Assembly: GCA_037131775.1 (NCBI GenBank) | Contig: JBAXQK010000003.1 | Span: 12,439-76,438, forward strand | Length of the DNA stretch: 64,000 nucleotides | Origin: Candidatus Uhrbacteria bacterium | GTDB lineage: Bacteria > Patescibacteriota > Patescibacteriia > UBA9934 > GWF2-40-263 | Reading direction: 5' to 3' | Shown: positions 1-64,000 of the stretch, one piece after another | Position numbering within the stretch: position 1 is the first letter of the stretch | Layout of the letters: every line of letters starts with the position of its first letter | The notes under the pieces: model-generated | The model's database searches: none | Seen by the model: only the letters and a program-made list of their open reading frames with translations | What the model was told of the DNA's origin: nothing | Made by a program: the position numbers and the translations under genes

Positions 1-606
1 GGCCCAATCGTCCGTCTTGCCGTTTCTACCGGCATTATCGGCATAGTACGCGAAGATCTCATCGATCGCCACGTCATAGCCGCTTCGTTTCGTTGGGTCG
101 ATCGTATGGGTCATCTCGTGGCGAATCACTCCTGCGCCCTCGCCCGAGACGATCAGCTGCACGTCCTTGATTCCCCTCGCCTTTGCCTCGGGAAACACAA
201 CAACAAACCCGGCCGCCTTCCCGTGATGCTCCTCGGGTCTCATCGTGAAAAGCGCGCCAATTTGATTCAGCAATGCGCGGTCTGTTACGACGAATACCGG
301 ACGGACGATCTTTTTCCGCGCAATGGACGAGACGTCCTTGCTGTCCGCGATGACCACGGAGATCGACGACCGCTCGGCGGCCGTGAGAGGAAAATTACGA
401 CGGTCGCGAGGCAAGAGGTCAAGCTGCGGCTTTAAGACGGACAGCAAAATGTCCGCGTGCGAAACTCCGTCCTCGACCATCTTCCCCAGCCGCTCCGTAA
501 TTACCAGATATTCCGCCTCCCGCCGCTCGTCCAACGAAAACTCCCGGCCTTCCTTGGCAAGCTGACGCTTTCTGAGCACCTCCGGCGTGGGAGGCTTTTC
601 CGTCAT
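1..606 (-). CDS. Partial ORF (runs off left edge) with HEMTH (HExxH) motif; putative zinc metallopeptidase-like protein
   Basis: Manual minus-strand translation starts MTEKPPTPEVLRKRQ... and contains ...GVIRHEMTHTIDP...; not in ORF track because it has no stop inside the window; GC3-rich frame. Confidence 0.4.
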   Translation of the reverse strand, partial: MTEKPPTPEVLRKRQLAKEGREFSLDERREAEYLVITERLGKMVEDGVSHADILLSVLKPQLDLLPRDRRNFPLTAAERSSISVVIADSKDVSSIARKKIVRPVFVVTDRALLNQIGALFTMRPEEHHGKAAGFVVVFPEAKARGIKDVQLIVSGEGAGVIRHEMTHTIDPTKRSGYDVAIDEIFAYYADNAGRNGKTDDWA

Positions 607-699
607 CTTCGAAAAATCGATTCCGGTTGATTCTCCCATAGTTTCCGCATGATACCACAACCAAAAGACGGAACCCACTCGGGCTCCGTCTCGTTCTCA

Positions 700-2523
<1,824 letters not shown>

Positions 2524-2670
2524 AGATGGGGATAAATACCCGCGGATAATACAGGATTACGACGAAAGAGTCAAGGACGGAACCTTGATATTTCGGCGTA
2601 AATTTAGCGATTTTTAAATTGAAGGGTCGATGTCAAGACCGTTTGAGGACAAACCGGCCGTTGAGAACAG

Positions 2671-2700
2671 AAAAACATCCCGCATTTGCGGGATGTTTTT
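2671..2700 (-). terminator. Rho-independent terminator hairpin (catcccgca-tt-tgcgggatg) flanked by A/T tracts, downstream of tRNA-Lys
   Basis: Perfect 9-bp stem with T-tract on the minus strand. Confidence 0.6.
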
Positions 2701-2702
2701 CT

Positions 2703-2777
2703 GGTGCGCTGGGTGGGGATCGGACCCACGACCGCGGGCTTAAAAGGCCCTCGCTCTACCACTGAGCTACCAGCGCG
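2703..2777 (-). tRNA. tRNA-Lys (anticodon UUU), CCA encoded
   Basis: Cloverleaf by eye: acceptor GCGCUGG/CCAGCGC, D-arm GCUCAGUGGUAGAGC, anticodon loop CUUUUAA; T-loop UCCGAUC is slightly atypical. Confidence 0.8.
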
Positions 2778-2882
2778 TATTTGCGCCGAGATCATAACAA
2801 AAGATATCGCTCTTGACAACCCTCTTGCGATCTATTGGCCGCCAGCTATAATGTCCCTACATAATTTCTAAATTTCTTTTGT

Positions 2883-3035
2883 ATGGCAGACACTGGGGTC
2901 TGTACTCGCTGCGGTGCTGGCGAGAACGGTGACGAGGTTGAGTTGAACGAGATCGGCCTGTGCGTCGACTGCGAGGGCGAGGAGAGCCCGGACGGCCTGG
3001 AGAAGATGGACATGGGTCTGGACGAAGAAGCATAA
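2883..3035 (+). CDS. Small zinc-ribbon protein (50 aa; CxxC...CxxC)
   Basis: MADTGVCTRCGAGENGDEVELNEIGLCVDCEGEESPDGLEKMDMGLDEEA; below ORF-track size cutoff; followed directly by a terminator; AT-rich upstream. Confidence 0.5.
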   Translation: MADTGVCTRCGAGENGDEVELNEIGLCVDCEGEESPDGLEKMDMGLDEEA

Positions 3036-3041
3036 TCGAAA

Positions 3042-3073
3042 ACGTCCTCCGCGAATTGCGGGGGACGTTTTTT
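3042..3073 (+). terminator. Rho-independent terminator (acgtcctccgc...gcgggggacgt + TTTTTT)
   Basis: GC-rich stem plus T-tract immediately after the small ORF stop. Confidence 0.6.
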
Positions 3074-3080
3074 GTCCCTG

Positions 3081-4235
3081 TCATTGCGAGGTCATAGCCG
3101 AAGCAATCTTTTGGAGACGCTGGACGATCGTCGCGGCGACGTCCGTCCTCAGCAGCTTCTGAACATTGTCGCCAAGCGACCGTCGACGCTGTTCGTCGCG
3201 CAGCAACCCGCGAATCGCCTCGAGACACTCCTGCGGACTCGTGGCATCCTCGCAAAGGACGACTGCCGCCTCGCCCGCCTCGAGAACCCGCGCATTGTCC
3301 TCCTGCGGCGAATTCGGCAGCGGAACGACGATCGCCGCCTTCCCTCTCGCGGAAAGGTCCGAGATCGTTCCCATCCCGGCGCGACACACGACCAGGTCCG
3401 CGGCGGTCAGCGCGTCGGACATCGCCTCGGTAAGCAGCTCGACCGCGACGTAGTTGTCGCCCATGGATTCAAGCGTCGGCGTCATCTTGCCCGTCCCGAC
3501 GATGTGGATCACGTTCGCGGTCTCCGCGATCTCGCGCCCGATCGTTTCCATGAGGCGGTTCAGGAACAGCGCACCTCCGCCTCCGCCGAAGACAAGGACT
3601 GTTGGGCGCGAGGGGTCAAGACCGAAGCGACGAACGTAGGACTCGTGAAAACCCGACGGGACTAGAGTCCCTGGGAATTCCGTCGAGACGGGACTAAAGT
3701 CCCTGGGAAACGAGTTCACAGGGACTTTAGTCCCGTTCGCTCGCACAGGATTCCCCACCCACGCCGACTTCCCCTTCGGAAACGCCGCGAGCGACGATTC
3801 CCAGGCCGTCGAGATCCACGTCGCGAACGGGACGACGAGACGGCTCGACAGGATCGGACGAACGTCCTGCTGGTGGAGCCACGACGGGATCCCGAGCAGG
3901 CGCGCGGCGACGATGAGCGGAACGCCAGTAAATCCTCCCGCGGACGCGACAAGGTTCGGCTGTTCGTCCTTCAGAATCCCCCACGACTGCCGCGCCGCCC
4001 GAAACAGGTTCACCGGCAGCGTCAGCCACTCGACCGACGGATATCGCGTCAGACGCGCGACGGGAATCGAAACGAACCGCAGCCCCGCCGCCTCCACGAC
4101 CTTCCGGTCCGGCCCGCCCGGCGTCCCGACCCAAACGAACTCAACCGCAGGATCGACGACGCGCCAAGCCTCCGCGACGGCCAGAAGCGGCGTCACGGGC
4201 CCGAGCGTTCCTCCGCCGGCGAATAATATCTTCAT
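3081..4235 (-). CDS. murG: UDP-GlcNAc:lipid I N-acetylglucosaminyltransferase MurG
   Basis: MKILFAGGGTLGPVTP..., GNPVR, VLVFGGGGGA, VVCRAGMGTISD motifs; start taken at the internal Met (ORF-track N-extension unlikely); carries an extra ~25-aa loop encoded by a nucleotide repeat. Confidence 0.88.
   Translation of the reverse strand: MKILFAGGGTLGPVTPLLAVAEAWRVVDPAVEFVWVGTPGGPDRKVVEAAGLRFVSIPVARLTRYPSVEWLTLPVNLFRAARQSWGILKDEQPNLVASAGGFTGVPLIVAARLLGIPSWLHQQDVRPILSSRLVVPFATWISTAWESSLAAFPKGKSAWVGNPVRANGTKVPVNSFPRDFSPVSTEFPGTLVPSGFHESYVRRFGLDPSRPTVLVFGGGGGALFLNRLMETIGREIAETANVIHIVGTGKMTPTLESMGDNYVAVELLTEAMSDALTAADLVVCRAGMGTISDLSARGKAAIVVPLPNSPQEDNARVLEAGEAAVVLCEDATSPQECLEAIRGLLRDEQRRRSLGDNVQKLLRTDVAATIVQRLQKIASAMTSQ
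3654..3740. repeat. Three copies (two direct, one inverted) of palindromic motif ACGGGACTARAGTCCCTG inside the murG coding sequence
   Basis: Copies at ~3656-3677, 3688-3709 and inverted at 3719-3736; motif core GGGAC-N4-GTCCC is self-complementary. Confidence 0.75.
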
Positions 4236-4322
4236 AGTCGCTGAGTCATTGAGTCGCTGAGTCGCTGAGTTGAAAATTCCCAAGCAATTTTCCTTCACTC
4301 AATCACTCAACGACTCAACGAC

Positions 4323-5441
4323 TTAATCACTTTTTCCTTTTCCATACCTCGAAATATTCAGAACCACCCCGATCGCGCACATGACGATTGCCATGGACGA
4401 TCCTCCGTAGGAAATAAGCGGGAGGGTGATGCCCGTCATGGGCATGATGGCTACCATGGACCCGATGTTGACGAACGCCTGCAGCACGAGCCAGACGCCG
4501 ATGCCCGTTGCGACGTATTTGCCGAACTTGTCCGGGGACTCGTCGGCGATCTTGAGCGTGCGCCACAAAAACACCAGGAACATCACAAGTACGAGGACGG
4601 CCACGACCATTCCCATCTCCTCGCCGATGACCGCATAGATGGAGTCGCCCTCCACCTCCGGAAGGTACTGGAACTTCTGGCGCGAATGGCCGTATCCGAG
4701 GCCGAAGATTCCTCCCGATCCGATGGCGAGCAACGCCTGGTTGATATGGTAGCCGATCCCCTGCGGATCGAGCTCCGGATTCAGAAAGGTCGTGAAGCGA
4801 GCCGCGCGGTACGGGGCGATGCCGATCAGAATCGCGAGCGTCGAAGCGCCCGCGGCGATCAGTCCTCCGACGTATACGAGCGGCGCGCCGGCGACGAAGT
4901 AGACGACGAGCGACATCGCCGCGATAATCGTCATCGTGCCGACGTCCGGCTGGAGAAAGAGGAGCATGAGAATGATACCGAGCGTTCCGATGAACGGAAG
5001 GAACCCGCCTTGCACGTCGCGAACGCCCATTTCCCCGCGCTTCTCGAGCCAGGCGGAAAGATAGAACAGGAAGGTTAGCTTCACGATTTCCGACGGCTGG
5101 AGCGAGAATAGCCCGGCGATGGAAATCCAGCTGTGCGCCGTTCCAATTCTGGCAGAGATGCCCGGGATGAATACGATGACGAGAAGCCCGATCGAGATCA
5201 GCAGCAGGTTCCAGGCGTTCTTTTTCCAAAACGTGTACGGAATGAGGCTGAAGCCGATCATTCCCGCGAGGCCCGGCAGGAATCCGAACACCAGCTGGTG
5301 GACGACGAAGTAATAGCTGTCCGAAAACCGCGCGTACCCTACCGGCGCCGAGGCCGAGGCGAGCATCATCATGCCGAACAGCGCGATCGCGGACACGATC
5401 GCAAGGTAGGTGTAATCGAAGGGGCGGAGTTCTTTTGCCAT
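4323..5441 (-). CDS. ftsW: SEDS-family peptidoglycan glycosyltransferase FtsW/RodA
   Basis: 372 aa polytopic protein; FtsW/RodA/SpoVE-type sequence; position between mraY and murG. Confidence 0.85.
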   Translation of the reverse strand: MAKELRPFDYTYLAIVSAIALFGMMMLASASAPVGYARFSDSYYFVVHQLVFGFLPGLAGMIGFSLIPYTFWKKNAWNLLLISIGLLVIVFIPGISARIGTAHSWISIAGLFSLQPSEIVKLTFLFYLSAWLEKRGEMGVRDVQGGFLPFIGTLGIILMLLFLQPDVGTMTIIAAMSLVVYFVAGAPLVYVGGLIAAGASTLAILIGIAPYRAARFTTFLNPELDPQGIGYHINQALLAIGSGGIFGLGYGHSRQKFQYLPEVEGDSIYAVIGEEMGMVVAVLVLVMFLVFLWRTLKIADESPDKFGKYVATGIGVWLVLQAFVNIGSMVAIMPMTGITLPLISYGGSSMAIVMCAIGVVLNISRYGKGKSD

Positions 5442-5445
5442 GTCG

Positions 5446-6501
5446 TTATCGCATCAATGCGTCGAGAAGGGCGAGGGCGATTCCGATCGCGGCGGAGACC
5501 ATCGAGATGACCCAGAGCCGCATGACGATCTGCGGCTCAAGCCAGCCGGAGGCTTCCAGGTGATGGTGGAATGGCGCCGACAGAAACAGCTTTTTCTTGA
5601 ACAGCTTGCGCCAGGAGATTTGGAAGATAACGGACAATGACTCGAGCACGAACACGATTCCAATCACCGGCAGGAGCAGCGCCGAGTTCGTGAGCATCGC
5701 CACGATGCCGAGCGTGACGCCGAGCGACATGGCGCCCGTGTCGCCCATGAAGAACTTGGCGGGATAGATGTTTTCCCACAGGAACGCCAGCAGTGCGCCG
5801 ATGATCACGCCGCAGAACGCCGACAGGTCGTAGTGGCCCTGCGCGAACGCGACGATGGCGTACGCGGCGAACGCGGTGAACAGCGTGCCTCCCGCGAGGC
5901 CGTCGAGGCCGTCCGTCTCGTTGACCGAGAACGCGGTGGCGACGATGACGAAGATGAAGAACGGAACGTACCAGATGCCCACGTGGAAATCGCCCATGAA
6001 CGGGACGTGCAGCAGGTCCCAATCCAGCTTGGCGCGGAACCACCAGGCGCCGATGACCGCGATCAGCGTGTAGATCGCCAGCCGGTGGCGGGCACGGAGA
6101 CCTCCGCCGTGCGCTCCGAGGCCGCGGATGTTGAAGTAGTCGTCGACGAATCCGACGATGGCCGAGGCGACGAGCGCGCCGAGCGGAAGAAGCGTCTCGG
6201 AACGCGACAGGAAGCTCAGGCGCTCGAGGAACGTTCCCGGCACGGCCTGAGAGAGGACGGAGAGGCCGACGGCAAGCAGGAGGACCGTTCCCCAGATCAG
6301 GATACCGCCCATGGTCGGCGTCCCAGATTTCTTCGCGTGCAATTTCGCGAACACCGGCGTCTCGGCTCCCGGACGAATCGACTTTCCCGCGCGCCAGTGC
6401 ACGAGCGCCCAAAGCAGCATCGGCATCCACGCGAATGCGACGCCGAACGAAAGCGCGGTAAGCACGAGAACTCGGACGATCTCTGATGTTTCTAGGGTCA
6501 T
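5446..6501 (-). CDS. mraY: Phospho-N-acetylmuramoyl-pentapeptide transferase MraY
   Basis: 351 aa; conserved MraY blocks (DD...GLDGLAGG..., HH motif region); 10 TM-like segments. Confidence 0.9.
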   Translation of the reverse strand: MTLETSEIVRVLVLTALSFGVAFAWMPMLLWALVHWRAGKSIRPGAETPVFAKLHAKKSGTPTMGGILIWGTVLLLAVGLSVLSQAVPGTFLERLSFLSRSETLLPLGALVASAIVGFVDDYFNIRGLGAHGGGLRARHRLAIYTLIAVIGAWWFRAKLDWDLLHVPFMGDFHVGIWYVPFFIFVIVATAFSVNETDGLDGLAGGTLFTAFAAYAIVAFAQGHYDLSAFCGVIIGALLAFLWENIYPAKFFMGDTGAMSLGVTLGIVAMLTNSALLLPVIGIVFVLESLSVIFQISWRKLFKKKLFLSAPFHHHLEASGWLEPQIVMRLWVISMVSAAIGIALALLDALMR

Positions 6502-6884
6502 AGGTTCAGGAGGACGATCAGGACCATCGACACGAGCAGAATTGCCTCGGTCGCCACGGTCGCGACGGCGAAGAATGTCGACAGAACCTTTTCGCGCTTA
6601 GACAGGAAAATCTGAAAGATCGTGTTAATGACCAGAAGCGCCAGCCCGATCGCCGGAAGCACGAACACCTGCTGCCATGGGCCGGACTCGTCGATGCCCA
6701 TGTAGACGTTGTAATGCAGCGGGATGAACGGGGTCGTGCTGGCGATTGGAAGGATCCTCCATGCCGGGAGCGCGAACGTCATTAACAGCAAGACGCCGGA
6801 GACAATCGTCGTCCGGCGGTACAATTTGGATGTCTTGAGCAGGTCCCTGAGGTCTTTTCGAAGCATGAGCACATTATACCGCAT
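6498..6884 (-). CDS. Hypothetical small membrane protein (3-4 TM)
   Basis: 128 aa hydrophobic ORF; 4-nt overlap with the mraY start suggests co-translation in the operon. Confidence 0.55.
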   Translation of the reverse strand: MRYNVLMLRKDLRDLLKTSKLYRRTTIVSGVLLLMTFALPAWRILPIASTTPFIPLHYNVYMGIDESGPWQQVFVLPAIGLALLVINTIFQIFLSKREKVLSTFFAVATVATEAILLVSMVLIVLLNL

Positions 6885-7152
6885 CTTCGTCGTCGACGGA
6901 TACGACCTCCTTGACCACGTCCGGAAACGCGTCGGTCAGCGCCATCTCGATCCCCATCTTCAGTGTGATCTTGGACATCGGACAGCCGCGGCAGGCTCCC
7001 TCGAGGCGAACGCGGACGACTCCCGTTGCCTCGTCAAAACTCACCAACTGAATATCCCCGCCATCCATGCGGAGGGCGGGGCGTACTTGATTCAGGACCT
7101 GTTCGATTCGGTCGCGCATAGGGGAAGGGGTCAAGGGTTTCGATGGGTTCAA
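6874..7152 (-). CDS. NifU-like (Nfu) Fe-S cluster scaffold domain protein
   Basis: ...GGDIQLVSFDEATGVVRVRLEGACRGCPMS... CxxC NifU C-terminal domain signature. Confidence 0.78.
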   Translation of the reverse strand: MNPSKPLTPSPMRDRIEQVLNQVRPALRMDGGDIQLVSFDEATGVVRVRLEGACRGCPMSKITLKMGIEMALTDAFPDVVKEVVSVDDEDAV

Positions 7153-7204
7153 AGGTTTCGAGGGGTAATTTTCCCTAGATCCCTTTGACCCCTTCGACCC
7201 CCTC
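7137..7204. repeat. Imperfect palindromic/direct repeats (GGGTCAAGGG / GGTTTCGA units) filling the rpmA-nfu intergenic space
   Basis: gaaggggtcaagggtttcgatgggttcaaaggtttcgagggg...ccctttgaccccttcgaccccc; can fold into an extended hairpin ending at the nfu ATG. Confidence 0.4.
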
Positions 7205-7489
7205 TTATGCCTTCACCTCGATCACGTTCGCGTACGTTGCGCGCTTCAGGGCGCCCGTAAAGTTCGTGCGCATCTTCTTGGAAAACTTCACCATGCCGTC
7301 GATTCCGGCGTAGATGGTGTCGTCCTTCCCCTTTTTCACGCCGGCTCCCGGGTGAATCTTGGTGCCGCGCTGGCGAACGATGATCTGACCGGCCAACGCG
7401 CGGTCGCCATCCGAAATTTTCACGCCGAGGCGCTGACCCTGAGAATCGCGACCAAGGGATGTAGAACCTGCTGCTTTTTTATGTGCCAT
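7205..7489 (-). CDS. rpmA: 50S ribosomal protein L27
   Basis: [24 protein letters not shown]...GGIDGMVKF, classic L27 sequence. Confidence 0.95.
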
Positions 7490-7544
7490 AATTGGGTGAA
7501 AACTCGAAGCAAGAAGCTCGAAGTTCGAAGAGTAATAACGCCGG

Positions 7545-7573
7545 AAATGTACAGGAAAGGCAGGATTGTGTCA
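7545..7573 (-). promoter_or_regulatory. Putative sigma70-like promoter of the rpmA operon (-35 TTGACA, 17-nt spacer, -10 TACATT on the minus strand)
   Basis: Read on the minus strand upstream of rpmA; the leader contains CTTCGA x3 repeats and no obvious SD. Confidence 0.35.
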
Positions 7574-7602
7574 AACCATTCTGTGAATCTTGGGTAAAAG
7601 GA

Positions 7603-7626
7603 CAAAAAAAGAACCGCGATGCGGTT
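7603..7626 (-). terminator. Rho-independent terminator (gaaccgc-gat-gcggttc + T7 on the minus strand)
   Basis: Perfect 7-bp stem 3 nt after the stop of the 7630..8028 gene. Confidence 0.6.
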
Positions 7627-7629
7627 CAG

Positions 7630-8028
7630 TCAGCTCTGTTCGAGACGAGCGATTTCCGCGTCAATCGGGCGAAGTTCCCGATTCGTGTGGACGAAGTTCC
7701 ACAGGTTCAGGACGAGGACGAGTCCGAACGGGGCCGACAAGGCGAGCCTTGTCTCTCCCTCAGACTCGAACATGCGACCCATGACAAGCATCATAACGCC
7801 CGTCTCGACCCCGATCGCGAGCGGAACCGTGAAGATCGTCACGTAGAATGCCCTGGCCCGCGCCATCCACACGATCGCATCCCGCTGTTCCCGCAGCTCC
7901 CCGTGCTTCACCGGATCCAAAATCGGCTTTCGAATCGGCGAACGTCCGCCCGGATATATCCTGAATCTTCCTCGATCCATTTGTGCCTCCCTTCGATCAA
8001 AGCTATCGCGTTTGGTCGAAACGGTCAA
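7630..8028 (-). CDS. Hypothetical membrane protein (2 TM)
   Basis: 132 aa ORF with two hydrophobic helices; own terminator. Confidence 0.5.
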   Translation of the reverse strand: MTVSTKRDSFDRREAQMDRGRFRIYPGGRSPIRKPILDPVKHGELREQRDAIVWMARARAFYVTIFTVPLAIGVETGVMMLVMGRMFESEGETRLALSAPFGLVLVLNLWNFVHTNRELRPIDAEIARLEQS

Positions 8029-8054
8029 AATTCAAACAAAAAAATACCTCCGCC

Positions 8055-9617
8055 TCAGTAGGCGAAGGTGAACGTGGAGCCAGAGGACTCGATGGCGACG
8101 CTGACGTCGGTGAGCGTCTCGTCGACGTACCAGTGGTCCATGTTGGCCAGGCTGATGATGCCGTCCGCGTCGGTGGCGTACGGGCTGAAGCCGGTACGGC
8201 CTATTGAGATGGTCGTAGAGAAGCCGTCGCCGCCGTACGTTCCGTCCATGTCCGAGTAGCTTTTGTCAGTTGCCACGAGCATGATTCGGGCCGGCGAGAA
8301 TCCGGTGGTTTCCCAGGCATCCTCGTATCCGACGGGGACCGTGATCGTCACCTGGAAGCCGATCCCGTCGTTGTGGATCGCGACGGCCACCTCGCAGTCG
8401 GCGGTCGGCTCGTCGATGCCGGCCGTGCCGTCGCAGTCGAGATCTTCCGACGAGCAGCCCTCGTCAACGCCGGGGTGGACGCTCGCGTCGCGGTCGTCGC
8501 AGTCGTCCTCGCAGCCGAGGTACCCGTCGCCGTCCGCGTCGGAACCGGGAAAGGTCGAGGTGTCCGAGTCGTCGCAGTCGTCGCCGACCGTCGTCGCGTT
8601 CCAGAACGCGGTCGGATTGCAGGTGACATCGGTCACGCCCGGGTCGCCGTAGCCGTCCCGGTCGCCGTCGTTGTACCAGGTCATCGCATCCACCGCGTCA
8701 TTGTCGACCTGCCCGTCGCAGTCGTTGTCGCTCCAGTCGCAGATCTCGGGAGCGCCGGGATAGCTGACCGGGTTCCAGTCCTCGCAGTCGGTGGCATCCG
8801 CGACGTAGCCTTCAGGCTGATCGCAGGCGAACTCGACCTTTCCGGAATCGCCGAACCCGTCGGCGTCGCTGTCGAGGTAGAACGGCGTTCCGTCCTCGGG
8901 ATCGTCGTCGACTTCCCCGCTGCAGTCGTTGTCCACGCCGTCGCAGAGCTCTGTCGCCGCGGTCCGGATCGCCGGGTCCGCGTCGTCGCAGTCGTACCCT
9001 TTCGTCGCGTAGCCGTCGACGGGACGCTCGCAGGCGATGACCATGACGTCGGGGTTGCCCTCGAAGTCGCCGTCCGCGTCCGCATAGAACGTCTTTCCGT
9101 CCACGGGCTCCTCGTCGACCGCGCCGTCGCAGTCGTCGTCGAGCCCGTCGCACGTTTCGATCCCGGCCGGGCTGACGGCGGCGTTTCCGTCGTCGCAGTC
9201 CGTGCCGTCCGCGACGTATGCGGAAATCGTCTCGCAGGAGACGAACGGGGCGTTCGGATCGCCGAACCCGTCGGCGTCCGCATCGGCGAACCATGAGGTC
9301 GCGTCGAGCGAATCCGTCGGATCGACCGCGCCGTCGCAGTCGTCGTCGATCCCGTTGCAGAGCTCATCCGCGCCGGGGTGAACCTTCGGCCTCGCGTCAT
9401 CGCAGTCGTCCGCGTTGTCCGCGTAGTACCGGAGCTTGACGCACGACGAGATCGTCTCGCCGTTCGCGTCACCGTACCCGTCGTCGTCCGCATCCGTGTA
9501 AAACGTCGCGGGTTCCTGGCCGTCGACGCAGGGTGACGAGTTCGACGGAGAAACGGAATCGTTGGTCGTAGCGATCGTGGGGTTCTGGCAGGCAATCGTC
9601 AGCAAAAGAGCGAGCAT
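8055..9617 (-). CDS. Secreted lipoprotein with tandem Asp/Cys-rich putative metal-binding (MopE-like) repeats
   Basis: Lipobox LLTIAC after an internal Met; repeated DxDxDGYGD...CDDxDxxxxPGAxExCDGxDxDCDG units about 8 times. Confidence 0.75.
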   Translation of the reverse strand: MLALLLTIACQNPTIATTNDSVSPSNSSPCVDGQEPATFYTDADDDGYGDANGETISSCVKLRYYADNADDCDDARPKVHPGADELCNGIDDDCDGAVDPTDSLDATSWFADADADGFGDPNAPFVSCETISAYVADGTDCDDGNAAVSPAGIETCDGLDDDCDGAVDEEPVDGKTFYADADGDFEGNPDVMVIACERPVDGYATKGYDCDDADPAIRTAATELCDGVDNDCSGEVDDDPEDGTPFYLDSDADGFGDSGKVEFACDQPEGYVADATDCEDWNPVSYPGAPEICDWSDNDCDGQVDNDAVDAMTWYNDGDRDGYGDPGVTDVTCNPTAFWNATTVGDDCDDSDTSTFPGSDADGDGYLGCEDDCDDRDASVHPGVDEGCSSEDLDCDGTAGIDEPTADCEVAVAIHNDGIGFQVTITVPVGYEDAWETTGFSPARIMLVATDKSYSDMDGTYGGDGFSTTISIGRTGFSPYATDADGIISLANMDHWYVDETLTDVSVAIESSGSTFTFAY

Positions 9618-9730
9618 CGTGTGTATTCCTCTGGTTTGGTTGGGTATCGGTCCGGCCACGCCGGCCGCCGACGGTATCAAGAACGAGGCTGTTTGTCAAT
9701 CGTTACATGGGGAGAACCGTTGCGTTTGCG

Positions 9731-9759
9731 TTGACATACGGTCATTTTTCTGCTATTCT
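9731..9759 (+). promoter_or_regulatory. Putative promoter (-35 TTGACA 9731-9736, 17-nt spacer, -10 TATTCT 9754-9759)
   Basis: Consensus-like hexamers about 30 nt upstream of the SD (AGGAGG) and ATG at 9791. Confidence 0.4.
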
Positions 9760-9790
9760 CTCCCCTTCTCACACAAACAGGAGGTGCGAG

Positions 9791-10279
9791 ATGATTCTGG
9801 AACCTTCGGCCGCGAGCGCGGTCAAGAGAGCAATCGATGCCGTCTACCTCATGTGGCGGCAGGTGGGAATCGCGGTTCCCGGGATAATCGCCCCCGAGTC
9901 CCCGCCGATCATCTTCGCGGAGACCGACGGAACGCGCCACGCGATCGCCGCAGGATCGTCAAACGACGTGTTCGGCGCAGCCCATCTGTCCGCCGGCCAC
10001 ATGTGGCCGGTATATGGAAGCGGATGCGCTGTCAAAGGATCCGTGCAAATCCTGGACGATTCCGGGCAAACGGAGATTCCCGGATTTGTTCACCTGCACC
10101 GACGGGGGATCTTCGTCGGAGGCGGAAGTTCCGACAGTCCGGAGTCGGAAACAATCCGATACTTCTTTCGCCACCGGTCCGAGTACTCCGCCTTCTACCC
10201 CGTCACGTTCCGCCGCGTCCTCGACGCCGAAACGTACCCCTGGCGCGCCTTCCGTCGCGACCCGCCGGCCTCATCCTGA
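9791..10279 (+). CDS. Hypothetical protein (162 aa)
   Basis: Strong SD aggaggtgcgag-ATG; GC3-rich frame; ends in a terminator hairpin that includes the stop codon. Confidence 0.55.
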   Translation: MILEPSAASAVKRAIDAVYLMWRQVGIAVPGIIAPESPPIIFAETDGTRHAIAAGSSNDVFGAAHLSAGHMWPVYGSGCAVKGSVQILDDSGQTEIPGFVHLHRRGIFVGGGSSDSPESETIRYFFRHRSEYSAFYPVTFRRVLDAETYPWRAFRRDPPASS

Positions 10280-10292
10280 GGCCGGCACTTTT
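10264..10292 (+). terminator. Rho-independent terminator (ccggcctca-tcc-tgaggccgg + T5)
   Basis: Perfect 9-bp stem overlapping the stop codon, followed by a T-tract. Confidence 0.55.
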
Positions 10293-10336
10293 TGTCTAAA
10301 CCAAAAGACCGGACCAACCGGCCCGGTCTCAATCGT

Positions 10337-11557
10337 TTACGCGACCTCCTCGACGACCACCTTCTCCGGCATCTTCACGCGCGTCACGCGGCAGACGAAG
10401 CTCTTCAAGTAAATCGACTCCGGGAAATACACGCTCTGCGGATGGTCGGCGGCCTGGCGGATTACCGCGAGGATCTCGAGGCGAAGTCCAGCCTGGACGG
10501 ATGCGCGGCGAAGGATGAACGCGAGGTCTTCCTCGGGAAGGAAGTGCGAACAGCTGGAGGTGATGAACAGGCCGCCGTCGGCGACGAGGCGCATCGCGGC
10601 GCGGTTCAGGAAATGGTAGGCCTTCTTTCCTTCCTCGGCATCGCGGCCGGCCTTGATGAGCGCCGGGGGGTCGATGATGACCGCGTCGTAGCGGGAGTCC
10701 TTGTTCACGTTCAGGAAATCAAACGCGTCGGTGTCCTGGACGGTGAACTTGTCGGCGTCGATGCCGTTCATCTCGGCGTGGCGGGCGCATCCGGCGAGGG
10801 CGGCCTCGGAGCCGTCGACGTTGTGCACGCGCTCGGCGCCACTCTTCATGGCCGCGATTCCGGCGGCTCCGGTGTACGAGAACATGTTCAGCACGCTTCC
10901 CTTCACGCCGTGGTCGAGGATCCACTTGCGCAGGTCCTTCTGGTCGAGAAAGAATCCAGTCTTCTGCCCGAACGCGACGTCGGCCGTGAACTTCAGGCCG
11001 TTCTCCGTGAACGGAACCGGCTCCGGGTCCGTGCCGTAGCGAAGCGCGCTCACCGGGCCGAGGTTGTCCTCCTTGCGCACCGGCAGGTCGCTGCGCTCGA
11101 CGATCGCGGTCGGCTCGTAGACTTCGACGAGAGCCGCGACAACGTCGTCGCGCAGGTTCTCAAGTCCCGCGGTCGCGATCTGCATCACGAGCACGTTCTC
11201 GTACTTGTCGACGACCAGACCCGGAACTCCGTCGGCCTCGCCGAACAGCACGCGATACGCGGTCGTGTTCGCCGGGACGGTGATCGCGCGCGACGCCTGC
11301 GCCGCGCGAATCTTTTCGACGAACCAGGCCTTGTCGATCACGGCCTCCTTGAACTCAAAGAGGCGCACGCGGATCGAGCTCGACTTCGAGTACGTCCCGG
11401 TTCCGATGATCGTTCCCTTCCGATCGGAAACATGCACGAGCCCGCCGTGCTCCACGTCGTCCGGAACCACCGCCACCGCGCCCGAAAACACCCACGGGTG
11501 CCAGAATCCGATTGCCGCCTCCTTGCCTGGAACAAGCTGAACGATTGGGTAGGACAT
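10337..11557 (-). CDS. Class I SAM-dependent rRNA (cytosine-C5) methyltransferase, RlmI/YccW-like (PUA + MTase)
   Basis: 406 aa; SAM-binding motif region ...VLNMFSYTGAAGIAAM..., DPP(A) motif IIDPPAL, conserved Cys TSSCS. Confidence 0.8.
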   Translation of the reverse strand: MSYPIVQLVPGKEAAIGFWHPWVFSGAVAVVPDDVEHGGLVHVSDRKGTIIGTGTYSKSSSIRVRLFEFKEAVIDKAWFVEKIRAAQASRAITVPANTTAYRVLFGEADGVPGLVVDKYENVLVMQIATAGLENLRDDVVAALVEVYEPTAIVERSDLPVRKEDNLGPVSALRYGTDPEPVPFTENGLKFTADVAFGQKTGFFLDQKDLRKWILDHGVKGSVLNMFSYTGAAGIAAMKSGAERVHNVDGSEAALAGCARHAEMNGIDADKFTVQDTDAFDFLNVNKDSRYDAVIIDPPALIKAGRDAEEGKKAYHFLNRAAMRLVADGGLFITSSCSHFLPEEDLAFILRRASVQAGLRLEILAVIRQAADHPQSVYFPESIYLKSFVCRVTRVKMPEKVVVEEVA

Positions 11558-11618
11558 ATGCGTAAGAAAGACAAATGCGTGAGTAATGCGGGGATGTTCC
11601 CAGATTTGAGGCAGTTTG

Positions 11619-11906
11619 TCAATGGTTGCTCGGATGCGTTTCGTCGAATCGAATGGCTAGGTTTCGCGCCAGCTCAGCCAGCTCCGCCTTGCTCATGTTC
11701 GGAAAGCGAAGCCGATCGGCGCTCGTCATCTCGGACTTGGCCTGATCGATTTTCACGAGTTCCGTTTCGGAAAGGCCCAGCAATGGCTTTCCGAGCAAAA
11801 TCCCCGCGATCTGATTGTCCAGCGCCATGATGCGAAGCGCCGTCTGCTGCGTCGGATTCTCACCCTTGGTATAGGAATCCAGTCCGGAGCGTCCAAGATT
11901 TTCCAT
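11619..11906 (-). CDS. Hypothetical protein (95 aa)
   Basis: ORF between rlmI-like and pyrG, same strand; no recognisable motif. Confidence 0.45.
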   Translation of the reverse strand: MENLGRSGLDSYTKGENPTQQTALRIMALDNQIAGILLGKPLLGLSETELVKIDQAKSEMTSADRLRFPNMSKAELAELARNLAIRFDETHPSNH

Positions 11907-11917
11907 ACGATTGTCGG

Positions 11918-13525
11918 TTACTTCTTAGCCGCCGCCTTCGCGAAGGCAAGAAACAGCGGGTGCGGCTTCAGCGGCGAGGACTGGAACTCCGGATGAAACT
12001 GGACGCCGACGAAGAACGGGTGATCCTTCAGCTCGACGATCTCGACAAGCTTGCCGTCGGGCGTGGTGCCCGCGACGACGAGGCCGGCGGCCACGAGCTG
12101 GTCGCGGTAGGCGTTGTTGAACTCGTAGCGGTGGCGGTGGCGCTCGGAGACGATCTCGGCGCCGTACGCCTTGCGGCTGTGCGTCCCGGTCGCGACCTTG
12201 CAGTCCCAGGAACCGAGGCGCATCGACGCGCCGTAGTTCTTCTCGAGCATGAGCTTCTCCTGGTCGGGCATCACGTGGATGACCGGATGCTTCGTCTTCG
12301 TGTCGATCTCGGTCGTGTTCGCGCCCTTCAGCCCGACGACGTTCCTTGCGAACTCCACGCACGCCAGCTGCATGCCGTAGCACAGGCCGTAGTACGGCAC
12401 CTTGTTCTCGCGCGCGAACCCGATGGCCGAGATGATCCCCTCGATCCCGCGGCTCCCGAACCCGCCCGGGACCACGATCCCGTCGAATCCCTTCAGGCGG
12501 TCCGTCCCGTTCTTCTCAATTTCCATCGCGTCGATCCAGGTCAGCACCGGCTTGCGGCCCACGGCCCAGCACGCGTGCTTGATCGATTCGATCACCGAGA
12601 TGTACACGTCGGAAAGGACGAACCCGCCGGTCGTGAAGTACTTCCCAACGACCGCGATCTTCAAATCATCCGTCGGCTTCTTGATCTTCGCCACGAGATC
12701 CTTCCACGGCTTCATGTTCGACGCGTGCTCCTTCAGTCCCAACTTCTTGACGACCATGTCACCGAGCTTCTGCGTCTCGAGGATAAGCGGAATCTCGTAG
12801 ATCGACGAGACGTTCGGGTTCGAGATGACCGCCTCCTTCTCGACGTTGCAGAACAGCGCGATGCGCTCCTTGCGGCGGTCGTCCATCGGCTCCTCGCTGC
12901 GGCCGACCACGAAGTCGGGCTGGATCCCCATGGAGTTCAGCATCCGGACGCTCTGCTGCACCGGCTTGGTCTTCATCTCGCCCAGGTTGCCCGGGACCGG
13001 GAGGTACGCCACATGGATCTGCACGACGTTCTTCGGCTCGCGCATCTTGAGGATGCGGGTCGCCTCGAAGAAGATTCCGTTCTGGTACTCGCCGACCGTT
13101 CCGCCAAGCTCGACGATCACCACGTCGCTTCCCTTCACCGCGGCCTTGAACCTGCGGATGATCTCGTCGGTCAGGTGCGGAATCGCCTCCACGTCCTCGC
13201 CCTCGTACTCGAACGCGCGCTCCTTGCGGATGACCTCGGCGTACACCTGGCCGGTGGTCATGTAGTTTACGCGGTGGAGCGGCCGGCCAAGGAAGCGCTC
13301 GTAGTTGCCAAGGTCCTGGTCGCTCTCCAGCCCGTCCTCGGTCACGAACACCTCGCCGTGCTCCGAGGGACGGATCGTTCCCGCGTCGATGTTCAGGTAC
13401 ATGTCCACCTTCATGGCGGAAACGGAAAAGCCCTTCGCCTGCAGGATGGCGCCGAGCGACGCCGTGGTAATTCCCTTCCCGAGACCCGAGATGACGCCGC
13501 CGGAGACAAAGATGTATTTTGGCAT
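11918..13525 (-). CDS. pyrG: CTP synthase
   Basis: MPKYIFVSGGVISGLGKG... N-terminus, glutamine amidotransferase C-domain (GICYGMQ, HPEF); start set at the conserved MPKYIFV Met. Confidence 0.93.
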   Translation of the reverse strand: MPKYIFVSGGVISGLGKGITTASLGAILQAKGFSVSAMKVDMYLNIDAGTIRPSEHGEVFVTEDGLESDQDLGNYERFLGRPLHRVNYMTTGQVYAEVIRKERAFEYEGEDVEAIPHLTDEIIRRFKAAVKGSDVVIVELGGTVGEYQNGIFFEATRILKMREPKNVVQIHVAYLPVPGNLGEMKTKPVQQSVRMLNSMGIQPDFVVGRSEEPMDDRRKERIALFCNVEKEAVISNPNVSSIYEIPLILETQKLGDMVVKKLGLKEHASNMKPWKDLVAKIKKPTDDLKIAVVGKYFTTGGFVLSDVYISVIESIKHACWAVGRKPVLTWIDAMEIEKNGTDRLKGFDGIVVPGGFGSRGIEGIISAIGFARENKVPYYGLCYGMQLACVEFARNVVGLKGANTTEIDTKTKHPVIHVMPDQEKLMLEKNYGASMRLGSWDCKVATGTHSRKAYGAEIVSERHRHRYEFNNAYRDQLVAAGLVVAGTTPDGKLVEIVELKDHPFFVGVQFHPEFQSSPLKPHPLFLAFAKAAAKK

Positions 13526-13536
13526 ATTTGTGAGTT

Positions 13537-13611
13537 GTTTGTAGTGAGTAGTGAGTTGTGGTAGCCGACTACTCACCACTCACTACAAACCAAAGAGGGA
13601 CGTTAGTCCCT
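13537..13611 (-). promoter_or_regulatory. Structured pyrG leader: long imperfect hairpin (13537-13590) plus GGGAC-GTTA-GTCCC palindrome (13596-13611) overlapping the rplI stop
   Basis: gtttgtagtgagt...actcactacaaac pairing with additional inner pairs; no SD before the pyrG ATG. Confidence 0.45.
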
Positions 13612-14046
13612 TGATTCAACGATGACTCGGATGGTGGCCTCAAAGCCGTGCGGAAGATTGACCACCGCCTCCCGCTCTCCCGGCTCCTTCATCGGCGGCA
13701 TTTCCACCGCGTCCTCGGGAACCGCGAATCCGTTTTTCTTCAGCAGCGCCGCGACCGTCTTGGCCGTGACCGCCGCGTAGAGCACCCCGCTCTCGTTCGC
13801 CTTCTCCTTGACGACGAGCTCGAACCCGTCCAGCGCCGAGGCAAGCTTCTTGGCCTCGTTCTCGCCCTTCTTCGCGACTTTCACGAGTTTCGCCTCCGCC
13901 TCGCGCATCCGCTGGATGGACTGCTCGGTGGCCTGAACTCCCAGATTCTGTGGGAACAGAAAATTGATCGCATAGCCGTCGGAAACGTTCGCCACGTCCC
14001 CGCGCCGGCCGAGGGCCTTCACGTCCTTGAGGAGAATCACTTTCAT
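13603..14046 (-). CDS. rplI: 50S ribosomal protein L9
   Basis: MKVILLKDVKALGRRGDVANVSDGYAINFLFPQ... classic L9. Confidence 0.92.
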   Translation of the reverse strand: MKVILLKDVKALGRRGDVANVSDGYAINFLFPQNLGVQATEQSIQRMREAEAKLVKVAKKGENEAKKLASALDGFELVVKEKANESGVLYAAVTAKTVAALLKKNGFAVPEDAVEMPPMKEPGEREAVVNLPHGFEATIRVIVESRD

Positions 14047-14052
14047 ATCCGC

Positions 14053-14085
14053 CAGGATTATAGCACGCGGCTACCGGTTGACCAA
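14053..14085 (-). promoter_or_regulatory. Putative extended -10 promoter (GTGCTATAAT) ending about 10 nt before the rplI ATG (near-leaderless transcript)
   Basis: Minus-strand read cgTGcTATAATcctggcggatATG; weak -35 TTGGTC 17 nt upstream. Confidence 0.3.
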
Positions 14086-14259
14086 GATGACCGTCGCGAC
14101 CGTGATGGCAGCCGTCAAGAATCCGAAGCCGAACACGATGCGCCAGAACTTCTTCTGCGGCATCCCGTAGCAGTCGTTCGGCCCGTGCTTCGGGATTTTC
14201 TTCGGCTTTGCGGGAGCGTGATGGTCGTCATGCCCGTGGGCGGCGGGAGGATGGGACAT
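14071..14259 (-). CDS. Small His-rich membrane protein (62 aa)
   Basis: MSHPPAAHGHDDHHAPAKPKK... followed by one TM helix. Confidence 0.4.
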   Translation of the reverse strand: MSHPPAAHGHDDHHAPAKPKKIPKHGPNDCYGMPQKKFWRIVFGFGFLTAAITVATVILVNR

Positions 14260-14300
14260 AGTGGGATGAGGTTTGAGGATCGAGGCTCGAACTTCGAAGA

Positions 14301-14930
14301 CTACGGTACGAGCTTACCTTTTTCCCACTGAACGATCAATCCCGCCTTTACTTCGACCGCGTCCGCCGGTCGGAGCGTCGCGATCTGGCCTCGCGACAGG
14401 ATCGGCGTGTGTACCACGTCGCAAAGGTACTCTGGGACGAACCAGACAGGATCCTCGCTGGTCATCCAGCCGCGCGCGTCAAATCGGGACAGATCGACGG
14501 GTCGCGAGAACGATCTCAGCGTCTTCTTGCCGTTTGACTGCAGAAAATACTCATGGAAGTACGACATCGCCAGCTCGCGGATCGTGCGATAGACCGGCTC
14601 GCGGTAGCGGAGGACGGCGTGATTGGTCTTCGATATCGCACCCCAGTGGCCATGGCGACGAAAGAGGGCGACGACGTGGTCCTGGTCGTCGTCGGTCGAA
14701 GTAAGGTCGAGAATCAGCGGCCTTTCGCCGGCGAGGCGCAATGCGACGGCGGCGAGCATCGCGCCCTCGATGCAGTGCGCGCGCCCTTGGCGAAGGACGA
14801 GGCGCGGCGAGAAGCACGAGTCTCCGTCGGGCTCGTGGTTCTGCGGAAGCGCGTCAAGAAAGTCCTGGATTTTTGCCGGAGCGTTGAGTCGTTTGAGAAC
14901 GCGGAGTTCCGTTGGGTCGAGCCCGTACAT
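14301..14930 (-). CDS. Hypothetical protein, tentatively transglutaminase-like/cysteine-peptidase fold
   Basis: 209 aa; conserved-looking Cys/His context (GRAHCIEGAMLAAV..., HGHWGAI); no secure family call. Confidence 0.5.
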   Translation of the reverse strand: MYGLDPTELRVLKRLNAPAKIQDFLDALPQNHEPDGDSCFSPRLVLRQGRAHCIEGAMLAAVALRLAGERPLILDLTSTDDDQDHVVALFRRHGHWGAISKTNHAVLRYREPVYRTIRELAMSYFHEYFLQSNGKKTLRSFSRPVDLSRFDARGWMTSEDPVWFVPEYLCDVVHTPILSRGQIATLRPADAVEVKAGLIVQWEKGKLVP

Positions 14931-14935
14931 AAAAA

Positions 14936-15517
14936 TTAACTCCTTCTCTTTGGCCTATTCTCCAGCCGCAGCGACCAGCAGATCGCGAAGAACATCGGGC
15001 CCATCGCGAAGTACAGCGCCTGCATCCAGCGCGGGGCGTGGAGGCAGTCGCAGATCGGGAGGCCAGCGTATGCGGAGGAAGCGAGGTTGTGGATGTCGAA
15101 AACGTGGTACGCGATCGTCTCGGCCACGATCAGGAGCGGCCAGTAGAGAGTGAGGAACAGGCCGAGCTGCCGCGCGAATCCCTTCAGGCGAAAGACGTGT
15201 TCCTCATGGGAGAACAGCAGATACGACGCGAACAGTCCCGCGGCCCATCCGAACAGCGAAAACAGGTTCACTCCGTCGACGACGAGGAACGGATGGTTAT
15301 ACCCGTATTCCGAGCGACCGAGAAACGCCCAGATCGCGGCCATGGCGGACGCGACGGCAAAATGAAGGAACAGATTCGTCCGGCGCGTGACGACCAGGTA
15401 CAGGATCGTCGCCAGATAGGCGACGATCACCACCTGGTCGGCGGGAAAAATGCCAAAGAGCGCGATGACAAGCGCGATGAGCAACGCGTCGACGGTTAGA
15501 AGGAACGGACGGGACAT
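14936..15517 (-). CDS. Hypothetical polytopic membrane protein
   Basis: 193 aa with 5-6 hydrophobic segments. Confidence 0.55.
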   Translation of the reverse strand: MSRPFLLTVDALLIALVIALFGIFPADQVVIVAYLATILYLVVTRRTNLFLHFAVASAMAAIWAFLGRSEYGYNHPFLVVDGVNLFSLFGWAAGLFASYLLFSHEEHVFRLKGFARQLGLFLTLYWPLLIVAETIAYHVFDIHNLASSAYAGLPICDCLHAPRWMQALYFAMGPMFFAICWSLRLENRPKRRS

Positions 15518-15521
15518 GGGA

Positions 15522-15962
15522 TTAGATCAGAGATTTCTTTTTTCCAAATCGCAGCAAACAGCTTGAGACGAATACCGTCAGGATCGAAATCTGCGACGTG
15601 ACGCAGACGATACACCAGGCGTGCAGGACGAATGCCTCGACGCCGGTCAGGTAGAAGCTGAACGCGACCGCGCCGCCCGAGGCAAGAAACAGAAAGGTCA
15701 GAAGCGACGCGTCCGTCGGTCGCCTCGTCCTTAGGACCGCCGCCGAAAGCATGAACGCGTAGCCGAAAAGTCCAAGCAGCGCGACGGGAACCCCGCCGAT
15801 TTCCGAGTACGGGCCACGGTTCACGATGTCGCAGTTGAAGGTGGCGTTGAACGTGCAGAGCGCCCCGGAAACGAACGCCTCGTGATGCAGGAGCGAGTAC
15901 GTCGACAGCGCGAGGCCGACGACGGAGAATGCCATGATGACGCGCAGGAGCTTGCGTTCCAT
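15522..15962 (-). CDS. Vitamin K epoxide reductase (VKOR)-family membrane thiol oxidoreductase
   Basis: 4 TM segments with loop Cys pair (CTFNATFNC) and TM CxxC (CIVC), the VKOR hallmark. Confidence 0.75.
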   Translation of the reverse strand: MERKLLRVIMAFSVVGLALSTYSLLHHEAFVSGALCTFNATFNCDIVNRGPYSEIGGVPVALLGLFGYAFMLSAAVLRTRRPTDASLLTFLFLASGGAVAFSFYLTGVEAFVLHAWCIVCVTSQISILTVFVSSCLLRFGKKKSLI

Positions 15963-15965
15963 ACG

Positions 15966-16400
15966 CTACTTGGTCGACGCATCCGTCACGGGAGCGACGG
16001 CCGAATCAACGCCAGGCAGCGCGCAGCCGGACTTCGCGGCCAGCGTGTCGAACGTCTGCTCCCCGGAAAGCTGCGAACTGTCGGCGAGAACCCAGGTCGG
16101 GTATCCCTTGATTCCGGCGTCCTTGCACTCCTGGCTCATGTCCTTGGACTGGTTCGGGGAGCACTCGACGTAATCGATCTTCTTGAACGCCGTGCCAAAC
16201 AGCTCCTTCTGTGCCTTGCAGTGCGGACACCACCAGGCGCCGTACATCTTCACCCCCTTGTCGGCCAGGCACTGCGCGAACCCGTCGTAATCCGACGGGG
16301 CCGAGGACGTGACCCTGTTCGTTGCGATAAGGGCGATAAGGGCCACGACCGCGAGGCCGGCGGCGCCGTAAAGGAAGTAGGAGGATGGGATCTTTTTCAT
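15966..16400 (-). CDS. Membrane-anchored thioredoxin-like protein (WCPHC active site), likely VKOR partner
   Basis: N-terminal TM, YGAWWCPHCKAQKELF thioredoxin motif; directly downstream of the VKOR gene. Confidence 0.8.
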   Translation of the reverse strand: MKKIPSSYFLYGAAGLAVVALIALIATNRVTSSAPSDYDGFAQCLADKGVKMYGAWWCPHCKAQKELFGTAFKKIDYVECSPNQSKDMSQECKDAGIKGYPTWVLADSSQLSGEQTFDTLAAKSGCALPGVDSAVAPVTDASTK

Positions 16401-16405
16401 AGGGA

Positions 16406-17320
16406 TTAGTGGGAAATAGCTGAGATTGTCGTAATGCCGGTGCAGGATCCGCCGATTGAGTCGGGAATGGATACGTTGAAGTACAGTGTTTTTGACGGAG
16501 CCGGAGCCACGTCCGTACCATACGCCACGTCAAGATTCGTGTCGACAGGAGAGCCTGTCAGCGCATTCGCGGAACCGCTCCCAAAGCCAACGTCGCTCAA
16601 CGACCACTTGAAATTGCTCCGTGGAATCGACCCCGACGCGCAGGTCAATCCGGACGGCATGGAAATTTCCACGTCCGCGTTCACGTTCCCCGACTGCGAA
16701 ATGCTTACCTCCACGTTATTGCCCGCCGTCGTCACGTCACCGATGCTATGGTTTCCGAAGTTGATGTTTCCGGGAACCACGAGGCTGAGGATCGAACTCA
16801 TCTCCTTCGTCAGGGAGCTGTCCTGAGCCGTGTCCGTCCCGTCCGTCACTTCCACGTGCGCGACCCAGTTTTCCGATGGGTATCGACCGGACGCGTCGGT
16901 TGAGTCCGCGTAATAACTGATGTCAATCTCGCAGGAATAAACCTTCTGATAGGCGGTTGCGCCGGCGTAAAGACCGCAGGTGGGACGAACGAAACAATCG
17001 ATACCGGTCGCCGCGCACGCGCTTCCGCTCCCGACCCCGCTGCGATAAAAGACGCCGCGCACATTCGTAATCATGCTGGCGCCATCGAGATCCTCGACGA
17101 TTCCGTTCAGGTAGATCGTCTTCGTTCCGCCCGCTATCGGAGTGACGCTCCCGCCCGGATAGTTATCCGTGGTTCCGTTGAGCGTGTTGCTCGTGACGAC
17201 CGAGACGACCGTCGGCGGTGTGTTGGCCTGGGCCTCGGCGACGGGACCGTTCAGGGAGAATGCCGCGGCGATTCCAATCAAAAGTGCTCCGAACGCGGTG
17301 ATGGCAACGGGGTATTTCAT
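16406..17320 (-). CDS. Secreted Cys-containing protein, member 1 of a 4-paralog family (ends GSCTGITTISAISH)
   Basis: Signal peptide; shared blocks with 43773-47215 paralogs: TKTIYLNG, FYRSG, CxxxxxDC, YSCxIDxxYYADS, NFGNxSIG, C-terminal GxCxGxxT. Confidence 0.7.
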   Translation of the reverse strand: MKYPVAITAFGALLIGIAAAFSLNGPVAEAQANTPPTVVSVVTSNTLNGTTDNYPGGSVTPIAGGTKTIYLNGIVEDLDGASMITNVRGVFYRSGVGSGSACAATGIDCFVRPTCGLYAGATAYQKVYSCEIDISYYADSTDASGRYPSENWVAHVEVTDGTDTAQDSSLTKEMSSILSLVVPGNINFGNHSIGDVTTAGNNVEVSISQSGNVNADVEISMPSGLTCASGSIPRSNFKWSLSDVGFGSGSANALTGSPVDTNLDVAYGTDVAPAPSKTLYFNVSIPDSIGGSCTGITTISAISH

Positions 17321-17331
17321 ATGCGGCCAGT

Positions 17332-18504
17332 TTACCACGATCGATACCCCTCGTACGATCCGAGCTGCGTCGCCCACGTCGCCGACCCCTTGTCGACGTA
17401 AACCTTGATTCCCGCGAGCAGCTGGCGGAGAACCGTCTCGTTCTTCTTGTCGAGCAGCTCCATCGGGACGTGCACGTTCACGCGTGCCACGCGGCTCCGA
17501 TCGCGAATCGAGTCCGCCTGCTTGATCACGTCGAGCATCACCGTGACGTCGGCGGAATCCAGGACGCAGTTCGGGGAACAGTTGATCCGGCCCTCGGAAA
17601 GGCTCGCCAGCTCGCCGATGTCGCCACTCATGTTCACGACGACGCCGTCCGCGTCCGGAACGAGGTCCTTGGCGTCCTTCATCGGAATCGGGTACAGGCG
17701 GTCGGCAAACTCCGGCGGGATAGAATCGTGAAATCCCGTCTTCAGAATGTACGCGTTCGTCCAGGTGTCCGGTCGCGCCGAGGCGGGCATCGACAGATAC
17801 CCGAACCCGGTGACGGCATCCGTATATTCGAACCCGGCCGCGTGCTCGGCCAGGATCCAGTCGGTCGGCCCCGTTCCGCCGGAAACGCCACGATTGTTCT
17901 CGGCGCCGACGAGACCGTCCACGAGCGCCTTGTTTTCCTTAAACTTGGCGGTCAGCTCCGCGACAGTCAGTGCCGTGCCCTTCGTAGCACCGAATCCCGC
18001 GTGCGTCCCAACGCCATGGCCGCGGTCGATGACCTCTTTTAGAATATTCGTTCCCCACACAGTGTTCGCCTTCGCAAACGGCTGCTCGCTCTCGAACGTA
18101 AGCTTCGCGCCGTACTCATCGAACAGGTCCATGGCCCAGCGCATGTTTGCCACGTGACGCTCAAAAAGATTTTTGTCCGTGTCGTCCTTGAAGTCCTCCT
18201 CCATGTGGGTCATCGTCGTGACGTACAGCGGCGCGTCGCCCGAATGCTTTGGCGTAGCCGGAGAGGTCGGCGTCTCGGTCGTCGTTTCCGTCACGGGAGA
18301 GCCCGAGGTCGAAGGCGTCGGCGACGTCGGATTTGGCCGCGATGACGAGATCGGCGGACGAGGGACCGATGGGCGCGACCCGGACATCTTTTCGAGATAC
18401 AGAACGCGCATAACGAGAAGTCCGCCCGCGATGCCGACGACGACTGCTGCGGCGACGAGCGCCGATTGTTGCTTTGTGATCATACAAAGAGAGTCTACCA
18501 TCAT
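17332..18504 (-). CDS. Membrane-anchored extracellular protein with Ser/Thr/Pro-rich linker; catalytic-looking domain of unknown family
   Basis: N-terminal TM, then PSVPRPPISSSRPNPTSPTPSTSGSPVTETTTETPTSPATP linker, then ~300-aa globular domain (HGVGTHAGFG...). Confidence 0.65.
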   Translation of the reverse strand: MMVDSLCMITKQQSALVAAAVVVGIAGGLLVMRVLYLEKMSGSRPSVPRPPISSSRPNPTSPTPSTSGSPVTETTTETPTSPATPKHSGDAPLYVTTMTHMEEDFKDDTDKNLFERHVANMRWAMDLFDEYGAKLTFESEQPFAKANTVWGTNILKEVIDRGHGVGTHAGFGATKGTALTVAELTAKFKENKALVDGLVGAENNRGVSGGTGPTDWILAEHAAGFEYTDAVTGFGYLSMPASARPDTWTNAYILKTGFHDSIPPEFADRLYPIPMKDAKDLVPDADGVVVNMSGDIGELASLSEGRINCSPNCVLDSADVTVMLDVIKQADSIRDRSRVARVNVHVPMELLDKKNETVLRQLLAGIKVYVDKGSATWATQLGSYEGYRSW

Positions 18505-18549
18505 CCACGCCTGGGCGAACAGGCCGTTAGCCGTGTAAGATGAGCCCGT

Positions 18550-19383
18550 ATGAACATTCCCGCGACGACGATCTACCGCTATTCCCCTCTCGGCTGGGCC
18601 CGGCTCCTCTACGGCCCGATGTTTCTTCTGTTCGGACTCGGATTTCTATCCGTCTTTGTTTCGGAACTCCAACATCGACGGGCCAACGGCGGGTTATCCA
18701 CCGAACCGTTTGACTTGATCCTGTGGGGAGGCTTCCTCCTCGTTCCGATCGTTTTCCTTGCCTGCGGCGTCGCGATGATCCAATCCGACCGGCGCTCCTG
18801 GATCGAGGACGGCGCATGGCGCACGGCGCGCGGGGAGTTTCCGATGTTTCACCGTCGGATGACGAAGGACGACGTCCGCGGGTATTTTGTCGCGAACGTT
18901 CCGGCAATCGCCGTCTTCGGCAACCGAGCTTCCGTCGTCGGAAACCGCTTTCACGTCCAGGCGCTCCTTTCAAACGGCCTGCGCGTCGCCATCGCGTGGT
19001 TCGCGGACAGACCGTCCGCGAAATCCGTCGCCGACCGCTTCGAGCGCGAGGTCGGTTCGAAACCGAAGGAGACAGCGATCGGATTCGACGCGACGCCCTG
19101 GTACCTGTCGGGATCGCAATCGCAGGAGTACAAGACGATGCGTGGGAACAAGTCCGCCGCGGCCCTGTATGACGCGCTTTGCGACGTCTGGGAAACGTCG
19201 TACGCCGACCTGCGACCGTCCGGCGGTCCGTCGTACACCGAATCGAACGAGGCGTTTCCCTATCGCGGATCCCTCTCGGTCGATCTCGATCTGCTCCGAT
19301 ATTCGTACGACCTCCAGCAATTCGACCGTGCCTTGCGGACGCTCGTGACCGCCGGGCTTGTGAATCTTCCAAAAAACAGCTAA
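18550..19383 (+). CDS. Hypothetical membrane protein (N-terminal 2-3 TM, soluble C-domain)
   Basis: 277 aa ORF, GC3-rich, no known motif. Confidence 0.6.
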   Translation: MNIPATTIYRYSPLGWARLLYGPMFLLFGLGFLSVFVSELQHRRANGGLSTEPFDLILWGGFLLVPIVFLACGVAMIQSDRRSWIEDGAWRTARGEFPMFHRRMTKDDVRGYFVANVPAIAVFGNRASVVGNRFHVQALLSNGLRVAIAWFADRPSAKSVADRFEREVGSKPKETAIGFDATPWYLSGSQSQEYKTMRGNKSAAALYDALCDVWETSYADLRPSGGPSYTESNEAFPYRGSLSVDLDLLRYSYDLQQFDRALRTLVTAGLVNLPKNS

Positions 19384-19392
19384 CCTCCCGCC

Positions 19393-20391
19393 ATGAAATC
19401 CATTCTCGAGCAAAATCTCCGTGACGTCGTCTTCACCGCCATCGGCCACGCGCCGCCCGCGCGGGCGCTTATCGTGTACGACCGCGAGTCGCCGCTGTCG
19501 AATCTGCTGACGGACGCGTACGCCGCCGTCCTTCCGGACGCGACGCTCCTCGACTTTCTATCAACCACGCCCGACGCGGTGCGCGCCGCGATGGACGCGA
19601 TGTCGCCAGGCGACCTCGTCGTCATGGTCCAGTCGACCAGCTTCCGGCTCAACGAGTTCCGGTTCCGCATCGAGCTGTTCAAGCGCGGCCTCGCGGTGAT
19701 CGAGCACCCGCACGTAGCCCGCATCGTGGGCGACGAGGTGCGAACGTACGTCGACGCGCTCGCCTACGACGCCGAGTACTACCGGACGGTCGGCCCGAAG
19801 ATCAAGGCGCTCATCGACGCGGCGAAGCGCATCGTCGTGTCGTGCGACGGCGCCGAGCTCGTCTACGAGACCGCGTTCGAGACCGCGAAGCTGAACATCG
19901 GCGACTACTCTGGCATGACGAACCGCGGCGGGCAGTTCCCCATCGGCGAGGTGTTCACCGAGCCGGCCGACCTCTCGGGCGTAAACGGGACGGTCAAATT
20001 ATTCGCGTTCGGCGGCGCGGACTTCCGCGTCACGATCCCGGAAGAGCCCGTGCTCGTCGTCATCAAGGAAGGCAAGATCGTCGAGACGCCGAACGCGCCC
20101 GAGTCGTTCCTGTCCATCCTCGAACAGATCAAGACCGAGGAAGAGCTCTGGGTCCGCGAGCTCGGCTTCGGCATGAACCGTGCCCTCACCCGCCACCGCT
20201 TCCTCTGCGACGTCGGCAGCTACGAGCGCATGTGCGGCATCCATCTGTCCCTGGGCGCCAAGCATACCATCTACGCAAAGCCCGGCTTCCCGAAGCGCAC
20301 CAGCCGCTTCCATGTGGACGTCTTCGCGGACGTAAAAACCGTCACGATCGACGGCGTGACGGTTTTCAAGGACGGTTCCTACCGCGTGTAG
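19393..20391 (+). CDS. Putative aminopeptidase (M29/AmpS-like), tentative
   Basis: 332 aa; resemblance to the thermophilic metalloprotease family (GFGMN, HVDV blocks); family call uncertain. Confidence 0.5.
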   Translation: MKSILEQNLRDVVFTAIGHAPPARALIVYDRESPLSNLLTDAYAAVLPDATLLDFLSTTPDAVRAAMDAMSPGDLVVMVQSTSFRLNEFRFRIELFKRGLAVIEHPHVARIVGDEVRTYVDALAYDAEYYRTVGPKIKALIDAAKRIVVSCDGAELVYETAFETAKLNIGDYSGMTNRGGQFPIGEVFTEPADLSGVNGTVKLFAFGGADFRVTIPEEPVLVVIKEGKIVETPNAPESFLSILEQIKTEEELWVRELGFGMNRALTRHRFLCDVGSYERMCGIHLSLGAKHTIYAKPGFPKRTSRFHVDVFADVKTVTIDGVTVFKDGSYRV

Positions 20392-20401
20392 CGACACAAC
20401 A

Positions 20402-20425
20402 AGGCCGAAAAAATTCGGCATTTTT
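20402..20425 (+). terminator. Rho-independent terminator (gccgaa-aaaa-ttcggc + T5)
   Basis: Hairpin plus T-tract 11 nt after the stop. Confidence 0.55.
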
Positions 20426-20469
20426 CCACGCGCAAGATATTCACAGCAACGCTTGCCTGCGCGCGAAAA

Positions 20470-20810
20470 TGAGCATACGATATGCCCACTTGTTTTTTAC
20501 CAGAAATCCTGTGACCGTTCCCTCCACCGAAAAACTCCAGAGACTGCTGTCGAGCGAGGCCGTAAAATCGGGCCACACCATGATCCGCGTCATCGGAGGA
20601 CTTACCCGCTATCGAGTCATCGTTCTTCTCAAAAACGCCCCTTCCGGCCTTACCGTCACGGGACTTGCGAGAATTCTCGGGGCTTCCCCATCGCAAATCT
20701 CCCACCAGATTCGTATCTTGAAAAAATACCAGCTCGTCTTCGGCAATCCGGACGGACGCACGGTCACGTACCGCCTGAATGCCAAAAAAGTGGATCCGTT
20801 CCTGGTCTAG
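20470..20810 (+). CDS. ArsR/SmtB-family HTH transcriptional regulator
   Basis: 113 aa; ...LTVTGLARILGASPSQISHQIRILKKYQLV... winged-helix recognition region; start at ATG 20470, not the upstream ORF-track extension. Confidence 0.78.
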
Positions 20811-20816
20811 GGATAA

Positions 20817-20848
20817 GAAAAACATCTCCTCGCGAGATGTTTTTTCAT
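20817..20848. terminator. Bidirectional terminator hairpin (acatctc-ctcgc-gagatgt) with flanking A/T tracts
   Basis: Between the convergent arsR-like (+) and 20869..22125 (-) genes. Confidence 0.55.
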
Positions 20849-20868
20849 TGCGAAAAACCTGCCGCTGG

Positions 20869-22125
20869 CTAGTCGCGCGTTTCCCGGATGCTGTCCATCA
20901 CGTACTGGCGAAACCTCCGCAGGCGCTGTCTCAGGCGCTTCCCCGCCCCCGCGACGTTTTCCATGTCCCGGATCGTCATCTTCCCCGGCTTCCCGCAGAC
21001 GGAAAGGTCGCTGGCATCCGCCTGGATCTCGTCGAATGCCGTTGCCACGTCGCGGCGGGCAATGTCCGCGTACCAGCCGGCCGCGGCCCTCTGGCGGCAG
21101 CGAACCTCCCATCCCGCAAGGAACCCAAGGAGGACGAGGATGCCGACGGCGACGTCAAACTGCCACTTGGAAATTTGCGTTCCGCGGAAGACGAACAACG
21201 GGCGGCTGGCAACGGGCAGTTCCATCCGCACGGGAAGGCTTACGGCCCCGCGGTCATCGCCCGCCGCGACGGAAACAATGTAGTCGCCCGCCTTCAGCGG
21301 CTCGTCAAACCGCGCGCTCCATGAGCCGTCGGCCCCAGGAGCGACCGTGGCGGTTCCGATCGGCTCTCCGGAACGAGACGCCAGCGAGACGGACAGGCGC
21401 GTCCCCTGCCCCGCGGTTCCGCCAACCTCCAGGCCGCCCTCTCCCGCGTACAGGTCCGTGGTGACGGGGTTGAGCGTCGGCGACGGGATGGGAACGATCC
21501 TGAGCGCGGAGGACGCGGACGTGCGGTTTCCCGCGAGATCGATCGCGTCCACGTGGACGACATGATCGCCAACGGCAAGACCCGCGACCGAATAGGTCTC
21601 CTCCTTCGTCCGAACGGGCAGCTCCCCGTCGACGAAAATCTCGTAGGTCGCGAGACCGGAAAGATCGTCCTCGGTCCGATAGGAAACGGAAACGGTCGGG
21701 TTGTCCGTCACGGGAGCCGGGGCGATCGTCAGAGCGAACGGCGCGGGAGAAACCGTGTCGACCGCCAGCCGAACGTGCGTGGTTGCCCCCCACCCTGCCG
21801 CGTTCCCGCCTCGGACGTGCAGGTACCAGATCCCGTCCGACGGAACCTGGAACGTCTTTCCCGCGATCGCGCCCTCCCCCACCGTCGGATCGAACAGGAT
21901 CGCCTGGTTCAGGGCCGTGGCAACGTCGGTCACGCCGGCCTCCAGGCTCCATTCCGCGCGAACGGGTTCCCGCGAGCCATGCCACGCGGAAGAATCCGGA
22001 TAGGCCGAAACGCGGACCGAAACGGCTTCCGGCGGGAACGCCAACGGAAGCGGCGCGGCCATGGCCGCACGGCCCGCAAGCAGAGCGCAGAAGGAAATTG
22101 CAATTCGGAATGTGCGAAGGCCCAT
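20869..22125 (-). CDS. Secreted Ig-like/BIG-domain surface protein with C-terminal TM anchor
   Basis: Signal peptide, repeated beta-sandwich-like segments (VSVSYRTEDDLSGLATYEIFVDG...), C-terminal hydrophobic helix plus basic tail. Confidence 0.65.
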   Translation of the reverse strand: MGLRTFRIAISFCALLAGRAAMAAPLPLAFPPEAVSVRVSAYPDSSAWHGSREPVRAEWSLEAGVTDVATALNQAILFDPTVGEGAIAGKTFQVPSDGIWYLHVRGGNAAGWGATTHVRLAVDTVSPAPFALTIAPAPVTDNPTVSVSYRTEDDLSGLATYEIFVDGELPVRTKEETYSVAGLAVGDHVVHVDAIDLAGNRTSASSALRIVPIPSPTLNPVTTDLYAGEGGLEVGGTAGQGTRLSVSLASRSGEPIGTATVAPGADGSWSARFDEPLKAGDYIVSVAAGDDRGAVSLPVRMELPVASRPLFVFRGTQISKWQFDVAVGILVLLGFLAGWEVRCRQRAAAGWYADIARRDVATAFDEIQADASDLSVCGKPGKMTIRDMENVAGAGKRLRQRLRRFRQYVMDSIRETRD

Positions 22126-22146
22126 AGGAGGGAACGGTGCGAATGG

Positions 22147-23778
22147 TTAATCCGCGCCAAAGGTGAACGTATACAAGGAAACGCCCGCCGCCGGGATCGT
22201 CAGCTCCAGCAGATGATCCCCGACGCCCGTCTCGGCACCCAGGAGCGTATAGAGCCGATCGCCGGAAATAACGACGGAGTCACGAGCGATTCCGTCGACA
22301 GATACTCCGATCGCGGTCGGGGTCGTTGCGCTCGCGACAAGATAAACCTGTTTTGCCTGGAATCGATACCTCACGAGATCATCCGACGACGTGCTTACCG
22401 CGGCATCCGAGCGTATGTTCCACGTTCCGCCAAGAACGAGCGCGCCCGACGGCACGGACGGGTTCGGGACAAACGTCTGAAGACCGGAGACCCCCTTCTT
22501 TCCGTTCGCGAGAAACGCATTGCGGCCGGATCCAAAGTACGTCTCGGGGCTGGTCGGCCCGGACGCGAAGGACGGCTCTGGCATCGACAGAACATCCGTA
22601 TCAAGACCGAGCAGCTCGCGAATCTTTGCCTCTGTCTCAGCGTCGCCCCCTTCCCCGACGTGGTCATACGCGATGTTGCCCTGGAGATCGATCAGGTATT
22701 TGCGCGGCCAGTACTTGTTGCCATACGCGTTCCATGTTCCGTAATCGTTGTCGAGGACGACGGGAAACGTGATGCCAAACCGTCGCATCGCGTCCCGGAC
22801 GTTGTCGATGTCCTTTTCGAACGAGAACTCCGGCGTGTGAATCCCGATGATCTCAAGCCCTTGGTCGCGATACTTCTTGTCCCACCCGACCAGGTACGGG
22901 AAGGTGCGGATGCAGTTGATGCAGCTGTACGTCATGAAGTCGATCAGCACGACCTTTTTGCCGATAAGCGGCCCGATCGTGATCGGATCGGAATTGACGA
23001 AGCCCGAGGGACTGGCGATCTCGTGGTAGCGCCCCAAGGAAACCGACGACGCGGGCGGCGATCGCTCAAGCAGCGATCGCTCGAGTCCCGTCACGGTCGG
23101 ATATCCGTGATTCGCGAGCCACACCTCGACGGGAACGACGCTTCCCGTCGCGACAACGAGCCCGACGACGACGAACAGCGCTCCGATTGCCTTCTTGAAC
23201 CATCCGTTCGGATCCGCAAGGAATCGGACGCGTCGAATCAACCGCTGTCCCGCGAGACTGATCGCCAGCAGCGCGGCGGACAATCCGGCGGAGTAAACGA
23301 CGAGGTAGACCGTCCCGACGAGAACGCTCTGCGGCAAGACGGTCGCGAGGATGAGAAAGTACGTCGGCGAGCAGCTGGAGAAGACCGGGCCAAGCGAGAT
23401 GCCGATGAGGACGTCGCCTGCGAACCCGGACCTCTTCGCCGAACCGTCAAGCAGGGCGTCGGCATTCTTTTGCAAGGAAAATCGCCCGCTGATCTTTTCC
23501 CATACGCTCGGAAACAGCGAGACAAGCCCGAAAGCGATCAGCATCCCGCCGGAAACGGACATCCACACCGCCTGCGGGACGGACACGAACGCGGCACTGA
23601 ACTTCAGCAGCAGCGTGAACGCGACGATCGACGCGGCAAGCGAGACCGCGATGACGAACGGGTTCCTCCGTCGCGCGTCCTGCGCCGCCCCGCCGACGAT
23701 GATCGGAAGAAGCGGGAGAACGCACGGGGCGAGGACGGTGAGGACGCCCGAGAGGAATGAGACGAGGAGCAGGCCCAT
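22147..23778 (-). CDS. Fusion: CcdA/DsbD-like transmembrane thiol-disulfide transporter + TlpA/ResA-like thioredoxin domain + C-terminal domain of unknown function
   Basis: N-terminal 6-TM domain with TM Cys (LAPCVLP, SSCSPTYF); periplasmic redoxin domain with CINC active site (YSCINCIRTFPYL); ~150-aa beta-rich tail. Confidence 0.78.
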   Translation of the reverse strand: MGLLLVSFLSGVLTVLAPCVLPLLPIIVGGAAQDARRRNPFVIAVSLAASIVAFTLLLKFSAAFVSVPQAVWMSVSGGMLIAFGLVSLFPSVWEKISGRFSLQKNADALLDGSAKRSGFAGDVLIGISLGPVFSSCSPTYFLILATVLPQSVLVGTVYLVVYSAGLSAALLAISLAGQRLIRRVRFLADPNGWFKKAIGALFVVVGLVVATGSVVPVEVWLANHGYPTVTGLERSLLERSPPASSVSLGRYHEIASPSGFVNSDPITIGPLIGKKVVLIDFMTYSCINCIRTFPYLVGWDKKYRDQGLEIIGIHTPEFSFEKDIDNVRDAMRRFGITFPVVLDNDYGTWNAYGNKYWPRKYLIDLQGNIAYDHVGEGGDAETEAKIRELLGLDTDVLSMPEPSFASGPTSPETYFGSGRNAFLANGKKGVSGLQTFVPNPSVPSGALVLGGTWNIRSDAAVSTSSDDLVRYRFQAKQVYLVASATTPTAIGVSVDGIARDSVVISGDRLYTLLGAETGVGDHLLELTIPAAGVSLYTFTFGAD

Positions 23779-23819
23779 AGGGACATGTGGGTGTGTGAGT
23801 AGTTTGTAGGTTGGGGCGG

Positions 23820-24395
23820 CTAAAGAGCCGCGATCGCGTCCCAGACGTCTTTGCGGTTCTTGGCCGAGTCGACGGAGTGCGAGACGACGGGGATACCCGG
23901 GTACGTGACGGCGAGTCCGCCGACAAGCGTTGCCAGCTGCTGCGAAGAGAGCTTGTCGACCTTGTTGGCGACGATGGTAAACGGAACCTTGTGCGTTCGC
24001 AAAAACAGGAGCATGTCGCGGTCGAGGTCGGTCGGGCCGAGGCGGGCGTCGATCATGAGGAGGACGCGTCGGAGCTGGGACGTCTTTCGAACGTATGTCC
24101 GAACCATCTCGGCGAAATCGACGCGAATCTTCTGCGACTTGCGCGCGTAGCCGTATCCCGGTAGGTCGACGAGGTAGTACGCCCGGTCGATCTCGAACAG
24201 GTTCACGGTCTGCGTCCGGCCCGGCGACGAGCTGACGTGGGCAAGCGACTTCTGCTGCGTTAGGTGGTTGATAAGCGAGCTCTTTCCCACGTTCGAACGG
24301 CCAACGATCGCCACGTGCGGCTTCTCGTCGAACGGCAGGTCGTCGACCCTCGTGACGCTTTTGACGAACTTTGCTACCATACGGCTGGAATGCAT
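23820..24395 (-). CDS. engB: Ribosome biogenesis GTPase EngB/YsxC/YihA
   Basis: VAIVGRSNVGKSSLINHLT (G1), DLPGYGY (G3), NKVDK (G4). Confidence 0.9.
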   Translation of the reverse strand: MHSSRMVAKFVKSVTRVDDLPFDEKPHVAIVGRSNVGKSSLINHLTQQKSLAHVSSSPGRTQTVNLFEIDRAYYLVDLPGYGYARKSQKIRVDFAEMVRTYVRKTSQLRRVLLMIDARLGPTDLDRDMLLFLRTHKVPFTIVANKVDKLSSQQLATLVGGLAVTYPGIPVVSHSVDSAKNRKDVWDAIAAL

Positions 24396-24434
24396 CGGTT
24401 AAATCTCAGCTATTTATAGCATTTTTATCAGGAT

Positions 24435-25064
24435 ATGCAAAACATCATCGATGCGCTCAACTGGCGCTACGCCGTCAAAACGTTCGACCCGGCCAAGTCC
24501 GTCTCCGATGAGAGCTTCCGAATGATCCTCGAGGCCGGCCGCCTGGCGCCGAGCTCGTTCGGAATCGAGTCGTGGAAATTCATCGTCGTCGAGAACCCCG
24601 AGCTCCGCGCGAAGCTCCGCGCCGTGAGCTACGGACAGACGAAGGTGACCGACGCGACCCATATCGTGGTCATGGCCGCCCGAACGGACGTGTCGGCTCT
24701 CGCCGGAGAGCTGGTGGAGCGCACGGCGCGGATCCAGGGCGTCGACGCCGCTTCGCTCGACGGATTGAAAAACATGGTGGACGGCTACGTCGCGGGAATG
24801 AGCGCCGAGAAGGCCCTTGCCTACGCGCGCGAGCAAACGTTCATCGCGCTCGGCATGATGGTGGAGACCGCCGCTCTGCTCGGCGTCGACTCCTGCCCGA
24901 TGGGCGGGTTCGACCAGGCCGGAGTGGACGCGCTGCTCGGACTGTCCGCGCAGAACCTGACGGCATGCTCGATGCTCGCCGTCGGCTACCGCGGCGACGA
25001 CGAAACCGCCAGCCGGCCGAAGGTGCGCCGCGCGTTCGACGAGGTCGTCGAGTTCGTCCGCTAG
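24435..25064 (+). CDS. NAD(P)H nitroreductase-family oxidoreductase
   Basis: MQNIIDALNWRYAVKTFDP...APSSFGIESWKF... nitroreductase fold signature. Confidence 0.85.
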   Translation: MQNIIDALNWRYAVKTFDPAKSVSDESFRMILEAGRLAPSSFGIESWKFIVVENPELRAKLRAVSYGQTKVTDATHIVVMAARTDVSALAGELVERTARIQGVDAASLDGLKNMVDGYVAGMSAEKALAYAREQTFIALGMMVETAALLGVDSCPMGGFDQAGVDALLGLSAQNLTACSMLAVGYRGDDETASRPKVRRAFDEVVEFVR

Positions 25065-25074
25065 CCGACAGAGA

Positions 25075-25111
25075 AAAGATCCCACGCGATGAATCGCGTG
25101 GGATCTTTTAT
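25075..25111. terminator. Bidirectional rho-independent terminator (gatcccacgcg-atgaat-cgcgtgggatc + T4)
   Basis: 11-bp stem shared by convergent genes. Confidence 0.6.
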
Positions 25112-25115
25112 TGGC

Positions 25116-25283
25116 TTATTCCTCGCTGGAATCGTCGGTGTCCTGCGGCGACCACCAGATGACATAGTTCTTGTCGTTGCTCGAACACTGGTATTCGTGC
25201 ACATTATATGCCCCGCCGTCCTTCCCCTTGCTCGGATATCCCGTTACGTGCGTCATCGATCCTCCGCAGGTTGGGCAGTTCAT
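25116..25283 (-). CDS. Small zinc-ribbon-like protein (55 aa; CPTC...C)
   Basis: MNCPTCGGSMTHVTGYPSKGKDGGAYNVHEYQCSSNDKNYVIWWSPQDTDDSSEE; below ORF-track cutoff; convergent with the nitroreductase gene. Confidence 0.4.
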   Translation of the reverse strand: MNCPTCGGSMTHVTGYPSKGKDGGAYNVHEYQCSSNDKNYVIWWSPQDTDDSSEE

Positions 25284-25294
25284 AGCGTTTTCAC

Positions 25295-25567
25295 TTACGA
25301 ATTATTGTTCTCAAACTCCGTATTCAGCTCCTTGTACTTCCCGAGCCGGTACGACGCCCTCGCGCGCTCGGCGTCGGTCCTGAGGCGCTCGTCTGGATGC
25401 AGGCCATCGACGATTTTCTGCTGGAGTCGAATTTCCATCGCAACTCCCGCGCGCGCATTGTCCCCGTTCGACGCGAATGCCTCGCGGAGAAATGTCGCTT
25501 GCTCATCCATGTCGGCGACCGTTTCTGCGTCGACGGTCTGCGGGCGGAAGGATTCTCGTTCGATCAT
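25295..25567 (-). CDS. Hypothetical protein (start uncertain; longest ORF extends to 25681)
   Basis: ORF MIERESFRPQTVDAETVADMDEQATFLREAF...; alternative upstream starts overlap the EVE gene. Confidence 0.4.
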   Translation of the reverse strand: MIERESFRPQTVDAETVADMDEQATFLREAFASNGDNARAGVAMEIRLQQKIVDGLHPDERLRTDAERARASYRLGKYKELNTEFENNNS

Positions 25568-25638
25568 AGCGGTAACAGTGTAGCCAAACGACCGCGGAAA
25601 GACAAACCAATGCGCGGCCAAGACGCCGGCATCTTGCG

Positions 25639-26091
25639 TCATGAGACGAGAAGAACGTGCCCCGTTATAATGGACTTCCACTCTCCGGCGGTAACCGGCT
25701 GAACGGACAGCCTTGAGTTGTTCAGCAGGACCATCTCCGCGAGCGCCGGAATTTTCTTCATGTCCCCAAGCGTCAGGTCTCGTTCGAACGGACGCACCGG
25801 CTCGATGTCGACCGCCACCCAGTCGGTCCCGGAGGACCGTCCTGAGGCTCCTCGAAGGGCCCCTTCCGTCGCCGTCTCGTCCGGATATGCCGCCCGGACG
25901 ATCTTTGCGATCCCCTTGATCGCCTTCTCTCCTCCCGAATGATACACGAACGCAAGGTCGCCGACCCTCATGGCACGCAGCGTATTCCGCGCCAGATAAT
26001 TACGCACGCCTGTCCAGGACGTCCTCTTGTCCTGGACGAGGTCGTCCCAGGAATAGGTCGACGGCTCGGTCTTGAGAAGCCAGTGGTTCAT
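25639..26091 (-). CDS. EVE (PUA-like) domain protein
   Basis: MNHWLLKTEPSTYSWDDLVQDKRTSWTGVRNYLARNTLRAMRVGDLAFVYHSG... typical EVE signature. Confidence 0.8.
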   Translation of the reverse strand: MNHWLLKTEPSTYSWDDLVQDKRTSWTGVRNYLARNTLRAMRVGDLAFVYHSGGEKAIKGIAKIVRAAYPDETATEGALRGASGRSSGTDWVAVDIEPVRPFERDLTLGDMKKIPALAEMVLLNNSRLSVQPVTAGEWKSIITGHVLLVS

Positions 26092-26144
26092 ACCGGCGCA
26101 TTATAGCAAAAGAACCCCGGGTTGGCGTTCCATTCGTTTTCAAT

Positions 26145-26819
26145 CTATTCCGGTGTCGTTCTGTCGGCAAAGACCACGAGCCGATCGGGATACTGCCCGG
26201 CCAGCTTGTCCCATTTCCCGCCGCAGGTAATCAGGTTCAGATGGGCGTTTCCGTCGTCCGAGACGAAGACGGCCGTCGCGTCCGCGGCGGCATCGTACGT
26301 TCGAATTTCACGAACGACGAACGTGACGACAGCCCCCGCGTCGTCCTCGATCACGATCTCATCCCCTGGCCGCGCGTCCTTCAGATTCTTGAACGCGCCG
26401 GTCTGCCCGGCGTACCAGTCCACGTGCCCGTCGATGACCGCGCTCCCGGTTTCTCCAGGACGCTGGCCGTAAGAATACCAACCCGCGTCAAGCGGAAGCG
26501 CGGGAACGTCCATGGCCCCGTCCTTCGTGAGACCGACGGACTCGACGACCGCGTCAATGCCGATCCTCTGGATCCGAATGCGCGCCGGAATTCCAACCCC
26601 TATCACCGCGTCGATCGGCGGGACGATCGCCGCGCGTGCGATTTCTAAGGGACCCGTCCCGACCGTCGCGACGGTCGCGGACGTCGGGAACGCAAACGCG
26701 ACGACGCCTCCCCAAAGCAGAACGTCCGTGATCGCAAAGAGTGCGATCACGGACGTCTCCAGGATGAATCCGTCACGGAGCTGTTTCATAACGGTTCGCA
26801 TCGCATTTCTATTTTTCAT
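26145..26819 (-). CDS. Sortase (class E/F-like transpeptidase)
   Basis: N-terminal TM; catalytic His (IDGHVDW), TLxTC (LNLITCGG), Arg (RLVVFADR). Confidence 0.85.
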   Translation of the reverse strand: MKNRNAMRTVMKQLRDGFILETSVIALFAITDVLLWGGVVAFAFPTSATVATVGTGPLEIARAAIVPPIDAVIGVGIPARIRIQRIGIDAVVESVGLTKDGAMDVPALPLDAGWYSYGQRPGETGSAVIDGHVDWYAGQTGAFKNLKDARPGDEIVIEDDAGAVVTFVVREIRTYDAAADATAVFVSDDGNAHLNLITCGGKWDKLAGQYPDRLVVFADRTTPE

Positions 26820-28588
26820 TTCGCACCTTTCTCACGACGGAGAGCAGGCTCGACAGGGCAACGAATCCGGCCGCGAGAAGAACCCACGTCGGAACCGCCC
26901 GCGTCGACTCAATCCCCGTGTTTGGAAGCGACGGAACAATGCGGGCGGCCACGACGACGGTCGCGATCGCGAAGTCCCTCACGGTGAATCCGTTCGCCAA
27001 CCCGCTCGCGACGGCGGTATTCGTCGTGGTCGCGGTGAGATTCGAGCTGCAGGTGTATTTCCAGGATTCCGTCACGTCGAGGAGCGAATTGCCGTTCGTA
27101 TCGCCGGACACGATAGTTCACCGGGCTGCACTTGTCATCCGAGAGTACAACGGCACCAAGCGGGACCGTTCCCGGGTTCGTGATCGTTTCGGTATAGGTC
27201 ACCGTTCCGCCGCCGGCAGAAAGAGTCAGTGGGTTCGGAACCTTCGTGACGTGGATCAACGGCGGGACAAGCGGGACGCCGACCACGACGGTGGCGCTCG
27301 CGACGTCCACCGCGCTCAAGCCGTTGGCCCATCCGGTGGCCACGACCGTGTTCGTGTGCGTCTTCAACAGCGTCGTGGAACAGGCGTACTTCCAGGTCTC
27401 CGTGACGTCCAGCTTTGAGTCGCCGTTGGTATCGCCCGAGACGAGCACGACGGGAGAGCAGCTGTCGTCGACCATCGTCACGTTCGTCATCGGAACCGTA
27501 CCGATATTTCGGGCCGTGTACGTGTACTGGACCAGTCCGGGACCGTCCGGCAACGCCAGCGGACTCGGCACCTTTACGACATCGATAAGCGGCGGCACGG
27601 GCGGCACGGGCACGGGAGCGCCGATGTCATTGTTCGTAATGATGCAGATGGCGTTTTGTGCCGGGTTCAGGTAAACGAGGCCGTTCGCATCGCAGTCGCC
27701 GGAAAACGACGCGGCATACTTCTCGTTCGAAGTCTCGGATACCGTGTATGGGACGGCATTGTTGCTGAAGGAAAAATTGGTCGTCGATCCAGACGTGACC
27801 GCCACTCCGTTGATGAACAGCGGAAAACTGGAGACGATCGCGGTTCCGCCGTTGTCGTTGACGACGGTCTTCACGACGGTGATCGTTCCCGTGTATCCGC
27901 TTGCGCTGCTGGACGACGGAACCGAGCAAGTCGGCCCGGAAACGGCGTTGCCGGACATCGTCACCTCGGCCGTCCGCGCGAAAGCCCTTCTATCCAGGCT
28001 GGCTCCCGCCGCCATGGTGATGCTGGTATCCGCGAGGATATTTCCAACGAACGCGCTGCCCGCGCCGAACGTGGCGGTACTCACGACTCCCCACCACGCG
28101 TTGCACGCAAGCCCTCCTCCCGCGAACACCACTTGCGAGGCGGCGCCCGTGACGATCAGGTCGCTGGCCGACCTGAGGATCCAGACGTCGGCTGAATTTC
28201 CGGAAAGGGTGAGCGTTCCGTTCGTCAGGTGAAAGGAATCCGCACAGTAGACGCCGGGAGGAAGGACCTCTCCGGCCAGCTCGTGGATGCCCAATCCCGT
28301 ATAGTCCGTGCCGCCGTCGGATCCGCATCCCGGGACCGCGAGGTCCGCGTACGCGTCATTCCGATCCGCCATGGCCCCCGCCGCGATTCCGCCGCCGTCC
28401 GCGTCATACAGGATGCCCCCCATCGACGTCGACCCGGATTCGACGTAATGAGGTCCCGGGCCGATGCCCGGGCTGATGCCGATGTCGCCGCTCACCGTTG
28501 ACGCTCCGGTGTTCGTCACTTCGGATCCGGCCAGTATCGAGAACGTGGATGCCGTGCCAAGGTGTGAAATTATAACGACTTCTGCCAC
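26809..28588 (-). pseudogene. LPNTG-anchored surface protein with three DUF11-like repeats; reading frame broken by an apparent single-nt indel near 27108-27115
   Basis: Repeat 3 (…LSDDKCSPV) continues in another frame as SGDTNGNSLLDVTESWKYTCSS…IVPSLPNTG + hydrophobic stretch + RKVRNEK; the 559-aa frame ends in Arg-rich nonsense. Confidence 0.65.
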
Positions 28589-28594
28589 GCAGGA

Positions 28595-28640
28595 ATCATA
28601 TCATGTTTTTTCAAATTTTGATATTTTTTTCAAATTTCAC
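28595..28640 (-). promoter_or_regulatory. AT-rich upstream region with direct repeat TTTTTTCAAATTT x2; likely promoter/UP element of the surface-protein/sortase operon
   Basis: Only strongly AT-rich stretch in the neighbourhood; directly upstream of the 28588 start. Confidence 0.3.
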
Positions 28641-28683
28641 CCGAACAGGGAAAAAACCGTGTGTACCGCCTCTTCGTTCGAAC

Positions 28684-29568
28684 TTATTCCTCTGTCATTC
28701 TCAGATAACTGTCGTACCGTGCCTTCGCGACCATTCCGGACGCGACGGCCTCCTGAACGGCGCACTTCGGCTCGCGAAGATGAAGACAGTCCCGGAACTT
28801 GCATCCGTCTGAAAGCGCGTCGAACTCGCGGAAGGCGAATCGCAGCTCGTCCTTCGGGACGTGGTCGATGCTGAGCGTGCGGACCCCCGGCGTGTCGATG
28901 ATCGCGGAGCCCGGCTCCCATTCGTACAGTCCGCTCGTCGTGGTCGTATGCCTCCCCGTTCCGGTCTTCGCGCTGATCTCCTGGGTCCGAATATCGACGT
29001 CGGGGATGAGCGCACCGACCAGCGACGACTTCCCCACCCCGCTTTGGCCGACGAACACGGCGGTCTTTCCCCTTAGAATCTTTTTAAGATCCTCCAAGCC
29101 GGCGCCGGTCACCGTCGAGACTTCGACGATCGGGATGTCGAGCGAGCCGTAAAGCGCGACGGCATCGGCGAGTCGCGACCGAAGATCGGCCTTCGTGATG
29201 AAGAGCGCCGGCTGGATGTTTTCCATCTCAAGCAGAAGGAGGTACCGGTCGATGAACCGCGGATGAAACGCCGGCCGATCCGCCGACGCGACGATCACGC
29301 CGAGATCGACGTTCGCCGCAACGACCGACGGCTTCGTCGCCCCGCCCCGCCGCATCGCGTCGCCGCTCATGCGCGTCAGGACGCTCGTCCGCGCCACGCG
29401 CTCGACGATCGTCGGGACCCCGTCCTCCGAATCCTCGACGACGACCTGGTCGCCGGGAACGAGATCGCGAATCTGGTCCTCCGCGACGCGAAACGTTTCC
29501 GTTCCGCGGCGGAGCGTGACGAACGGGTGCGAGATTGCGATGACGGTGGCAGTGGAGATATTTGACAT
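28684..29568 (-). CDS. rsgA: Ribosome small-subunit-dependent GTPase A
   Basis: OB domain, circularly permuted GTPase (NKADL, VFVGQSGVGKSSL, DTPG) and C-terminal Zn motif CKFRDCLHLREPKC. Confidence 0.9.
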   Translation of the reverse strand: MSNISTATVIAISHPFVTLRRGTETFRVAEDQIRDLVPGDQVVVEDSEDGVPTIVERVARTSVLTRMSGDAMRRGGATKPSVVAANVDLGVIVASADRPAFHPRFIDRYLLLLEMENIQPALFITKADLRSRLADAVALYGSLDIPIVEVSTVTGAGLEDLKKILRGKTAVFVGQSGVGKSSLVGALIPDVDIRTQEISAKTGTGRHTTTTSGLYEWEPGSAIIDTPGVRTLSIDHVPKDELRFAFREFDALSDGCKFRDCLHLREPKCAVQEAVASGMVAKARYDSYLRMTEE

Positions 29569-29590
29569 GGCGACATGATACCACCAAACG

Positions 29591-29618
29591 AAAAAACCAC
29601 AGGCCTTGCGGCTGTGAT
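29591..29618 (-). terminator. Rho-independent terminator (cacagccgcaaggcctgtg + T6 on the minus strand)
   Basis: Downstream of the lipoprotein gene stop. Confidence 0.5.
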
Positions 29619-29722
29619 TTTCTCGTGGCAGAGCACACCGCTACTGAATTCAATTTCACAAGGCTTTCGAAGGGTTTCGTGAATGTAGTGCTGGCACGCA
29701 GGTACGATGATTTTAAGGGGCT

Positions 29723-30241
29723 TTAGAGATTGACGGTTTTAAATGATTTCAAGAAAGTTACAGCTTCGGCCATGTGTTCTGGAGTATCAAAGCCATAGTC
29801 GTAGCGAGGCGGTAGAGCAAAAACATAGGCAGTGTTCCGTCCGAGTTCGTTTGGTGAAAATGGTGCAGCACTCGTGCTAACGATACCGGTGTCAATATCA
29901 GCCCATTGATTAAGGGGGATGACCATAACCGGAATTCGTTGGCCGGTCGTGTCGGCCTTGGGGTTGTTGATGGTTATTGTAGTGCCTGTTTCGACGGTGG
30001 ATTCACTAGCTGCTGACCCAGGAGGATTCGCTTTATTGCCTTGCCAAATATCAGTCGTGATGGTGTAGCCTTGCCAGCTCTCCGGTAGTGTCAAACTAAA
30101 ACCGTATTGTGCGTTGACGTAGTTCAAACTGTCAGTGACCGCGGCCTTGTCTTGATTGGTTTGCGTGGTGGTCGTGACCGTCGAGCTGCAGCCAGCGCCG
30201 AGCAGGGCTAGGGTTGCAACAAGAACAAATAATGATTTCAT
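29723..30241 (-). CDS. Lipoprotein (lipobox LLGAGC), hypothetical; compositionally AT-shifted gene
   Basis: MKSLFVLVATLALLGAGCSS...; GC visibly about 48% against about 63% in its flanks. Confidence 0.75.
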   Translation of the reverse strand: MKSLFVLVATLALLGAGCSSTVTTTTQTNQDKAAVTDSLNYVNAQYGFSLTLPESWQGYTITTDIWQGNKANPPGSAASESTVETGTTITINNPKADTTGQRIPVMVIPLNQWADIDTGIVSTSAAPFSPNELGRNTAYVFALPPRYDYGFDTPEHMAEAVTFLKSFKTVNL

Positions 30242-30266
30242 ATAACGAAATCATAACGCTAAACAA

Positions 30267-30293
30267 AAAATCCTGCAAAATTGCAGGATTTTT
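30267..30293. terminator. Bidirectional terminator hairpin (aatcctgcaa-aa-ttgcaggatt) with A/T tracts
   Basis: Between the tRNA-Trp 3' end and the lipoprotein gene start. Confidence 0.55.
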
Positions 30294-30295
30294 CG

Positions 30296-30371
30296 TGGCA
30301 GGGGCGCAGGGATTCGAACCCTGAATGAGAGTTTTGGAGACTCTAGTGATAGCCATTTCACTACGCCCCTG
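30296..30371 (-). tRNA. tRNA-Trp (anticodon CCA), CCA encoded
   Basis: Acceptor AGGGGCG/CGCCCCU, D-arm GUGA...UCAC, anticodon loop CUCCAAA, T-arm CAGGG-UUCGAAU-CCCUG. Confidence 0.88.
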
Positions 30372-30402
30372 TTTGGCTTTCCGTCCGGGAATAATAGCCC
30401 CG

Positions 30403-30432
30403 TTGACGATTTGCGTCAATCCGCGTACACTT
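30403..30432 (+). promoter_or_regulatory. Putative promoter with palindromic -35 (TTGACG-ATTTG-CGTCAA) and -10 TACACT
   Basis: 17-bp perfect inverted repeat overlapping the -35, 24 nt upstream of the 30443 start. Confidence 0.3.
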
Positions 30433-30442
30433 CCGCTCATGT

Positions 30443-31081
30443 TTGAGGGATGGCCACCCTCCTGCATGCCACCGTCCACGCCAACCGCAACCAACTGGAG
30501 CTCCCTTGAGCAACGATTCTCCCCTCGCATCCGCCGGTCCCGACGGATCAACGCCCCGCAAGCCTCACGTCCCCAAGACGCCCGAGGTTCCCGCGCTCAA
30601 CCGCCTTGCCTGGACGCCCAGCGGAATCCGCGTCGAGGACCCGACGAGCCTCTCCGTGATCCTCGCCGAGGCATACCCCGTCTGCGTCATCTCGTTCGCG
30701 GAGTTCTACCACTCCGCCATGGACATCCACTACGTGACGGACGCGCACGAGATGATCGTCCGCCGGCTCACGAGCAAGATCGTCCTTCTCGCCAAGCCCG
30801 GAAGCCATCGCTTCGGCAACAACCCGCGGAACATGCGCGACGCGCTCGGCCGGCTCGACAAGCTCGGCATCCGTTGCGCCTACGAGCCGTCCGACGAGCT
30901 GGTCGCCTTCCTCGGGATCGGCGACAACCGCGGCGGCATCCGCAACGCGATGCACCGGTTCCAGGACGGCCTCCTCGTCCGGTCCTGGATCGCCGCGATC
31001 TCCACCCCGACCGCGGAGCACCGCTCCGGCGCCGCGGACATCCTCTCCCTCCCCGCCCCGAAGGTCTCCGGGCGGAAGTAG
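30443..31081 (+). CDS. Hypothetical protein with Pro-rich N-terminus
   Basis: GC3-rich frame (unlike the overlapping Arg/Pro-rich 30325..31122 frame); no family recognised. Confidence 0.45.
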   Translation: MRDGHPPACHRPRQPQPTGAPLSNDSPLASAGPDGSTPRKPHVPKTPEVPALNRLAWTPSGIRVEDPTSLSVILAEAYPVCVISFAEFYHSAMDIHYVTDAHEMIVRRLTSKIVLLAKPGSHRFGNNPRNMRDALGRLDKLGIRCAYEPSDELVAFLGIGDNRGGIRNAMHRFQDGLLVRSWIAAISTPTAEHRSGAADILSLPAPKVSGRK

Positions 31082-31143
31082 CCGCCCCTGCCCCCGCCCA
31101 CTCGGCGCGGGCTTTTTTATAGGAAGCGAATTTCCCTCGTCCG

Positions 31144-32421
31144 TTACGAGCAGTCCTGCGGACACAGGGTGCGCTCGATTTTCTCGCATACCCCGTCCCC
31201 ACAGCTTCCACGCGGCGTCCCGTTTGGCGAGGAGGCCCCGGACGAACCCTTCGCGGGCATTCCGGACGCCTTCGAAGCCGAGGATGCCGACCATTCGCTA
31301 TTCGGCATCGGGCCCGGTTCCGACGTCGTGGTCAGACCGTTCCAATGAAGAACGGACGGGACCGACCCGTACGTTTCGGTCCACGCGCGATAGGTCTCCG
31401 TGATCGTTGCCCAAAACAGCCTGCCCGATGCCGTTTCGTCCGCGTACGCGTCCAGACGCTCGCCGAACGCCTTCGTATACGCGGCGCGAAGATCGTTCTG
31501 AACGCTCATGAGCGAGACCGTGTAGATCTTTCCCGCCTCAAGTTTTCCACCGATCTGCAGGGCAAGCAGCTCATCGAGCCCCTCCCAGTCGCTCTTGTAG
31601 TGTCCGACGTCCACGAGCGGCGCGGACGGATCGTCCGTGTCATACTGTTCCGCGCTCTTCGGACGCCAAACGCCCGATATCCAAACGTCCTCCTCGTTCT
31701 GGTGAAGTCCCGTCCCTCCTCCCCACAGGATCTGGGGACTCCACGCGTAGTCGGGATATTTTAATCCATGGGAAAGCGCTGAGAAGTACGCTACCTGCGA
31801 GCTGGACGCGGGCGCCGCAATGAAGCCGCCGACGACGCGGCTCGGCTCGACGCCAAGCTGCTTGATGAGGTATGCCACGTCGGCATAGTTATATCCCCCG
31901 TTCTCATGCGAATGAGGGTCGATCTCGACGCCCAGGTCTTCCGACAGGTAGCGAACGACGTTCTTCCCGTCCGTGTCCGTCGTCCCGCGGTCGAAGGCAA
32001 GGACCCCGTTGAGAAAGTTCCAATCCGATTGCCAGTCATATTTGACCCCGTGCGCCGCAAGCATTCGCGCAAACGCGAGAAGCTCGGCCCGCTGCGCATC
32101 GAAGGACGCCTTGTCCGTCTGAAAATTCGGAGTGCCCGCGTTAAAGGTATCCTCGCTGTGCGACGCGACGGTTACGTAAATGACGGGTAGTCCGTCGCGC
32201 GTCGTTGCCGGGGAAGGTGCCGTCGCGGACGCGGCCGCGTCCGTCTTGGCGGGTTCCGGCGTTATCCCGGCAGTCTCGTTCGCGTCCTCGGCAACCGACG
32301 GCAAGACGGAAGCGTGCGACGAACGCCGCATCGCCCGGGCACCAAAAAAACTTCCGAGCGCAACCGCGCAAAGGGCTGCCGCCACGATTGAAACGCGAAT
32401 CCACGGGCGCATAGAGATCAT
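31144..32421 (-). CDS. Secreted hypothetical protein with C-terminal small Cys-rich motif (CGDGVCEKIERTLCPQDC)
   Basis: Start at MISMRPW (ATGA overlap with the upstream gene stop); signal peptide; ~400-aa domain of unknown family. Confidence 0.6.
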   Translation of the reverse strand: MISMRPWIRVSIVAAALCAVALGSFFGARAMRRSSHASVLPSVAEDANETAGITPEPAKTDAAASATAPSPATTRDGLPVIYVTVASHSEDTFNAGTPNFQTDKASFDAQRAELLAFARMLAAHGVKYDWQSDWNFLNGVLAFDRGTTDTDGKNVVRYLSEDLGVEIDPHSHENGGYNYADVAYLIKQLGVEPSRVVGGFIAAPASSSQVAYFSALSHGLKYPDYAWSPQILWGGGTGLHQNEEDVWISGVWRPKSAEQYDTDDPSAPLVDVGHYKSDWEGLDELLALQIGGKLEAGKIYTVSLMSVQNDLRAAYTKAFGERLDAYADETASGRLFWATITETYRAWTETYGSVPSVLHWNGLTTTSEPGPMPNSEWSASSASKASGMPAKGSSGASSPNGTPRGSCGDGVCEKIERTLCPQDCS

Positions 32422-33563
32422 AAGGAAGTTATGCAGTCGACGGTCCAGGAACTTTTCCCGGGACCGGCAAAACGATCCGAGAGATCCTTTCCGATCGGGC
32501 GATATGCGGGGATGGAACCCGACAGGTCGATAAGGAACAGCCGAGAGAATGTCACGCCGGCTCCGGCGCCCATATTGCAGGACGTGCTCACCAGCAGATG
32601 CTCGGTGTCCCCGCAAAATGTCGGGTAGTTGAAGCTCGTGCCTCCGCAGGAAGAAAACGCGGGGTCATATTGGGAAAGCTGGGACGGACGGAGGTCCGCA
32701 AGAAGCGTTTCCGATCCGAGAGACCCGTTCTGGAACGCCCGCTCGAAGAGTCCCCCGCCCGTGCTGTTATCACAGATCGTCGTCATTCCGTCGAGACCGA
32801 ACGCGCAGTGGCCCGTTCGGTCCGGCCACTCCGTCGCCGTGCCGCGCGCGACATCGAGGATGACCCCGTGGGCTCCGTCCGCCATAATCTGGTGCAAAAC
32901 GACAAGGTTCCCGTCCGGGGCGAAATCGGGATCATGCTGTTCCTTGACCCCCGTCAGCGCCGCGCCCGGTCCGACCGTAAGGCCGCCGTTCGAGAGCGCG
33001 GCGGACATGACCGTTCCCGTGTCGCTTGTCACGTACAGGAGGCTTTCCCCGTCCGGTCGCACTTCCGGCCAGGTTGCCATCGGAACGAGCAAACCGGTCA
33101 GGCCTGTGGACAGATCCACGTAATTTACCTGCTTCTCCCTCATACCCTTGAACACGCTCGCATAGGCGACCGTCCCGTTTTGATTCCATGCCGGGTACGC
33201 CTCGCTCGCGTCCGGGGTGCTCGTTGCCTGCCTGATCTCCGATACCGCTCCGGTGGACAGGTCGAGCGAGGCGGTGAACAGGTCGCACCGGTCGGTCGTG
33301 CCATGATCGGCGCATCCGCCGTTCGTGGCAAAGTCCGCGGCGAATACGATCCGGGACAACGATGCTCGCGCGCTCGCGCGCGGCGCCTCCGCGGGCACGG
33401 TGACTGTTTCCTCTTTGGAGACGCGATCATTCGTCGGGAAGGCCCCGGCGTTCGGAGCCAGGTCCGGTGGCCAAGACGCCCAACCGGCCAGGCCAAACGC
33501 AATGCCTGTCCCAGCGAAGAGGGTCGCGAATGCGGCACGCGTTGCGAATCGATTCCATTCCAT
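32418..33563 (-). CDS. Periplasmic/secreted beta-propeller (TolB-like) repeat protein
   Basis: Start at MEWNRFATRAAFATLFAG (signal/TM); repeated PDG/DG...Y turn motifs typical of TolB-like propellers. Confidence 0.55.
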   Translation of the reverse strand: MEWNRFATRAAFATLFAGTGIAFGLAGWASWPPDLAPNAGAFPTNDRVSKEETVTVPAEAPRASARASLSRIVFAADFATNGGCADHGTTDRCDLFTASLDLSTGAVSEIRQATSTPDASEAYPAWNQNGTVAYASVFKGMREKQVNYVDLSTGLTGLLVPMATWPEVRPDGESLLYVTSDTGTVMSAALSNGGLTVGPGAALTGVKEQHDPDFAPDGNLVVLHQIMADGAHGVILDVARGTATEWPDRTGHCAFGLDGMTTICDNSTGGGLFERAFQNGSLGSETLLADLRPSQLSQYDPAFSSCGGTSFNYPTFCGDTEHLLVSTSCNMGAGAGVTFSRLFLIDLSGSIPAYRPIGKDLSDRFAGPGKSSWTVDCITSL

Positions 33564-33646
33564 GCCCCACAGTATACCATCCCCGAGGAATCGCGGGACG
33601 ACCTGAAAATAACAAAGCCCCGTCGGTTGTGCGACGGGGCTTTGTC

Positions 33647-33802
33647 TTACTTGGTTTCCTTGTGCGCGACGTGGGTCTTGCACCACTTGCAGAACTTGGA
33701 AAGCTCGAGGCGGTCCTTGAGCATTTTCTTGTTCTTATGGCTCATGTACCCCACGTTCTTGCAGGTGGTGCACTCAAGCTTGATGACGTTGTCTTGGGAC
33801 AT
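33647..33802 (-). CDS. rpmG: 50S ribosomal protein L33
   Basis: [51 protein letters not shown]; zinc-ribbon L33. Confidence 0.85.
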
Positions 33803-33858
33803 ATAAGGGGAATCGTTTAACGCCGGAACAGTACCAAATCGCCCGGTTTTGGTCAAGT

Positions 33859-33933
33859 GGAGCCGCTTGTCGGATTTGAACCGACGACCTTCACTTTACA
33901 AAAGTGTTGCTCTACCACTGAGCTAAAGCGGCA
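33859..33933 (-). tRNA. tRNA-Thr (anticodon UGU), CCA encoded
   Basis: Acceptor GCCGCUU/AAGCGGC, D-arm GCUCAGUGGUAGAGC, anticodon loop UUUGUAA, T-arm GUCGG-UUCAAAU-CCGAC. Confidence 0.85.
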
Positions 33934-33940
33934 CGGATAC

Positions 33941-33978
33941 ACTCCAGGCCCCAGCATGTATGCTGGGGCCTGGAGTGG
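33941..33978. repeat. Perfect 18-bp-arm palindrome (cactccaggccccagcat|atgctggggcctggagtg) between tRNA-Thr and tRNA-Tyr
   Basis: Abuts the tRNA-Tyr CCA end; likely processing/terminator-like hairpin. Confidence 0.6.
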
Positions 33979-34061
33979 TGGGCAGAGAAGGATTCGAACC
34001 TTCGAAGCCGTGAAGCAAGAGATTTACAGTCTCTCCCCGTTGACCGCTTGGGTATCTGCCC
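33976..34061 (-). tRNA. tRNA-Tyr (anticodon GUA), long variable arm, CCA encoded
   Basis: Anticodon loop CUGUAAA, type II variable arm UUGCUUCACGGCUUC, T-arm GAAGG-UUCGAAU-CCUUC. Confidence 0.85.
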
Positions 34062-34094
34062 GCGGCAATAGTATAGCCGAACGGTCGGATACGA

Positions 34095-34529
34095 TCAAGG
34101 GGTCCCCTCTGCGACGGAAGGAACCGGGCTGGCCGAGGGGCATCCAAGGAATCCGTTAACCCTGCCGACGACCTCGTTGATCCCCAGGTCGGATTTCACT
34201 AAGAAGTCGAGCGCGCCCATCTTCTTCGCGCGTTCCCGGTCCTCGCTCTGGTTGAGGTTTGAGAATACGACGACCTTGATGTCCTTGATCTCCGGATCGG
34301 CCTTGGCTTCCTCCAGCACCTGGAACCCGTTCTTGTTCGGCATGATCAGATCAAGCAGAACCAGCTGCGGCTTGATCAGGCGCATCTTCTCAAGCGCCTC
34401 CACCCCGTCCGCGGCCGTCTCCACGACGAAGCCGTGCCGGGCCAGCTTGCTCTTGAGCACGCCGGAGAGCGCGCTCTCGTCCTCGGCGATCAGGATGAGC
34501 GGATTCGTCACTTTTGGTTCGATTTCCAT
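34095..34529 (-). CDS. Stand-alone response regulator receiver (CheY-like)
   Basis: ILIAEDE...LLDLIMP...K motif; 144 aa, no output domain. Confidence 0.85.
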   Translation of the reverse strand: MEIEPKVTNPLILIAEDESALSGVLKSKLARHGFVVETAADGVEALEKMRLIKPQLVLLDLIMPNKNGFQVLEEAKADPEIKDIKVVVFSNLNQSEDRERAKKMGALDFLVKSDLGINEVVGRVNGFLGCPSASPVPSVAEGTP

Positions 34530-34537
34530 ACGCGTGA

Positions 34538-36793
34538 TTATTTCTCATTCGTCGTTAGCGACTTCCCTCCCCCGCGTCCCTTGCTTCCCGCGACGGGGAG
34601 CAGGAACCAGAAGGTGCTTCCATGTCCCTCGTCCGAGTCGAAGGAGATCATACCTCCCGACTCCTCGATGATCAACTTCGCGATGTACAGCCCGAGCCCG
34701 GAACCCTCCGCCTGTTTCTTCACCGCGTTGTTCGCGCGGAAGAACCGCTCGAAGATCCGACCCTTGTCCTCTGCGCCGATTCCCATCCCGTTGTCGGTTA
34801 CCGTCACGCGGTAGTAGTGCTTTCCATCCTTGGTCAGCGTCACGTCCACCTGGGGCTTCCCCGTTTCGGGATAGGTGTACTTGACCGCGTTCGAGACGAG
34901 GTTTGCCGCGACCTGGCGGATGAGCACGGGATCGACGCTGATGGTCGGAAGCGGATCGGTGGGCAGATGCAGGTTGAGCGCACATCCCTTCGCGACGGCG
35001 ATCCCTGTGTTCTCCTGGACGACGTCCCTCAGAACACCGGCGATGTCCGTCGGCTTGGGCTCGATGGCCAGGCGGCCCGTTTCCAGGCGGGAGACGTTGA
35101 GCAGGTCGTTGACGAGATTGATCATGCGGGCGGTGGACTCGACGGCCTGGTCCACGCTTGCCTTCTGTTCCGGAAGCAGCGGGCCGATTTCCTGGGACTG
35201 CAGGTCCTCAAGGTACCAGCGGATGGCGGTCAGCGGCGTGCGAAGCTGGTGGGAGGCGACGGAGACGAACTCGGTCTTCAGTCGGTCCACCTCGCGCTCG
35301 TGCGTCACGTCGCGGAACACGATGACCGCGCCCACGACCGACCCGTCCGCGCCCACGATCGGCGCCGACGAATCGGCGACCGGCAGGAGCGACCCGTCCG
35401 GACGAATGAGCGACATCCCGTCGGGCATCACCGACAGCTTTCCATTGAGCGCCTTCCTGACAAACGAGTCGTCCGCGACGCGATCCTTCTCATGGACGAA
35501 CCGCAGGACGGACCCGTACGGCTTCCCGATCGACTCGTCGGCGGTCAGGTCGGAGATCCGCTCCGCCGCGTGGTTGAACAGGATGATCTTCCCGTCCGAC
35601 CCGATTGCGACCACGCCGTCGCCGATCCCGAGCAGGATCGCGTCGGACTTGGCCTTCGCCTGCTGGAGAAGGGACTGAGACTCATGGATCCGGTCGATCA
35701 TCACGTTGAACGAGCGACCGAGCGTTCCCACCTCGTCGCCCGAGGAAAGCAGCTCCTCCGGAAGACGCTCGTCCTCCGTGCCTCCCGCGATGTGCTGGAT
35801 GGTGTCCGTGATCTGGTTCAGGCGGCGCGTGGACAGGCGAACGGTGATCCAGAGCGCCAGCGCGAGCGCCAGGATCATTCCGGCGCCCGCGCTGGAAAGA
35901 ATCAGGACGATCCGCTGTTCCACGTGATTCGCGAGCGAGCTCGGCTCCACTTTAATGAGCGTGAATTTTCCCGGATCTTCGTCATACTTGTCATAGGCGG
36001 CCACCATTTCCGAATCGTTCACCCGTATGTTGAACACGCCGTTCGTTCCGCTCCATTTGGCAGCCTCCTCGACGGCGCGGCCAACAACCGCGTCATAGAG
36101 GGTTCCATCTCCCTGTGTCAGCCCGCCCGTTCGAGTGTCGATGATCACCCGGTTGTTCCGATCGAGCACGACGGCAAACTGCCCGGGCTGCTGGAGGCCC
36201 TTCAGCTGGTTGCCCAAGCTCTCCAGGTCGAGCGTTGCCGATACGATGCCGGTCTTCATTCCGGCCTCGTTTCGAATGGGAACGGCCATCGTAAGAACCG
36301 AACGGTCCGTCAGCGCGCTGACATACCTCCCCGAGACAAAGACGTCCTCGTCGAAACCGACATCCGCGCAATAGTCGGATTGTAGAAAATTCCTTGGATC
36401 GGCCGCCGCATAGTCGCTGTCGGCCGCGACGATCGTGCAGTCCGCGCGTTGCAGGACGATGTTTTCCAAGGAGTCGACCAGGGGAACGGCTCCGCGCAGC
36501 CCGCTCCTTGCCTCTCCGACGGCCGCCGGCTTCGCATCCGCCGAGAGCGCGGCGACAAAAACAGGATCGCGGGCAAACGATTCGAGCGACAGCCTCACGT
36601 AGCTCAGCTGGGACCGCAGCAACTGCTCGTTGAAATCCAGCGTCTGCTTGGTCTGCGTCACCAGGTCGTCCCTGAGCAGCTGCCGAATCATGGCGACCGA
36701 CGCGAACACCGTGGTCGGCAAAATGACCGCGACGCACAGGAAGGCGACGAGGATGATGTCGAAGGCGATGGAATTGACGCGCTTCAGGGCCAT
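34538..36793 (-). CDS. Sensor histidine kinase (TM-extracellular sensor-HAMP-PAS-HisKA-HATPase)
   Basis: Two TM segments flanking a ~280-aa periplasmic domain; H-box SHQLRTPLTAI; N, G1 (DNGMGI), G2 (GSGLGL) boxes. Confidence 0.9.
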   Translation of the reverse strand: MALKRVNSIAFDIILVAFLCVAVILPTTVFASVAMIRQLLRDDLVTQTKQTLDFNEQLLRSQLSYVRLSLESFARDPVFVAALSADAKPAAVGEARSGLRGAVPLVDSLENIVLQRADCTIVAADSDYAAADPRNFLQSDYCADVGFDEDVFVSGRYVSALTDRSVLTMAVPIRNEAGMKTGIVSATLDLESLGNQLKGLQQPGQFAVVLDRNNRVIIDTRTGGLTQGDGTLYDAVVGRAVEEAAKWSGTNGVFNIRVNDSEMVAAYDKYDEDPGKFTLIKVEPSSLANHVEQRIVLILSSAGAGMILALALALWITVRLSTRRLNQITDTIQHIAGGTEDERLPEELLSSGDEVGTLGRSFNVMIDRIHESQSLLQQAKAKSDAILLGIGDGVVAIGSDGKIILFNHAAERISDLTADESIGKPYGSVLRFVHEKDRVADDSFVRKALNGKLSVMPDGMSLIRPDGSLLPVADSSAPIVGADGSVVGAVIVFRDVTHEREVDRLKTEFVSVASHQLRTPLTAIRWYLEDLQSQEIGPLLPEQKASVDQAVESTARMINLVNDLLNVSRLETGRLAIEPKPTDIAGVLRDVVQENTGIAVAKGCALNLHLPTDPLPTISVDPVLIRQVAANLVSNAVKYTYPETGKPQVDVTLTKDGKHYYRVTVTDNGMGIGAEDKGRIFERFFRANNAVKKQAEGSGLGLYIAKLIIEESGGMISFDSDEGHGSTFWFLLPVAGSKGRGGGKSLTTNEK

Positions 36794-36802
36794 AGGGTTC
36801 GA

Positions 36803-37198
36803 TTAGACCTCGCGCCAGGAGGAGATGACGATCTTCGGGCTGAGCGCGCTCGTGGAGATGAGCAGCTTCTTGGTGACATTCGCGACCGTCGCGGTAACGC
36901 TGATCGTCCGCACGCTTCCGCCGGAGTTCGCGACCCCGTACGTGCACGACCCCGCGCCAAGCGTCACGGATCCGGAACCAGTATACAGCACGTTGTCATG
37001 GATCTGCCGCAGCGCCACGTCCGCGCACGCGCGGGCGATTCCTTTCGCCTCGTAATACTGCCGCAGTCCAAGCGACGCCTGTAGCGAATTCGTGCTCGCG
37101 AACACCAGGGCCGACGCGGTGGTTGCCGCGACGGCACCGAGAACGAGAACGCCGATCAGGGCGGCGAACCCGCGATCATTGCAGGCTTGCGGATCCAT
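36803..37198 (-). CDS. Pilin-like/pseudopilin-like protein (G|F N-terminus without Glu5), tentative
   Basis: MDPQACNDRG|FAALIGVLVLGAV...; position within the pilin gene run. Confidence 0.45.
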   Translation of the reverse strand: MDPQACNDRGFAALIGVLVLGAVAATTASALVFASTNSLQASLGLRQYYEAKGIARACADVALRQIHDNVLYTGSGSVTLGAGSCTYGVANSGGSVRTISVTATVANVTKKLLISTSALSPKIVISSWREV

Positions 37199-37682
37199 AG
37201 AAGGTTTGCGAGTAGGTAAACGGCGCGGAGCTTCCCGACGCTCCGGACAGGGTAAAGCTGACGCGGACCGTGCCGGGAGTCGATGCGCGGGAGAGATTTT
37301 GAAAGGAGAGGCTTGACGCGACCACGTTCGCGTTCGTGAGCGGAACGGCGGCCGACGCGCCTTCCGTCGCCATGATCGCCCCGCCCGAGAGCGAGAACAC
37401 GGTCGGGCTCGCCGGGGCGCTGTCGACGCTCACCGTGAGCGAGGCCCCGGTGGCGCCGGAGGCGGGAGCCGTAATCGCCGAGGCGTTACGCGTCGTCTGC
37501 GTGATGATCTCCAGCGCCTGCCTTCCCTGCTCCTCCACCTCCCGCCGCACGGCTTCCCTTCCGCTCGACCGCTGTACGATTCCTGCGAGCAGGCCGACCG
37601 TGCCAATCAGCAACGAAACAACCCCGAGGTAGATGACCGCCTCGATGTAGGTGAACCCTCGGTTGTTCGTTGCGATGCCCAT
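37176..37682 (-). CDS. Type IV prepilin-like protein (class III leader MGIATNNRG|FTYIE)
   Basis: Internal Met start; GFTYIEAVIYLGVVSLL N-methylation/cleavage motif. Confidence 0.72.
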   Translation of the reverse strand: MGIATNNRGFTYIEAVIYLGVVSLLIGTVGLLAGIVQRSSGREAVRREVEEQGRQALEIITQTTRNASAITAPASGATGASLTVSVDSAPASPTVFSLSGGAIMATEGASAAVPLTNANVVASSLSFQNLSRASTPGTVRVSFTLSGASGSSAPFTYSQTFYGSASLQ

Positions 37683-37690
37683 GCGATTGG

Positions 37691-39436
37691 TCAGAGCCTC
37701 CAGTAGGCGAATGAGAACGGGTTCGTAATCTTCTGAGGCAGCGTCGGCACCAGCACGGCGCCGTCCGAGTTCGTCCAGGTAAACGCGGGAACGGCGCTCA
37801 TGACGACGCGCTTGGAATACAGGTCGTTCGCGTTCTCCGCGATCGAATACATGAGCGTGTCCTTGCTGAGCGGGTTCATCTGCGCCTCCAGGAACGACTG
37901 CGGGGTTGTCGGCGCCGGAGCCAGGGCGACGTCCGCCTGGAGGGTGAAGACTCCTGCGACCCCCGTGTACCAGTCGACGTTCGTCGTCGCGTTGTCGCCG
38001 TAGATGACGATCGAACGCGTGGTCGCCCCGTTGATCAGCCAGCCCGTCGAGACGATCTTGCCGCCCGCGACCGGCGTATTGCAGCTCGTGTCGACGTTCG
38101 CGGTATCCGTCCATGCCGCCCCGCTCCAATATCCGGCCTGCATGTCGCTTCCCGCGTTCCCGACCGAGGCGAAAACCATTTCGTCCGTGTTCGGATTCGC
38201 GGAGAGGTCGAGGTTCGTGGCGTCGTCGGCAAAGGTCGGGGGCGTCGTCACCGCTCCCCACGCGCACGCCGACGTCCCGCCGGTGCAAACGCGATACCGC
38301 ACGCCGTTCGATCCGTTCGAGCCGGCCGAGTTCGCCCAGACCATCATCACGTCGCCGGAAACGGACTCGTACTCAACGTCGAAGTCCTCCACGTCCTGCG
38401 CCGCCGCCACGATTTCAAGCGATGCCTCCGACACGGCCGCGGGCTCGTTCCCCCACGCGGTCCCGCTCCAGACCATTGCCGACAAATCGGATGCCGCGTC
38501 GGCCCAGATGGCCGTGATCAGGTTCTGCGCGGAACGCCGGTCCCAGGCGAGCTTTACCCATTGGACGACTCCGGACGTCCGTACGGGATCGAGGTTGGCC
38601 GCGGCGGCCCAATTTGCCGTCCCGCATCCCGACGTCCCGAGCTTCGTGCGGTACGCCATCTCGTTCGTCGTCGCCGCGTTCGTGGAATACAGCACCATCA
38701 CGTCCCCCGAGCTTGTCTCGTACGCGATATCAAATCGTCGCGTCGTCCCCGTTCCGCCCACCGTGACGCTCCACTCCTGCGTCCATGTCGCGCCGTCGTA
38801 GCACATCACGTTCAGCACTCCCGCCGCGGTCACGTACCCGGTGATTGCCTCGGTCTTCTGCGGCGAGGTCCGCGTGACGAACGTCACGCCGCTCGACCCG
38901 ACGACCGTCGCCGTCTGCGTTCCGAAGGAGTTGGCCGTCGTGTCGTATTTGCGGTACTTCGGCGTGGTCGTTCCGTCGCCGTAGGACATGAGACCGCCGA
39001 GCGTCGTCGTTACCGCGTTCCAGTCCGCAAAATACGTGACGAGCGACACCGAGCGCGTCTGCCCGGTCGGCTCCTTCCAGGAGACCGTGCTCGTGTCCGA
39101 CTTCTTCGTCGCGTCCACGACGGCGATCGTCTGCGTCCGCGTATAGATTCCCGTGGTGTCCGACGCGCCCGATAGGTTCCATTGGTTTCCCGTCGTGGTC
39201 AGCCCGTACGTTCCCGCCGACAGGTTGGAATAGGCCGCGTCGCGGATATTCTGCGTCGCCTCCAATCCTTCCTCGGCCAGGAACACGGCCTGGCTCTTTC
39301 GTCCGGCCTCCTTCGACATCCGCACCCCGAACAGCAGACCGCCCGCGCAGGACGCCACGAACAGCCCCGCGAGCGCGGTGGCGAGAATGATCTCCACGAC
39401 GGAGAAGCCGGCTCGGTTTGGACACGAGTCTCTCAT
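37691..39436 (-). CDS. Giant type IV prepilin-like protein (581 aa; leader ...NRAG|FSVVE), candidate tip adhesin/minor pilin
   Basis: Prepilin N-terminus followed by ~540-aa Thr/Gly/Ala/Trp-rich beta-type domain with scattered Cys pairs. Confidence 0.78.
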   Translation of the reverse strand: MRDSCPNRAGFSVVEIILATALAGLFVASCAGGLLFGVRMSKEAGRKSQAVFLAEEGLEATQNIRDAAYSNLSAGTYGLTTTGNQWNLSGASDTTGIYTRTQTIAVVDATKKSDTSTVSWKEPTGQTRSVSLVTYFADWNAVTTTLGGLMSYGDGTTTPKYRKYDTTANSFGTQTATVVGSSGVTFVTRTSPQKTEAITGYVTAAGVLNVMCYDGATWTQEWSVTVGGTGTTRRFDIAYETSSGDVMVLYSTNAATTNEMAYRTKLGTSGCGTANWAAAANLDPVRTSGVVQWVKLAWDRRSAQNLITAIWADAASDLSAMVWSGTAWGNEPAAVSEASLEIVAAAQDVEDFDVEYESVSGDVMMVWANSAGSNGSNGVRYRVCTGGTSACAWGAVTTPPTFADDATNLDLSANPNTDEMVFASVGNAGSDMQAGYWSGAAWTDTANVDTSCNTPVAGGKIVSTGWLINGATTRSIVIYGDNATTNVDWYTGVAGVFTLQADVALAPAPTTPQSFLEAQMNPLSKDTLMYSIAENANDLYSKRVVMSAVPAFTWTNSDGAVLVPTLPQKITNPFSFAYWRL

Positions 39437-39437
39437 A

Positions 39438-39893
39438 TTAAAAATCCACCCTTCCGAACCCGTTGACCGCGACCGCCTTCGACGTGCCGCGCGAATCCGT
39501 GATCGTCAGGGTTCCCGAGGTCGTTCTCCCGGTGCGCTTCGCAAAGTCGAACTCGCTCGTTCCAGAGACGACGAAGCTTGCCGGGATCGACACGGCCTGG
39601 TCGTACGTCGCCGTCCGCGTCGCGTACGTCGCCCCCTGGAACAGGATGACCTGTCCCGTCGACACCTTCACGCCCCACGCCGCGTCGTATAGGCCCGCCT
39701 GGGAACGCATCTGCGCGTACCGCGCCGTCGAGGCGAACTCACGGACGGCCGCGTCGAGATTGCCGCGCTGGAGGTATGTCTGCCCGAGCGGGAAGGTCGC
39801 GCCAACGAAGATGCCGGCGAGCGCAATAACGAAGATCATCTCCAGCAGCGTGAAGCCTTTTGGTCTGCGAATAACGTATGAGCTGCCAATCAC
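39438..39893 (-). CDS. Type IV prepilin-like protein (leader ...RRPKG|FTLLE)
   Basis: GFTLLEMIFVIALAGIF motif; 151 aa. Confidence 0.82.
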   Translation of the reverse strand: MIGSSYVIRRPKGFTLLEMIFVIALAGIFVGATFPLGQTYLQRGNLDAAVREFASTARYAQMRSQAGLYDAAWGVKVSTGQVILFQGATYATRTATYDQAVSIPASFVVSGTSEFDFAKRTGRTTSGTLTITDSRGTSKAVAVNGFGRVDF

Positions 39894-39920
39894 ACAAATT
39901 GCTTCGTATCGCTACGAATG

Positions 39921-41000
39921 TTACTCGATGCCTCCAACGAGGGTGTAGATGGGAAGGACGACGGCGAGGGCAAGGAACAGGACGCCGACGCCCATGACGA
40001 GGAGGAGAAGCGGCTCGAGAATGACGGTGAGGTTCTTCGAGGCCACGTCGGCCTTGAACTCGTACAGCTCGCCGATGCTGAGAAAGGCCTGCGGCACGGT
40101 ACCGGACTGCGCCGCGGTAACGATGAGCTGCTGCATCGGGATGGAAAGGACCGAACTGGTCCGCTTGTAGGAGCGGAACGCCTGCTCAAACGTGCTTCCC
40201 TCCTCCAGCCGGTCGGCGAGGTATTCGAAGAACTTCGAAAACGACGCGAACGTTGACGCGCGCGCGACGGAACGGACGGACTCGATCAGGTCGACGCCGG
40301 CGCCGAGAAGGGTGCCCAGCAGGTACCCGACGCGGCCGGTTTCCGAATCAATCAGCAGGCGCCCGATCGCCGGGGTGCGAAGCAGGAAGAAATGACCGAT
40401 GAACCGCAGCGGCGGTATGACGAAGCCGACCAGAAGGACGACGGCTGCCGTCCCCAGGATGGACGGGACCAGAACGGTCCAGTGGTCGCGCGTAAACGAA
40501 CCGACGGAGATGAGCGCGCTCGTCACGAACGGCAACGGCATGTTCAGCGACGAGAAGGTGGTGGCAAGCTGCGGAAGGAGAAAAAACAGCACCCAGGATC
40601 CGACGGCCGCCCCGAGGATGATCACGAACGAGGGATAGGCCATGGCCCCGATGATCTTGGATCGGAACATGCGGTCCTTCTGCCGCTGGAGAGCGAGGAT
40701 GTGCAGGTTCTGGATGAGCCGGCCGGTCTCCTCGCCGATGCGGACGAGCGAGACGGTCTGGCTCGTGAACAGGCACGTGTTGTCCAGGGCGCGCCACACC
40801 GGGTCCCCGTTCTCCACGTCCTCGACCATCCGTCGCACGAGCTTCCGGAGTCGCCGACTCTTCGTCTCCGCGGAGATGGCATTCAGCGCGGCCAGGATGT
40901 CCATGCCGGAACTCAACAAAACCGAAAGATTGTCCACGAGATATTCCTTCTCGCTTCCAAGGCCGAACGTGTGAAAAAAGGATGCCTTCTTTTTCGGCAT
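39921..41000 (-). CDS. pilC: Type IV pilus assembly platform protein PilC (GspF family)
   Basis: 359 aa; duplicated GspF domains with 3 TM segments. Confidence 0.88.
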   Translation of the reverse strand: MPKKKASFFHTFGLGSEKEYLVDNLSVLLSSGMDILAALNAISAETKSRRLRKLVRRMVEDVENGDPVWRALDNTCLFTSQTVSLVRIGEETGRLIQNLHILALQRQKDRMFRSKIIGAMAYPSFVIILGAAVGSWVLFFLLPQLATTFSSLNMPLPFVTSALISVGSFTRDHWTVLVPSILGTAAVVLLVGFVIPPLRFIGHFFLLRTPAIGRLLIDSETGRVGYLLGTLLGAGVDLIESVRSVARASTFASFSKFFEYLADRLEEGSTFEQAFRSYKRTSSVLSIPMQQLIVTAAQSGTVPQAFLSIGELYEFKADVASKNLTVILEPLLLLVMGVGVLFLALAVVLPIYTLVGGIE

Positions 41001-41004
41001 AGGA

Positions 41005-42702
41005 TTAGGACGCTTCGGGCGGCGCGACGACGCGAAGCAGCTCGTCGATGGTGATCACGCCATTGATCACCTTGTCGACGCCGTCAAGGAACATCGGCCT
41101 GGTTCCGGACGCGACCGCGGAGGCCATCACGTCCTTGGCGCTCGGCCGGCGCATCACGAGGTCGCGCAGTTCCGGCGTGGCCTGAATGAACTCGAACACG
41201 CCGATGCGCCCCTTGTATCCGGAATTCGCGCAGGCGGAACATCCCTTGCCCTGGTAAAGCGTCACCGTGGCCCCCGGAAAGTACTTCGCCGCGTCGGGAT
41301 ACTTCTCCGCGAGCTGCGCCTGGCTCATTTCCGTGCCATAGCGGCAGGTCTCGCACGTCTTGCGGGCTAGGCGCTGGGCCACGATCAGCTCGACGGTAGA
41401 TGACAGCAGGAACGGCTCCACGCCCATGTCCACCAGGCGCGGAATGGCCGAGGCGGCGTCGTTGGCATGGAAGGTCGTGAGCAGCATGTGGCCGGTCAGC
41501 GCGGCGTTGACCGCGATCTCGGCGGTCTCCTGGTCGCGTACCTCTCCCACGAGGATGATGTCCGGGTCCTGGCGCACGATGGACCGAAGGCCCTTGGAAA
41601 AGGTCAGGTTGGTCTGGAGGTTCACCTGGATGTGGTTCACGCCCATGATCTTGTACTCGACCGGGTCCTCGATGGTGGAAATGTTCACGTCGGGGCGGTT
41701 CAAGAACTTCACGGCCGCGTACAGCGTCGTGGTCTTTCCCGATCCGGTCGGCCCGATCACGAGGATCATCCCGAACGGCTTCTCCGCCGAGGCGGTGAGC
41801 TGTCGCTGCAGCGCCGGCGAAAGACCGAGGTCCGTGAGCTGATATCCGCGCATGTACTCCGACAGGAGGCGCATGACGATCTTCTCGCCGTCCACGAGCG
41901 GAACGACGGAGACGCGAACGTCCACGACCTGGTTGGCGAGATGGTAACGGATGGCCCCGTCCTGCGCCGAATAGTGCTCGTCGGTTCGGAGATGCGCCTG
42001 CACCTTGACGCGGTTCAGAACGTTTTCGTACAGCTCCTTGCTCAGGCGGCCGGCCTCCTCGAGCAGGCCGTCCACGCGGAACCGGATCAGCACGTCCTTC
42101 TCGCGCGGCTCGAAATGGATGTCGGACGCGCGAAACGTGACCGCGTCGAGCATGATCTCGTCCACCACTTCCGGGGCCACCTTTCCCTTCTCCGCCACGA
42201 TCTTCGCGAAGCGCGTATCCAATGCCTTGCGGTAGTGCGCGAACGCCGCCTCCAGGTCTTCCGGAAGCGTATATGCCAGATTGACGGTCTTTCCTGGGAA
42301 ATGCGAGCGAAAATCGTCCGTCATCTCAATCTGCGGGCGGTCGGTCGCGATGATCACCTCCGTCGGCGCGTCGCGAAAAATCACGCGCCGGTCGCGACGC
42401 GCGAACTCCTCCGGGATGCGCAGCACCTCCTCCTTGGTGGGAGGGTGCGAATTGAGGTCGGCGTACGGAACGCCGTAGTGCTCGGCGATCGCCTGGCCGA
42501 ACAGGTCCTTGGTGATGATGCCCGACGAGAAGAGCGCGTCGAGCGAATCGGCGCTCGTCGCCTTTGCCTCCGCTTCCACCTTCGCGAGCGCGTCGGCGGT
42601 CAGGTAGCTCTCCTCGACGAGAATTTCCTGCCACGTCTTTTGAGGCGCCGGCGCCGCGGCGGGGACGACCTCATTTTTTTTCCTCCTCAGTAACATATGC
42701 AT
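41005..42702 (-). CDS. pilB: Type IV pilus assembly ATPase PilB (GspE family)
   Basis: Walker A GPTGSGKTTTLYA, Asp box, His box, tetracysteine CETCRYG...CSAC. Confidence 0.92.
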   Translation of the reverse strand: MHMLLRRKKNEVVPAAAPAPQKTWQEILVEESYLTADALAKVEAEAKATSADSLDALFSSGIITKDLFGQAIAEHYGVPYADLNSHPPTKEEVLRIPEEFARRDRRVIFRDAPTEVIIATDRPQIEMTDDFRSHFPGKTVNLAYTLPEDLEAAFAHYRKALDTRFAKIVAEKGKVAPEVVDEIMLDAVTFRASDIHFEPREKDVLIRFRVDGLLEEAGRLSKELYENVLNRVKVQAHLRTDEHYSAQDGAIRYHLANQVVDVRVSVVPLVDGEKIVMRLLSEYMRGYQLTDLGLSPALQRQLTASAEKPFGMILVIGPTGSGKTTTLYAAVKFLNRPDVNISTIEDPVEYKIMGVNHIQVNLQTNLTFSKGLRSIVRQDPDIILVGEVRDQETAEIAVNAALTGHMLLTTFHANDAASAIPRLVDMGVEPFLLSSTVELIVAQRLARKTCETCRYGTEMSQAQLAEKYPDAAKYFPGATVTLYQGKGCSACANSGYKGRIGVFEFIQATPELRDLVMRRPSAKDVMASAVASGTRPMFLDGVDKVINGVITIDELLRVVAPPEAS

Positions 42703-42703
42703 T

Positions 42704-42714
42704 CAGTATAGCAC
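42704..42714 (-). promoter_or_regulatory. Extended -10 element GTGCTATACTG on the minus strand, 2 nt from the pilB ATG (leaderless-type arrangement)
   Basis: Part of an 11-bp inverted repeat with the pilA promoter element at 42757-42767. Confidence 0.4.
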
Positions 42715-42756
42715 ACCGCGCCTTATCCACACGAGCTTCGTTCTGCGATTTGACGT

Positions 42757-42767
42757 TCCGTGCTATA
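42757..42767 (+). promoter_or_regulatory. Extended -10 element GTGCTATACTG for pilA (with TTGACG upstream)
   Basis: About 30 nt upstream of the pilA ATG; same motif recurs at 43748, 45869, 47307 and 14056 on the minus strand. Confidence 0.45.
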
Positions 42768-42797
42768 CTGGAACCAATAATTTATAAATCGTAACGT

Positions 42798-43286
42798 ATG
42801 CAAAAGAAAAATACGCAGGGCTTCACGCTCATCGAGCTTCTCATCGTCATCGCGATCATCGCGATCCTCGCCGCCGTCGTCTTCGTCGCCCTCGACCCGA
42901 GCAGCCGCTTCAAGAAGGCACGCGACGCCCGCCGCCAGACCGACGTGCAAAGCATCGCCGGCGCCATCGTCACCTACCAGGTGGATAACGACGGAAGCCT
43001 TCCGTCCGCCGTCAGCGCCCTGACCGCCGGAAGCGCGTACATCGTGGGAACGGCCACCTCCGGCTGCAACACCGGCTGTACGGCCACCACGACACAGGCG
43101 TCCTGCGTGGACCTTACCGCGCTCCAGACCGGCGGCTACCTGGGCAGCGTTCCGGTCGATCCGACGGGCGGAGTAACGGCCACCGCCGCGCACACCATGT
43201 ACTACATCATCAAGAATTCCACCGGAACCCTGACCGCCGGAGCCTGCATCCCGGAACTCGCCTCCTCGGTCAACGTTACGCGCTAA
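42798..43286 (+). CDS. pilA: Type IV major pilin (PilA-like; leader MQKKNTQG|FTLIELLIVIAIIAILAA)
   Basis: Canonical prepilin N-terminus; 162 aa; C-terminal Cys pair. Confidence 0.88.
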   Translation: MQKKNTQGFTLIELLIVIAIIAILAAVVFVALDPSSRFKKARDARRQTDVQSIAGAIVTYQVDNDGSLPSAVSALTAGSAYIVGTATSGCNTGCTATTTQASCVDLTALQTGGYLGSVPVDPTGGVTATAAHTMYYIIKNSTGTLTAGACIPELASSVNVTR

Positions 43287-43296
43287 GCAGGAAAAC

Positions 43297-43335
43297 AAAA
43301 ACTCCCGGCCTCGATCATCGAGGCCGGGAGTTTTA
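43297..43335. terminator. Bidirectional rho-independent terminator (actcccggcctcga-tca-tcgaggccgggagt)
   Basis: 14-bp stem flanked by A5 and T4; between convergent pilA and the receiver gene. Confidence 0.65.
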
Positions 43336-43341
43336 TGTTCC

Positions 43342-43725
43342 CTAGGGATTTTCCGCGAGGACTTCCTTGACCATGTTCGCCAGGTCGTCGATGGAAATCT
43401 CCGTCTTGATCAGGAACTTGGTCGCCCCGAGCTTTTCGCACTGCACGCGGTCCTCGTCCTGGCCGAGGTTGGTCATGACCACGATCGGCACGCCCGCGAG
43501 CGACTTTTCCTTCGCGGCCTTGCGGAGGAATTCCAGACCGTCCATTCCCGGCATGATGATGTCGAGCAGGATCAGGTCCGGCATCTGCTCGCGGATCCGA
43601 ACGAATGCCTCCTTCCCGTCCGAGGCCGACGCGACGTCGTACCCCTCCGAGAGCAGCTTGGCCTGGTAGATCGCCTGGATATCGACGTTGTCCTCGGTGA
43701 TAAGGATGTGCGCTTTTGTTGGCAT
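43342..43725 (-). CDS. Stand-alone response regulator receiver
   Basis: MPTKAHILITEDNVDIQAIY...LLDIIMPGMDG...; ORF-track N-extension rejected. Confidence 0.82.
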   Translation of the reverse strand: MPTKAHILITEDNVDIQAIYQAKLLSEGYDVASASDGKEAFVRIREQMPDLILLDIIMPGMDGLEFLRKAAKEKSLAGVPIVVMTNLGQDEDRVQCEKLGATKFLIKTEISIDDLANMVKEVLAENP

Positions 43726-43747
43726 AGGATGATGAGATATCGGATCC

Positions 43748-43758
43748 AGTATAGCACA
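43748..43758 (-). promoter_or_regulatory. Extended -10 element TGTGCTATACT (minus strand) about 23 nt upstream of the receiver ATG
   Basis: Same motif as the pilA/pilB promoters. Confidence 0.4.
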
Positions 43759-43772
43759 GATTCGCAAAGACG

Positions 43773-44771
43773 TTAGTGGGATACGGCGGAGATGGTCACG
43801 GAACCCGTGCAGGTTCCGGAGACGCCTGAGTCCGGGATGGAAATATTCCAATAGATAGGCTCGGACGGAACGGTCGCGCCATGGCGGTATCCGACGCCCA
43901 GAGGAACGATGGACGGAACGGCGGTCAGCGAAACCGATCCGGAACCTCCGTAATGGTTCGGCACGACGGACCACTGCTGGCGTCTGCTCGGGACGGCGCC
44001 GATCCCGCCGTTATGGACGCAATCCATGGTTCCTCCATACCCGGGCGCCCCGGGCGCCGTCGAGTACGAAACTTCCGCGTCCGATTCGTCGTTCCCCTCC
44101 TGGGAGATGACATGGGCGAACTCATTCGTTTCGTCGGTGGATTCTCCGACCGAAAGGATTCCATAGTTGACGGAGTTGGGAACATGAAGCGCCAAGAGCG
44201 TCTGGATCTCGCGAGTAAGCGACGCGTTTGTCGCCTGCGCGCCCGCGCGGTCGAAGACGGTGACGCTTGCGACCCAGTGATCGTCTGGAAACTCACCGCC
44301 GGCAACCGTACTGTCCGCGAAGTACCAAAGGTCCAGCGGACAGCTGTACCGACGCTGCAGACTCGTTACACCGTCCGATGACAGCTCGCAATCAAAGACC
44401 TTGTAACAGTCATTCCCGTCATTTTCGACGCAACCGCCCGCGCCGGCGACGCCGGACCGGTAAAATACCGAGTCCACATGATCGATCTGGTCGCCCGAGT
44501 TGTTATCCTGAACGACGCCGTTCAGGTAAACGGTCTTCGTGCCGCCAGGCACGAGACTATTGATCCCACCGGAATATTCTTCCGATCCAAACGCGGAATT
44601 GCTGAGGCGGACGGAGGAAACGAACGGGGGCGCGTTTGCAAGAAGGATCGACGTGCCGACTGTTTGAGCCTCGGAATCCGTTTGGACGAGCAGCAATGCC
44701 GCCAGACCGCAAAGAACGAGAATGGCAGAGCCGAAAGCGACGGTGCGAAACGGAAAGATGTTCGGGCTCAT
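43773..44771 (-). CDS. Secreted Cys-containing protein, paralog family member 2 (ends GTCTGSVTISAVSH)
   Basis: Signal peptide; family blocks TKTVYLNG, FYRSG, CxxxxxDC, YSCPLDLWYFADS, NYGILSVG. Confidence 0.72.
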   Translation of the reverse strand: MSPNIFPFRTVAFGSAILVLCGLAALLLVQTDSEAQTVGTSILLANAPPFVSSVRLSNSAFGSEEYSGGINSLVPGGTKTVYLNGVVQDNNSGDQIDHVDSVFYRSGVAGAGGCVENDGNDCYKVFDCELSSDGVTSLQRRYSCPLDLWYFADSTVAGGEFPDDHWVASVTVFDRAGAQATNASLTREIQTLLALHVPNSVNYGILSVGESTDETNEFAHVISQEGNDESDAEVSYSTAPGAPGYGGTMDCVHNGGIGAVPSRRQQWSVVPNHYGGSGSVSLTAVPSIVPLGVGYRHGATVPSEPIYWNISIPDSGVSGTCTGSVTISAVSH

Positions 44772-44789
44772 ACGGGAAGGCGATTCAAT

Positions 44790-45836
44790 CTAACGGCTTG
44801 TCTTTGCAATGATCGTAACTGTCCCGGAACACGCGCCCGCCACGCCAGAAGTCGGAACCCGCACTTCGTTCCGCAGCACGACCGCCTTTGGCGACGACGG
44901 ATCGGTCTGCAGCGGAACATTCAGTTCCGCGACATGGGTGACGGACGATCCTTCGTCGACGTAGGCCTCCATCCCGATTCCGTCAAACCCTGCGTCCGTC
45001 GATTCCCCGTCGACGCCAACGCCGAACTGAAGGTTCGACACGGGAACGATCCCCGTGTCGCAGGACATGTCCGTCGCATAGACGTACGCATCCTGCGTAT
45101 CGTTCGCGGCCTGTCCGACAAGGATGTCCTCCGTGCCCACGGAAGTGTCGCCCTCGTATCCAAGCGACCTGGAACCGTAGTCGATGGATGACGGCATGCT
45201 CAGGCCGAGGAAGGCGTTGATCTCCTTGTCCAGATGCGCGACCGCGGATCCGGCGCCGTCCGCGTCCAGCGCGAGAACCTCCCATTTCCAAACGTACCCG
45301 TTCACCGTCGCGCTCGGTCCGCCGGCCGTATAGCTCGCAAATGCTCGCAGGTCGATCTGACACTCATACACGACGGTAAGGCCGGAAGGATCCGACGCAT
45401 CCCGCTCGAACACGCACTCCGGAACCATTCCGTCGGATGACGCCCAATAACAGACATGTTCCGTACCCGTGCACCGCGAGACGACCGGACGCGCATACGA
45501 GATGGGATCTCGGTCGCTTCTTCGCGCCTGCGCGTAAATTTTTTGAACGTCCTCCCATCCGTTCGCGTCGGAAATTCTTCCGTTCAGATAGACCGTAAGG
45601 CCAACGCCCGGAACGATGGTGTCAATGTTCCCGGCAAAGTCGTCGGAAAGCGAAAATCCCGAATCGAGGCTGATGTGCTCCTCCGTCACGACCGGCGCCG
45701 CGTTGACGAGCCACATCAGCATGTCGACGGTTTCGGCCTCTGAGGAAACCACCCGGACGACGGATGTGAGGACGCAAACAAGCGCCACCCACAGGACGAT
45801 CCCAAAAAAAACGCGTGACTGCTCTTCGTTCGGCAT
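44790..45836 (-). CDS. Secreted Cys-containing protein, paralog family member 3 (ends GACSGTVTIIAKTSR)
   Basis: Signal peptide; family blocks LTVYLNG, YECQIDLRAFASY, DYGSRSLG. Confidence 0.72.
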   Translation of the reverse strand: MPNEEQSRVFFGIVLWVALVCVLTSVVRVVSSEAETVDMLMWLVNAAPVVTEEHISLDSGFSLSDDFAGNIDTIVPGVGLTVYLNGRISDANGWEDVQKIYAQARRSDRDPISYARPVVSRCTGTEHVCYWASSDGMVPECVFERDASDPSGLTVVYECQIDLRAFASYTAGGPSATVNGYVWKWEVLALDADGAGSAVAHLDKEINAFLGLSMPSSIDYGSRSLGYEGDTSVGTEDILVGQAANDTQDAYVYATDMSCDTGIVPVSNLQFGVGVDGESTDAGFDGIGMEAYVDEGSSVTHVAELNVPLQTDPSSPKAVVLRNEVRVPTSGVAGACSGTVTIIAKTSR

Positions 45837-45868
45837 GCCTGTGATAGATCAGGGTTCCGTTTCGGATA

Positions 45869-45879
45869 GTATAGCACAA
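45869..45879 (-). promoter_or_regulatory. Extended -10 element TGTGCTATACT (minus strand) upstream of paralog 3
   Basis: Motif recurrence; about 33 nt before the ATG at 45836. Confidence 0.4.
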
Positions 45880-45912
45880 AAAGCCGCCGAGCTTGCGCGC
45901 GGCGGCTTTTTG
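45878..45912. terminator. Bidirectional terminator (gccgccg-agcttgcgcg-cggcggc with A5/T5 flanks)
   Basis: Follows the 45926..46165 gene on the minus strand. Confidence 0.55.
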
Positions 45913-45925
45913 TCAGGCCCTTTGC

Positions 45926-46165
45926 CTACTTCACGTTGACCTTCATGTCGACGTTGTCCTGGACGATCTCCAGCTTCGTGCCGACCCCGGAGTTTGGCGG
46001 CAGCGGAGTGGCAGCGTCAACGGTCTTTGAGGTTCCGGAGGATGCGGACGCGGAGATGGCGGGAGCGGGCGAAACGGACGACTTCTTTGTCGAAAGTCCG
46101 ACGAAGGTCATCGCGCTCGCAAGCGTGATCGCAACCGCCAGTCCAGCCAGTAGTTTCATGTTCAT
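45926..46165 (-). CDS. Small secreted protein (79 aa, signal peptide)
   Basis: MNMKLLAGLAVAITLASAMTFVGL...; sits between paralogs 3 and 4. Confidence 0.5.
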   Translation of the reverse strand: MNMKLLAGLAVAITLASAMTFVGLSTKKSSVSPAPAISASASSGTSKTVDAATPLPPNSGVGTKLEIVQDNVDMKVNVK

Positions 46166-46189
46166 AGGAACAGGCTTAGACGGCTTTGA

Positions 46190-47215
46190 TTAGCGATTGG
46201 TCTTCGCGGTGACAGTAACCGTTCCGGCACACGAACCCTTGACTCCCGACGACGGGACGGTGATCTCGTTGCGCCACATGACCTGCTTGGAGGATCCATT
46301 TGTCTGCGGGTCCAGGTTGAGCTCGATAACGTCCGTCGAGGCGGTGTTGATGTAGTTCACCATGCCCGTGCCGCCGTATCCGACGTCAGATCCTTCGCCG
46401 GCAACGCCGACGCCGTACTGAATGTTGGCGACCGGGATGGAACCAAGACCCGAGCAGGTCATGTCCGTCGCGCTGATGTAGGCGTCCTGGGTGTCGTTCG
46501 ATTTGTTCGCGATCGGCTGGTCCTCACCGCCGACGCTCGTGTCGCCGACGGATCCAAGCGACTTGTTTCCGAAGTTGATGTTGCCCGGGATTGCGAGCCC
46601 GAGATACGCGTTGAGCTCCTTGTCGACGTTCGAGATGCTCGAACCGTCATTTGCGGCGTCAATCGCGAGAACCTGCCACTTGTAGGTCTGGGCGTTGATC
46701 GCGGAGTTCGCGCCTCCGTTCGTGTACTCAAACCAGTACGGGAGATTGAACGCACAGCTGTAGTTGACCGTGTTCCCGGATCCGCCGTAGAGGGAACAGA
46801 GGGGGGATCCGCCATCGGACATGGCGATCAAACAGTCGAACTGGTTCGGGGTGCAGTTGGTGAACGCAGGCTTCGAGTAGGAAAGCAAGGTGCCGTCCGT
46901 GCTGAGCGCCACGGAGGCGACCACCTTGGTGACGTCCGCGTATCCGTTGAAGTCCGTGATCACGCCGTTGACGTAGACGGTCGCTCCCATGCCGGCAACC
47001 ATCGTGTTGATGTTGCCGCCCCAGAAGTTCGAGTTCGTGTTCGCGGCGTTGCTGAGGAATTCCGACGTGACGGTAGGAGCGTCGTTGTTAACGCCAAGGG
47101 TCATGTTGGTCGGACCGGCCTGCGAGTTGATCATGACGAGGGAGGCAACCACGAACACGGCGATCATGACGAGCGAGATCCCGAGAATGTAGTGCAATGT
47201 CTTGGACTCTTGCAT
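46190..47215 (-). CDS. Secreted Cys-containing protein, paralog family member 4 (ends GSCAGTVTVTAKTNR)
   Basis: Start at MQESKTLHYILGISLVMIAV (TM/signal); family blocks ATVYVNG, YSCAFNLPYWFEYT, NFGNKSLG. Confidence 0.7.
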   Translation of the reverse strand: MQESKTLHYILGISLVMIAVFVVASLVMINSQAGPTNMTLGVNNDAPTVTSEFLSNAANTNSNFWGGNINTMVAGMGATVYVNGVITDFNGYADVTKVVASVALSTDGTLLSYSKPAFTNCTPNQFDCLIAMSDGGSPLCSLYGGSGNTVNYSCAFNLPYWFEYTNGGANSAINAQTYKWQVLAIDAANDGSSISNVDKELNAYLGLAIPGNINFGNKSLGSVGDTSVGGEDQPIANKSNDTQDAYISATDMTCSGLGSIPVANIQYGVGVAGEGSDVGYGGTGMVNYINTASTDVIELNLDPQTNGSSKQVMWRNEITVPSSGVKGSCAGTVTVTAKTNR

Positions 47216-47306
47216 ACGGATAGAAGAATTATTTAGAGAACGAACGCGTGCCTCAAATTTTCTGCACTGTTGTGGGGGGGTTAATGAATTATGATTCTGC
47301 AATTGT

Positions 47307-47319
47307 GGATAACTGACGA
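47307..47319 (-). promoter_or_regulatory. Extended -10-like element GTGTGGTATACTG (minus strand) about 90 nt upstream of paralog 4
   Basis: Variant of the TGTGCTATACT motif. Confidence 0.3.
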
Positions 47320-47353
47320 CAGTATACCACACGGATTGCTCAGGGACCAGAAC

Positions 47354-48718
47354 TTACCATCGGCGTTCCGCATCGGAAGGGATCGGCGCGTCAGGAATCT
47401 TCTCCGCGGGCGGCACGGCGGCCGAACGGACCTCCGTCACGACGGGCGACGGCGACTGTTCCGTCGGACGAGCCTTCGCCGTCGCCTCCTTTCCATGACG
47501 CCGACGGCGAACGATGACGATCAGAAGGACGAAAAGGAGGATGACGACGGAAAGAACTCCGATTCCCACGTATGAGTTGAGCGTCTTCAACGCCACGGCC
47601 TCGTTGACCGTAAGAACAACATCTTTTGACAGCGTCTTCTTGTTGCCAAACTTCACGTAGGTAGTCAGCGAGTACCGACCTGGATCCTTCGGATCAAGCA
47701 GGAGGGAAAGATTGGAGGATTCCCCCGGTCCGACGGAAACTTCCTCGCCGCGAATCAGGTCGACATACGCCCCGTCCTTGTACAGCTCCCCCATCAGCAG
47801 TCCGCTGATGACGATATCGCCGGTGTTGGAAAAGACCGCGTCGACCGGCACCTTCTCGCCGAGCTCAAACGAATCCTTCTTTGTCGAAACGGACACAAGC
47901 TCTCCGGACTGGGCCATGGTTCCCGGGGCGAACACGTTGAAGTCGAAGGACGTCAGCTCGCCGATCTGCTCCTTCTGCTCATTGAAGAACTTCGTCGTCA
48001 GGGAGTACGTGCCTTCCGGAAGACTCCGGTCGAGTTCGATCCGAACGTTGCCTTCCTTGCCCGGGCCAACGGAATCGAACTTGTCTGATTCCAACGAGTA
48101 GAGGATCTGGTCGGACGGATCGTTCTTGTTCGAGAACGCAAGCTCGGCACGGTACGGCTTCCAGTTGACGTTACCGGTATTCGCGAAGACGTACGTGACA
48201 AACGGATGGAGGTTTGACTCCGTGTCATCGACATGCGACGTCCTGATTTCAAAGGAGACAAGTTCCTTTCCGCTCACGGCAAAGTTTATTTCCAGCGCCA
48301 CCCCGGTAAGGACACCCATTCCCATCTGATCCCCGGTGGCCGCTCCACCCGCACCCACGCGCGAGTTCATGAACGACAGGACGCCCTTGTGGGAACCGGA
48401 CTGGGCAATGCCGGGATCGACCTGAAACGTATAGTCAATTCCGTCCATGCCGCTTGGAATAATGGCGGCCGGCTCAAATCTCAGATATTCCGCGGCGTCT
48501 CCAACGGCCAGGATATTCAGCTTCAGTTCCCCTTCCTGATCCGAACTCCGAAGGAGATGGACGGTGACGTTCTGCGGAATCCCCCGCATGACGTCTGGAA
48601 TTATGACCGACGACGGCGAGAGTCCGAGCGCAAGCGCGGGATGCGCGACCAGCAGGGCCATGGCGCACGCGAACGAAGCCGCGAGACTATTTTTGAGCAA
48701 GGAACGAGTCTTTGGCAT
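47354..48718 (-). CDS. Cell-surface protein, type I membrane topology (signal peptide, GLSP N-domain, C-terminal TM + RRRRH), paralog 1 of 3
   Basis: 454 aa; N-terminus LALGLSPSSVIIPDV shared with 49590 and 50498 proteins; C-terminal TM and basic stop-transfer. Confidence 0.68.
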   Translation of the reverse strand: MPKTRSLLKNSLAASFACAMALLVAHPALALGLSPSSVIIPDVMRGIPQNVTVHLLRSSDQEGELKLNILAVGDAAEYLRFEPAAIIPSGMDGIDYTFQVDPGIAQSGSHKGVLSFMNSRVGAGGAATGDQMGMGVLTGVALEINFAVSGKELVSFEIRTSHVDDTESNLHPFVTYVFANTGNVNWKPYRAELAFSNKNDPSDQILYSLESDKFDSVGPGKEGNVRIELDRSLPEGTYSLTTKFFNEQKEQIGELTSFDFNVFAPGTMAQSGELVSVSTKKDSFELGEKVPVDAVFSNTGDIVISGLLMGELYKDGAYVDLIRGEEVSVGPGESSNLSLLLDPKDPGRYSLTTYVKFGNKKTLSKDVVLTVNEAVALKTLNSYVGIGVLSVVILLFVLLIVIVRRRRHGKEATAKARPTEQSPSPVVTEVRSAAVPPAEKIPDAPIPSDAERRW

Positions 48719-48720
48719 AG

Positions 48721-49062
48721 CTATTTCGTTAGCACCACGATAAGAATAAGAATCGTCGTAATGAAAATGGCAAGAAGGACGCTTGTCTTGGTTCGGTCGG
48801 CCATCTTTGAATAGTCCGAGTACGACCTTGAGAAGGAACCGTCTTCCCTCCGCGGGTACAGCTTCTCGAACGCCTTCGATTTGTCTTCGAACAAGACGGT
48901 GGAAATCTGACGCGGCTTGTCCGTCATCAAAAACGCATGTGCGATCGTGGAAACAAGAAAGCCGACCGCGAATCCCCAGAACAGTGGGTAATCACCGATC
49001 CGCCTCAGCGTATCCCACGACGCGCCAAGCACGGCGCGCATTCCCAAGAAAAAATTTTGCAT
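48721..49062 (-). CDS. Hypothetical membrane protein (2 TM)
   Basis: 113 aa; low GC relative to genome. Confidence 0.5.
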   Translation of the reverse strand: MQNFFLGMRAVLGASWDTLRRIGDYPLFWGFAVGFLVSTIAHAFLMTDKPRQISTVLFEDKSKAFEKLYPRREDGSFSRSYSDYSKMADRTKTSVLLAIFITTILILIVVLTK

Positions 49063-49076
49063 AGCTAGAAAGAAAC

Positions 49077-49616
49077 GTGAGAATAGTATATCATGATTCC
49101 AATACTATGCTGCTCTCTTACCTGTGGAAAACATTTCGGCTCGCATCGTGTGCTGTCCTGATTATCCTGTTCGTGAGAACGTTCGTGATCGAGACGGGAC
49201 GCGTAAACGGCGTCTCCATGGAGAGCACGTATCTGGACAGCCAGACATTTTACATCAATAAATTTGCGCTGCTGCTTTCCACGCCGAAGCGCGGACAGAT
49301 CATTCAGTGCAAGGCTCCGAACGGCGAGTCGCTCCTCATCAAGCGCATCGTCGGGCTTCCGGGAGAAACCGTGCACATTCACGAGAACGAGGTCTCTATC
49401 ACGGACAGCCGGGGAAACCTGATCCGTCTAAACGAGACGTACCTGAAGCCGGGGTCCATCACGCAGACCTGGAACCACGAGCCCGGGGACTACCCGGTCC
49501 TTGGTCCGAACGAGTACTTCGTCATGGGGGACAACCGCCGGGAGAGCGGCGACTCTAGGCACTTCGGCCCCGTCCCGAGAGAAAACATCCTAGGGTTGGT
49601 TATCTCTCCGTTTTAA
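49077..49616 (+). CDS. lepB: Signal peptidase I (LepB-type Ser/Lys)
   Basis: Box B GVSMEST, box D IKRIVGLPGETV, box E VMGDNRRESGDSRHFGPV; start could alternatively be the Met at 49107. Confidence 0.85.
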   Translation: MRIVYHDSNTMLLSYLWKTFRLASCAVLIILFVRTFVIETGRVNGVSMESTYLDSQTFYINKFALLLSTPKRGQIIQCKAPNGESLLIKRIVGLPGETVHIHENEVSITDSRGNLIRLNETYLKPGSITQTWNHEPGDYPVLGPNEYFVMGDNRRESGDSRHFGPVPRENILGLVISPF

Positions 49617-50501
49617 CGCACGGCGCCGTCGAAACGTGCCGCCGAACGCGGCCAGGATGACGGCGGCAAGCGCCCCCGACGTCAGCACGACGAGCCGCTT
49701 TCGAAGCGTCGGCTGCAAAACCCAGAATGAGACGTCCTTTGTTACGCCGCCCACGGAAACCTCTGCCGTATATTTTCCCGACGGGAAGGATTCCGACAGG
49801 TCGAAGTCATAGGATTGCACGCTGGCCCCGCCAACGGGAATGTCGTCGGAGAGAAGGTATGTCTGGGCATTCACCGGCACCCCGTCCTTCGACACCACCA
49901 CGTGACTCTCGACCCCTTCGATCGGATTTTGACCCGCATTGACCAGGTCCCACGCCACGTGAAGGCGACGGCCGTTTCGAAGGGACGACTGGGTCACCCG
50001 CGGCACGCGAACGGAAATGTCCTTCATCAGCGTCGGATAATCGACGGCGCTCAGGACCACGTTCGATCCTGGACGATCCTGCACGGACAGGTGCACCTGA
50101 AACATGAGCCCCGCGATCACCTGTTGGCCACTGGCGGCCTGGTCACCGGGTGGGTCGAGGAGAAACTGAATCGTTTCGTCATATTCTCCCACGGGCAGAT
50201 CCAAGGAGCTGACCGTAAAGCGAAACGGGACAAAGTGCTCGCCGTCCGGAATGGTCACGCTCGCTGTACCGCCGATATCGATTGCGGCGGACTTCGTCAG
50301 TTCGGAGACATGAAACACCGACTCCCCCTCGGCATCCTGACGCGAAATCATAATTTCCTCCGTCAGCGTGTCGCCGCGATACACCACCAGGTTCATCTCT
50401 CCCGGAGAGAGGCCGATTGTCTGCGCGGCGGACGATGGCGGGACCAGCACGAACATGCCTAGCAAAACGAGGACGGAGAGGAACGGAAGGCGGAATGTCA
50501 T
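49590..50501 (-). CDS. Cell-surface protein paralog 2 of 3 (signal peptide, IGLSPGEMNLVV N-domain, C-terminal TM + RRRR)
   Basis: 303 aa; 3' end overlaps the lepB 3' end convergently (27 nt). Confidence 0.68.
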   Translation of the reverse strand: MTFRLPFLSVLVLLGMFVLVPPSSAAQTIGLSPGEMNLVVYRGDTLTEEIMISRQDAEGESVFHVSELTKSAAIDIGGTASVTIPDGEHFVPFRFTVSSLDLPVGEYDETIQFLLDPPGDQAASGQQVIAGLMFQVHLSVQDRPGSNVVLSAVDYPTLMKDISVRVPRVTQSSLRNGRRLHVAWDLVNAGQNPIEGVESHVVVSKDGVPVNAQTYLLSDDIPVGGASVQSYDFDLSESFPSGKYTAEVSVGGVTKDVSFWVLQPTLRKRLVVLTSGALAAVILAAFGGTFRRRRALKRRDNQP

Positions 50502-52123
50502 ACAGGATCAATTTCAGGGTGAACGATCGATTCGTCTTCCTCCTCGTTCTTTCCTCGTGAGAACGCGAGCGCGACGATGGCGATGGCGGCCAGAAAAAAC
50601 GAGAGGACAAGCATCAGGCAGATGGGGAATTTTTTCTTCGTCAGGCACGGGCAGACCGTCATCAGGGACGCCTGTTCCGGTGCGGCAGGAACGCTGGCCG
50701 CGACGAGGAAGCGACCGGAGAGGTCTTCTGTCCGAACCGCGTCCGATACCCGCATCTGTCCGTTTACCGAATCCACGCCACCAAACTCCAGCGAGGTCGT
50801 TGCCTCCCGCTTCGGACGGAACTGGAACGCGGCGACATATCCGCGCGTCCCGGAGAAAGCGACGTCCGACGCGCCAATGAGGCGAATGGAACCGGCGCCC
50901 GCCTTTCCGTATTCCCCTCGGACGTACGGAAAGATGGACCCGAGCGTGCTGACGTCAACGAGATCGAGGACGTCCGTGTCGTACCGGAATGTGACGTCAG
51001 CCGCACGGACGCCGGACGGGCCCGTGTCGGCAAGAAGATAGAACGTCACGAGATCGTCGGGCGTCTTCTCGGCGGCCGCGAGCACGAACTCGTATTTGCC
51101 CAGAGCGCCCCCCTCCTCGAAGTAGAAAGTTTCCTGCTCGGTCGCAAGCGCCGGACCGGGCGTCACGGGAGGAACGGACGGTGCCGCATCCTTCGGGGCG
51201 CCAACGAGCTCGGCGGCCGCCGCGATATCCAGCAGGGTGAACGCGCAATCCGCGTTCAGGTCGCACGTCAGCGCGCAGGTCGCGCCAAGATACTCGCTCA
51301 TGAGAGTCGTGACGTCGGCCGAGCCCTGGATTCCATCGCCGTTCCGGTCGAGCGAAAATCCAGCGTTATCGCATGCCGCTCCGGAGGCAGGCGCTCCTTC
51401 CTGCGATACCGAGCCTGTCGGCCCCGCGGGAGTGACAGTCGGGACAACGACGGGAGCCTGCGATACGGACGGCGTTCCCGTCGTATCCGTGAAACCCGTG
51501 TCACTGCCGAACGATCCGGACGAACCAGTGTCCGCGGGAGTCTGCGCAATGGATCCGCCGGTGCCATCCGTCGTTGTGGTGTTCGTCGACGGGGTCGTGG
51601 GAGTGGTCGTTGGCGTCGACGGGGTCGGTTCCTGCGTGATCCCGCCGCCACCGCCGCCCGTCGGGTTTCCACCTCCGGACCCCCGCGCCCTGACGGAAAA
51701 CCTTACCGTCGCCGTTACGCCGCGTTGAACGGCGTTGCCGGACCCGTCGCCGGAACCGGAAACGTCCGTCAGAAGGAACGCGATGTACTGCCGGTAATCC
51801 CCTGTCTCAATGTCCGCGCCAGGCGAGACGACGAACTTGTATTCCACCGCGTCTTGGTCCGGCCCCATCACGATCGTATTTTCTCCCGTGACGCATCCGC
51901 CGCATTCCCCGTGAAATCCAACCTCGAAGACCAGCGCGCCGACTTCCCCGTCCCCGCGCTGAAGCCCGACCGTCTCGCGGACGGAGGAAGAGGAGGACAG
52001 CGTCCGGGAAACCGTGACCTCCGGCGGGGAGAGGCCGAACGCGAAGGACGGATGCGCAGACGCAAAAAACGAACTGGCGACAAGGAAAATTACGGCGGCT
52101 AACTTTTGATGAAACGGGCGCAT
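50498..52123 (-). CDS. Cell-surface protein paralog 3 of 3 with Thr/Pro-rich linker, dockerin-like double repeat, cohesin-like C-domain and C-terminal TM
   Basis: FGLSPPEVTVS N-domain; TPSTPTTTPTTPSTNTTTT linker; DRNGDGIQGSADVTTLMSEYLG + DLNADCAFTLLDIAAAAELVG; cohesin-like VTFRYDTDVLDLVDV...; ATGA overlap with the paralog 2 start. Confidence 0.72.
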   Translation of the reverse strand: MRPFHQKLAAVIFLVASSFFASAHPSFAFGLSPPEVTVSRTLSSSSSVRETVGLQRGDGEVGALVFEVGFHGECGGCVTGENTIVMGPDQDAVEYKFVVSPGADIETGDYRQYIAFLLTDVSGSGDGSGNAVQRGVTATVRFSVRARGSGGGNPTGGGGGGITQEPTPSTPTTTPTTPSTNTTTTDGTGGSIAQTPADTGSSGSFGSDTGFTDTTGTPSVSQAPVVVPTVTPAGPTGSVSQEGAPASGAACDNAGFSLDRNGDGIQGSADVTTLMSEYLGATCALTCDLNADCAFTLLDIAAAAELVGAPKDAAPSVPPVTPGPALATEQETFYFEEGGALGKYEFVLAAAEKTPDDLVTFYLLADTGPSGVRAADVTFRYDTDVLDLVDVSTLGSIFPYVRGEYGKAGAGSIRLIGASDVAFSGTRGYVAAFQFRPKREATTSLEFGGVDSVNGQMRVSDAVRTEDLSGRFLVAASVPAAPEQASLMTVCPCLTKKKFPICLMLVLSFFLAAIAIVALAFSRGKNEEEDESIVHPEIDPV

Positions 52124-52139
52124 ATCCGACGCAAGTATA

Positions 52140-52862
52140 TCACATTTTCCTTGCGTCCCTCAGCTTCCTGCGCAAAATCCAGAGATGCTTGAAGTTATCC
52201 CAGGCGGTTGCAAAAATTTTCACCGACGTCTTCCTCCTCGCGTCGCGTCCTTCCTCCCAACGCACGGGAATGTTCGCCACGACGAACCCGCAACGCTCGG
52301 CATGGGCAAGAATCTCCGTGTCGAAAAAGAATCCTTCGTGCGTCCAGAGGGGAAAAAGTACCTGTGCCGCGTCTCGCCGGACCGCCTTGAATCCGCACTG
52401 CAGGTCCTGCGCGGAGATGGAAACCAGGACGCGCGCGATCAGCCGATACACCCGCGAAACGATTCGGCGGGACAGCGACCGTCTCACGACGGAATCGCGA
52501 TGAAACCTGGACCCCGCCGCAACCCCGCGTCGCGTCGCCCCGTCGATAAGCGCGGGGACGTCCCGCAGGTCGGTCGCCAAATCCGCGTCCATGAACGCGT
52601 ACACGTCGGCATCCCGTGACTTCCACGCCTCTCGGATCGCGAGCCCCTTCCCTTTTTGCTGGAGAGGAAACAATCCGACGCGGGAATGGTCGCAGGCGAC
52701 GGACCGGACGATCTCGCACGTCCGGTCAACGGACCCGTTGTCCGCAACCAAAATCATCCAGTCGTAGTCCCTCAGCAAGCCGTCAAACGCAGCGACGGAC
52801 TGACGCAGGCTGTTCTCGATCACCAGCTCCTCGTTGTACGCGGGAATGACCATCAGCACCTT
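52140..52862 (-). CDS. GT2-family glycosyltransferase, polyprenol-phosphate sugar synthase-like (DPM1/Ppm-like)
   Basis: MKVLMVIPAYNEE..., DAD motif (FMDADLATD), QxxRW-like region; start at the internal Met 52862. Confidence 0.82.
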   Translation of the reverse strand, partial: KVLMVIPAYNEELVIENSLRQSVAAFDGLLRDYDWMILVADNGSVDRTCEIVRSVACDHSRVGLFPLQQKGKGLAIREAWKSRDADVYAFMDADLATDLRDVPALIDGATRRGVAAGSRFHRDSVVRRSLSRRIVSRVYRLIARVLVSISAQDLQCGFKAVRRDAAQVLFPLWTHEGFFFDTEILAHAERCGFVVANIPVRWEEGRDARRKTSVKIFATAWDNFKHLWILRRKLRDARKM

Positions 52863-54430
52863 CATAGCGTTGAAATTGGAGTGTAAATCTGCGACCACTC
52901 GTCCTCGTACGCCTTTTCATACTGTCCGGACTCCTCCGCGTGAGCGCCGATCGGAGAGGGGTTGCGACGATCGATCAGGATGGCCGACGCGTGAAAGACC
53001 GAGCGGATTTTTTCCACCTCCTTGTCGTCGCCGTTGCACAGCGCATACCAGACGCGATACTTCTCGCTGTCATTCTCATACATGAGACGCGGATCCAGTC
53101 CGACGAGAAGGTACTGTGCGTCATCCAGGTAGAAGTACATCATCGATGAGTCCCATTGCGTATTGAAGACGATCGCGCCAGGCGGGAGGTTCGACCGGAG
53201 CCAGTCCGCGCTTCCGCGGTAACGCGCCTCGGTGAACACGCCGCCCTTCTCAATGGAGTGACTGACGCCACGAATAAAGAGCATCGCCCCAACAGACAGG
53301 CAGGCAATCGCGACGACCGCGTATGATTGCCATCGGAAGCGCGAGGCCGTCCGATTTCCACGGAGATCTTTTTTCAACTGAATGATCCCCTGCCGCAAGT
53401 ACGGCCAGACCATTGACAGGACCGCGCCGGCGGACAGAATGACGAGGGGGACGAAGTACTCCGCATATCGCATCGACCGCAGCGCGAAGACGAAAAAGAA
53501 CGTCGCAAAGAGCGTGAGCGTGAGCGCCGAACGAACGCGAGCCGGCGAGCGGTCGAGGAGCGAGGACGCTTTTGCGGGAAGGAGGAGTGCCGTGCCGACA
53601 AACGCGCAGATGAGGACCGGCATGTTCACAAGCACGAGCAGGATCCAGCTTCCGGCCTTCCACTCTACGCCGGCGGGGATCTCATGCGACCCGTCGATCC
53701 CGATTTTCACGCTGTCCGCGACGCTTGAAAGAACGTTCGTCGGGAAATACGGACTGACGACGAGACCGACCGCAATCCCGACGGCGAGCGCGATGCCCGT
53801 CTTCAGAGCGTCGTACCGCGCAAGGGGATCGTCTTCGCCCGGTCGCGCAATGCGACGCGCGGCAGCATCCGCGATCACGAAACAAAAATACCCCACGAGA
53901 ACGATCGGCCAGCCGTGATAGAGCCAGACAAAGGCCGCCAACGCGACAACCAGCGTCTTGCGGCGAGATGTCAGCATCGCCCAGATGCAGAACAATAGGA
54001 AAACGACGGAAAGGGACGGCGCTCGCGGCATGGATACCCTTTGCAGAAAGTCGAATGAGAACGCGGTGGCAAACGTCAGCCATTCCGGATACGGGGAGCC
54101 GATCGATTTTAAAAATCGATAAATCGCATAGAACGCCAGCAACCCGAATACAACGGCCGATTCCTTCATCCCAACGATCGGGTCGAACAGCGTCACGAAC
54201 GGGATCAGCAAAACGTGATAGAGCAGATGCACGTCCACGTACTGGTCGCGCCAGGTCGTTTCCTGCAGCCATGGAAACGAGTGGATGAACCCATGGTCCC
54301 GTATCGTGAGCGCCATCTTGGCGTGATAAAACGAGTCCGCGTCCGGAAACGACGGCCGCGCATTGATGGCAACGAGCATCACGGCGATCGTGGCAAAGAC
54401 GAATATTGTGGACCAGGAGGGTCGATGCAT
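52862..54430 (-). CDS. GT-C-fold polytopic membrane glycosyltransferase (PMT/ArnT-like), tentative
   Basis: 522 aa with >10 TM segments and N-terminal DxD-like loop (FPDADSFYH); stop overlaps the GT2 start. Confidence 0.65.
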   Translation of the reverse strand: MHRPSWSTIFVFATIAVMLVAINARPSFPDADSFYHAKMALTIRDHGFIHSFPWLQETTWRDQYVDVHLLYHVLLIPFVTLFDPIVGMKESAVVFGLLAFYAIYRFLKSIGSPYPEWLTFATAFSFDFLQRVSMPRAPSLSVVFLLFCIWAMLTSRRKTLVVALAAFVWLYHGWPIVLVGYFCFVIADAAARRIARPGEDDPLARYDALKTGIALAVGIAVGLVVSPYFPTNVLSSVADSVKIGIDGSHEIPAGVEWKAGSWILLVLVNMPVLICAFVGTALLLPAKASSLLDRSPARVRSALTLTLFATFFFVFALRSMRYAEYFVPLVILSAGAVLSMVWPYLRQGIIQLKKDLRGNRTASRFRWQSYAVVAIACLSVGAMLFIRGVSHSIEKGGVFTEARYRGSADWLRSNLPPGAIVFNTQWDSSMMYFYLDDAQYLLVGLDPRLMYENDSEKYRVWYALCNGDDKEVEKIRSVFHASAILIDRRNPSPIGAHAEESGQYEKAYEDEWSQIYTPISTL

Positions 54431-54441
54431 ACGGTTTCCTT

Positions 54442-55014
54442 CTATTTGAATTCCCCTTCCAGCACATGCCCGGACGGATCCGGGTTCCCGTCCTTCGGCT
54501 CCCTGGTCACGACGACCCGAACGTACCCGTCATACTTCCCCGCCGCGCTGGCCCATTCGAGCCCCCAGGTTCCGTCCTCGTTTCCGACGAATGACCCGAC
54601 GGAGACAAAATCGTACGGAACCTGACGAACGAGCCATCCCTCGTAGGATTCCTTTTCCGGGTCGATCGGCGGGAAGGACGACGCCTTGATCTTCAAAAGC
54701 ATCTGCCCGTCGACGGTCTCGCGGATCGTCGTCCCCGTCGCGGATCCGCCCGACACGTCGCGCAGCGTCGCCTCGCGGACCGTCCCGGACATGGATACGG
54801 CCAGGTCGGCGGCAGAGACAGCCGTCGGCGACATCACGTTTGCGATCGTGTTCGTGGCGACGACATCCGTCGACGGTTTCGGCCGGAACCGGAACCACCA
54901 GATTCCGCACGCGAACAGCCCCGCGATCGCGACAATGATCAGCGCGATGACGACAACCGTCCCGGTGACGCGCGGGGAACGGCGGCGGGCGTGGAATTGG
55001 GAACGGTATTGCAT
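54442..55014 (-). CDS. Hypothetical membrane-anchored protein
   Basis: Start at MQYRSQFHARRR...; one TM then ~150-aa soluble domain. Confidence 0.5.
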   Translation of the reverse strand: MQYRSQFHARRRSPRVTGTVVVIALIIVAIAGLFACGIWWFRFRPKPSTDVVATNTIANVMSPTAVSAADLAVSMSGTVREATLRDVSGGSATGTTIRETVDGQMLLKIKASSFPPIDPEKESYEGWLVRQVPYDFVSVGSFVGNEDGTWGLEWASAAGKYDGYVRVVVTREPKDGNPDPSGHVLEGEFK

Positions 55015-55022
55015 AGAAGATG

Positions 55023-55105
55023 GGGATATGAACCTGCGAACTGGCTGCGAACCTACTAAGTCTGAACTGACAACGAAACGTTCGTGGGTTCGCAGGTTCG
55101 TATCC
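55023..55105. mobile_element. Degenerate copy of an ~82-bp MITE-like palindromic element (TIR GGATAYGAACCTGCGAAC)
   Basis: Termini match the 58896-58977 element; 9 nt upstream of the ATG at 55014. Confidence 0.55.
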
Positions 55106-55109
55106 AATT

Positions 55110-56246
55110 TCAACCCTTCACAGCCTCCGCCACGATCCGCGCGGAATCGACGTCGAACAGCGACGGGAGTATTCGCTCCGCGGTCGGGGTCTCGACGGTC
55201 GCGGCGAGGGCGCGGGCGGCGGCGAGGAACATGGCCGTCGTGAACGCTGGAATCTTGCCCTCGAGGACGCCGAGGAACAGGCCGGGGTACGCGAGCACGT
55301 TGTTCACCTGGTTCGGATAGTCGCTGCGCCCCGTCGCGATCACGGCCGCGCCGCCGGCCTTCGCGACCTCGGGCGTCACCTCGGGGACGGGATTCGCCAT
55401 GGCGAACACGATCGCGCCCGGCGCCATCGAGCGGACCATCTCCTCGGAAACGATTCCCGGCGCGCTGACGCCAAGGAACACGTCCGAGCCAGCCAGCGCA
55501 TCACCGAGCGACCCGAGGCGGCCGTCCGGGTTGATCCGCGCCGCGAGTTCGTCCTTCTGCGCGTTCATCCCCTCGCGTCCGACGGCGATCATCCCCTTCG
55601 AGTCGCACATCGCGACGTTCTTCGCGCCCGCCTCAAGCAGCAGACGAGCCGATGCGACGCCAGCCGCGCCGACGCCCGAGATGACGATTTTCGCCGTCTC
55701 GATCGACTTATCCACAACCCTCAGCGCGTTCAAAACTCCGGCAAGGACGACAACCGCCGTCCCGTGCTGGTCGTCGTGCATCACCGGAATGTCCAGCTCC
55801 GCGGCAAGCCTCTTCTCAATCTCAAAGCATTTCGGCGCCGCGATGTCCTCGAGGTGGATCGCCCCGAATCCCGGCGCGATGTTCTTGATCGTCGCGATAA
55901 TCTCCTCCGTATCCTGCGTCGCGAGACAGATCGGAAACGCGTCCAGCCCGGCGAACCGCTTGAACAGAATCGCCTTCCCTTCCATCACCGGCATCCCGGC
56001 TTCCGGTCCGATGTTGCCAAGGCCGAGGACGGCGGACCCGTCCGTCACGACTGCGACGAAGCGACCCTTGATCGTCAGTTCCCGCGCCAGCGACTTGTCC
56101 GCCGCGATCGCGAGACAAACGGCCGCGACGCCCGGCGTGTACGCCGTCGCAAGGTCGTCGCTCGTTTGCAACGGCACGGTCGAGGCGATCTCAAGCTTGC
56201 CGCGCTTTTCGCGGTGGAGTTTCAGGGAGAGTTCGGAGTAGTTCAT
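55110..56246 (-). CDS. maeA: NAD(P)-dependent malic enzyme (short form)
   Basis: Malic enzyme N- and NAD-binding domains (GVGAAGVASARLL Rossmann motif, DDQHGTAVVVLAG). Confidence 0.88.
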   Translation of the reverse strand: MNYSELSLKLHREKRGKLEIASTVPLQTSDDLATAYTPGVAAVCLAIAADKSLARELTIKGRFVAVVTDGSAVLGLGNIGPEAGMPVMEGKAILFKRFAGLDAFPICLATQDTEEIIATIKNIAPGFGAIHLEDIAAPKCFEIEKRLAAELDIPVMHDDQHGTAVVVLAGVLNALRVVDKSIETAKIVISGVGAAGVASARLLLEAGAKNVAMCDSKGMIAVGREGMNAQKDELAARINPDGRLGSLGDALAGSDVFLGVSAPGIVSEEMVRSMAPGAIVFAMANPVPEVTPEVAKAGGAAVIATGRSDYPNQVNNVLAYPGLFLGVLEGKIPAFTTAMFLAAARALAATVETPTAERILPSLFDVDSARIVAEAVKG

Positions 56247-56271
56247 AGAATCGGGTCCGTTGGGTTGCCGT

Positions 56272-56769
56272 TTATTGAAGCGTATTTCTGCCCAAGGCAT
56301 CGACGATCATTTTGCGAGCGTCATCGATCCCGCGGATAAGCGGAAGCATCTGATCAAGATCGTGGGCATAGGACCCGGAAAGCTTGAACGAGCTTTCGAA
56401 TACCGACTGCTGTTCCGGCGACAAAAAACGTGAGGAAGCTTCCAACATTTTCGGAACGGTCTCGAGTTCTTTCTTTACGACCTGCGTGCCCTTCGCTACG
56501 TATTCCTTTAGGCTGCTTTCCTTTTTAGTCTCGGAAAGAGTGCCTGGCGGTCGGGCCCGGGACGCAATGTCGCCGATGCTTGACGACGTCTCGGATCCGG
56601 AATCGGCGCTTGCGACGGAAAGAATTTCCTGAAGGCTCTTGATCAGCATGAGCGCGCGTTCGACCCGCAGTGCCTGAGAACGAAACTCGTTCACCTCCGC
56701 GCGTCGTGGAATTCCATCTGCCAGATAGGATTTTGGTTCCAAGGGCTGAAACTGGGCTCGCTCGTTCAT
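56272..56769 (-). CDS. Hypothetical protein (165 aa)
   Basis: ORF with helical-looking sequence; no motif. Confidence 0.45.
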   Translation of the reverse strand: MNERAQFQPLEPKSYLADGIPRRAEVNEFRSQALRVERALMLIKSLQEILSVASADSGSETSSSIGDIASRARPPGTLSETKKESSLKEYVAKGTQVVKKELETVPKMLEASSRFLSPEQQSVFESSFKLSGSYAHDLDQMLPLIRGIDDARKMIVDALGRNTLQ

Positions 56770-56799
56770 ATGGTAGGTCGGCTGAATTACCGTTAATAA

Positions 56800-58887
56800 C
56801 TAAAGATCCTCCACGTTCCGCAAAAAACTTCCTGTCATCGGCTTCGTCGGTTTCTTTTCTCCGAGACTGTCAAGCACGATCGTCGGGCCGTCGTCATCCG
56901 GGGCCGCGTAGTGGAACGGACGCTTAGGCGGGAAGCTCGACGATCCGAACGTCGACGGGCGCAGGCGGACTTCCTCGACGAGACCGTCCGGAAGTTCCTG
57001 GATGAACTGGCTTGGCTGTCCGAACATAAGAGTATCATCGCCGGAGGAGATCGGATAGGTCAGGAAGAGATGTTTCCGTGCTCTCGTCGCCGCGACGTAG
57101 AACAGGCGGCGTTCCTCTTCAATCCCGCCTTCCTCGCCGAGAGAACGCTGATGCGGAAACTTGCCGTCGACCAGACCCATCACGAACACCGCTTCCCACT
57201 CGAGGCCCTTCGCCTGGTGAATGGTCGAGAGGACGAGCCGCTCGCGGTCGTCGGTTCCGGACGACGACTTCCCCGCCCCGTAATCCTCGGTCAGCGTCAC
57301 CTCCTCGAGAAACGTCGAGACAGCCTCGTACGGCTCGGCGAACAGCGCGAACTGCTCGAGGTCGTCGAGGCGATCCATGTAATCGGGATATTCCGCCTCG
57401 AGATAGTCGCGGTATCCGCTCGCGATGACCGCGCGAATCATGTGCGACGGCTTGGCGTGCTGGCTCATCGCGGCGACGGTCTCTTTGACGGCGGCGAGCG
57501 CGATCCCCGCCTTGCCCGCGACGACCGGATTCGGATCGACCTGGAGCTTCTCGACGATCTTTCGCGCCGTCACGTCGCCGATCCCCGGCTGCATGCCGAG
57601 CACTCGGGCCCAGGCAAGCTCGTCCTTCGGGTTCGCGACGATGCGGAGGTGGGAGACGACGTCCTTCACGTGGGCGCGTTGGAAGAACTTCATGCCGCCG
57701 CGGAAATCGTACGGGATGTCGCGCTTGGCCAGTTCGAACTCGAGCGCCTGGCTCTGGAACGATCCGCGAAACAGAACGGCCATGTCGCGCAGCGGCGTGC
57801 CGTCGGCGCGGAGGATGAGGATCTGCTCGGCGATGTACTGCGCCTCCTGGAACTGGTTCGCGGCCGGCACGAGGCTCGGCTTCTCGAACGGAGGGCGGAC
57901 GGCGCGAAGATCCTTCTTGAACTGGTCGCGATTCTGCGCGATCACCGCGTTCGCAAGCGACAAAATCTCCGGGCTCGACCGGTAGTTGGTAACAAGCCGG
58001 AACGTCTTGGCTCCGGGATACGTCTCCGGAAACTGGAGGATGTTGCGAATCTGCGCGGCGCGGAACGAGTAGATGCTCTGCGCGTCATCACCGACCACGA
58101 GGACATTGTTGTGGACGCTCGCGAGCTGGCGGACGATGCCGGCCTGGATCGTGTTCGTGTCCTGGAACTCGTCCACGAGGATGTACTGGAACTGCGTGGC
58201 GAGACGGTCGCGCACGACGGGATTGGTGTAGAGCAGCTTGCGGACCAGGAGGAGAAGATCGTCGAAGTCGACGATGTCGGACTGCGACTTGCGCGTCTCG
58301 TACAGCTCGGCGATGCGTTCGATGGTCGGGATGATGTCGCGGAAGTTCGGGTGCTTCTTGAGCGTCGACTCGCGGACGGAGATGCTCGCGTTCATCGCGT
58401 ACGAGATGACGTTGTGCAGGTTCGCCGGCGACGGGAACTTACGCGCCGTCGTGTCGACCGCGAGTTCCTTCACGCACGACTTGATGAGGTCTCGCGCGTC
58501 CTCCTCGTCCATGATCGTGAAGTTCGGCGTGTGACCGACGTAGGGCGCGTAGGTTCGCAAAAGTCGATTGGCGACGGAGTGAAACGTTCCGCCCCACATC
58601 CCGCGAGGGTTCGCGCAAAGCAAGCCCTCGACGCGGCCGAGCATTTCCTTGGCGGCCTTGTTCGTAAACGTCAGCAGCAAGATGTTCTCCGGCGAGACGC
58701 CGTTCTCGATGAGATACGCGACGCGGTACGTGATCGTCCGCGTCTTCCCCGACCCAGCGCCGGCGAGGACGAGGCACGGACCGTCTCCGTTCAACACGAC
58801 CTCGACCTGCTCCTCGTTGAGTTCCTTGCGATAGTCAATCTTGCAATTGGCAGGATCAAAGCGGTTTTGGAGGACGAATTCTTTCAT
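56800..58887 (-). CDS. uvrD: ATP-dependent DNA helicase UvrD/PcrA family
   Basis: Walker A LAGAGSGKTRTIT, motifs II (DEFQDTN), VGDDAQSIY, and C-terminal ...VAATRARK. Confidence 0.92.
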   Translation of the reverse strand: MKEFVLQNRFDPANCKIDYRKELNEEQVEVVLNGDGPCLVLAGAGSGKTRTITYRVAYLIENGVSPENILLLTFTNKAAKEMLGRVEGLLCANPRGMWGGTFHSVANRLLRTYAPYVGHTPNFTIMDEEDARDLIKSCVKELAVDTTARKFPSPANLHNVISYAMNASISVRESTLKKHPNFRDIIPTIERIAELYETRKSQSDIVDFDDLLLLVRKLLYTNPVVRDRLATQFQYILVDEFQDTNTIQAGIVRQLASVHNNVLVVGDDAQSIYSFRAAQIRNILQFPETYPGAKTFRLVTNYRSSPEILSLANAVIAQNRDQFKKDLRAVRPPFEKPSLVPAANQFQEAQYIAEQILILRADGTPLRDMAVLFRGSFQSQALEFELAKRDIPYDFRGGMKFFQRAHVKDVVSHLRIVANPKDELAWARVLGMQPGIGDVTARKIVEKLQVDPNPVVAGKAGIALAAVKETVAAMSQHAKPSHMIRAVIASGYRDYLEAEYPDYMDRLDDLEQFALFAEPYEAVSTFLEEVTLTEDYGAGKSSSGTDDRERLVLSTIHQAKGLEWEAVFVMGLVDGKFPHQRSLGEEGGIEEERRLFYVAATRARKHLFLTYPISSGDDTLMFGQPSQFIQELPDGLVEEVRLRPSTFGSSSFPPKRPFHYAAPDDDGPTIVLDSLGEKKPTKPMTGSFLRNVEDL

Positions 58888-58895
58888 AGGATGGA

Positions 58896-58977
58896 TGGAT
58901 ACGAACCTGCGAACTGGCTACGAACCTACGAAAATTTCCGTTTAGCAGGTTCGTAGCCAGTTCGCAGGTTCGTATCC
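58896..58977. mobile_element. MITE-like element: perfect 31-bp terminal inverted repeats (ggatacgaacctgcgaactggctacgaacct / aggttcgtagccagttcgcaggttcgtatcc) around a 20-nt core
   Basis: 8 nt upstream of the uvrD ATG; second degenerate copy at 55023-55105. Confidence 0.6.
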
Positions 58978-59044
58978 TCTCTCATTTCCCCGCAATGATA
59001 CCATATGCCCGGTATAAAAAAATCGGCCCGGAATGGGCCGAAGG

Positions 59045-59290
59045 CTAGCGTGTTCCCGGAGTCCTCGGGACGCGGAATTCCTTTCTCCGACGATCGACGC
59101 CGCCGAGTTCCTTGGTGATGTCGAACGGCCGCTCGTCGATCGGGCCGTCGGGATCGACTCCGGCGGACTCGCGTTCCGCGGCGGCAAGGTCGCGCAGTCG
59201 ACGCGCCTCTTCCTCGGCGAGAAGCGCGGCGCGGCGCGCTTCATACTCGGAACCCGAATCGGGCGGCACGTGGGATGGCTTTGGTCTCAT
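59045..59290 (-). CDS. Hypothetical charged/helical small protein (81 aa)
   Basis: SD GGAGGG 3 nt before ATG; MRPKPSHVPPDSGSEYEARRAALLAEEEARRLRD... Confidence 0.4.
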   Translation of the reverse strand: MRPKPSHVPPDSGSEYEARRAALLAEEEARRLRDLAAAERESAGVDPDGPIDERPFDITKELGGVDRRRKEFRVPRTPGTR

Positions 59291-59351
59291 AGTCCCTCCA
59301 TGGTAGCAAAGAAAATGGTCCGGGGCGAGGCGCGCCGGACCAGACGGACGA

Positions 59352-60581
59352 TCAGAGCGGAAGCGTTCCGGCCTCGATCGCGTCGCAGAACGCCTTTGGG
59401 TCGAACTCGACCTCGAGCGCAAGGGCACGCGCGGCGTCGAGATGCGCGACGGAGCGCGCGACGACCGGGTTCTCGAAGTCGTGGTCGACCGGGACCCCGT
59501 CGATCACGAGCAGGTCGCGGACATGGTCGATCACGTCGACGAGCCCGTTCTTGTCCTGCTTCGTCAGCTCGATGTGGGCCTTCTCGACGCGCGACGCCAC
59601 GGTGTGCGTCTGCTCGAGGATGCGCCGGCCGTCGACGAGGACGAACGATCGCCGACAGCGGTCGAGCAACTTGCGCGCCGCCTCGTAGTTCCCGGCGCGG
59701 AGCGCGACGACTACGCGGTCGAGGTCGCTCGCGATGCGCGGGAATCCCCGGCGGCTGTACGGGGCGATGGAGACGCTCCTGAGGCTGCCGGCCAGCTTCT
59801 CGAGGCGAACGGCCATCCTGGTCGCGTCATCCGCGTTCAGGGCGCGGACGCCGCGACTGCCCCACCGAAGCGCCTGGACGATCTCGCGCTCGAAGTCCGT
59901 CTTCACCTTCCATGCCTCGTCGGCGAGCGCGAGCAGGTCGCCGTTGCGCACCGAGATCCGCGGACGGATCCGGTGAACGGTGCCCGTGCGCTTGCACAGG
60001 GCGAGGTCCGCGCTCCACACGATCGGACTGCGCGAGGTGAAGTTCGTCCTTCCGAGCGCGTCGGTCGGGTTCGCACCGCGGCCCGACTGCGTTCGCGCGC
60101 GCCTCTTGTCGTCGTCGACGACCTTCCGAAGCCCCGTGCTCACGGAGCCGGTACGTTCCTCGTACGCGGCAATCTCCTCGGCGCTGGACCGGCTGTTCAG
60201 GTACCAGGTCTGCTGGAGCGCCCACTCGAGCGTCTCCCGGTAGCAGAAGATCTCGATCTTCTCCACGTCCTGGGTATCCGGAACGTGGAACCCCTGCGAG
60301 CGGATGGCGGCGTAGATGCCGTCGTTGAAGATCATGAAGTAGGGCACGCCCTCGCGATCGAGGTTCGTTCTCCGAACGAGCACCGCGCCCTTCCGGATGC
60401 AGAAGGCCTTCTTCCCCTGCTTCAGTCCGCCCGTGTCCTCGCATGCCACGTACAGCACGCGGTCGCGGATGACCTTCACCTCCACGTCGATGACGTTCCC
60501 GCCCTTCACGCGGATCCTGCGCATGACGCGCGCTGACCGACCTGCCGGCATCGTAGACCGGCTTCCTGATGGGAAATTCAC
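59352..60581 (-). CDS. Conserved-looking hypothetical protein (409 aa), no family recognised
   Basis: Long GC3-rich ORF with beta-rich N-half and helical C-half; possible Rx5H (RRILEQTH) near the C-terminus. Confidence 0.6.
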   Translation of the reverse strand: MNFPSGSRSTMPAGRSARVMRRIRVKGGNVIDVEVKVIRDRVLYVACEDTGGLKQGKKAFCIRKGAVLVRRTNLDREGVPYFMIFNDGIYAAIRSQGFHVPDTQDVEKIEIFCYRETLEWALQQTWYLNSRSSAEEIAAYEERTGSVSTGLRKVVDDDKRRARTQSGRGANPTDALGRTNFTSRSPIVWSADLALCKRTGTVHRIRPRISVRNGDLLALADEAWKVKTDFEREIVQALRWGSRGVRALNADDATRMAVRLEKLAGSLRSVSIAPYSRRGFPRIASDLDRVVVALRAGNYEAARKLLDRCRRSFVLVDGRRILEQTHTVASRVEKAHIELTKQDKNGLVDVIDHVRDLLVIDGVPVDHDFENPVVARSVAHLDAARALALEVEFDPKAFCDAIEAGTLPL

Positions 60582-60596
60582 TGTAGACTCCTTGCC

Positions 60597-60622
60597 CGTA
60601 GGGCGTCGAAAAGGTACACTCT
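60597..60622. promoter_or_regulatory. Palindrome TCGAAAA-N10-TTTTCGA in the divergent promoter region
   Basis: Between the 59352..60581 (-) and NUDIX (+) starts. Confidence 0.3.
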
Positions 60623-60632
60623 TTTTCGATAT

Positions 60633-61097
60633 ATGTCAATGTACCGACCAAACGCGGCAGTCATCGTCACGGACGGAAACGGAAAGATTTTGTTATGCGA
60701 GCGCGCGGACCTTCCGGACGCGATCCAGACCGTCCAGGGCGGAATCGACGAGGGCGAGTCGCCCGAGCAGGCGGCACGACGCGAGCTGAGCGAGGAGATC
60801 GGCCTCACGCACTCGCAGTATGAGATTGTCGACCGCATCGCGGAGCCGATGCGCTACGTCTGGCCCGAGCACATCAAGCAGTGGTTCGTCAGCCACAAGG
60901 AGCTCGACGGCTACGTCGGCCAGGAACAGCACTTCTTCCTCGCCAAGGTAGAGCCGGACGTCCATTTCAACCTAACCTCGCATGCCCAGGAATTCTCCAG
61001 GGTCTGGTGGGGCTCCCCGGAGGAGATGGTTGAGAGGTCTTGGGAGTACAAGAAAGAAATCCTGAGGTCCGCGCTCGAGCAGTTCAAGCTGCTCTAG
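60633..61097 (+). CDS. NUDIX hydrolase (RppH-like)
   Basis: Nudix box GGIDEGESPEQAARRELSEEIGL. Confidence 0.85.
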   Translation: MSMYRPNAAVIVTDGNGKILLCERADLPDAIQTVQGGIDEGESPEQAARRELSEEIGLTHSQYEIVDRIAEPMRYVWPEHIKQWFVSHKELDGYVGQEQHFFLAKVEPDVHFNLTSHAQEFSRVWWGSPEEMVERSWEYKKEILRSALEQFKLL

Positions 61098-61108
61098 GGA
61101 CCGAGATG

Positions 61109-61136
61109 AAAATACGACCCGATCGGGTCGTATTTT
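61109..61136. terminator. Bidirectional terminator (atacgaccc-gatc-gggtcgtat with A/T flanks)
   Basis: Perfect 9-bp stem between convergent genes. Confidence 0.65.
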
Positions 61137-61144
61137 ATATAATC

Positions 61145-62845
61145 CTACCAGCTCCCTCCGCCTCCGCCGCCGAACCCGCCTCCCGAGAACCCGCTGCCTC
61201 CGCTGCCACCCGACGACTTCGGGGCGGCGACGGCTGCCGCGGCGCTCGTGAACGTGTTGACTCGGTGCGAGAAATCGACGGCGTTGAACGCGACGTAGTT
61301 TCCAACGAACCAACCCGGCTGTTCCCTTGCGACGTCGGCGAGCGCCTTGCTCCACCTGTCCGCGACGCCGAAGACCATCGCGTACGGGAGGAACTTTTCG
61401 AAGATCTTTTCCTTCTCCTGCCACTGGATCCGGTACTTCTCCGCCGTTTCCAGGTAAAGCTTGAACCCGAGCGCCTTCTCGCACGCGATCGCGCCGAGCT
61501 CGGTCTTCTTCGGCATGACCATCCCGAACACCCCCACGATGACCGCGGTCGCAATCCCCGCGACATACACGAACACGGCGCCGTTCAGTGTCGCGGCGAC
61601 GGCAGTGCCCAGAACGTGGGTCAAGAACGCCACGACAAGCGCAATCGCGACGTACCAGGACCGAACCGTCGTCGGGTTCTTCGCGTAGTAGCCGAGCGTC
61701 GCCATCTCCTCGTAGACGTCCTTCTCGATCTTGCGCTTCGCCACGACCATCGACGACCGTCGGTCCGTCAGCCTCACCTCCTCGTCGCTTCCGAACAACC
61801 CGAGCATCAGCGCGACCTCGAACGGCTTGAGCGTCGCGTCGTCGGGCTTAAGACGCTTGAGACGATAACTCTTGCTCGTGACGAACAGTACCTTCGTCTC
61901 GTCCTCAATGATCTGCAGATACCCGCGAACCGCGAGGTCGACGATCGCCGCGGAGATGTCGCGGTCATGGACCTTCGCGTCCACGAGCGTCCCAACTTCC
62001 GTCGGTCGCAGACTGTCCGGCGGCTCATACTCGGCGATGATCGTTCCGCGGCCCTTCGCGTCCTTGCCGTTCTTGCGCCAGCGGGAAAACAGGAAGACGA
62101 ACGCGACGATCGGGACGAGGAGAAAGAAGATTCCCGCGTTGTCCGCGACCAGCTGCTTTGCGCGGTCGAGCTGGGTCGGCTCGGTGACGATTCCCTTTGG
62201 GAAGGACACGGAGACGGTCAGAAAGTCCTCGGCGACGACGGTCACGTTTCCGTCGGCGACCCGTTTGTCGCAGTTCATCGCGGTCGATCCGCTCACGCCG
62301 GTGTAGCACGAGACGTCGAGCGCGTCGACCGACGCGCCCGAGACCCGCACCGTCGCGTTCACCGTCGAAAACGCCCCTTCCCAATCGGACCCCGTCACGT
62401 TCCAGTACAGCTCGTCCGTGTCGGCGTGATACAAAATGGCACGGTCGACGCGATAGCGAATCGAATATTCGAACGGCCCGGAGAGCGTCTCACTCGCGTC
62501 GCCGATCTTGATCGTCTCGTATCCTCCATTCCTCGAGACCTCGTACGGCTCCGCCCTCCCGAACAGTCCCACCGCCTCGACGGTGATCCCGATCGTCTCG
62601 TTCATGCCGGCCGCGGTGCGATACTGGTACGGGATGTTTCGAAAGATTCCGTGGCGCGGAGTATCGAACGATCCCGTGATCGTCTCCACGACCTCAAGCG
62701 ACGCGTCGGGCTCTATGTCCACGACCGCCGAGAACACGTCGTAATTCGTCGCGGCGAGCGTCGGCGTTCCCATCGCGAGGAACGCGACGACGCTAGCGAA
62801 GGTAGCGATTCTTGTTCGCAATGTGCTCGTCGAACGTCGCGGCAT
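61145..62845 (-). CDS. DUF2207-type predicted membrane protein with C-terminal Gly-rich tail
   Basis: Signal peptide, ~240-aa extracytoplasmic domain, TM segments, terminal ...SGGSGGSGFSGGGFGGGGGGSW. Confidence 0.75.
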   Translation of the reverse strand: MPRRSTSTLRTRIATFASVVAFLAMGTPTLAATNYDVFSAVVDIEPDASLEVVETITGSFDTPRHGIFRNIPYQYRTAAGMNETIGITVEAVGLFGRAEPYEVSRNGGYETIKIGDASETLSGPFEYSIRYRVDRAILYHADTDELYWNVTGSDWEGAFSTVNATVRVSGASVDALDVSCYTGVSGSTAMNCDKRVADGNVTVVAEDFLTVSVSFPKGIVTEPTQLDRAKQLVADNAGIFFLLVPIVAFVFLFSRWRKNGKDAKGRGTIIAEYEPPDSLRPTEVGTLVDAKVHDRDISAAIVDLAVRGYLQIIEDETKVLFVTSKSYRLKRLKPDDATLKPFEVALMLGLFGSDEEVRLTDRRSSMVVAKRKIEKDVYEEMATLGYYAKNPTTVRSWYVAIALVVAFLTHVLGTAVAATLNGAVFVYVAGIATAVIVGVFGMVMPKKTELGAIACEKALGFKLYLETAEKYRIQWQEKEKIFEKFLPYAMVFGVADRWSKALADVAREQPGWFVGNYVAFNAVDFSHRVNTFTSAAAAVAAPKSSGGSGGSGFSGGGFGGGGGGSW

Positions 62846-63821
62846 ACACGACCGTCCCGTCGGACGTGGTTAGGAAGTAAAGATACGGATTGCTCGTGGG
62901 ATGCGTCACGGCATCGATCGCGTTTAATCCCGGGTTCGAGATCGGTCCGGGCGGGAGTCCGGCGCGGGTGTAGGTGTTGAACGGGTTGTCCTTCTTCAGA
63001 TCGTCGACCGTCATCTCGGCCGACGTCTTGCTGAGATAGTACGCGATGGTCGAGTCGGCCTGCAGCGGCATGCCCATCTTGAGGCGCTTGAGGAAGATGT
63101 CCGCCACGTCCTTCATGTCCTTGGGGTCGCGGACTTCGCGCTCGACGATCGACGCGAGGGTAAGGACCTCGTGCGGCGTCATCGCGCCCGGGAGCGACAT
63201 CCCGTTCTCGTCCTTCGCGAGCGATTCGCTCAGCTTGTCGCTCATCTCGCCGAGCATCTTCGCCACGACGTCCTCGGCGGTCGCGGTCGCGTAGAAGCGA
63301 TACGTGTCCGGAAACAGGTAACCTTCCAGGTCGACGCCCGCCGGCTTGTTCTGGCTCACGAACATACTGGCGGCCCCGGCCGTCGACGATGTGCCGACCG
63401 CCGTCTTCCACTCGTCCTCCGTGATCTTCGGCAGCGCCGCCCGCACGCGCTCGCCGATCTGCCTGACCGTGTATCCCTCCGGAATCGTGACCTGGACCTC
63501 CTCGACGTCCGCGTGCGACAGGGCGCCGACGATCGATCGGAAGCTCATTCCCGGCCTCAGCTGGAACGTTCCGGGAAGGAACGACGACTCGGCGTGCGAC
63601 AGGCGGACGTACGCCTTGAAGAACAGCAGGTTGTCCACGACCCCCTTCTCGCGAAGGTGCGTGCCAATGGTCGAGACTCCCTCGCCTTTCTCAACGACGA
63701 ACGAGACCGTATCCGCGTCCGCTTTCGGGGACAGGACGTAGGACTCGTATGCGAAGTCGCCCGCCACGGCGGCGGAACCGAGGACAAGCAGCGCAATGAC
63801 GGCGGCGACAATCTTTCCCAT
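62793..63821 (-). CDS. mltG: Endolytic murein transglycosylase MltG (YceG-like)
   Basis: N-terminal TM, YceG domain blocks (LEGYLFPDTY, IASIVEREV, LQADSTIAYY, GLPPGPISNPG). Confidence 0.87.
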   Translation of the reverse strand: MGKIVAAVIALLVLGSAAVAGDFAYESYVLSPKADADTVSFVVEKGEGVSTIGTHLREKGVVDNLLFFKAYVRLSHAESSFLPGTFQLRPGMSFRSIVGALSHADVEEVQVTIPEGYTVRQIGERVRAALPKITEDEWKTAVGTSSTAGAASMFVSQNKPAGVDLEGYLFPDTYRFYATATAEDVVAKMLGEMSDKLSESLAKDENGMSLPGAMTPHEVLTLASIVEREVRDPKDMKDVADIFLKRLKMGMPLQADSTIAYYLSKTSAEMTVDDLKKDNPFNTYTRAGLPPGPISNPGLNAIDAVTHPTSNPYLYFLTTSDGTVVYAATFDEHIANKNRYLR

Positions 63822-63822
63822 A

Positions 63823-64000
63823 TTATTTTCCGTGGCACTCCACGTATTTTTTTCCGGATTTGCAAAAGCACGCGCGCTCGCCGCGGTCCTCGGCCGTGAG
63901 CCAGGAACTCGACTGGACCTTTCCTCCCCTGCCGACGCCGTACACGATCTCGATGCCGAGCTCCGCGCACAGCTTTGCCTCGGGATTCTGCGACGAGTTC
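63823..64000 (-). CDS. Partial ORF (runs off right edge): C-terminus with SEC-C zinc motif (CFCKSGKKYVECHGK), likely SecA
   Basis: Manual translation of the minus strand; the stop is 1 nt before the mltG ATG. Confidence 0.45.
   Translation of the reverse strand, partial: NSSQNPEAKLCAELGIEIVYGVGRGGKVQSSSWLTAEDRGERACFCKSGKKYVECHGK

Follow-up and report, generated by a model that had tools for sequence, protein, structure and literature searches.

The TasA/TapA/SipW operon of Bacillus subtilis encodes secreted β-sandwich subunits beside a signal peptidase gene, together with an anchoring or nucleating accessory protein, and processing of the N-terminus exposes a strand-like segment. The WxL/Csc clusters of enterococci and lactobacilli, in which WxL proteins occur with a DUF916/WxLIP anchored protein, combine several secreted β-sandwich paralogs with signal-peptide-plus-Ig-like proteins bearing a C-terminal transmembrane (TM) anchor, and attachment to the monoderm envelope is non-covalent. 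In Gram-positive bacteria, YSIRK/GS-type signal peptides are cleavable leaders with a conserved motif where the hydrophobic core begins; the motif is common to otherwise unrelated or variable surface proteins and is thought to direct the place or manner of secretion. Lactobacillus Slp, Campylobacter fetus Sap and Mycoplasma Vsp combine an invariant 5′ end and leader with highly divergent bodies, tandem or multiple paralogs, a strong promoter and a long 5′ UTR. As for CPR bacteria themselves, the S-layer is reported to be a prevalent feature of Patescibacteria (bioRxiv 10.1101/2024.05.28.596244), CPR pili have been implicated in host attachment (PMC11623550), and the pairing of Trx with VKOR is known as a disulfide system enriched in CPR genomes (PMC6744442).

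The window analysed here is a 64,000-nucleotide stretch of Candidatus Uhrbacteria DNA. The four paralogous open reading frames proposed in the initial annotation (A–D, Table 1) are all present, each encoded by the minus strand. Between paralogs, the mature parts are 29–47% identical (A–B 35%, A–C 32%, A–D 43%, B–C 47%, B–D 29% and C–D 32%), with BLAST E-values of 1e-18 to 1e-89, far above chance. A and D match at E = 4e-61 in BLASTP, while tblastn gave about 1e-84 to 1e-89 for B–C, 1e-23 for A–B and 1e-19 to 1e-21 for A–C. A family HMM matched A, B, C and D and no other gene of the window. Aligning the four paralogs shows the proposed common blocks and, at the C-terminus, the G-x-C-x-G-[ST]-x-T tail, and each protein has the expected signal peptide, an N-terminal hydrophobic leader ending in S/A-x-A. 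Of the six to eight conserved cysteines proposed, six align and probably form three disulfides; the seventh in A and in B is a leader residue.

In agreement with the earlier failure to recognise a known domain, profile searches of Pfam, NCBIfam and PDB sequences returned no match for A–D, catalytic families included. The family is unannotated, as its description as novel implied, but that word needs qualification, since an exhaustive HMM search recovered 1,867 cluster representatives, 466 of them at E ≤ 1e-30. A word-index search gave 24 family matches. The named members are all ‘hypothetical protein’ from Patescibacteria or Kaiserbacteria, and the module also occurs in larger proteins, fused to LamG, PKD, RCC1 or Fib_succ_major modules, in keeping with a role outside the cell. 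The AF2 model of A (pLDDT 88.6, pTM 0.76) consists of a helix at residues 8–31 and two β-sandwiches. The best two-domain Foldseek matches are FimH (TM-score 0.30–0.35), the AgI/II C-terminal domains and RbmA, with TM-scores of 0.2–0.35 overall and identities of about 10%; these matches are generic and uninformative on function. A–D are members of a large family, spread across the Patescibacteria, of proteins predicted to be exported, each with two Ig-like domains.

The leader is the best-conserved protein segment family-wide (H-W-x-L-G ... S-Q-A followed by D, also written H-[WY]-[IV]-L-G ... S-Q-A-D), and in the fetched loci it is confined to family members. Among the leader-bearing Uhrbacteria orthologues it is about 100% identical, against a median of 36% for the body. 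Bodies behind a 100% conserved leader are 25–36% identical; in L003 and L004 the C leader is 100% identical and the mature parts are 30–31% identical to C. The leader DNA shows synonymous changes, and selection therefore acts on the peptide. Position −3 is S or T in 92 of 97 sequences and position −1 is A in 87 of 97. Of 106 members, 80 have an n-region with a net charge of ≤0, an uncommon property among Sec signal peptides. The hydrophobic core is about 22 residues long and, at this length, might stay in the membrane as an anchor instead of being cleaved off as a Sec signal; H, W, G and F are conserved inside the helix. The leader is usually followed by a short Thr/Val-rich extension (D-x-V-x-T-x-x-[IV]-x-N), which is conserved, has β-strand character and is unpacked in the AF2 monomer model (pLDDT 56–79). 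The D-type subfamily, which lacks the extension, also occurs in other lineages.

The bodies evolve quickly. The survey of relatives suggested earlier gave two to six family genes per locus, and the largest tandem arrays hold five copies with a sixth nearby. A has orthologues of 92% identity in L001 and 56% in L002. B, a C-type duplicate whose leader is degenerate, is missing from L003 and L004, whose locus has only two family genes. Compared with L001, the family genes and their anchored Ig neighbours are the fastest-evolving genes of the region, with 90–94% identity and dN/dS of 0.15–0.38, against 96–100% and 0.00–0.11 for PilB, PilC, LepB and the two-TM protein; over whole genes, dN/dS stays under 1 (0.15–0.26), and positive selection is therefore not demonstrated. 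The constant leader, variable body, changing copy number and fast evolution fit the earlier suggestion of a variable surface family.

The tandem genes belong to a conserved cluster, in the order of a gene like that for the 303-aa protein, LepB, the two-TM protein, an anchored Ig protein, a family gene, a small protein and one or more further paralogs. This order recurs in L001, L003, L004, L008, L009, L010, L012 (rearranged, still clustered), L013 and L015, each with a family gene in the C slot, and the neighbour proteins there are only 25–45% identical to those of the window. Some family genes (L011, L019, L020) have unrelated housekeeping surroundings. The 79-aa gene between C and B, absent from the initial annotation, is conserved: in L001, L003, L004, L005, L008, L010, L011, L012, L013 and L019 a gene of 76–84 aa with this architecture comes immediately after the leader-type gene, and the small protein's C-terminal V-x-T-S-V-x-V repeats resemble the family extension.

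On the other side of C, the 454-aa protein is the conserved immediate upstream neighbour; its L009 homologue matches CARDB (29.3 bits), and the anchored neighbour weakly matches a ‘putative S-layer protein’. Its N-terminal domain is common to the 541-aa protein, which matches cohesin (E 4.8e-5) and has an L003 orthologue with a weak Dockerin_1 match, while the L015 homologue of the 303-aa protein weakly matches WxLIP_HBD (E 0.005). The two-TM protein is 100% identical in L001 and 30–58% in distant loci, always beside LepB. LepB (TIGR02227, 114 bits against a cut-off of 47) retains its Ser and Lys catalytic motifs, GVSMEST and IKRIVGLPGE, and its position is conserved in nine loci, though it may be a housekeeping signal peptidase only. 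In Uhrbacteria the cluster also holds GT2 and GT-C-like glycosylation genes; the GT-C-like protein (TIGR04154, E 6e-6, far below cut-off) is a candidate surface glycosylation enzyme.

The extended −10 element, searched as TGTG-N-TATAMT, has five matches in the window against 0.01 expected. Each of the three tandem genes had been credited with its own promoter, which holds for B and C but not for A: A starts 18 nt past the B stop codon and is apparently co-transcribed with B, and the element at 43748-58, beyond the A stop codon, serves the receiver gene. The C promoter is kept in L001, L003 and L004. An intrinsic terminator ends the unit of C and the 79-aa gene and divides it from B–A. The DnaA-box 9-mer occurs three times in the window against 0.07 expected, and it or a one-mismatch version lies at the promoter of a leader-type gene in 9–12 related loci.

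D had been placed directly downstream of the VKOR and thioredoxin pair; it is in fact upstream in the direction of transcription, within one apparent operon. D, Trx and VKOR are spaced by gaps of 5 and 3 nt and D starts 11 nt past a deacetylase-like gene, so that spacing and direction give the order deacetylase–D–Trx–VKOR. The order deacetylase–D–Trx recurs in L006, where the contig ends short of VKOR. The proposed association of conserved cysteines with adjacent disulfide machinery is thus upheld.

Table 1. Features of the family loci and their surroundings in the window.
Feature	Position	Strand	Description
VKOR-like protein	15522-15962	-	NCBIfam VKOR family, E 1.9e-17; downstream of D
Trx-like (CPHC) protein	15966-16400	-	glutaredoxin/PDI-like matches; downstream of D
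Paralog D	16406-17320	-	304 aa; ordinary signal peptide, without post-leader extension
PilC	39921-41000	-	Pfam and NCBIfam; context
PilB	41005-42702	-	Pfam and NCBIfam; context
Pilin	42798-43286	+	Pfam and NCBIfam; context
Receiver-only response regulator	43342-43740	-	Pfam and NCBIfam; context
Paralog A	43773-44771	-	332 aa; leader, 10-aa extension, two Ig-like sandwich domains; apparently co-transcribed with B
Paralog B	44790-45836	-	348 aa; C-type duplicate, degenerate leader
Extended -10 promoter TGTGCTATACT	45868-45878	-	B-A unit
Intrinsic terminator	45876-45913	-	RNA fold dG -29 kcal/mol, z -5.64, then UUUUU
Small partner protein	45926-46165	-	79 aa; N-terminal TM/signal segment, low-complexity linker, C-terminal β-hairpin-like repeat (EIVQDNVDMKVNVK)
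Paralog C	46190-47215	-	341 aa; leader-type gene, slot immediately after anchored Ig-like protein
C leader MQESKTLHYILGISLVMIAVFVVASLVMINSQA	47117-47215	-	codons 1-33 of C; predicted signal-peptidase I site after SQA
Perfect DnaA-box 9-mer TTATCCACA	47304-47312	-	8 nt downstream of C promoter -10 element
Extended -10 promoter TGTGGTATACT	47321-47331	-	C; followed by ~95 nt 5′ UTR
Anchored Ig-like protein	47354-48718	-	454 aa; signal peptide, three CARDB/PapD-like β-sandwiches, C-terminal TM, Pro-rich cytoplasmic tail
Two-TM membrane protein	48721-49062	-	113 aa; conserved
Signal peptidase I, LepB type	49077-49616	+	divergent orientation within cluster; PF10502 E 1.8e-35
Anchored Ig-like protein	49590-50501	-	303 aa; signal peptide, domain related to 454-aa N-terminus, C-terminal TM
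Anchored surface protein	50498-52123	-	541 aa; Thr/Ser/Pro linker, dockerin-like and cohesin-like segments, C-terminal TM
GT2 glycosyltransferase	52140-52898	-	PF00535 E 2e-18
Membrane protein	52862-54430	-	at least 10 TM segments; weak STT3/GT-C-like similarity

On balance, A–D are probably variable subunits on the exposed side of a surface assembly of CPR cells, the ‘cargo’ of the conserved surface gene cluster, and the family most likely builds the fast-evolving outer surface of the ultra-small Patescibacteria cells. The conserved leader would direct Sec export, the adjacent LepB would cleave after S-Q-A, and the Trx-like/VKOR pair would support oxidative folding. Membrane-anchored partners would hold the mature proteins non-covalently, so that they form the exposed outside of a coat or short fibre on the cell surface. 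Diversifying pressure on this surface would be reflected in rapid divergence, in the exchange of bodies behind an unchanging leader and in tandem duplication. Weighing against this reading are the lack of any recognised wall- or membrane-attachment motif in mature A–D, the unusual n-region charge, the possibility that LepB is the housekeeping enzyme only, the dN/dS below 1, the family genes in housekeeping surroundings and the generic fold matches.

Retention on the cell without any other anchor would be accounted for if the leader were an uncleaved signal anchor, its helix contacting the TM segments of the anchored Ig proteins as well as the two-TM protein, with the extension forming a stalk. 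We regard this as possible though doubtful: the long core, the neutral or acidic n-region and the conserved H, W, G and F, which an ordinary signal peptide does not need, agree with it, but the −3/−1 S-x-A is near-invariant at the end of the helix, LepB is encoded alongside, and D-type and C-terminal-module members manage with ordinary leaders or without such leaders. The same signal peptidase gene would suit a fibre built by strand complementation, by analogy with TasA/TapA/SipW or chaperone-usher pili, in which the N-terminal extension of a cleaved subunit adds a β-strand to the next subunit, extension-less D types cap the tip, and the hairpin of the small TM protein plugs the basal subunit and anchors the fibre. 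The conserved, unpacked extension, the separate D-type subfamily, the extension-like repeats of the small partner and the weak FimH match point this way. However, both sandwiches are predicted to be complete with high confidence and therefore offer no obvious acceptor groove, LepB is of the bacterial and not the SipW type, and domain searches found no TasA/Peptidase_M73, PapD or usher homologues, so that we consider such a fibre rather unlikely.

Lactobacillus Slp proteins likewise join a conserved signal peptide to a hypervariable body, and the leader-type paralog might be the major two-dimensional lattice protein of an S-layer in the CPR envelope, the other copies being alternative or silent variants. 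The strong extended −10 promoter, the long 5′ UTR and strong terminator, the nearby glycosylation genes, the weak S-layer-like match of the anchored neighbour and the reported prevalence of S-layers in Patescibacteria all speak for it. We nevertheless hold it to be unlikely: Pfam and NCBIfam searches found none of the domains that anchor S-layers, SLH and CWB2 included, a mass of about 30 kDa is low for such a protein, and several paralogs have their own promoters and are therefore not obviously silent cassettes. The pilus-associated adhesin proposed initially did not stand as worded, the link being positional only and the adjacency limited to some lineages. In the Uhrbacteria loci and in L010, the family genes are followed by those of the pilus. 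If the paralogs were accessory or tip proteins that the neighbouring type IV pilus helps to display or export, this would explain why REC, pilin, PilB and PilC adjoin the family in the window and in L001–L004, why the distant L010 locus has the order HK, REC, PilB, PilC and pilin-like gene, and why the C promoter and the stretch between pilB and the pilin gene both carry the DnaA-box 9-mer; the reported role of CPR pili in host attachment also agrees. This role is distinctly improbable, since A–D have no prepilin leader or N_methyl motif in Pfam and NCBIfam searches, the helix of the AF2 model is a TM segment of 24 residues and not a pilin α1 helix packed on a sheet, no pilus genes lie within 5–10 kb in L012, L015/L016, L011, L019 and L020, HK and/or REC genes separate the two gene sets, and the pilus genes of L003 and L004 evolve 2–3 times slower than the family cluster. 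The deeper conserved linkage is with the LepB/two-TM/anchored Ig-like/small-protein cluster, over the pilus genes. Export and Cys-richness are all that would suggest secreted enzymes or toxins, a reading already disfavoured and extremely improbable given the lack of catalytic-family matches, the fold of two plain β-sandwiches and the few near-invariant polar residues besides Cys (D89, N227), which form no recognisable catalytic motif.

The traits set out above for the known systems recur here, N-terminal processing and the mode of attachment as predictions. As compared to TasA/TapA/SipW, A–D lack Peptidase_M73/TasA homology, the sole trace being the non-significant match of the 454-aa neighbour (E 0.11); the peptidase differs in type, and the subunits are two complete Ig-like domains with probable disulfides. 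FimH, the AgI/II C-terminal domains and RbmA likewise have two tandem β-sandwich domains, but the low TM-scores come with no verifiable isopeptide, lectin-pocket or donor-strand features. The arrangement of Slp, Sap and Vsp is matched by the family loci, where inversion or recombination sites were not identified and, unlike in those systems, the synonymous leader changes argue against recent DNA-level cassette recombination. The family leader motif differs in sequence from YSIRK/GS, its n-region is neutral or acidic where theirs is basic, and it has no LPXTG partner signal; it shares with YSIRK/GS the position of the motif and its use on variable proteins. With WxL/Csc clusters the locus has in common the secreted β-sandwich paralogs, the TM-anchored Ig-like proteins and, as we infer, non-covalent attachment to a monoderm envelope.

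The initial annotation had placed four paralogous open reading frames in the window, and all four were confirmed, every one on the minus strand. The alignment of the four covers their entire length; six cysteines are invariant among A, B, C and D, and the C-terminal G-x-C-x-G-[ST]-x-T tail is as described. Pairwise identities in the mature parts are 29-47%, and the four fall into the pairs A/D (43%) and B/C (47%). The similarity is far above chance: A and D match at E = 4e-61, B and C at about 1e-84 to 1e-89, and A-B and A-C at 1e-18 to 1e-23. A family HMM picks out exactly these four proteins within the 64-kb window. The gene list of the tandem cluster stood, except that it had omitted a 79-aa gene between C and B.

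Family genes, the small gene of the tandem cluster and perfect DnaA-box 9-mers in the window
Feature	Position	Strand	Description
Paralog A	43773-44771	-	ORF, 332 aa
Paralog B	44790-45836	-	ORF, 348 aa
Paralog C	46190-47215	-	ORF, 341 aa counted from MQESK
Paralog D	16406-17320	-	ORF, 304 aa
79-aa gene, between C and B	45926-46165	-	TM/signal segment, low-complexity linker, C-terminal β-hairpin-like repeat
DnaA-box 9-mer TTATCCACA	47304-47312	-	8 nt downstream of the -10 element in the C promoter
DnaA-box 9-mer TTATCCACA	42723-42731	+	pilB/pilin intergenic region
DnaA-box 9-mer TTATCCACA	55708-55716	+	third copy in the window

As the initial annotation had it, the paralogs contain no known domain: Pfam (E<=1) and NCBIfam (E<=0.1) scans of A-D gave no matches, and neither did a profile search of all PDB sequences with the family. 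The AlphaFold2 model of A, based on a 25-sequence alignment, is confident (pLDDT 88.6, pTM 0.76) and consists of a helix (residues 8-31), an unstructured stretch (32-49) and two complete β-sandwiches, at about 50-190 and 195-332. These seven- to eight-stranded sandwich domains have the Ig-like/E-set fold, and are therefore best described as an extracellular Ig-like module, with no more specific reading; the predicted fold indicates no enzyme family. The C-terminal tail forms the final strand inside domain 2 (pLDDT 92-93), and its candidacy as a sorting signal was rejected, as the model buries this terminal strand.

A word-indexed search found 24 relatives of the family, and an exhaustive HMM search, run over 1.84 billion cluster representatives, returned 1,867 at E<=1e-3 and 466 at E<=1e-30. 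The members with a named source are each a "hypothetical protein" of Patescibacteria or Kaiserbacteria. In long proteins, the two-domain module lies at the extreme N- or C-terminus, alongside LamG, PKD, RCC1 or Fib_succ_major modules, all of which serve in binding or as scaffolds outside the cell. Even a UniRef entry leaves the two-domain module without annotation. The closest genome records are Candidatus Uhrbacteria MAGs, represented by the related loci L001 (A 92% identical) and L002 (56%).

Most members begin with a conserved leader, composed of 5-12 polar residues, mostly uncharged or acidic, and the segment [LA]-H-[WY]-[IV]-L-G-x-A-L-L-L-I-G-x-F-V-x-x-A-L-V-x-[VI]-N-S-Q-A, after which the next residue is usually D. 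It is followed by a strand-like extension, x-V-x-T-x-x-x-[IV]-x-N-x-x-P-x-V, that runs into domain 1. Among 49 leader-type representatives, one for each 50%-identity cluster, variability along the protein is lowest at residues 11-40 (entropy 1.1-1.5 bits, versus 1.7-2.9 in the body). Twelve proteins of the Uhrbacteria clade have MQESKTLHYILGISLVMIAVFVVASLVMINSQA in common; their leaders show a median identity of 100%, and their mature parts a median of 36% (range 25-79%). Some of the bodies behind this leader, such as that of the homologue P0003, are closer to the A/D subfamily than to C. In a DNA alignment of four loci, the leader contains many synonymous differences, and its conservation therefore reflects selection on the peptide, not recent DNA exchange. 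No non-family protein in any of the fetched loci carries the leader. A D-type minority (D itself, the homologues P0038, P0056 and P0058-60, and the second gene of L008) has an ordinary signal peptide and lacks the extension. The H-W-x-L-G ... S-Q-A-D pattern provides a sequence signature for finding such proteins in any CPR genome.

For the genomic setting, 22 related loci were fetched; the locus search used subfamily alignments. Tandem arrays are usual: pairs occur in L005 and L008-L011, the window and L001 have three copies each, and L015/L016 has a run of five with a sixth close by. In nine loci, the leader-type gene is preceded by the same core order, namely an anchored protein like x303 or x541 of the window, LepB in the opposite orientation, a two-TM protein of 113 aa and an anchored Ig-like protein of 430-650 aa. 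The cluster neighbours in distant loci are only 25-45% identical to their window counterparts, and in L012 the order is rearranged with the genes still grouped. Directly downstream of the leader-type gene there is nearly always a gene for a protein of 76-84 aa, which starts with a TM/signal segment, continues with a linker that varies and ends in two V-x-T-S-V-x-V strands. The architecture of the 79-aa protein recurs after the leader-type paralog in ten related loci, and its sequence is barely alignable between lineages.

LepB is a bacterial-type signal peptidase I (TIGR02227, 114 bits, cut-off 47), with intact Ser and Lys motifs. The anchored Ig-like neighbour in the window is a 454-aa protein, matched at 100% identity by the NCBI entry "hypothetical protein [Candidatus Uhrbacteria bacterium]". 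Behind its signal peptide come three CARDB/PapD-like sandwiches, followed by a C-terminal TM segment with a Pro-rich tail. Its AlphaFold2 model (pLDDT 71.7) shows generic CARDB/PapD-like sandwiches that give no functional clue; only four sequences were aligned, because word-index searches gave three and four homologues. It was also considered as a family homologue, which was rejected since profile-profile comparison revealed no relation except in the TM segments. The protein x541 (50498-52123, minus strand) shares its N-terminal domain with the 454-aa protein. It also contains a long Thr/Ser/Pro/Gly linker, a dockerin-like segment (D-x-N-x-D) and a stretch that weakly matches cohesin, and may be a self-associating scaffold in a non-cellulolytic CPR bacterium.

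Uhrbacteria carry two glycosylation genes ahead of the cluster, one for a GT2 and one for a GT-C-like protein. In the window (52140-54430, minus strand), the GT2 glycosyltransferase gene overlaps by 37 nt that of the protein with at least 10 TM segments, which has weak similarity to archaeal STT3/GT-C. The position of this pair directly upstream of the cluster suggests glycosylation of the surface proteins. At the cluster boundary lies an RskA-type anti-sigma factor gene (54442-55113, minus strand), with no adjoining sigma factor gene; in L019, a family gene comes after an ECF-sigma-like gene and the gene of a membrane protein downstream of it. An identical cassette of a family gene and a small gene is found in L011 (8625-9841) and L019 (10001-11217), in unrelated housekeeping contexts on two different large contigs of a single assembly (FLOH01), suggesting its recent duplication or mobility.

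The tandem copies had each been assigned their own promoter. This holds for B (45868-78) and C (47321-31), which have TGTG-N-TATAMT elements, but not for A, which has none and starts 18 nt past the stop of B; a third copy of the element (43748-58) lies below the stop codon of A and belongs to the receiver gene. A strong terminator at 45876-45913 (dG -29 kcal/mol, z -5.6) divides the unit of C and the 79-aa gene from the B-A unit. The 9-mer TTATCCACA occurs three times in the window, against 0.07 expected. It is present at the leader-type gene promoter in L001, L003, L004, L008 and L009; in L005, L007, L010 and L017 it is inverted, at 30-40 nt upstream of the -10 element, and L014, L015 and L019 have it with one mismatch. 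This recurrence points to a conserved regulator site. The 9-mer is likely the operator of a regulator, possibly DnaA acting as a transcription factor.

Beside D, the Trx-like (CPHC) and VKOR-like genes at 15522-16400 were confirmed. D had been described as lying downstream of them, and the order is the reverse: D is upstream of Trx-VKOR in one apparent operon, in which a deacetylase-like gene comes first. The deacetylase-D-Trx order recurred only in L006, a close relative whose neighbouring proteins are about 80% identical; L008 has its D-type gene within the main cluster instead. The Trx/VKOR pair is a CPR-enriched module, thought to oxidise secreted proteins (PMC6744442).

The family genes and the anchored Ig proteins evolve faster than the rest of the region. 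Between the window and L001, the family genes are 92-94% identical, with dN/dS of 0.15-0.26 (A 0.17, B 0.15, C 0.26), and the anchored Ig proteins 90-94% identical (0.18-0.38); for PilB, PilC, LepB, GT2 and the two-TM protein, identity is 96-100% (0.00-0.11). No gene exceeds 1 in this comparison, and gene-wide dN/dS thus gives no sign of positive selection; among the four paralogs, at 29-47% identity, synonymous sites are saturated. The contrast in rates is larger against L003 and L004, where identities are 30-31% for the C-type mature part, 50% for the A-type (P0011, P0012), 35-36% for the 454-aa protein and 33-34% for x303, as compared to 56-58% for LepB, 85% for PilB and 92-94% for the receiver.

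The pilin, PilB, PilC and receiver genes were confirmed near the tandem cluster. Pilus genes come after the family genes in the Uhrbacteria clade and in L010, but none lie within 5-10 kb in L012, L015/L016, L011, L019 and L020. Where both occur, histidine kinase and/or receiver genes lie between family and pilus genes. In the window, the pilus genes are bordered by those of a dCache-HAMP-PAS histidine kinase and of two receiver-only response regulators that lack output domains (34095-36793; 43342-43740, minus strand), and an HK-REC pair likewise parts the two gene groups in L008-L010. The extended -10 element of the pilB promoter (42705-42715, minus strand) ends 3 nt ahead of the annotated ATG (PilB start 42702); the mRNA would then be leaderless, unless translation really begins at a Met further downstream. 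The proposal that the proteins are pilus-associated adhesins drew on adjacency only, and A-D do not pass the prepilin test. Type IV pilins and minor pilins have a class III (prepilin) signal peptide, with the N-methylation motif G|F-x-x-x-E, and a long α1 helix, unlike A-D; the predicted helix of A spans just 8-31, with a flexible linker after it. The idea that the leader is processed at its conserved Gly in the manner of a prepilin was rejected, given the lack of K/R at -2, of E+5 and of an N_methyl match. N_methyl, TIGR02532 and GspG-H do not match A-D, while they do match the true pilins at 42798 and 39438.

The family and its cluster best fit a model in which disulfide-bonded, exported two-Ig-domain subunits would form that part of a CPR cell-surface assembly which is exposed and variable, with anchored components, a processing enzyme and a small partner encoded alongside the subunits. 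LepB would cleave after S-Q-A, Trx/VKOR would oxidise the subunits, and membrane-anchored partners would retain them. The N-terminus of A, B, C and D contains a TM-like segment, and a hydrophobic core followed by small -3/-1 residues conforms to Sec/SPase I export; with S/T at -3 in 92 of 97 sequences and A at -1 in 87 of 97, the pattern fits a putative signal peptidase I site. On the other hand, the n-region is rarely basic, with a net charge of zero or below in 80 of 106 members, atypical of a Sec signal peptide, and a leader that stays uncleaved as a retained signal-anchor is a serious alternative.

The surface assembly may be arranged as a coat, S-layer-like, or as a short fibre. Three observations invite a model of strand complementation, as in TasA or chaperone-usher pili: the extension resembles a strand, the D-type copies lack it, and the small protein ends in a hairpin. 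Against this model, both sandwiches are already complete in the monomer prediction. We consider it improbable that the cluster encodes a dedicated, CPR-specific surface-assembly pathway of a kind so far undescribed, in which LepB and the two-TM protein would read the family leader, subunits would polymerise by the exposed N-terminal strand, the D-type would act as cap and the small TM-hairpin protein as tether, and a DnaA-box operator shared with the pilin promoter would gate expression.

Patescibacteria (CPR), which live attached to other cells, represent a large part of bacterial diversity; to our knowledge, almost nothing is known of their surface proteins beyond type IV pili. Three things are defined here: a family of exported two-Ig-domain proteins that is very large, restricted to CPR and unannotated; the leader of this family, unusual and hyper-conserved; and a conserved partner set of LepB, the two-TM protein, anchored Ig-like proteins and the small hairpin protein. 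Together they are concrete candidates for the surface coat of CPR or for structures of attachment. Should the leader prove to be a dedicated targeting signal, it would add a new case of Sec export with substrate specificity, in a minimal bacterium. The literature search found no description of the family, leader signature or partner gene set, and the curated databases contain no entry for them; the fold is of a known kind.

We rate the family as a kind of secreted Ig-like surface protein of monoderm bacteria. Sortase substrates (MSCRAMMs, Gram-positive pilins) have a C-terminal LPXTG-like motif, hydrophobic segment and basic tail, whereas the sequences here end in a β-strand (..TISAVSH, ..TAKTNR), without TM segment or LPXTG. 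Chaperone-usher pilins have an incomplete Ig fold without the last strand, an N-terminal donor strand, a PapD chaperone and an usher; here, both sandwiches are predicted to be complete, there is no usher, and the neighbouring Ig proteins are CARDB/PapD-like only by generic fold. S-layer proteins self-assemble into a 2D lattice at very high abundance and carry an SLH, CWB2 or other anchoring module; Pfam and NCBIfam revealed no SLH or CWB2 domain in A-D. The family has no Pfam match at E<=1 to TasA/camelysin (Peptidase_M73, PF12389-type), and SipW is an archaeal/ER-type peptidase (TIGR02228), whereas the cluster peptidase matches the bacterial-type TIGR02227. WxL/Csc systems combine a C-terminal WxL domain with a DUF916/WxLIP anchored partner, which the family does not. 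In function, the cluster is like four known systems: the TasA/TapA/SipW operon, the WxL/Csc surface-complex clusters of enterococci, S-layer or variable surface proteins whose leader is conserved, and YSIRK-type targeting signal peptides. The sequence features that define these families were not found here, which for S-layer proteins refers to SLH and CWB2 domains.

Follow-up and report, generated by a model that had tools for sequence, protein, structure and literature searches.

A polytopic membrane protein of the GT-C type and a family GT2 transferase are encoded directly ahead of genes for anchored surface proteins in a 64,000-nucleotide stretch of Candidatus Uhrbacteria DNA (hereafter the window; contig JBAXQK010000003.1), which raises the question of what the two enzymes modify. 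In actinobacteria Ppm (GT2) and Pmt (GT-C, GT39) constitute a protein O-mannosylation system that targets Ser/Thr/Pro-rich regions of exported proteins, and the initial annotation of this locus saw in it a dedicated cassette of the same kind serving the adjacent proteins, possibly in an S-layer-like coat.

Layout of the locus and its surface proteins

The genes considered, from upstream to downstream of the pair, are:

54442-55113, minus strand: single-pass membrane protein with an RskA_C (anti-sigma-K C-terminal) domain (PF10099 at 1.3e-8)
52862-54430, minus strand: GT-C protein, 522 aa, with some 11-13 TM helices and, at the C terminus, an extracytoplasmic alpha/beta domain of 120 aa
52140-52865, minus strand: GT2 protein, 241 aa, no TM helix, DPM1/ArnC/AglJ-like polyprenol-phosphate sugar synthase
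50498-52123, minus strand: 541-aa membrane-anchored surface protein, cohesin/dockerin-like, with a T/P-rich linker
49590-50501, minus strand: 303-aa membrane-anchored surface protein, shared N-terminal domain, C-terminal TM helix, RRRR tail
49077-49616, plus strand: signal peptidase I (PF10502 at 1.8e-35, TIGR02227 at 4.5e-33)
48721-49062, minus strand: 113-aa two-TM protein of the surface block, no family match in profile searches
47354-48718, minus strand: third anchored surface protein, 454 aa, same N-terminal domain, Ig-like repeats, C-terminal TM helix, cytoplasmic tail
43773-47332, minus strand: three mutually paralogous proteins, secreted or anchored (380, 348 and 332 aa), with a 79-aa reading frame that is S/T-rich and lipoprotein-like

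The four genes from GT-C to the 303-aa protein lie co-oriented on the minus strand as first described, apart from small corrections to their coordinates, and they are real rather than chance reading frames, each having homologues in other metagenomes. Read from the sequence, the GT2 ATG (52865-52863) overlaps the GT-C stop codon (52864-52862) as ATGA, which bears out the overlap noted earlier but moves the GT2 start from 52862 to 52865; the two genes are translationally coupled in the window's lineage. The surface genes follow closely on the same strand, with 16 nt (not 17) separating the GT2 stop (52140) from the start codon of the 541-aa gene (52123), and no terminator was found in this gap. 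The 541-aa and 303-aa genes share an ATGA overlap, again as first reported. The RskA_C gene ends the list upstream, 11 nt from the GT-C gene, and the signal peptidase I gene runs towards the 303-aa gene and overlaps its 3′ end by 27 nt.

Both surface proteins start with a signal peptide and have, at the C terminus, a TM helix with a basic tail behind it. In the 541-aa protein the signal peptide leads into the shared N-terminal domain, a Gly-rich and T/P-rich linker, a dockerin-like repeat pair, a cohesin-like domain (PF00963 at 4.8e-5; Dockerin_1 is found at 2.4e-6 in the orthologue from locus L008) and the C-terminal TM anchor. The T/P-rich linker that the initial annotation had pointed out in this protein is GGGGGITQEPTPSTPTTTPTTPSTNTTTTDGTGG, at residues 157-196; in orthologues this position is likewise taken up by a disordered linker rich in S, T and P, the sequence of which is not conserved. 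The 303-aa protein has a second beta-rich domain between the shared domain and its TM helix and RRRR tail, gives weak Ig-like matches only in profile searches, and shows no S/T/P-rich linker on inspection of its sequence. The paralogy proposed for the two proteins is real but confined to the N-terminal 120 aa or so (31% identity, E 3e-8), a domain of which the 454-aa protein is a third paralog (E 1e-8); of the three paralogous surface proteins, only one has a linker. Orthologues of the 454-aa protein are found in related loci, and its weak match to the PACE-CTERM S-layer model NF033506 (1.6e-6, far below cut-off) is all that speaks for an S-layer-like coat, an idea that we do not retain.

Elsewhere in the window, the protein encoded at 17332-18504 does have the similar linker ascribed to it, a 54-residue S/T/P-rich stretch following an N-terminal TM helix, and there are further exported proteins with S/T/P-rich linkers. 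Downstream, the genes for the three paralogous proteins and the 79-aa reading frame (cluster 18) prolong the surface block in the same direction; they have no Pfam matches and are kept in loci L006, L088, L089 and L094-L096. Signal peptidase I belongs to the conserved surface block (55-62% identity in L088-L091), as does the 113-aa two-TM protein, which is among its best-conserved members (46-64% in the same loci).

Family, fold and motifs of the two enzymes

The GT2 protein matches PF00535 at 1.8e-18, and its five best NCBIfam models are ArnC, AglJ (second), PpgS, PgfS (weak, 8.3e-10) and Dol-P-hexose transferase, all below their equivalog cut-offs. Its best PDB sequence match is the P. furiosus Dol-P-Man synthase (PDB ID: 5mlz; 1.4e-12), ArnC comes next, and the four best are all polyprenol-phosphate glycosyltransferases. 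The first reading of this protein, as a DPM1-like polyprenol-P-sugar synthase, agrees with these relatives, and its assignment as a DPM1/ArnC-like polyprenol-phosphate sugar synthase is, on sequence comparison, well supported.

The GT-C protein belongs to a large, unnamed and uncharacterised family (about 3,800 clusters at 50% identity, in 396 GTDB species, mostly Patescibacteria), which is distantly related to the archaeal N-glycosylation enzymes AglB/STT3. No Pfam glycosyltransferase family matches any of the 48 members searched: PMT (PF02366) and PMT_4TMC (PF16192) are absent from the window protein and from all 48 even with E up to 10, and PF13231 (PMT_2/ArnT), YfhO and the STT3 model PF02516 are absent from the 48. 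The sole sequence-family signal is archaeo_STT3 (TIGR04154), a weak one seen in 13 of the 48 (best E 1.3e-8), with the window protein scoring 24.8 bits over residues 215-423 only, against a family cut-off of 450 bits. [quoted passage not shown] Pmt comes at rank 25 with a partial alignment (338 residues for Pmt4 versus 453 for STT3B). The domain at the C terminus matches the core unit of AglB, a fold also common to AftD and AftA, which act on polysaccharides.

Orthology of the pair with Ppm1/Pmt of actinobacteria, as the initial annotation held, is therefore most improbable. The likeness of the GT2 to Dol-P-Man synthase, an acidic motif in loop 1 and the T/P-rich linkers would all suit such an orthologue, but neither HMM searches nor the best structural matches place the GT-C in GT39, and its AglB-type C-terminal domain is missing from Pmt, so that profiles, structure and this domain contradict orthology at the level of the family. 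What the two systems may share, by analogy, is their logic, a polyprenol-P-hexose synthase serving a GT-C that acts on S/T/P-rich regions. An ArnT/GT83 identity was also rejected, there being neither a PF13231 match in the family members nor an ArnT-like periplasmic domain in the window protein.

Most GT-C enzymes have an acidic residue in loop 1, and the initial annotation had proposed to look for it by structure prediction. Directly after TM1 we find D30-P-D32, with D30 conserved in 94% and D32 in 99% of the 202 sequences over which conservation was scored, and an invariant H36 in the same external loop; the motif differs from the Asp-Glu of GT39/PMT. The model thus supports a GT-C fold with a conserved acidic motif in loop 1. 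Also invariant is G254-x-E256-W257, in a loop of lower confidence (pLDDT 77-87) inside the stretch aligned to the STT3 model; E256 is a candidate counterpart of the catalytic Glu that oligosaccharyltransferases have in the TIXE/SVSE motif of flexible external loop 5. The basic residues R131, K/R136 and R321 probably hold phosphate.

Several features are shared with GT66 (AglB/STT3/PglB), namely the GT-C(A) fold, an acidic motif starting external loop 1, an Arg conserved close to where one of the late TM helices ends on the outer side, and a C-terminal extracytoplasmic domain with the oligosaccharyltransferase (OST) core-unit fold; the invariant Glu of the long flexible loop may be a further one. 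GT66 is also the only family giving a sequence match, albeit weak. The GT-C could then be a divergent bacterial oligosaccharyltransferase that N-glycosylates Asn like archaeal AglB, with the GT2 in the role of AglJ, its second-best NCBIfam model, charging the lipid monophosphate. Conservation of W426 (97%) and D427 (83%) roughly where WWD is expected would agree with this, but across the 202 sequences WWDYG is cut to W-D, flanked by D/S and D/E-F-P instead of W, Y and G. The DK/MI motif, which builds the Ser/Thr pocket of these enzymes, is not conserved in the same alignment (position 457 is L in 41%, R in 31% and K in 9%; D454 is kept in 53%), the window protein itself having D454-x-x-K457-x-x-x-W461, and the external loop between TM3 and TM4, as placed from the AF2 helices, has no conserved acidic pair for the second DXD (EL2), with an invariant R131 and K/R136 in its place. 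Further, the window protein has 522 aa against the 700-870 of GT66 enzymes, its partner charges a monosaccharide and is not part of an oligosaccharide assembly pathway, for which no genes lie nearby, and N-x-S/T sequons are not enriched in the window's exported proteins (32 observed versus 38.8 expected). Judged from its alignment the GT-C has lost, or never had, the sequon-reading motifs of AglB/STT3, and we consider N-glycosylation quite unlikely.

A bolder reading, which we consider doubtful, is that the GT-C is an offshoot of the STT3/AglB lineage spread across Patescibacteria. Such an offshoot would have retained the transmembrane fold of OSTs and their core periplasmic unit, would have replaced the metal-binding DXD and the sequon-reading WWDYG and DK, and would pass monosaccharides from polyprenol monophosphate to surface proteins. 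If true, it would stand between oligosaccharyltransferases and monosaccharide GT-Cs as an evolutionary intermediate and would found a new CAZy family, one with a role in shaping the surface of these episymbiotic cells.

Genomic surroundings of the pair

Of 72 informative species loci, 25 have a close GT2 homologue immediately downstream of the GT-C gene and another 11 have one less than 8 kb away, about half in all, which supports GT-C and GT2 as a conserved pair. The four-gene arrangement is kept in six further loci, with GT-C identities of 45-56% or closer, and the RskA_C neighbour is also present in the close clade (L006, L093-L096). The same clade keeps malic enzyme, UvrD and NUDIX genes as neighbours, and the adjacency of enzymes and surface genes may be plain collinearity because such unrelated housekeeping genes are collinear too. 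In relatives at or below 40% GT-C identity the pair lies among pentose-phosphate genes or several other GT-Cs, with no surface block, and in L089 the surface block directly follows a histidine-kinase gene, with neither GT2 nor GT-C. A cassette dedicated to the adjacent proteins is thus not supported. The initial annotation had tied the surface-protein link to synteny and to the class of the GT-C, and one of these two points has gone against it: synteny reaches no further than the close clade, but the GT-C classifies neither as ArnT nor as an O-antigen polymerase.

At the majority of the 80 species loci, a family member heads a cluster with further polytopic transferases (GT87/MptA-like, PMT_2, DUF2079 and proteins without a name, about 410 and 540 aa long), methyltransferases and as many as three GT2s. 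Gene family c5 (41 members) recurs beside the GT-C in these other genomes, usually immediately upstream; the sole member with a Pfam annotation on record, in L005, carries PF10432 (bact-PGI_C, a phosphoglucose/phosphomannose isomerase domain). These multi-transferase clusters resemble the assembly logic of mycobacterial lipomannan and arabinan, and it is a real possibility that the pair acts on an envelope glycopolymer or lipoglycan (lipomannan-like, teichoic-acid-like or a wall polysaccharide), the GT-C adding or priming a sugar from polyprenol-phosphate sugar and the neighbouring surface genes being incidental. The restriction of surface-protein adjacency to one collinear clade, and its absence in L089, point the same way. 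Against this, no additional GT-C, GT87 or polymer-export genes lie beside the pair in the window's clade, the enzymes closest to its GT-C in sequence and fold, AglB/STT3 and DPY19, have peptides as acceptors, and clusters with several GT-Cs might just as well make or lengthen glycans attached to proteins. Unlike the mycobacterial AftA, AftD and MptA systems, the window has no multi-GT-C cluster, and its GT-C is much smaller than AftD and has no carbohydrate-binding modules.

Known three-component systems mostly decorate glycans (PMC11127046), which also suits a glycopolymer. Those of the Gtr type (GtrA/GtrB/Gtr*, GT136) resemble the window pair in joining a GT2 synthase to a GT-C that uses a lipid-linked monosaccharide outside the membrane (PMC11127046), but decorate O antigens or wall polymers and have GT-Cs of families unrelated by sequence. 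No flippase of the GtrA, SMR or MATE type was found among the neighbours scanned, the 113-aa two-TM and a 193-aa four-TM protein (14936-15517) giving no matches in that scan.

Candidate acceptors and a proposed pathway

Surface-protein O-glycosylation is our leading guess and an envelope glycopolymer its close rival. We give a probability of about two in five to the two enzymes forming an extracytoplasmic pair (polyprenol-P-sugar plus GT-C) that acts as a general surface-protein glycosylation system, and not as a cassette for two adjacent proteins; that the adjacent surface proteins are themselves glycosylated by it is plausible.

The window encodes MraY, MurG and FtsW, and polyprenol phosphate is therefore a lipid carrier that the organism uses. 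The GT2, soluble or peripheral, would charge this carrier on the cytoplasmic side with one hexose taken from a nucleotide sugar, a step that is well supported; the hexose is possibly mannose, as hinted by the recurring c5 neighbour in other genomes and its one annotated member. The lipid-linked sugar would then be flipped to the outer face, where the GT-C, as its fold suggests, may move it to an acceptor outside the membrane by means of D30-P-D32 and H36 in loop 1, G254-x-E256-W in the long flexible external loop, and R131, K/R136 and R321. Least certain is the last step, in which the acceptors would be Ser and Thr in the disordered S/T/P-rich linkers of anchored surface proteins, among them the cohesin/dockerin protein of 541 aa, whose gene starts 16 nt beyond the pair.

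Counted against a protein acceptor were collinearity, locus L089, the linker in one of three paralogs, the AftD/AftA-like C-terminal fold and the lack of a recognised flippase among the neighbours scanned; counted for it were the 16-nt gap, the kept arrangement, the position-conserved linkers, the other linker-bearing exported proteins and a parallel in streptococci.

In that parallel, GT2 and GT-C pairs glycosylate Ser/Thr-rich disordered regions (PMC12041528). The streptococcal Pgf (PgfS/PgfM1) and GtrB/PgtC2 systems are like the window pair in having a GT2 lipid-sugar synthase that works with a GT-C (PMC12041528), but their GT-Cs are of the YfhO family, to which the window family has no match. 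The window also differs from Pgf in having neither an epimerase nor a second GT-C beside the pair. The S. mutans pgf cluster also encodes the adhesins that are its substrates (PMC12041528).

Layout of the enzyme pair and the surface genes

GT-C and GT2 lie on the minus strand, like the surface region downstream of them, in a window of about 60% GC. Given the type IV pilus genes at 36803-42702, the pair marks one end of a cell-surface island some 18 kb long, whose features are the following.

Features of the region around the enzyme pair
54442-55113, minus: RskA_C-domain single-pass protein (anti-sigma-K-like), 11 nt upstream of GT-C
52862-54430, minus: GT-C polytopic protein, 522 aa
52140-52865, minus: GT2, 241 aa
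50498-52123, minus: anchored surface protein, 541 aa
49590-50501, minus: anchored surface protein, 303 aa
49077-49616, plus: signal peptidase I, convergent, overlapping the 3' end of the 303-aa gene
48721-49062, minus: two-TM protein, 113 aa
47354-48718, minus: anchored surface protein, 454 aa
43773-47332, minus: three paralogous exported proteins (380, 348 and 332 aa) and a 79-aa S/T-rich small ORF
43342-43974, minus: response-regulator ORF
43334-43298, minus: strong intrinsic terminator (17-bp stem, then a T run) downstream of the response-regulator ORF
41005-42702, minus: PilB-like ATPase of a type IV pilus
39921-41000, minus: PilC-like platform protein
37691-39436 and 36803-37198, minus: ORFs with pilin-like N-termini

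The locus as described in the initial annotation is borne out with minor corrections, including its overlaps, its linker and its paralogous surface proteins. Read from the sequence, GT-C and GT2 overlap by ATGA, as do the 541- and 303-aa genes. The close spacing and the stop/start overlap thus stand, but the gap between GT2 and the 541-aa gene is 16 rather than 17 nt, and GT2 starts at 52865. The gap that separates GT2 from the surface genes is too short for a terminator; going down the minus strand from the pair, the first convincing one comes at 43334-43298. A promoter scan returned a number of sites at chance level. No gene for a sigma factor was seen next to the RskA_C gene, which stays upstream of GT-C throughout the clade of relatives at 45-56% identity.

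The GT-C family and its GT2 partner

A word-indexed search with GT-C returned 58 matches, and those that are named belong to Candidatus Uhrbacteria or the Patescibacteria group. An exhaustive profile search gave 3,795 cluster representatives (50% identity) with an E-value limit of 1e-3 and 1,877 with a limit of 1e-30, and a relative is encoded in 396 GTDB species genomes. Patescibacteria are thought to rely on cell-surface contact with their hosts, and to our knowledge their surface glycobiology is essentially unstudied; our literature search found no paper on this family or on protein glycosylation in the phylum, and naming the acceptor would identify one of its major envelope pathways.

Pfam gave no match for GT-C and no glycosyltransferase family for any of 48 relatives (E up to 10), and a search of PDB sequences with a 48-member profile found no relative, just one chance match to a Fab. 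The sole transferase model matched by the 48 members was TIGR04154 (archaeal STT3), to which GT-C shows a weak partial match across residues 215-423 (6e-6) and which 13 of the 48 match weakly (best E 1.3e-8). An AlphaFold2 model built from 48 sequences is confident (pLDDT 92.5), and Foldseek places human and yeast STT3, DPY19, AglB, ArnT and PglB at the top of its list, with Pmt at rank 25 in a partial alignment. The Ppm/Pmt (GT39) label proposed earlier is therefore not upheld, and the HMM classification suggested at the time spoke also against ArnT/GT83, leaving the weak archaeal STT3 match. No test that was run placed GT-C in GT39, GT83 or YfhO.

Nearly invariant in 202 sequences of the family are D30-P-D32-x-F-Y-H36 right behind TM1, D66/H68/H72, R131 and K/R136, P227-x-F-P230, G254-x-E256-W257 (in a long external loop modelled at lower confidence), R321-x-x-E324-Y-x-x-P328, W426 (with D427 at 83%) and G444-L-D446. 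The oligosaccharyltransferase (OST) signature motifs as defined in PMC3703281 are absent from these sequences: WWDYG is cut down to W-D, the DK/MI position is variable, and in the TM3-TM4 loop basic residues stand in place of acidic ones. The window protein does have a stretch resembling a DK motif (D454-x-x-K457-x-x-x-W461), yet it varies among the 202 sequences. We infer that GT-C is a GT-C(A) enzyme with its closest kin in the AglB/STT3 branch, and that its donor would be a monophosphate bound by Arg/Lys, not a diphosphate bound via a metal. If the kinship with AglB is real, it would extend the history of oligosaccharyltransferases by a bacterial branch. The locus is real and reasonably interesting, its value lying in a large unnamed GT-C family and this possible kinship.

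N-glycosylation by GT-C is very unlikely, since the OST motifs are missing and sequons are not enriched (32 observed against 38.8 expected, a weak test on a single window). The 380-aa exported protein has nine N-x-S/T sequons, close to the 7.0 predicted by its composition.

GT2 matches PF00535. Its top NCBIfam models are ArnC, AglJ, PpgS, PgfS and a haloarchaeal dolichyl-phosphate hexose transferase, every score being under the equivalog cut-off, and the closest solved structures by sequence are the Pyrococcus Dol-P-Man synthase (1.4e-12) and ArnC. It is without TM helices, as are catalytic domains of the DPM1/Ppm1 type. On these similarities we take GT2 to be a polyprenol-phosphate monosaccharide synthase, leaving the sugar unspecified. 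That the organism uses a polyprenol phosphate carrier follows from the MraY, MurG and FtsW genes of the window. A hint of a hexose, for instance mannose, comes from a group of homologous neighbour genes (41 members) that recurs beside GT-C, mostly directly upstream: the sole member with a recorded Pfam annotation carries a bact-PGI_C domain, found in phosphoglucose/phosphomannose isomerases.

The two enzymes form a unit. When GT2 homologues were defined by E < 1e-30 to the window GT2, 25 of 72 informative species loci had one directly downstream of GT-C, and a further 11 had one on the same strand within 8 kb. In L096, the locus of a relative at 45% identity, tandem GT-C copies of 520 and 511 aa precede GT2 (9001-12120), and another polytopic protein, of 523 aa, is on the opposite strand. 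We consider it likely, at roughly 85%, that the pair works by making a polyprenol-phosphate sugar donor and transferring the sugar outside the cytoplasm. A genome paper on a related candidate phylum noted many unexplained copies of dolichol-phosphate mannosyltransferase (PMC4736985); the GT-C family comes consistently with lipid-sugar synthases, which earlier genome papers recorded as multi-copy genes without an explanation.

Gene order and the acceptor

The initial annotation proposed a dedicated O-glycosylation cassette for the adjacent surface proteins. The full gene order (RskA_C, GT-C, GT2, then proteins of about 535 and 300 aa, signal peptidase, the 113-aa protein and one of about 441 aa) is kept in one relative at 95% and in five at 45-56% GT-C identity (L008 and L093-L096), but the four-gene synteny does not extend to more distant relatives. 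The malic enzyme gene is also kept in the conserved-order loci with enough upstream sequence, and UvrD helicase and NUDIX genes in some. As unrelated neighbours are retained too, the clade is simply collinear and adjacency to the surface block is weak evidence. In Uhrbacteria at 35-40% identity the pair sits between rpiB-rpe and a split transketolase. A reverse search from the 454-aa protein found five metagenome loci with relatives, three of them incomplete upstream. In L089, the sole one with the block complete upstream, an orthologue of about 500 aa directly follows a histidine-kinase gene, and the block has neither GT2 nor GT-C; in L092 the 454-aa homologue is on its own. From the local synteny and L089, enzymes and surface block are two separately conserved modules lying side by side in one lineage, so the idea of a dedicated cassette falls; nor was an S-layer supported. 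Upstream neighbours considered as substrates in more distant Uhrbacteria, a secreted cupredoxin-like protein and a DUF4349 protein, gave no consistent link.

In other classes GT-C heads clusters of polytopic transferases (GT87/MptA-like, PMT_2, DUF2079 and unnamed proteins of about 410 and 540 aa) that also hold up to three GT2s and methyltransferases, mostly with the gene group whose one annotated member has bact-PGI_C directly upstream. Outside the window's clade it comes first, with three to five other polytopic transferases, in L005, L028, L043, L045, L083 and most of L025-L087, clusters that resemble an assembly line for extracytoplasmic glycans. Arrays of small three-TM T4SS_pilin (PF18895) genes adjoin GT-C paralogues in many Patescibacteria loci, with nine such genes in L001 (11878-16178) and others in L005, L044, L063, L070 and further loci.

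This usual company of multiple GT-Cs, together with a C-terminal fold in common with AftD and AftA, whose substrates are polysaccharides, would fit an envelope glycopolymer or lipoglycan as acceptor, a close rival that we rate only a little less likely than the protein reading. The same observations count against O-glycosylation of surface proteins, which we hold only tentatively, at somewhat under even odds, as do the restriction of the adjacency to one collinear clade, the enzyme-free block of L089 and the absence of a linker from two of the three surface paralogues. Two points in favour of a protein acceptor are that STT3/AglB and DPY19, closest to GT-C in structure, work on peptides, and that GT2 and the surface genes leave no space for a terminator between them, the first strong one on this strand being at 43334-43298. 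There is also a tested precedent in streptococci, where GtrB/PgtC2 and PgfS/PgfM1 add sugars to disordered, Ser/Thr-rich parts of membrane-associated proteins, and adhesin substrates are encoded within the S. mutans pgf cluster too (PMC12041528).

The 541-aa surface protein itself adds to the case for a protein acceptor. It has its N-terminal domain of some 120 aa in common with the 303- and 454-aa proteins (E 3e-8 and 1e-8), and alone of the three it carries a T/P-rich linker (residues 157-196), besides dockerin and cohesin modules. In all inspected orthologues of it, a disordered S/T/P-rich linker of variable sequence separates the dockerin-like repeats from the N-terminal domain. The window's clade has the simplest form, one GT-C and one GT2 beside candidate substrates, which makes it well suited to a first reconstitution.

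Within the surface block, signal peptidase I and the 113-aa two-TM and 454-aa proteins make up the core that is conserved best. In the three surface paralogues and the orthologues in L008, L089 and L092, G-(L/I)-(S/A/T)-P directly follows the predicted cleavage site, which suggests, by analogy with SipW/TasA, that a dedicated peptidase may process them. The 380-, 348- and 332-aa exported paralogues, for which no family match was found, and the 79-aa ORF are kept downstream of the block in relatives.

S/T/P-rich linkers also occur in other exported proteins of the window, which likewise favours a protein acceptor. The one claimed earlier for 17332-18504 (minus, 390 aa) is present, an N-terminal TM helix being followed by a 54-residue S/T/P-rich stretch and a globular domain without a Pfam match, and this protein is a further candidate for a glycosylated linker. 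Two further unusual proteins are encoded elsewhere on the minus strand: one of 559 aa with ice-binding-like, DUF7507 and SpaA-like domains (26909-28588), and one of 541 aa that contains five MopE-type metal-binding repeats (8055-9680).

Follow-up and report, generated by a model that had tools for sequence, protein, structure and literature searches.

A membrane-anchored Candidatus Uhrbacteria protein carrying a calcium-binding dockerin beside a divergent cohesin

Our analysis confirms that a 541-residue protein of an uncultivated Candidatus Uhrbacteria bacterium, a member of the CPR, carries a calcium-binding dockerin beside a divergent cohesin and is anchored in the membrane. Dockerin and cohesin are familiar from cellulosomes as "plug and socket" modules. 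We propose, with a probability of about one half, that this is a non-cellulosomal surface cohesin-dockerin protein whose role is calcium-dependent docking on the cell surface, possibly of one copy to another. The gene lies on the minus strand at 50498..52123 of the 64,000-nucleotide stretch of DNA that was analyzed (hereafter, the window). Its product is 100% identical to the NCBI entry [quoted passage not shown] and has full-length homologs of 43-90% identity that begin at an identical start position; the open reading frame (ORF) is real. The initial annotation had placed a dockerin and a cohesin on one polypeptide within positions 50683-51352, which correspond to residues 258-481, and every peptide it quoted does map to this minus-strand ORF: DRNGDGIQGSADVTTLMSEYLG at residues 259-280 (window positions 51284-51349), DLNADCAFTLLDIAAAAELVG at residues 288-308 (51200-51262), DVTFRYDTDVLDLVDVSTLGSIFPYV at residues 376-401, and IRLIGASDVAFSGTRGYVAAFQF at residues 413-435. 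From the N to the C terminus, the protein is composed of a signal peptide, a beta-sandwich, a stalk, the dockerin, a Pro-rich linker, the cohesin, a CxC..C motif, a transmembrane (TM) helix, and a tail, with the following coordinates.

50498..52123, minus strand: complete gene (541 aa and stop codon); predicted type I membrane-anchored surface protein with dockerin and cohesin
52040..52123, minus strand: signal peptide, residues 1-28, recognized by inspection (basic n-region, hydrophobic core, small-residue c-region)
51686..52039, minus strand: N-terminal beta-sandwich, residues 29-146, with CxxC (C74, C77) and AF2 strands over residues 34-143
51380..51685, minus strand: low-complexity stalk, residues 147-248 (102 residues), 72% Thr/Ser/Pro/Gly, AF2 pLDDT below 50
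51194..51373, minus strand: dockerin module, residues 251-310, two Ca-loop-plus-helix segments with CxxxC (C283, C287) in between and a C251/C293 pair
51314..51349, minus strand: Ca-binding loop 1, DRNGDGIQGSAD, residues 259-270, with D1, N3, D5, and D12 all present
51227..51262, minus strand: Ca-binding loop 2, DLNADCAFTLLD, residues 288-299, with Cys at position 6 instead of the usual Gly
51134..51193, minus strand: Pro-rich linker, residues 311-330, consensus PPVxPGPPLxxD, low AF2 pLDDT
50684..51133, minus strand: cohesin-like beta-sandwich, residues 331-480, from PF00963, the family profile against the PDB, and Foldseek
50618..50653, minus strand: juxtamembrane cysteine motif, CPCLTKKKFPIC, residues 491-502 (C491, C493, C502)
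50561..50629, minus strand: TM helix, hydrophobic core at residues 499-521, AF2 helix 498-530
50501..50560, minus strand: short predicted cytoplasmic tail, residues 522-541, with R and K directly after the TM helix

A dockerin was defined here by two tandem segments of ~22 residues, each made up of a 12-residue Ca loop (D1, N/D3, D/N5, D/E12) and a helix, and in the window protein DRNGDGIQGSAD and DLNADCAFTLLD are each followed by a predicted helix. The two loops are spaced 29 residues apart, which is the second commonest value among 220 diverse dockerin segments (range, 26-34); the notion that this spacing is unusually short was considered and rejected, as values of 26-34 are common. When the protein was shuffled 200,000 times, two matches to the Ca-loop motif arose at a frequency of 3.5e-5 and a pair 20-45 residues apart never arose, ruling out chance as the source of the double motif. 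The ORFs of all six frames of the window (96,658 residues) contain a loose form of the motif eight times; seven of these occurrences lie outside the 541-residue protein, in four other ORFs, one of which encodes a MopE metal-binding-repeat protein with three such matches.

The Pfam dockerin model (PF00404, Dockerin_1) finds no match in the window protein or its isolated dockerin segment, even at E<=10, but the relatives P0003 (28.5 bits), P0004 (28.1 bits), and P0021 (37.3 bits) exceed the cut-off of 22.9 bits, and the window dockerin aligns in register with all three. A profile built from 314 diverse dockerin segments matches the window protein with 39.4 bits and E=3.6e-11 over profile positions 2-54, a partly circular result, as the profile was seeded from the family's own matches. 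The AF2 model of residues 253-310 (pLDDT, 91.9; pTM, 0.76) places helices at 268-279 and 297-307, and 30 of its 32 Foldseek matches in the PDB are dockerin chains, with query-normalized TM-scores of 0.54-0.68 and rmsd values of 2.2-4.3 A. The E-values of these matches are weak (>=0.33) because the domain comprises just 58 residues. The dockerin cysteines co-vary among family members.

The Pfam cohesin model (PF00963) scores 24.0 bits on residues 348-445 (E=4.8e-5), just short of its cut-off of 24.1, and the other family members tested are likewise marginally below it, at 20.7-22.5 bits. When the family's cohesin region was searched as a profile against the PDB, all 10 matches were cohesins, the best at 6.3e-4. 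AF2 predicts nine strands over residues 346-474 with moderate confidence (pLDDT, 52-79), and the best Foldseek match to the model is the type I cohesin 2vn6_A (E=3.6e-6; target-normalized TM-score, 0.59); further type I cohesins matched are 2vn5, 5nrm, 1g1k, and 4dh2 (target-normalized TM-scores of the top matches, 0.57-0.64), and the non-cellulosomal Archaeoglobus fulgidus cohesin 2xdh is also retrieved (E=3.8e-4). The predicted strands, Foldseek matches, and profile matches point to the cohesin beta-sandwich (jelly-roll) fold for this region. Two core motifs, FYLLxDTGPSG and GTxGY, are strongly conserved across the family. The initial annotation had looked to Pfam and to structure prediction for both modules: its dockerin and cohesin calls agree with the predicted folds, which resemble dockerins and cohesins and not an unrelated fold, while in Pfam the dockerin is recovered through relatives only and the cohesin falls 0.1 bit below threshold.

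AF2 predicts a helix at residues 2-21 within the signal peptide, and cleavage likely follows S-F-A28, judging from the residues at the site; A28 is nearly invariant, and the mature N terminus, xGLSPP, is conserved in the family. The N-terminal domain has no Pfam match and no significant match in a profile search of the PDB. The non-cohesin Foldseek matches of the full-length model are to PapD-like and MSP domains (2e6j, 2os7, and VAP MSP), and alignment lengths would assign these to the N-terminal domain; the PapD/MSP-like label derives from Foldseek on a moderate-confidence model alone. This domain is homologous to the N-terminal domains encoded by two neighboring genes (E=1.2e-9 and 6.8e-9). 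The stalk varies in both length and sequence across the family. In the linker, P319 is nearly invariant in a 21-member family alignment, and G322, P323, and L325 (positions counted on the 540-residue sequence without Met1) are invariant in the six closest members. C491, C493, and C502 co-occur in most members. The C-terminal membrane anchor put forward in the initial annotation is borne out by the hydrophobic segment at residues 499-521 and the AF2 helix at 498-530, and only one 19-residue scanning interval, at this helix, exceeds a Kyte-Doolittle value of 1.6 (maximum, 3.02). The protein is thus predicted to adopt a type I topology with a cytoplasmic tail.

The architecture running from signal peptide to TM helix with dockerin and cohesin is found in ~20 sequence clusters (50% identity), in which the two modules are inherited together, in the same order, and with a conserved linker; all named members are from Uhrbacteria or Patescibacteria. 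Overall identity within the family is just 20-50%. The full ligand set of loop 1 is kept in 13 of 21 members and is degenerate in the other eight, and some of the dockerins may thereby have been weakened. In loop 2, D288 and D299 are invariant (21/21); N or D occupies position 3 in every member, and D or N occupies position 5 in 19 of them. A profile search for related loci returned three Uhrbacteria species only, plus unrelated Bacteroidales dockerins. An exhaustive profile search brought up numerous small proteins (240-335 aa) from uncultivated organisms that combine a signal peptide, a single cohesin, and a TM helix, as well as many proteins from such organisms that have a dockerin only.

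The gene resides in a locus of conserved order. Its neighbors are a pair of glycosyltransferase-like genes, the genes for two paralogous surface proteins and a signal peptidase, and, adjoining the locus, type IV pilus genes. The neighboring features are as follows.

47354..48718, minus strand: 454-aa paralogous surface protein with the same N-terminal domain (E=6.8e-9), Ig/CARDB-like repeats, and a TM helix; syntenic
49077..49616, plus strand: signal peptidase I (PF10502, E=1.8e-35)
49590..50501, minus strand: 303-aa paralogous surface protein with the same N-terminal domain (E=1.2e-9), an Ig-like domain, a TM helix, and an RRRR tail
52140..52898, minus strand: GT2 glycosyltransferase, directly upstream (PF00535, 2.1e-18), resembling polyprenyl-phosphate sugar synthases; syntenic
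52862..54430, minus strand: 522-aa hydrophobic membrane protein, weakly similar to STT3 oligosaccharyltransferase; syntenic

The start of the 303-aa paralog overlaps the stop codon of the dockerin-cohesin gene by 4 nt, and this paralog is syntenic in other Uhrbacteria. The true start of the signal peptidase is probably the ATG at 49107; its orthologs, of 169 aa, occupy the equivalent position in other Uhrbacteria. The GT2 gene shows sub-threshold NCBIfam similarity to ArnC, AglJ, PgfS, and PpgS. The 522-aa protein, which is probably polytopic, has no match in Pfam or the PDB and matches TIGR04154 with E=6.2e-6 and 24.8 bits, far under the cut-off of 450.

No glycoside hydrolase (GH) or carbohydrate-binding module (CBM) was detected among the window ORFs scanned with Pfam, which included all neighbors of the dockerin-cohesin gene, in keeping with the non-cellulolytic setting described in the initial annotation. 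Nor did Pfam reveal a second dockerin or cohesin in the larger ORFs of the window. Searches with family-specific and generic profiles through the 64-kb window, ~13 kb of additional flanking sequence, and 6-22-kb neighborhoods from four other Uhrbacteria assemblies yielded no further cohesin or dockerin; as a positive control, the generic dockerin profile picks up Bacteroidales dockerins at 1e-13 to 1e-16. The additional dockerin-bearing proteins for which the initial annotation suggested a search thus did not appear in the ~75 kb covered, out of a genome probably near 1 Mb. No dockerin-tagged GH or multi-cohesin scaffoldin, the combination that would define a cellulosome or amylosome, was detected in the ORFs scanned within these ~75 kb.

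On our preferred reading, the protein would be exported via its N-terminal signal peptide and retained in the cytoplasmic membrane by its single C-terminal TM helix. Outward from the membrane, the cysteine motif would be followed by the type-I-like cohesin, the ~20-residue linker, the dockerin, the ~100-residue stalk, and a distal beta-sandwich head of the kind common to the two adjacent paralogs. Calcium would fold the dockerin, which could then plug into a cohesin, as in characterized dockerins, and the most likely partner would be the cohesin on a neighboring copy of the same protein. Head-to-tail linking of such copies could produce surface chains or patches with the distal heads facing outward. 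The second Ca loop and its helix appear to be the constrained half of the dockerin, which suggests one dominant binding orientation rather than a symmetric dual mode. A precedent is provided by Ruminococcus bromii Amy4, whose dockerin has been shown experimentally to recognize the cohesin on its own polypeptide (PMC4611034); the same study cites A. fulgidus as a similar case with likely multimerization. A more elaborate and rather doubtful extension is that a Patescibacteria-specific self-docking protein, the two head-domain paralogs, and the glycosyltransferase-like pair together build a calcium-dependent, glycosylated surface lattice or attachment organelle with which these ultra-small cells would hold a host or each other.

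Docking need not occur between identical copies. The protein could be a heterotypic one-cohesin adaptor, with its cohesin capturing dockerin-tagged secreted proteins encoded elsewhere and its dockerin plugging into another cohesin anchor. This would follow standard adaptor-scaffoldin logic, as do the dockerin/cohesin proteins of ANME archaea (PMC9012536); the single-cohesin TM proteins of 240-335 aa and the dockerin-only proteins of uncultivated organisms supply possible partners, and the saccharibacterium Southlakia epibionticum has an essential envelope protein with a dockerin domain (PMC10633639). We consider this arrangement less likely, as no partner gene was found in the 64-kb window, the added flanking sequence, or the syntenic loci from the four further Uhrbacteria assemblies, dockerin and cohesin are always co-inherited in the family, and none of the single-module matches, almost none of which carry taxonomy, can be assigned to Uhrbacteria.

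Docking may also have been lost altogether, leaving the dockerin as a calcium-stabilized, disulfide-braced spacer or calcium sensor, the cohesin as a structural or glycan-binding Ig-type domain, and the stalked head as the working part. Such a loss would fit the cohesin score under the Pfam threshold, the degenerate loop 1 in 8/21 members, the head domain as the element common to three adjacent paralogs, and a PDB search in which the dockerin sequence profile matches the EF-hand protein CaBP1 (2.8e-7) almost as well as the dockerin 6kg9 (1.1e-7). We nonetheless think it unlikely: loop 2 with its helix, FYLLxDTGPSG, and GTxGY are strongly conserved where overall identity is 20-50%, which argues for selection beyond a spacer role, and both predicted folds match docking-competent type I modules. 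It is more improbable by far that the modules are neither dockerin nor cohesin, but a standard EF-hand pair, or a motif that arose by chance, beside a generic Ig-like domain. The absence of any Dockerin_1 match to the window protein at E<=10 would agree with that, as would the EF-hand Pfam matches in some relatives, which are weak and far under their cut-offs. DSSP assigns coil to the 15 residues leading into and spanning loop 1 and a helix of just three residues ahead of loop 2, a loop-helix layout without the entering helices of an EF-hand helix-loop-helix, and no EF-hand protein appears in the Foldseek list with its 30 dockerins; the EF-hand interpretation was rejected on these grounds. Relatives above the Pfam dockerin cut-off, the lack of the motif pair in 200,000 shuffles, and a sandwich whose PDB profile matches are all cohesins also speak against it.

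The family was so far annotated just as "hypothetical protein" and can now be recognized as membrane-anchored dockerin plus cohesin. A life attached to other cells is assumed for CPR/Patescibacteria, and to our knowledge their surface biology is almost uncharted; the conserved locus, with its glycosyltransferase-like pair, three paralogous surface proteins, signal peptidase, and pilus genes, offers an entry to the organization of the Uhrbacteria envelope. The divergent, compact dockerin-cohesin pair could also find use in protein engineering as an orthogonal docking pair. The principle itself is not new, as non-cellulosomal cohesin and dockerin modules, including proteins with both, have been described before.

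In A. fulgidus, cohesin and dockerin likewise occur on one polypeptide in a non-cellulolytic organism, and its cohesin 2xdh is among the fold matches of the Uhrbacteria model (E=3.8e-4). Unlike the Uhrbacteria protein, the A. fulgidus proteins are archaeal and hyperthermophilic with other accompanying domains, and we are aware of none among them that combines TM anchoring with a signal peptide, a head domain, and a stalk. Amy4 of the R. bromii amylosome also combines cohesin and dockerin in a single protein, and recognition of its own cohesin by the dockerin allows self-aggregation (PMC4611034). However, Amy4 is a 1,356-aa secreted GH13 amylase from a polysaccharide-degrading Firmicute that reaches the cell via the scaffoldin Sca2, whereas the Uhrbacteria protein has no catalytic module and would be held by its own TM helix. 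The dockerin/cohesin proteins of ANME archaea, proposed organizers of extracellular space or cell-cell contact (PMC9012536), and the essential dockerin-domain envelope protein of a cultivated Patescibacterium (PMC10633639) are similar in being envelope proteins of uncultivated or epibiotic microbes; this likeness is by description, and their architectures differ in having several cohesins, ABC-transporter substrate-binding domains, or S-layer domains. Both modules find their best fold matches in the cellulosomal type I pairs of Clostridium cellulolyticum CipC/Cel5A (2vn5, 2vn6), C. thermocellum (1ohz), and C. acetobutylicum (6kg9, 6kgf), with which the Uhrbacteria dockerin shares the duplicated Ca loop plus helix and an in-range spacing of 29 residues. 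It departs from them in its inter-repeat CxxxC, in the Cys replacing Gly at position 6 of loop 2, and in the unequal conservation of its repeats, and the protein as a whole differs in its cohesin below the Pfam threshold, its non-cellulolytic context, and its anchorage by a TM helix rather than by the SLH domains or sortase of cellulosome systems.

The region in which the initial annotation saw a dockerin-like double calcium-binding repeat and a cohesin-like domain (50683-51352) corresponds to residues 258-481 of a single minus-strand ORF of 541 aa, 50498..52123, which contains the whole feature. All four of the peptides it quoted are found in the product, at residues 259-280, 288-308, 376-401, and 413-435, and the C-terminal hydrophobic segment is present as the sole strongly hydrophobic stretch. 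The protein is 100% identical to an NCBI hypothetical protein of Candidatus Uhrbacteria, with full-length homologs at 43-90% identity. Its parts are as follows.

residues 1-28, signal peptide
residues 29-146, beta-sandwich head
stalk of 102 residues, 72% Thr, Ser, Pro or Gly
residues 251-310, dockerin
residues 311-330, conserved Pro-rich linker
residues 331-480, cohesin
residues 491-502, CxC...C motif
residues 499-521, hydrophobic segment
C-terminal end, tail of 20 residues

Both modules lie on one polypeptide, as had been claimed. We infer a type I topology, which would place the cohesin closest to the membrane and the head domain at the tip. The full-length AF2 model is of moderate confidence (mean pLDDT 54).

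The cohesin was borne out by sequence and by fold. With Pfam Cohesin (PF00963), whose gathering score is 24.1, the protein reaches 24.0 bits (E=4.8e-5) and other family members 20.7-22.5 bits; falling just under the curated threshold probably explains why the family is annotated as "hypothetical". Searched against the PDB, the family profile matched only cohesins (10 of 10, best 6.3e-4). The cohesin domain of the full-length model is a nine-strand sandwich (pLDDT 52-79), and the best Foldseek matches to this model are type I cohesins, 2vn6_A at 3.6e-6, then 2vn5, 5nrm, 1g1k, and 4dh2, with the non-cellulosomal Archaeoglobus fulgidus cohesin 2xdh also among the matches.

For the dockerin, the Pfam check (PF00404) that the initial annotation had proposed failed in the protein itself, even with the segment scanned alone at E<=10, and succeeded in its relatives P0003, P0004, and P0021, whose in-register segments score 28.5, 28.1, and 37.3 bits against a cut-off of 22.9. 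The family profile matched dockerin chains in the PDB (6kg9 at 1.1e-7) and EF-hand proteins nearly as well (CaBP1 at 2.8e-7), so that sequence alone cannot tell the two apart. A broad profile of 314 dockerin segments from diverse proteins scores the protein at 39.4 bits (E=3.6e-11) and finds Bacteroidales dockerins, the positive control, at 1e-13 to 1e-16; it is not fully independent, because its seeds were found via the family's own profile. The AF2 model of residues 253-310 (pLDDT 91.9) comprises coil, helix, short turn, coil, and helix, without the entering helix before loop 1. In a Foldseek search of the PDB, 30 of its 32 matches are dockerin chains and none is an EF-hand protein, with query-normalized TM-scores of 0.54-0.68 and E-values that are weak because the domain has only 58 residues. 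Relatives, family profile, broad profile, and fold together support the claimed dockerin. Both 12-residue calcium loops (259-270 and 288-299) carry D1, N3, D5, and D12, and their spacing of 29 residues is inside the normal dockerin range. Shuffling the protein 200,000 times gave two such motif matches with a frequency of 3.5e-5, and never a pair 20-45 residues apart; the motif pair is not due to chance.

An exhaustive profile search returned 606 proteins at E<=1e-3. The ~500-aa architecture is common to about 20 clusters at 50% identity, and remoter matches divide into dockerin-only and cohesin-only proteins; named family members are all Candidatus Uhrbacteria or "Patescibacteria group". Among 21 members, loop 2 hardly varies, with D1 and D12 in all of them, and the full ligand set of loop 1 is found in only 13. 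Four cysteine sets, C74/C77, C283/C287, C251/C293, and C491/C493/C502, are each jointly present or absent, a pattern that suggests disulfide braces or metal sites; C251/C293 occurs in only three members, in which Cys replaces Gly at position 6 of loop 2. A gene for a DsbD-TM/thioredoxin fusion lies at 22147..23778 (-). The search also returned many metagenomic proteins of 240-335 aa (e.g., P0073, P0077, P0096, P0106, P0137, P0086, P0113, P0124, P0132) in which a signal peptide precedes a single cohesin-like domain, joined by a linker to a TM helix with a basic tail; in P0080, a dockerin lies C-terminal to the cohesin. Single cohesins anchored in the membrane seem to be common among uncultivated bacteria, and most of them carry no annotation.

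Gene order around the ORF is kept in two other Uhrbacteria species.

52862..54430 (-), hydrophobic 522-aa membrane protein, weak STT3 similarity (E=6e-6, far under cut-off), syntenic
52140..52898 (-), GT2 resembling polyprenyl-phosphate sugar synthases (sub-threshold ArnC, AglJ, PgfS, PpgS), directly upstream of the dockerin-cohesin gene, syntenic
50498..52123 (-), dockerin-cohesin protein
49590..50501 (-), 303-aa paralog, next in the conserved order
49077..49616 (+), signal peptidase I, on the opposite strand
113-aa gene, between signal peptidase I and the 454-aa paralog
47354..48718 (-), 454-aa paralog
43342..43974, response regulator
42798..43286 (+), pilin of a type IV pilus set
41005..42702 (+), PilB-like, same set
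39921..41000 (+), PilC-like, same set

The same N-terminal head domain, a beta-sandwich of ~115 aa, immediately follows the signal peptide in the dockerin-cohesin protein and in its two paralogs (E=1e-9 and 7e-9), and all three proteins close with a TM helix plus basic tail. Pfam and PDB sequence searches with the head (29-146) gave no match. PapD-like and MSP domains were also among the Foldseek matches to the full-length model; judging from alignment lengths we assign them to the head, and they are the sole indication of a PapD-like/MSP fold for it. The GT2 and STT3-like pair may direct lipid-linked glycosylation of the Thr/Ser/Pro-rich stalks of the adjoining surface proteins. Signal peptidase I converges on the 303-aa paralog and overlaps its 3' end; its listed GTG start is just 14 nt from the divergent 113-aa gene, and since orthologs are 169 aa, translation more likely begins at the ATG at 49107. 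The pilus genes and response regulator (39921..43298, 43342..43974) lie ~7-10 kb downstream of the surface-protein cluster, an arrangement kept in other Uhrbacteria, and three intervening ORFs of 332-380 aa have no family match. Other Pfam-scanned ORFs of the window are mostly housekeeping or envelope genes (including MurG, FtsW, MraY, CTP synthase, BipA, RsgA, UvrD, and YceG) or have no match; none matches a glycoside hydrolase or CBM, in keeping with the non-cellulolytic setting first proposed. A 541-aa protein at 8055..9680 (-) has five putative metal-binding repeats of the MopE type (PF11617, E=7.6e-43); of the seven further matches to the Ca-loop-like pattern in the window, three come from these repeats. 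Another probable surface protein, of 559 aa, is encoded at 26909..28588 (-) and contains an ice-binding-like domain (PF11999, 1.2e-37) together with DUF7507 and a SpaA-like prealbumin-fold domain.

These data show that a single type I membrane protein bears two docking modules that are genuine and divergent, and that the pair has been co-inherited across this CPR family; that the modules are misidentified is very improbable. They would dock at the cell surface in a Ca2+-dependent manner, and we favor a version in which copies of the protein dock with one another, giving this reading as a whole a probability of about 0.5 and its self-binding step alone less. Self-docking has a direct precedent: in Ruminococcus bromii, the dockerin of Amy4 binds the cohesin on the same protein (PMC4611034), and the authors also point to A. 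fulgidus as comparable. The main rival, a heterotypic adaptor, is tentative as an explanation and resembles a role proposed for ANME archaea (PMC9012536). A search for other dockerin proteins had been advised; in the part of the genome covered, the 64-kb window and ~13 kb of extra flank from a second contig with identical genes, and in 6-22-kb neighborhoods of four other Uhrbacteria assemblies, no second dockerin or cohesin was found, which is suggestive only. A purely structural role for the modules is doubtful, given how strongly loop 2 and the cohesin core motifs are conserved.

Proteins with both a cohesin and a dockerin were already known. Non-cellulosomal modules of both kinds occur in each of the three domains of life (Peer et al. 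2009, cited by PMC9012536), and an essential dockerin-domain envelope protein has been described in a cultivated Patescibacterium (PMC10633639). The finding is solid and of use for CPR surface biology, and would not surprise a specialist. Its constituent parts are canonical; the family and architecture are new. The protein has a TM anchor in place of SLH domains or sortase. Also new are the order of the modules, with the dockerin on the N-terminal side of the cohesin, the stalk-borne head domain common to the paralogs, the cysteine motifs, the unequal conservation of the two calcium loops, and the Uhrbacteria setting.
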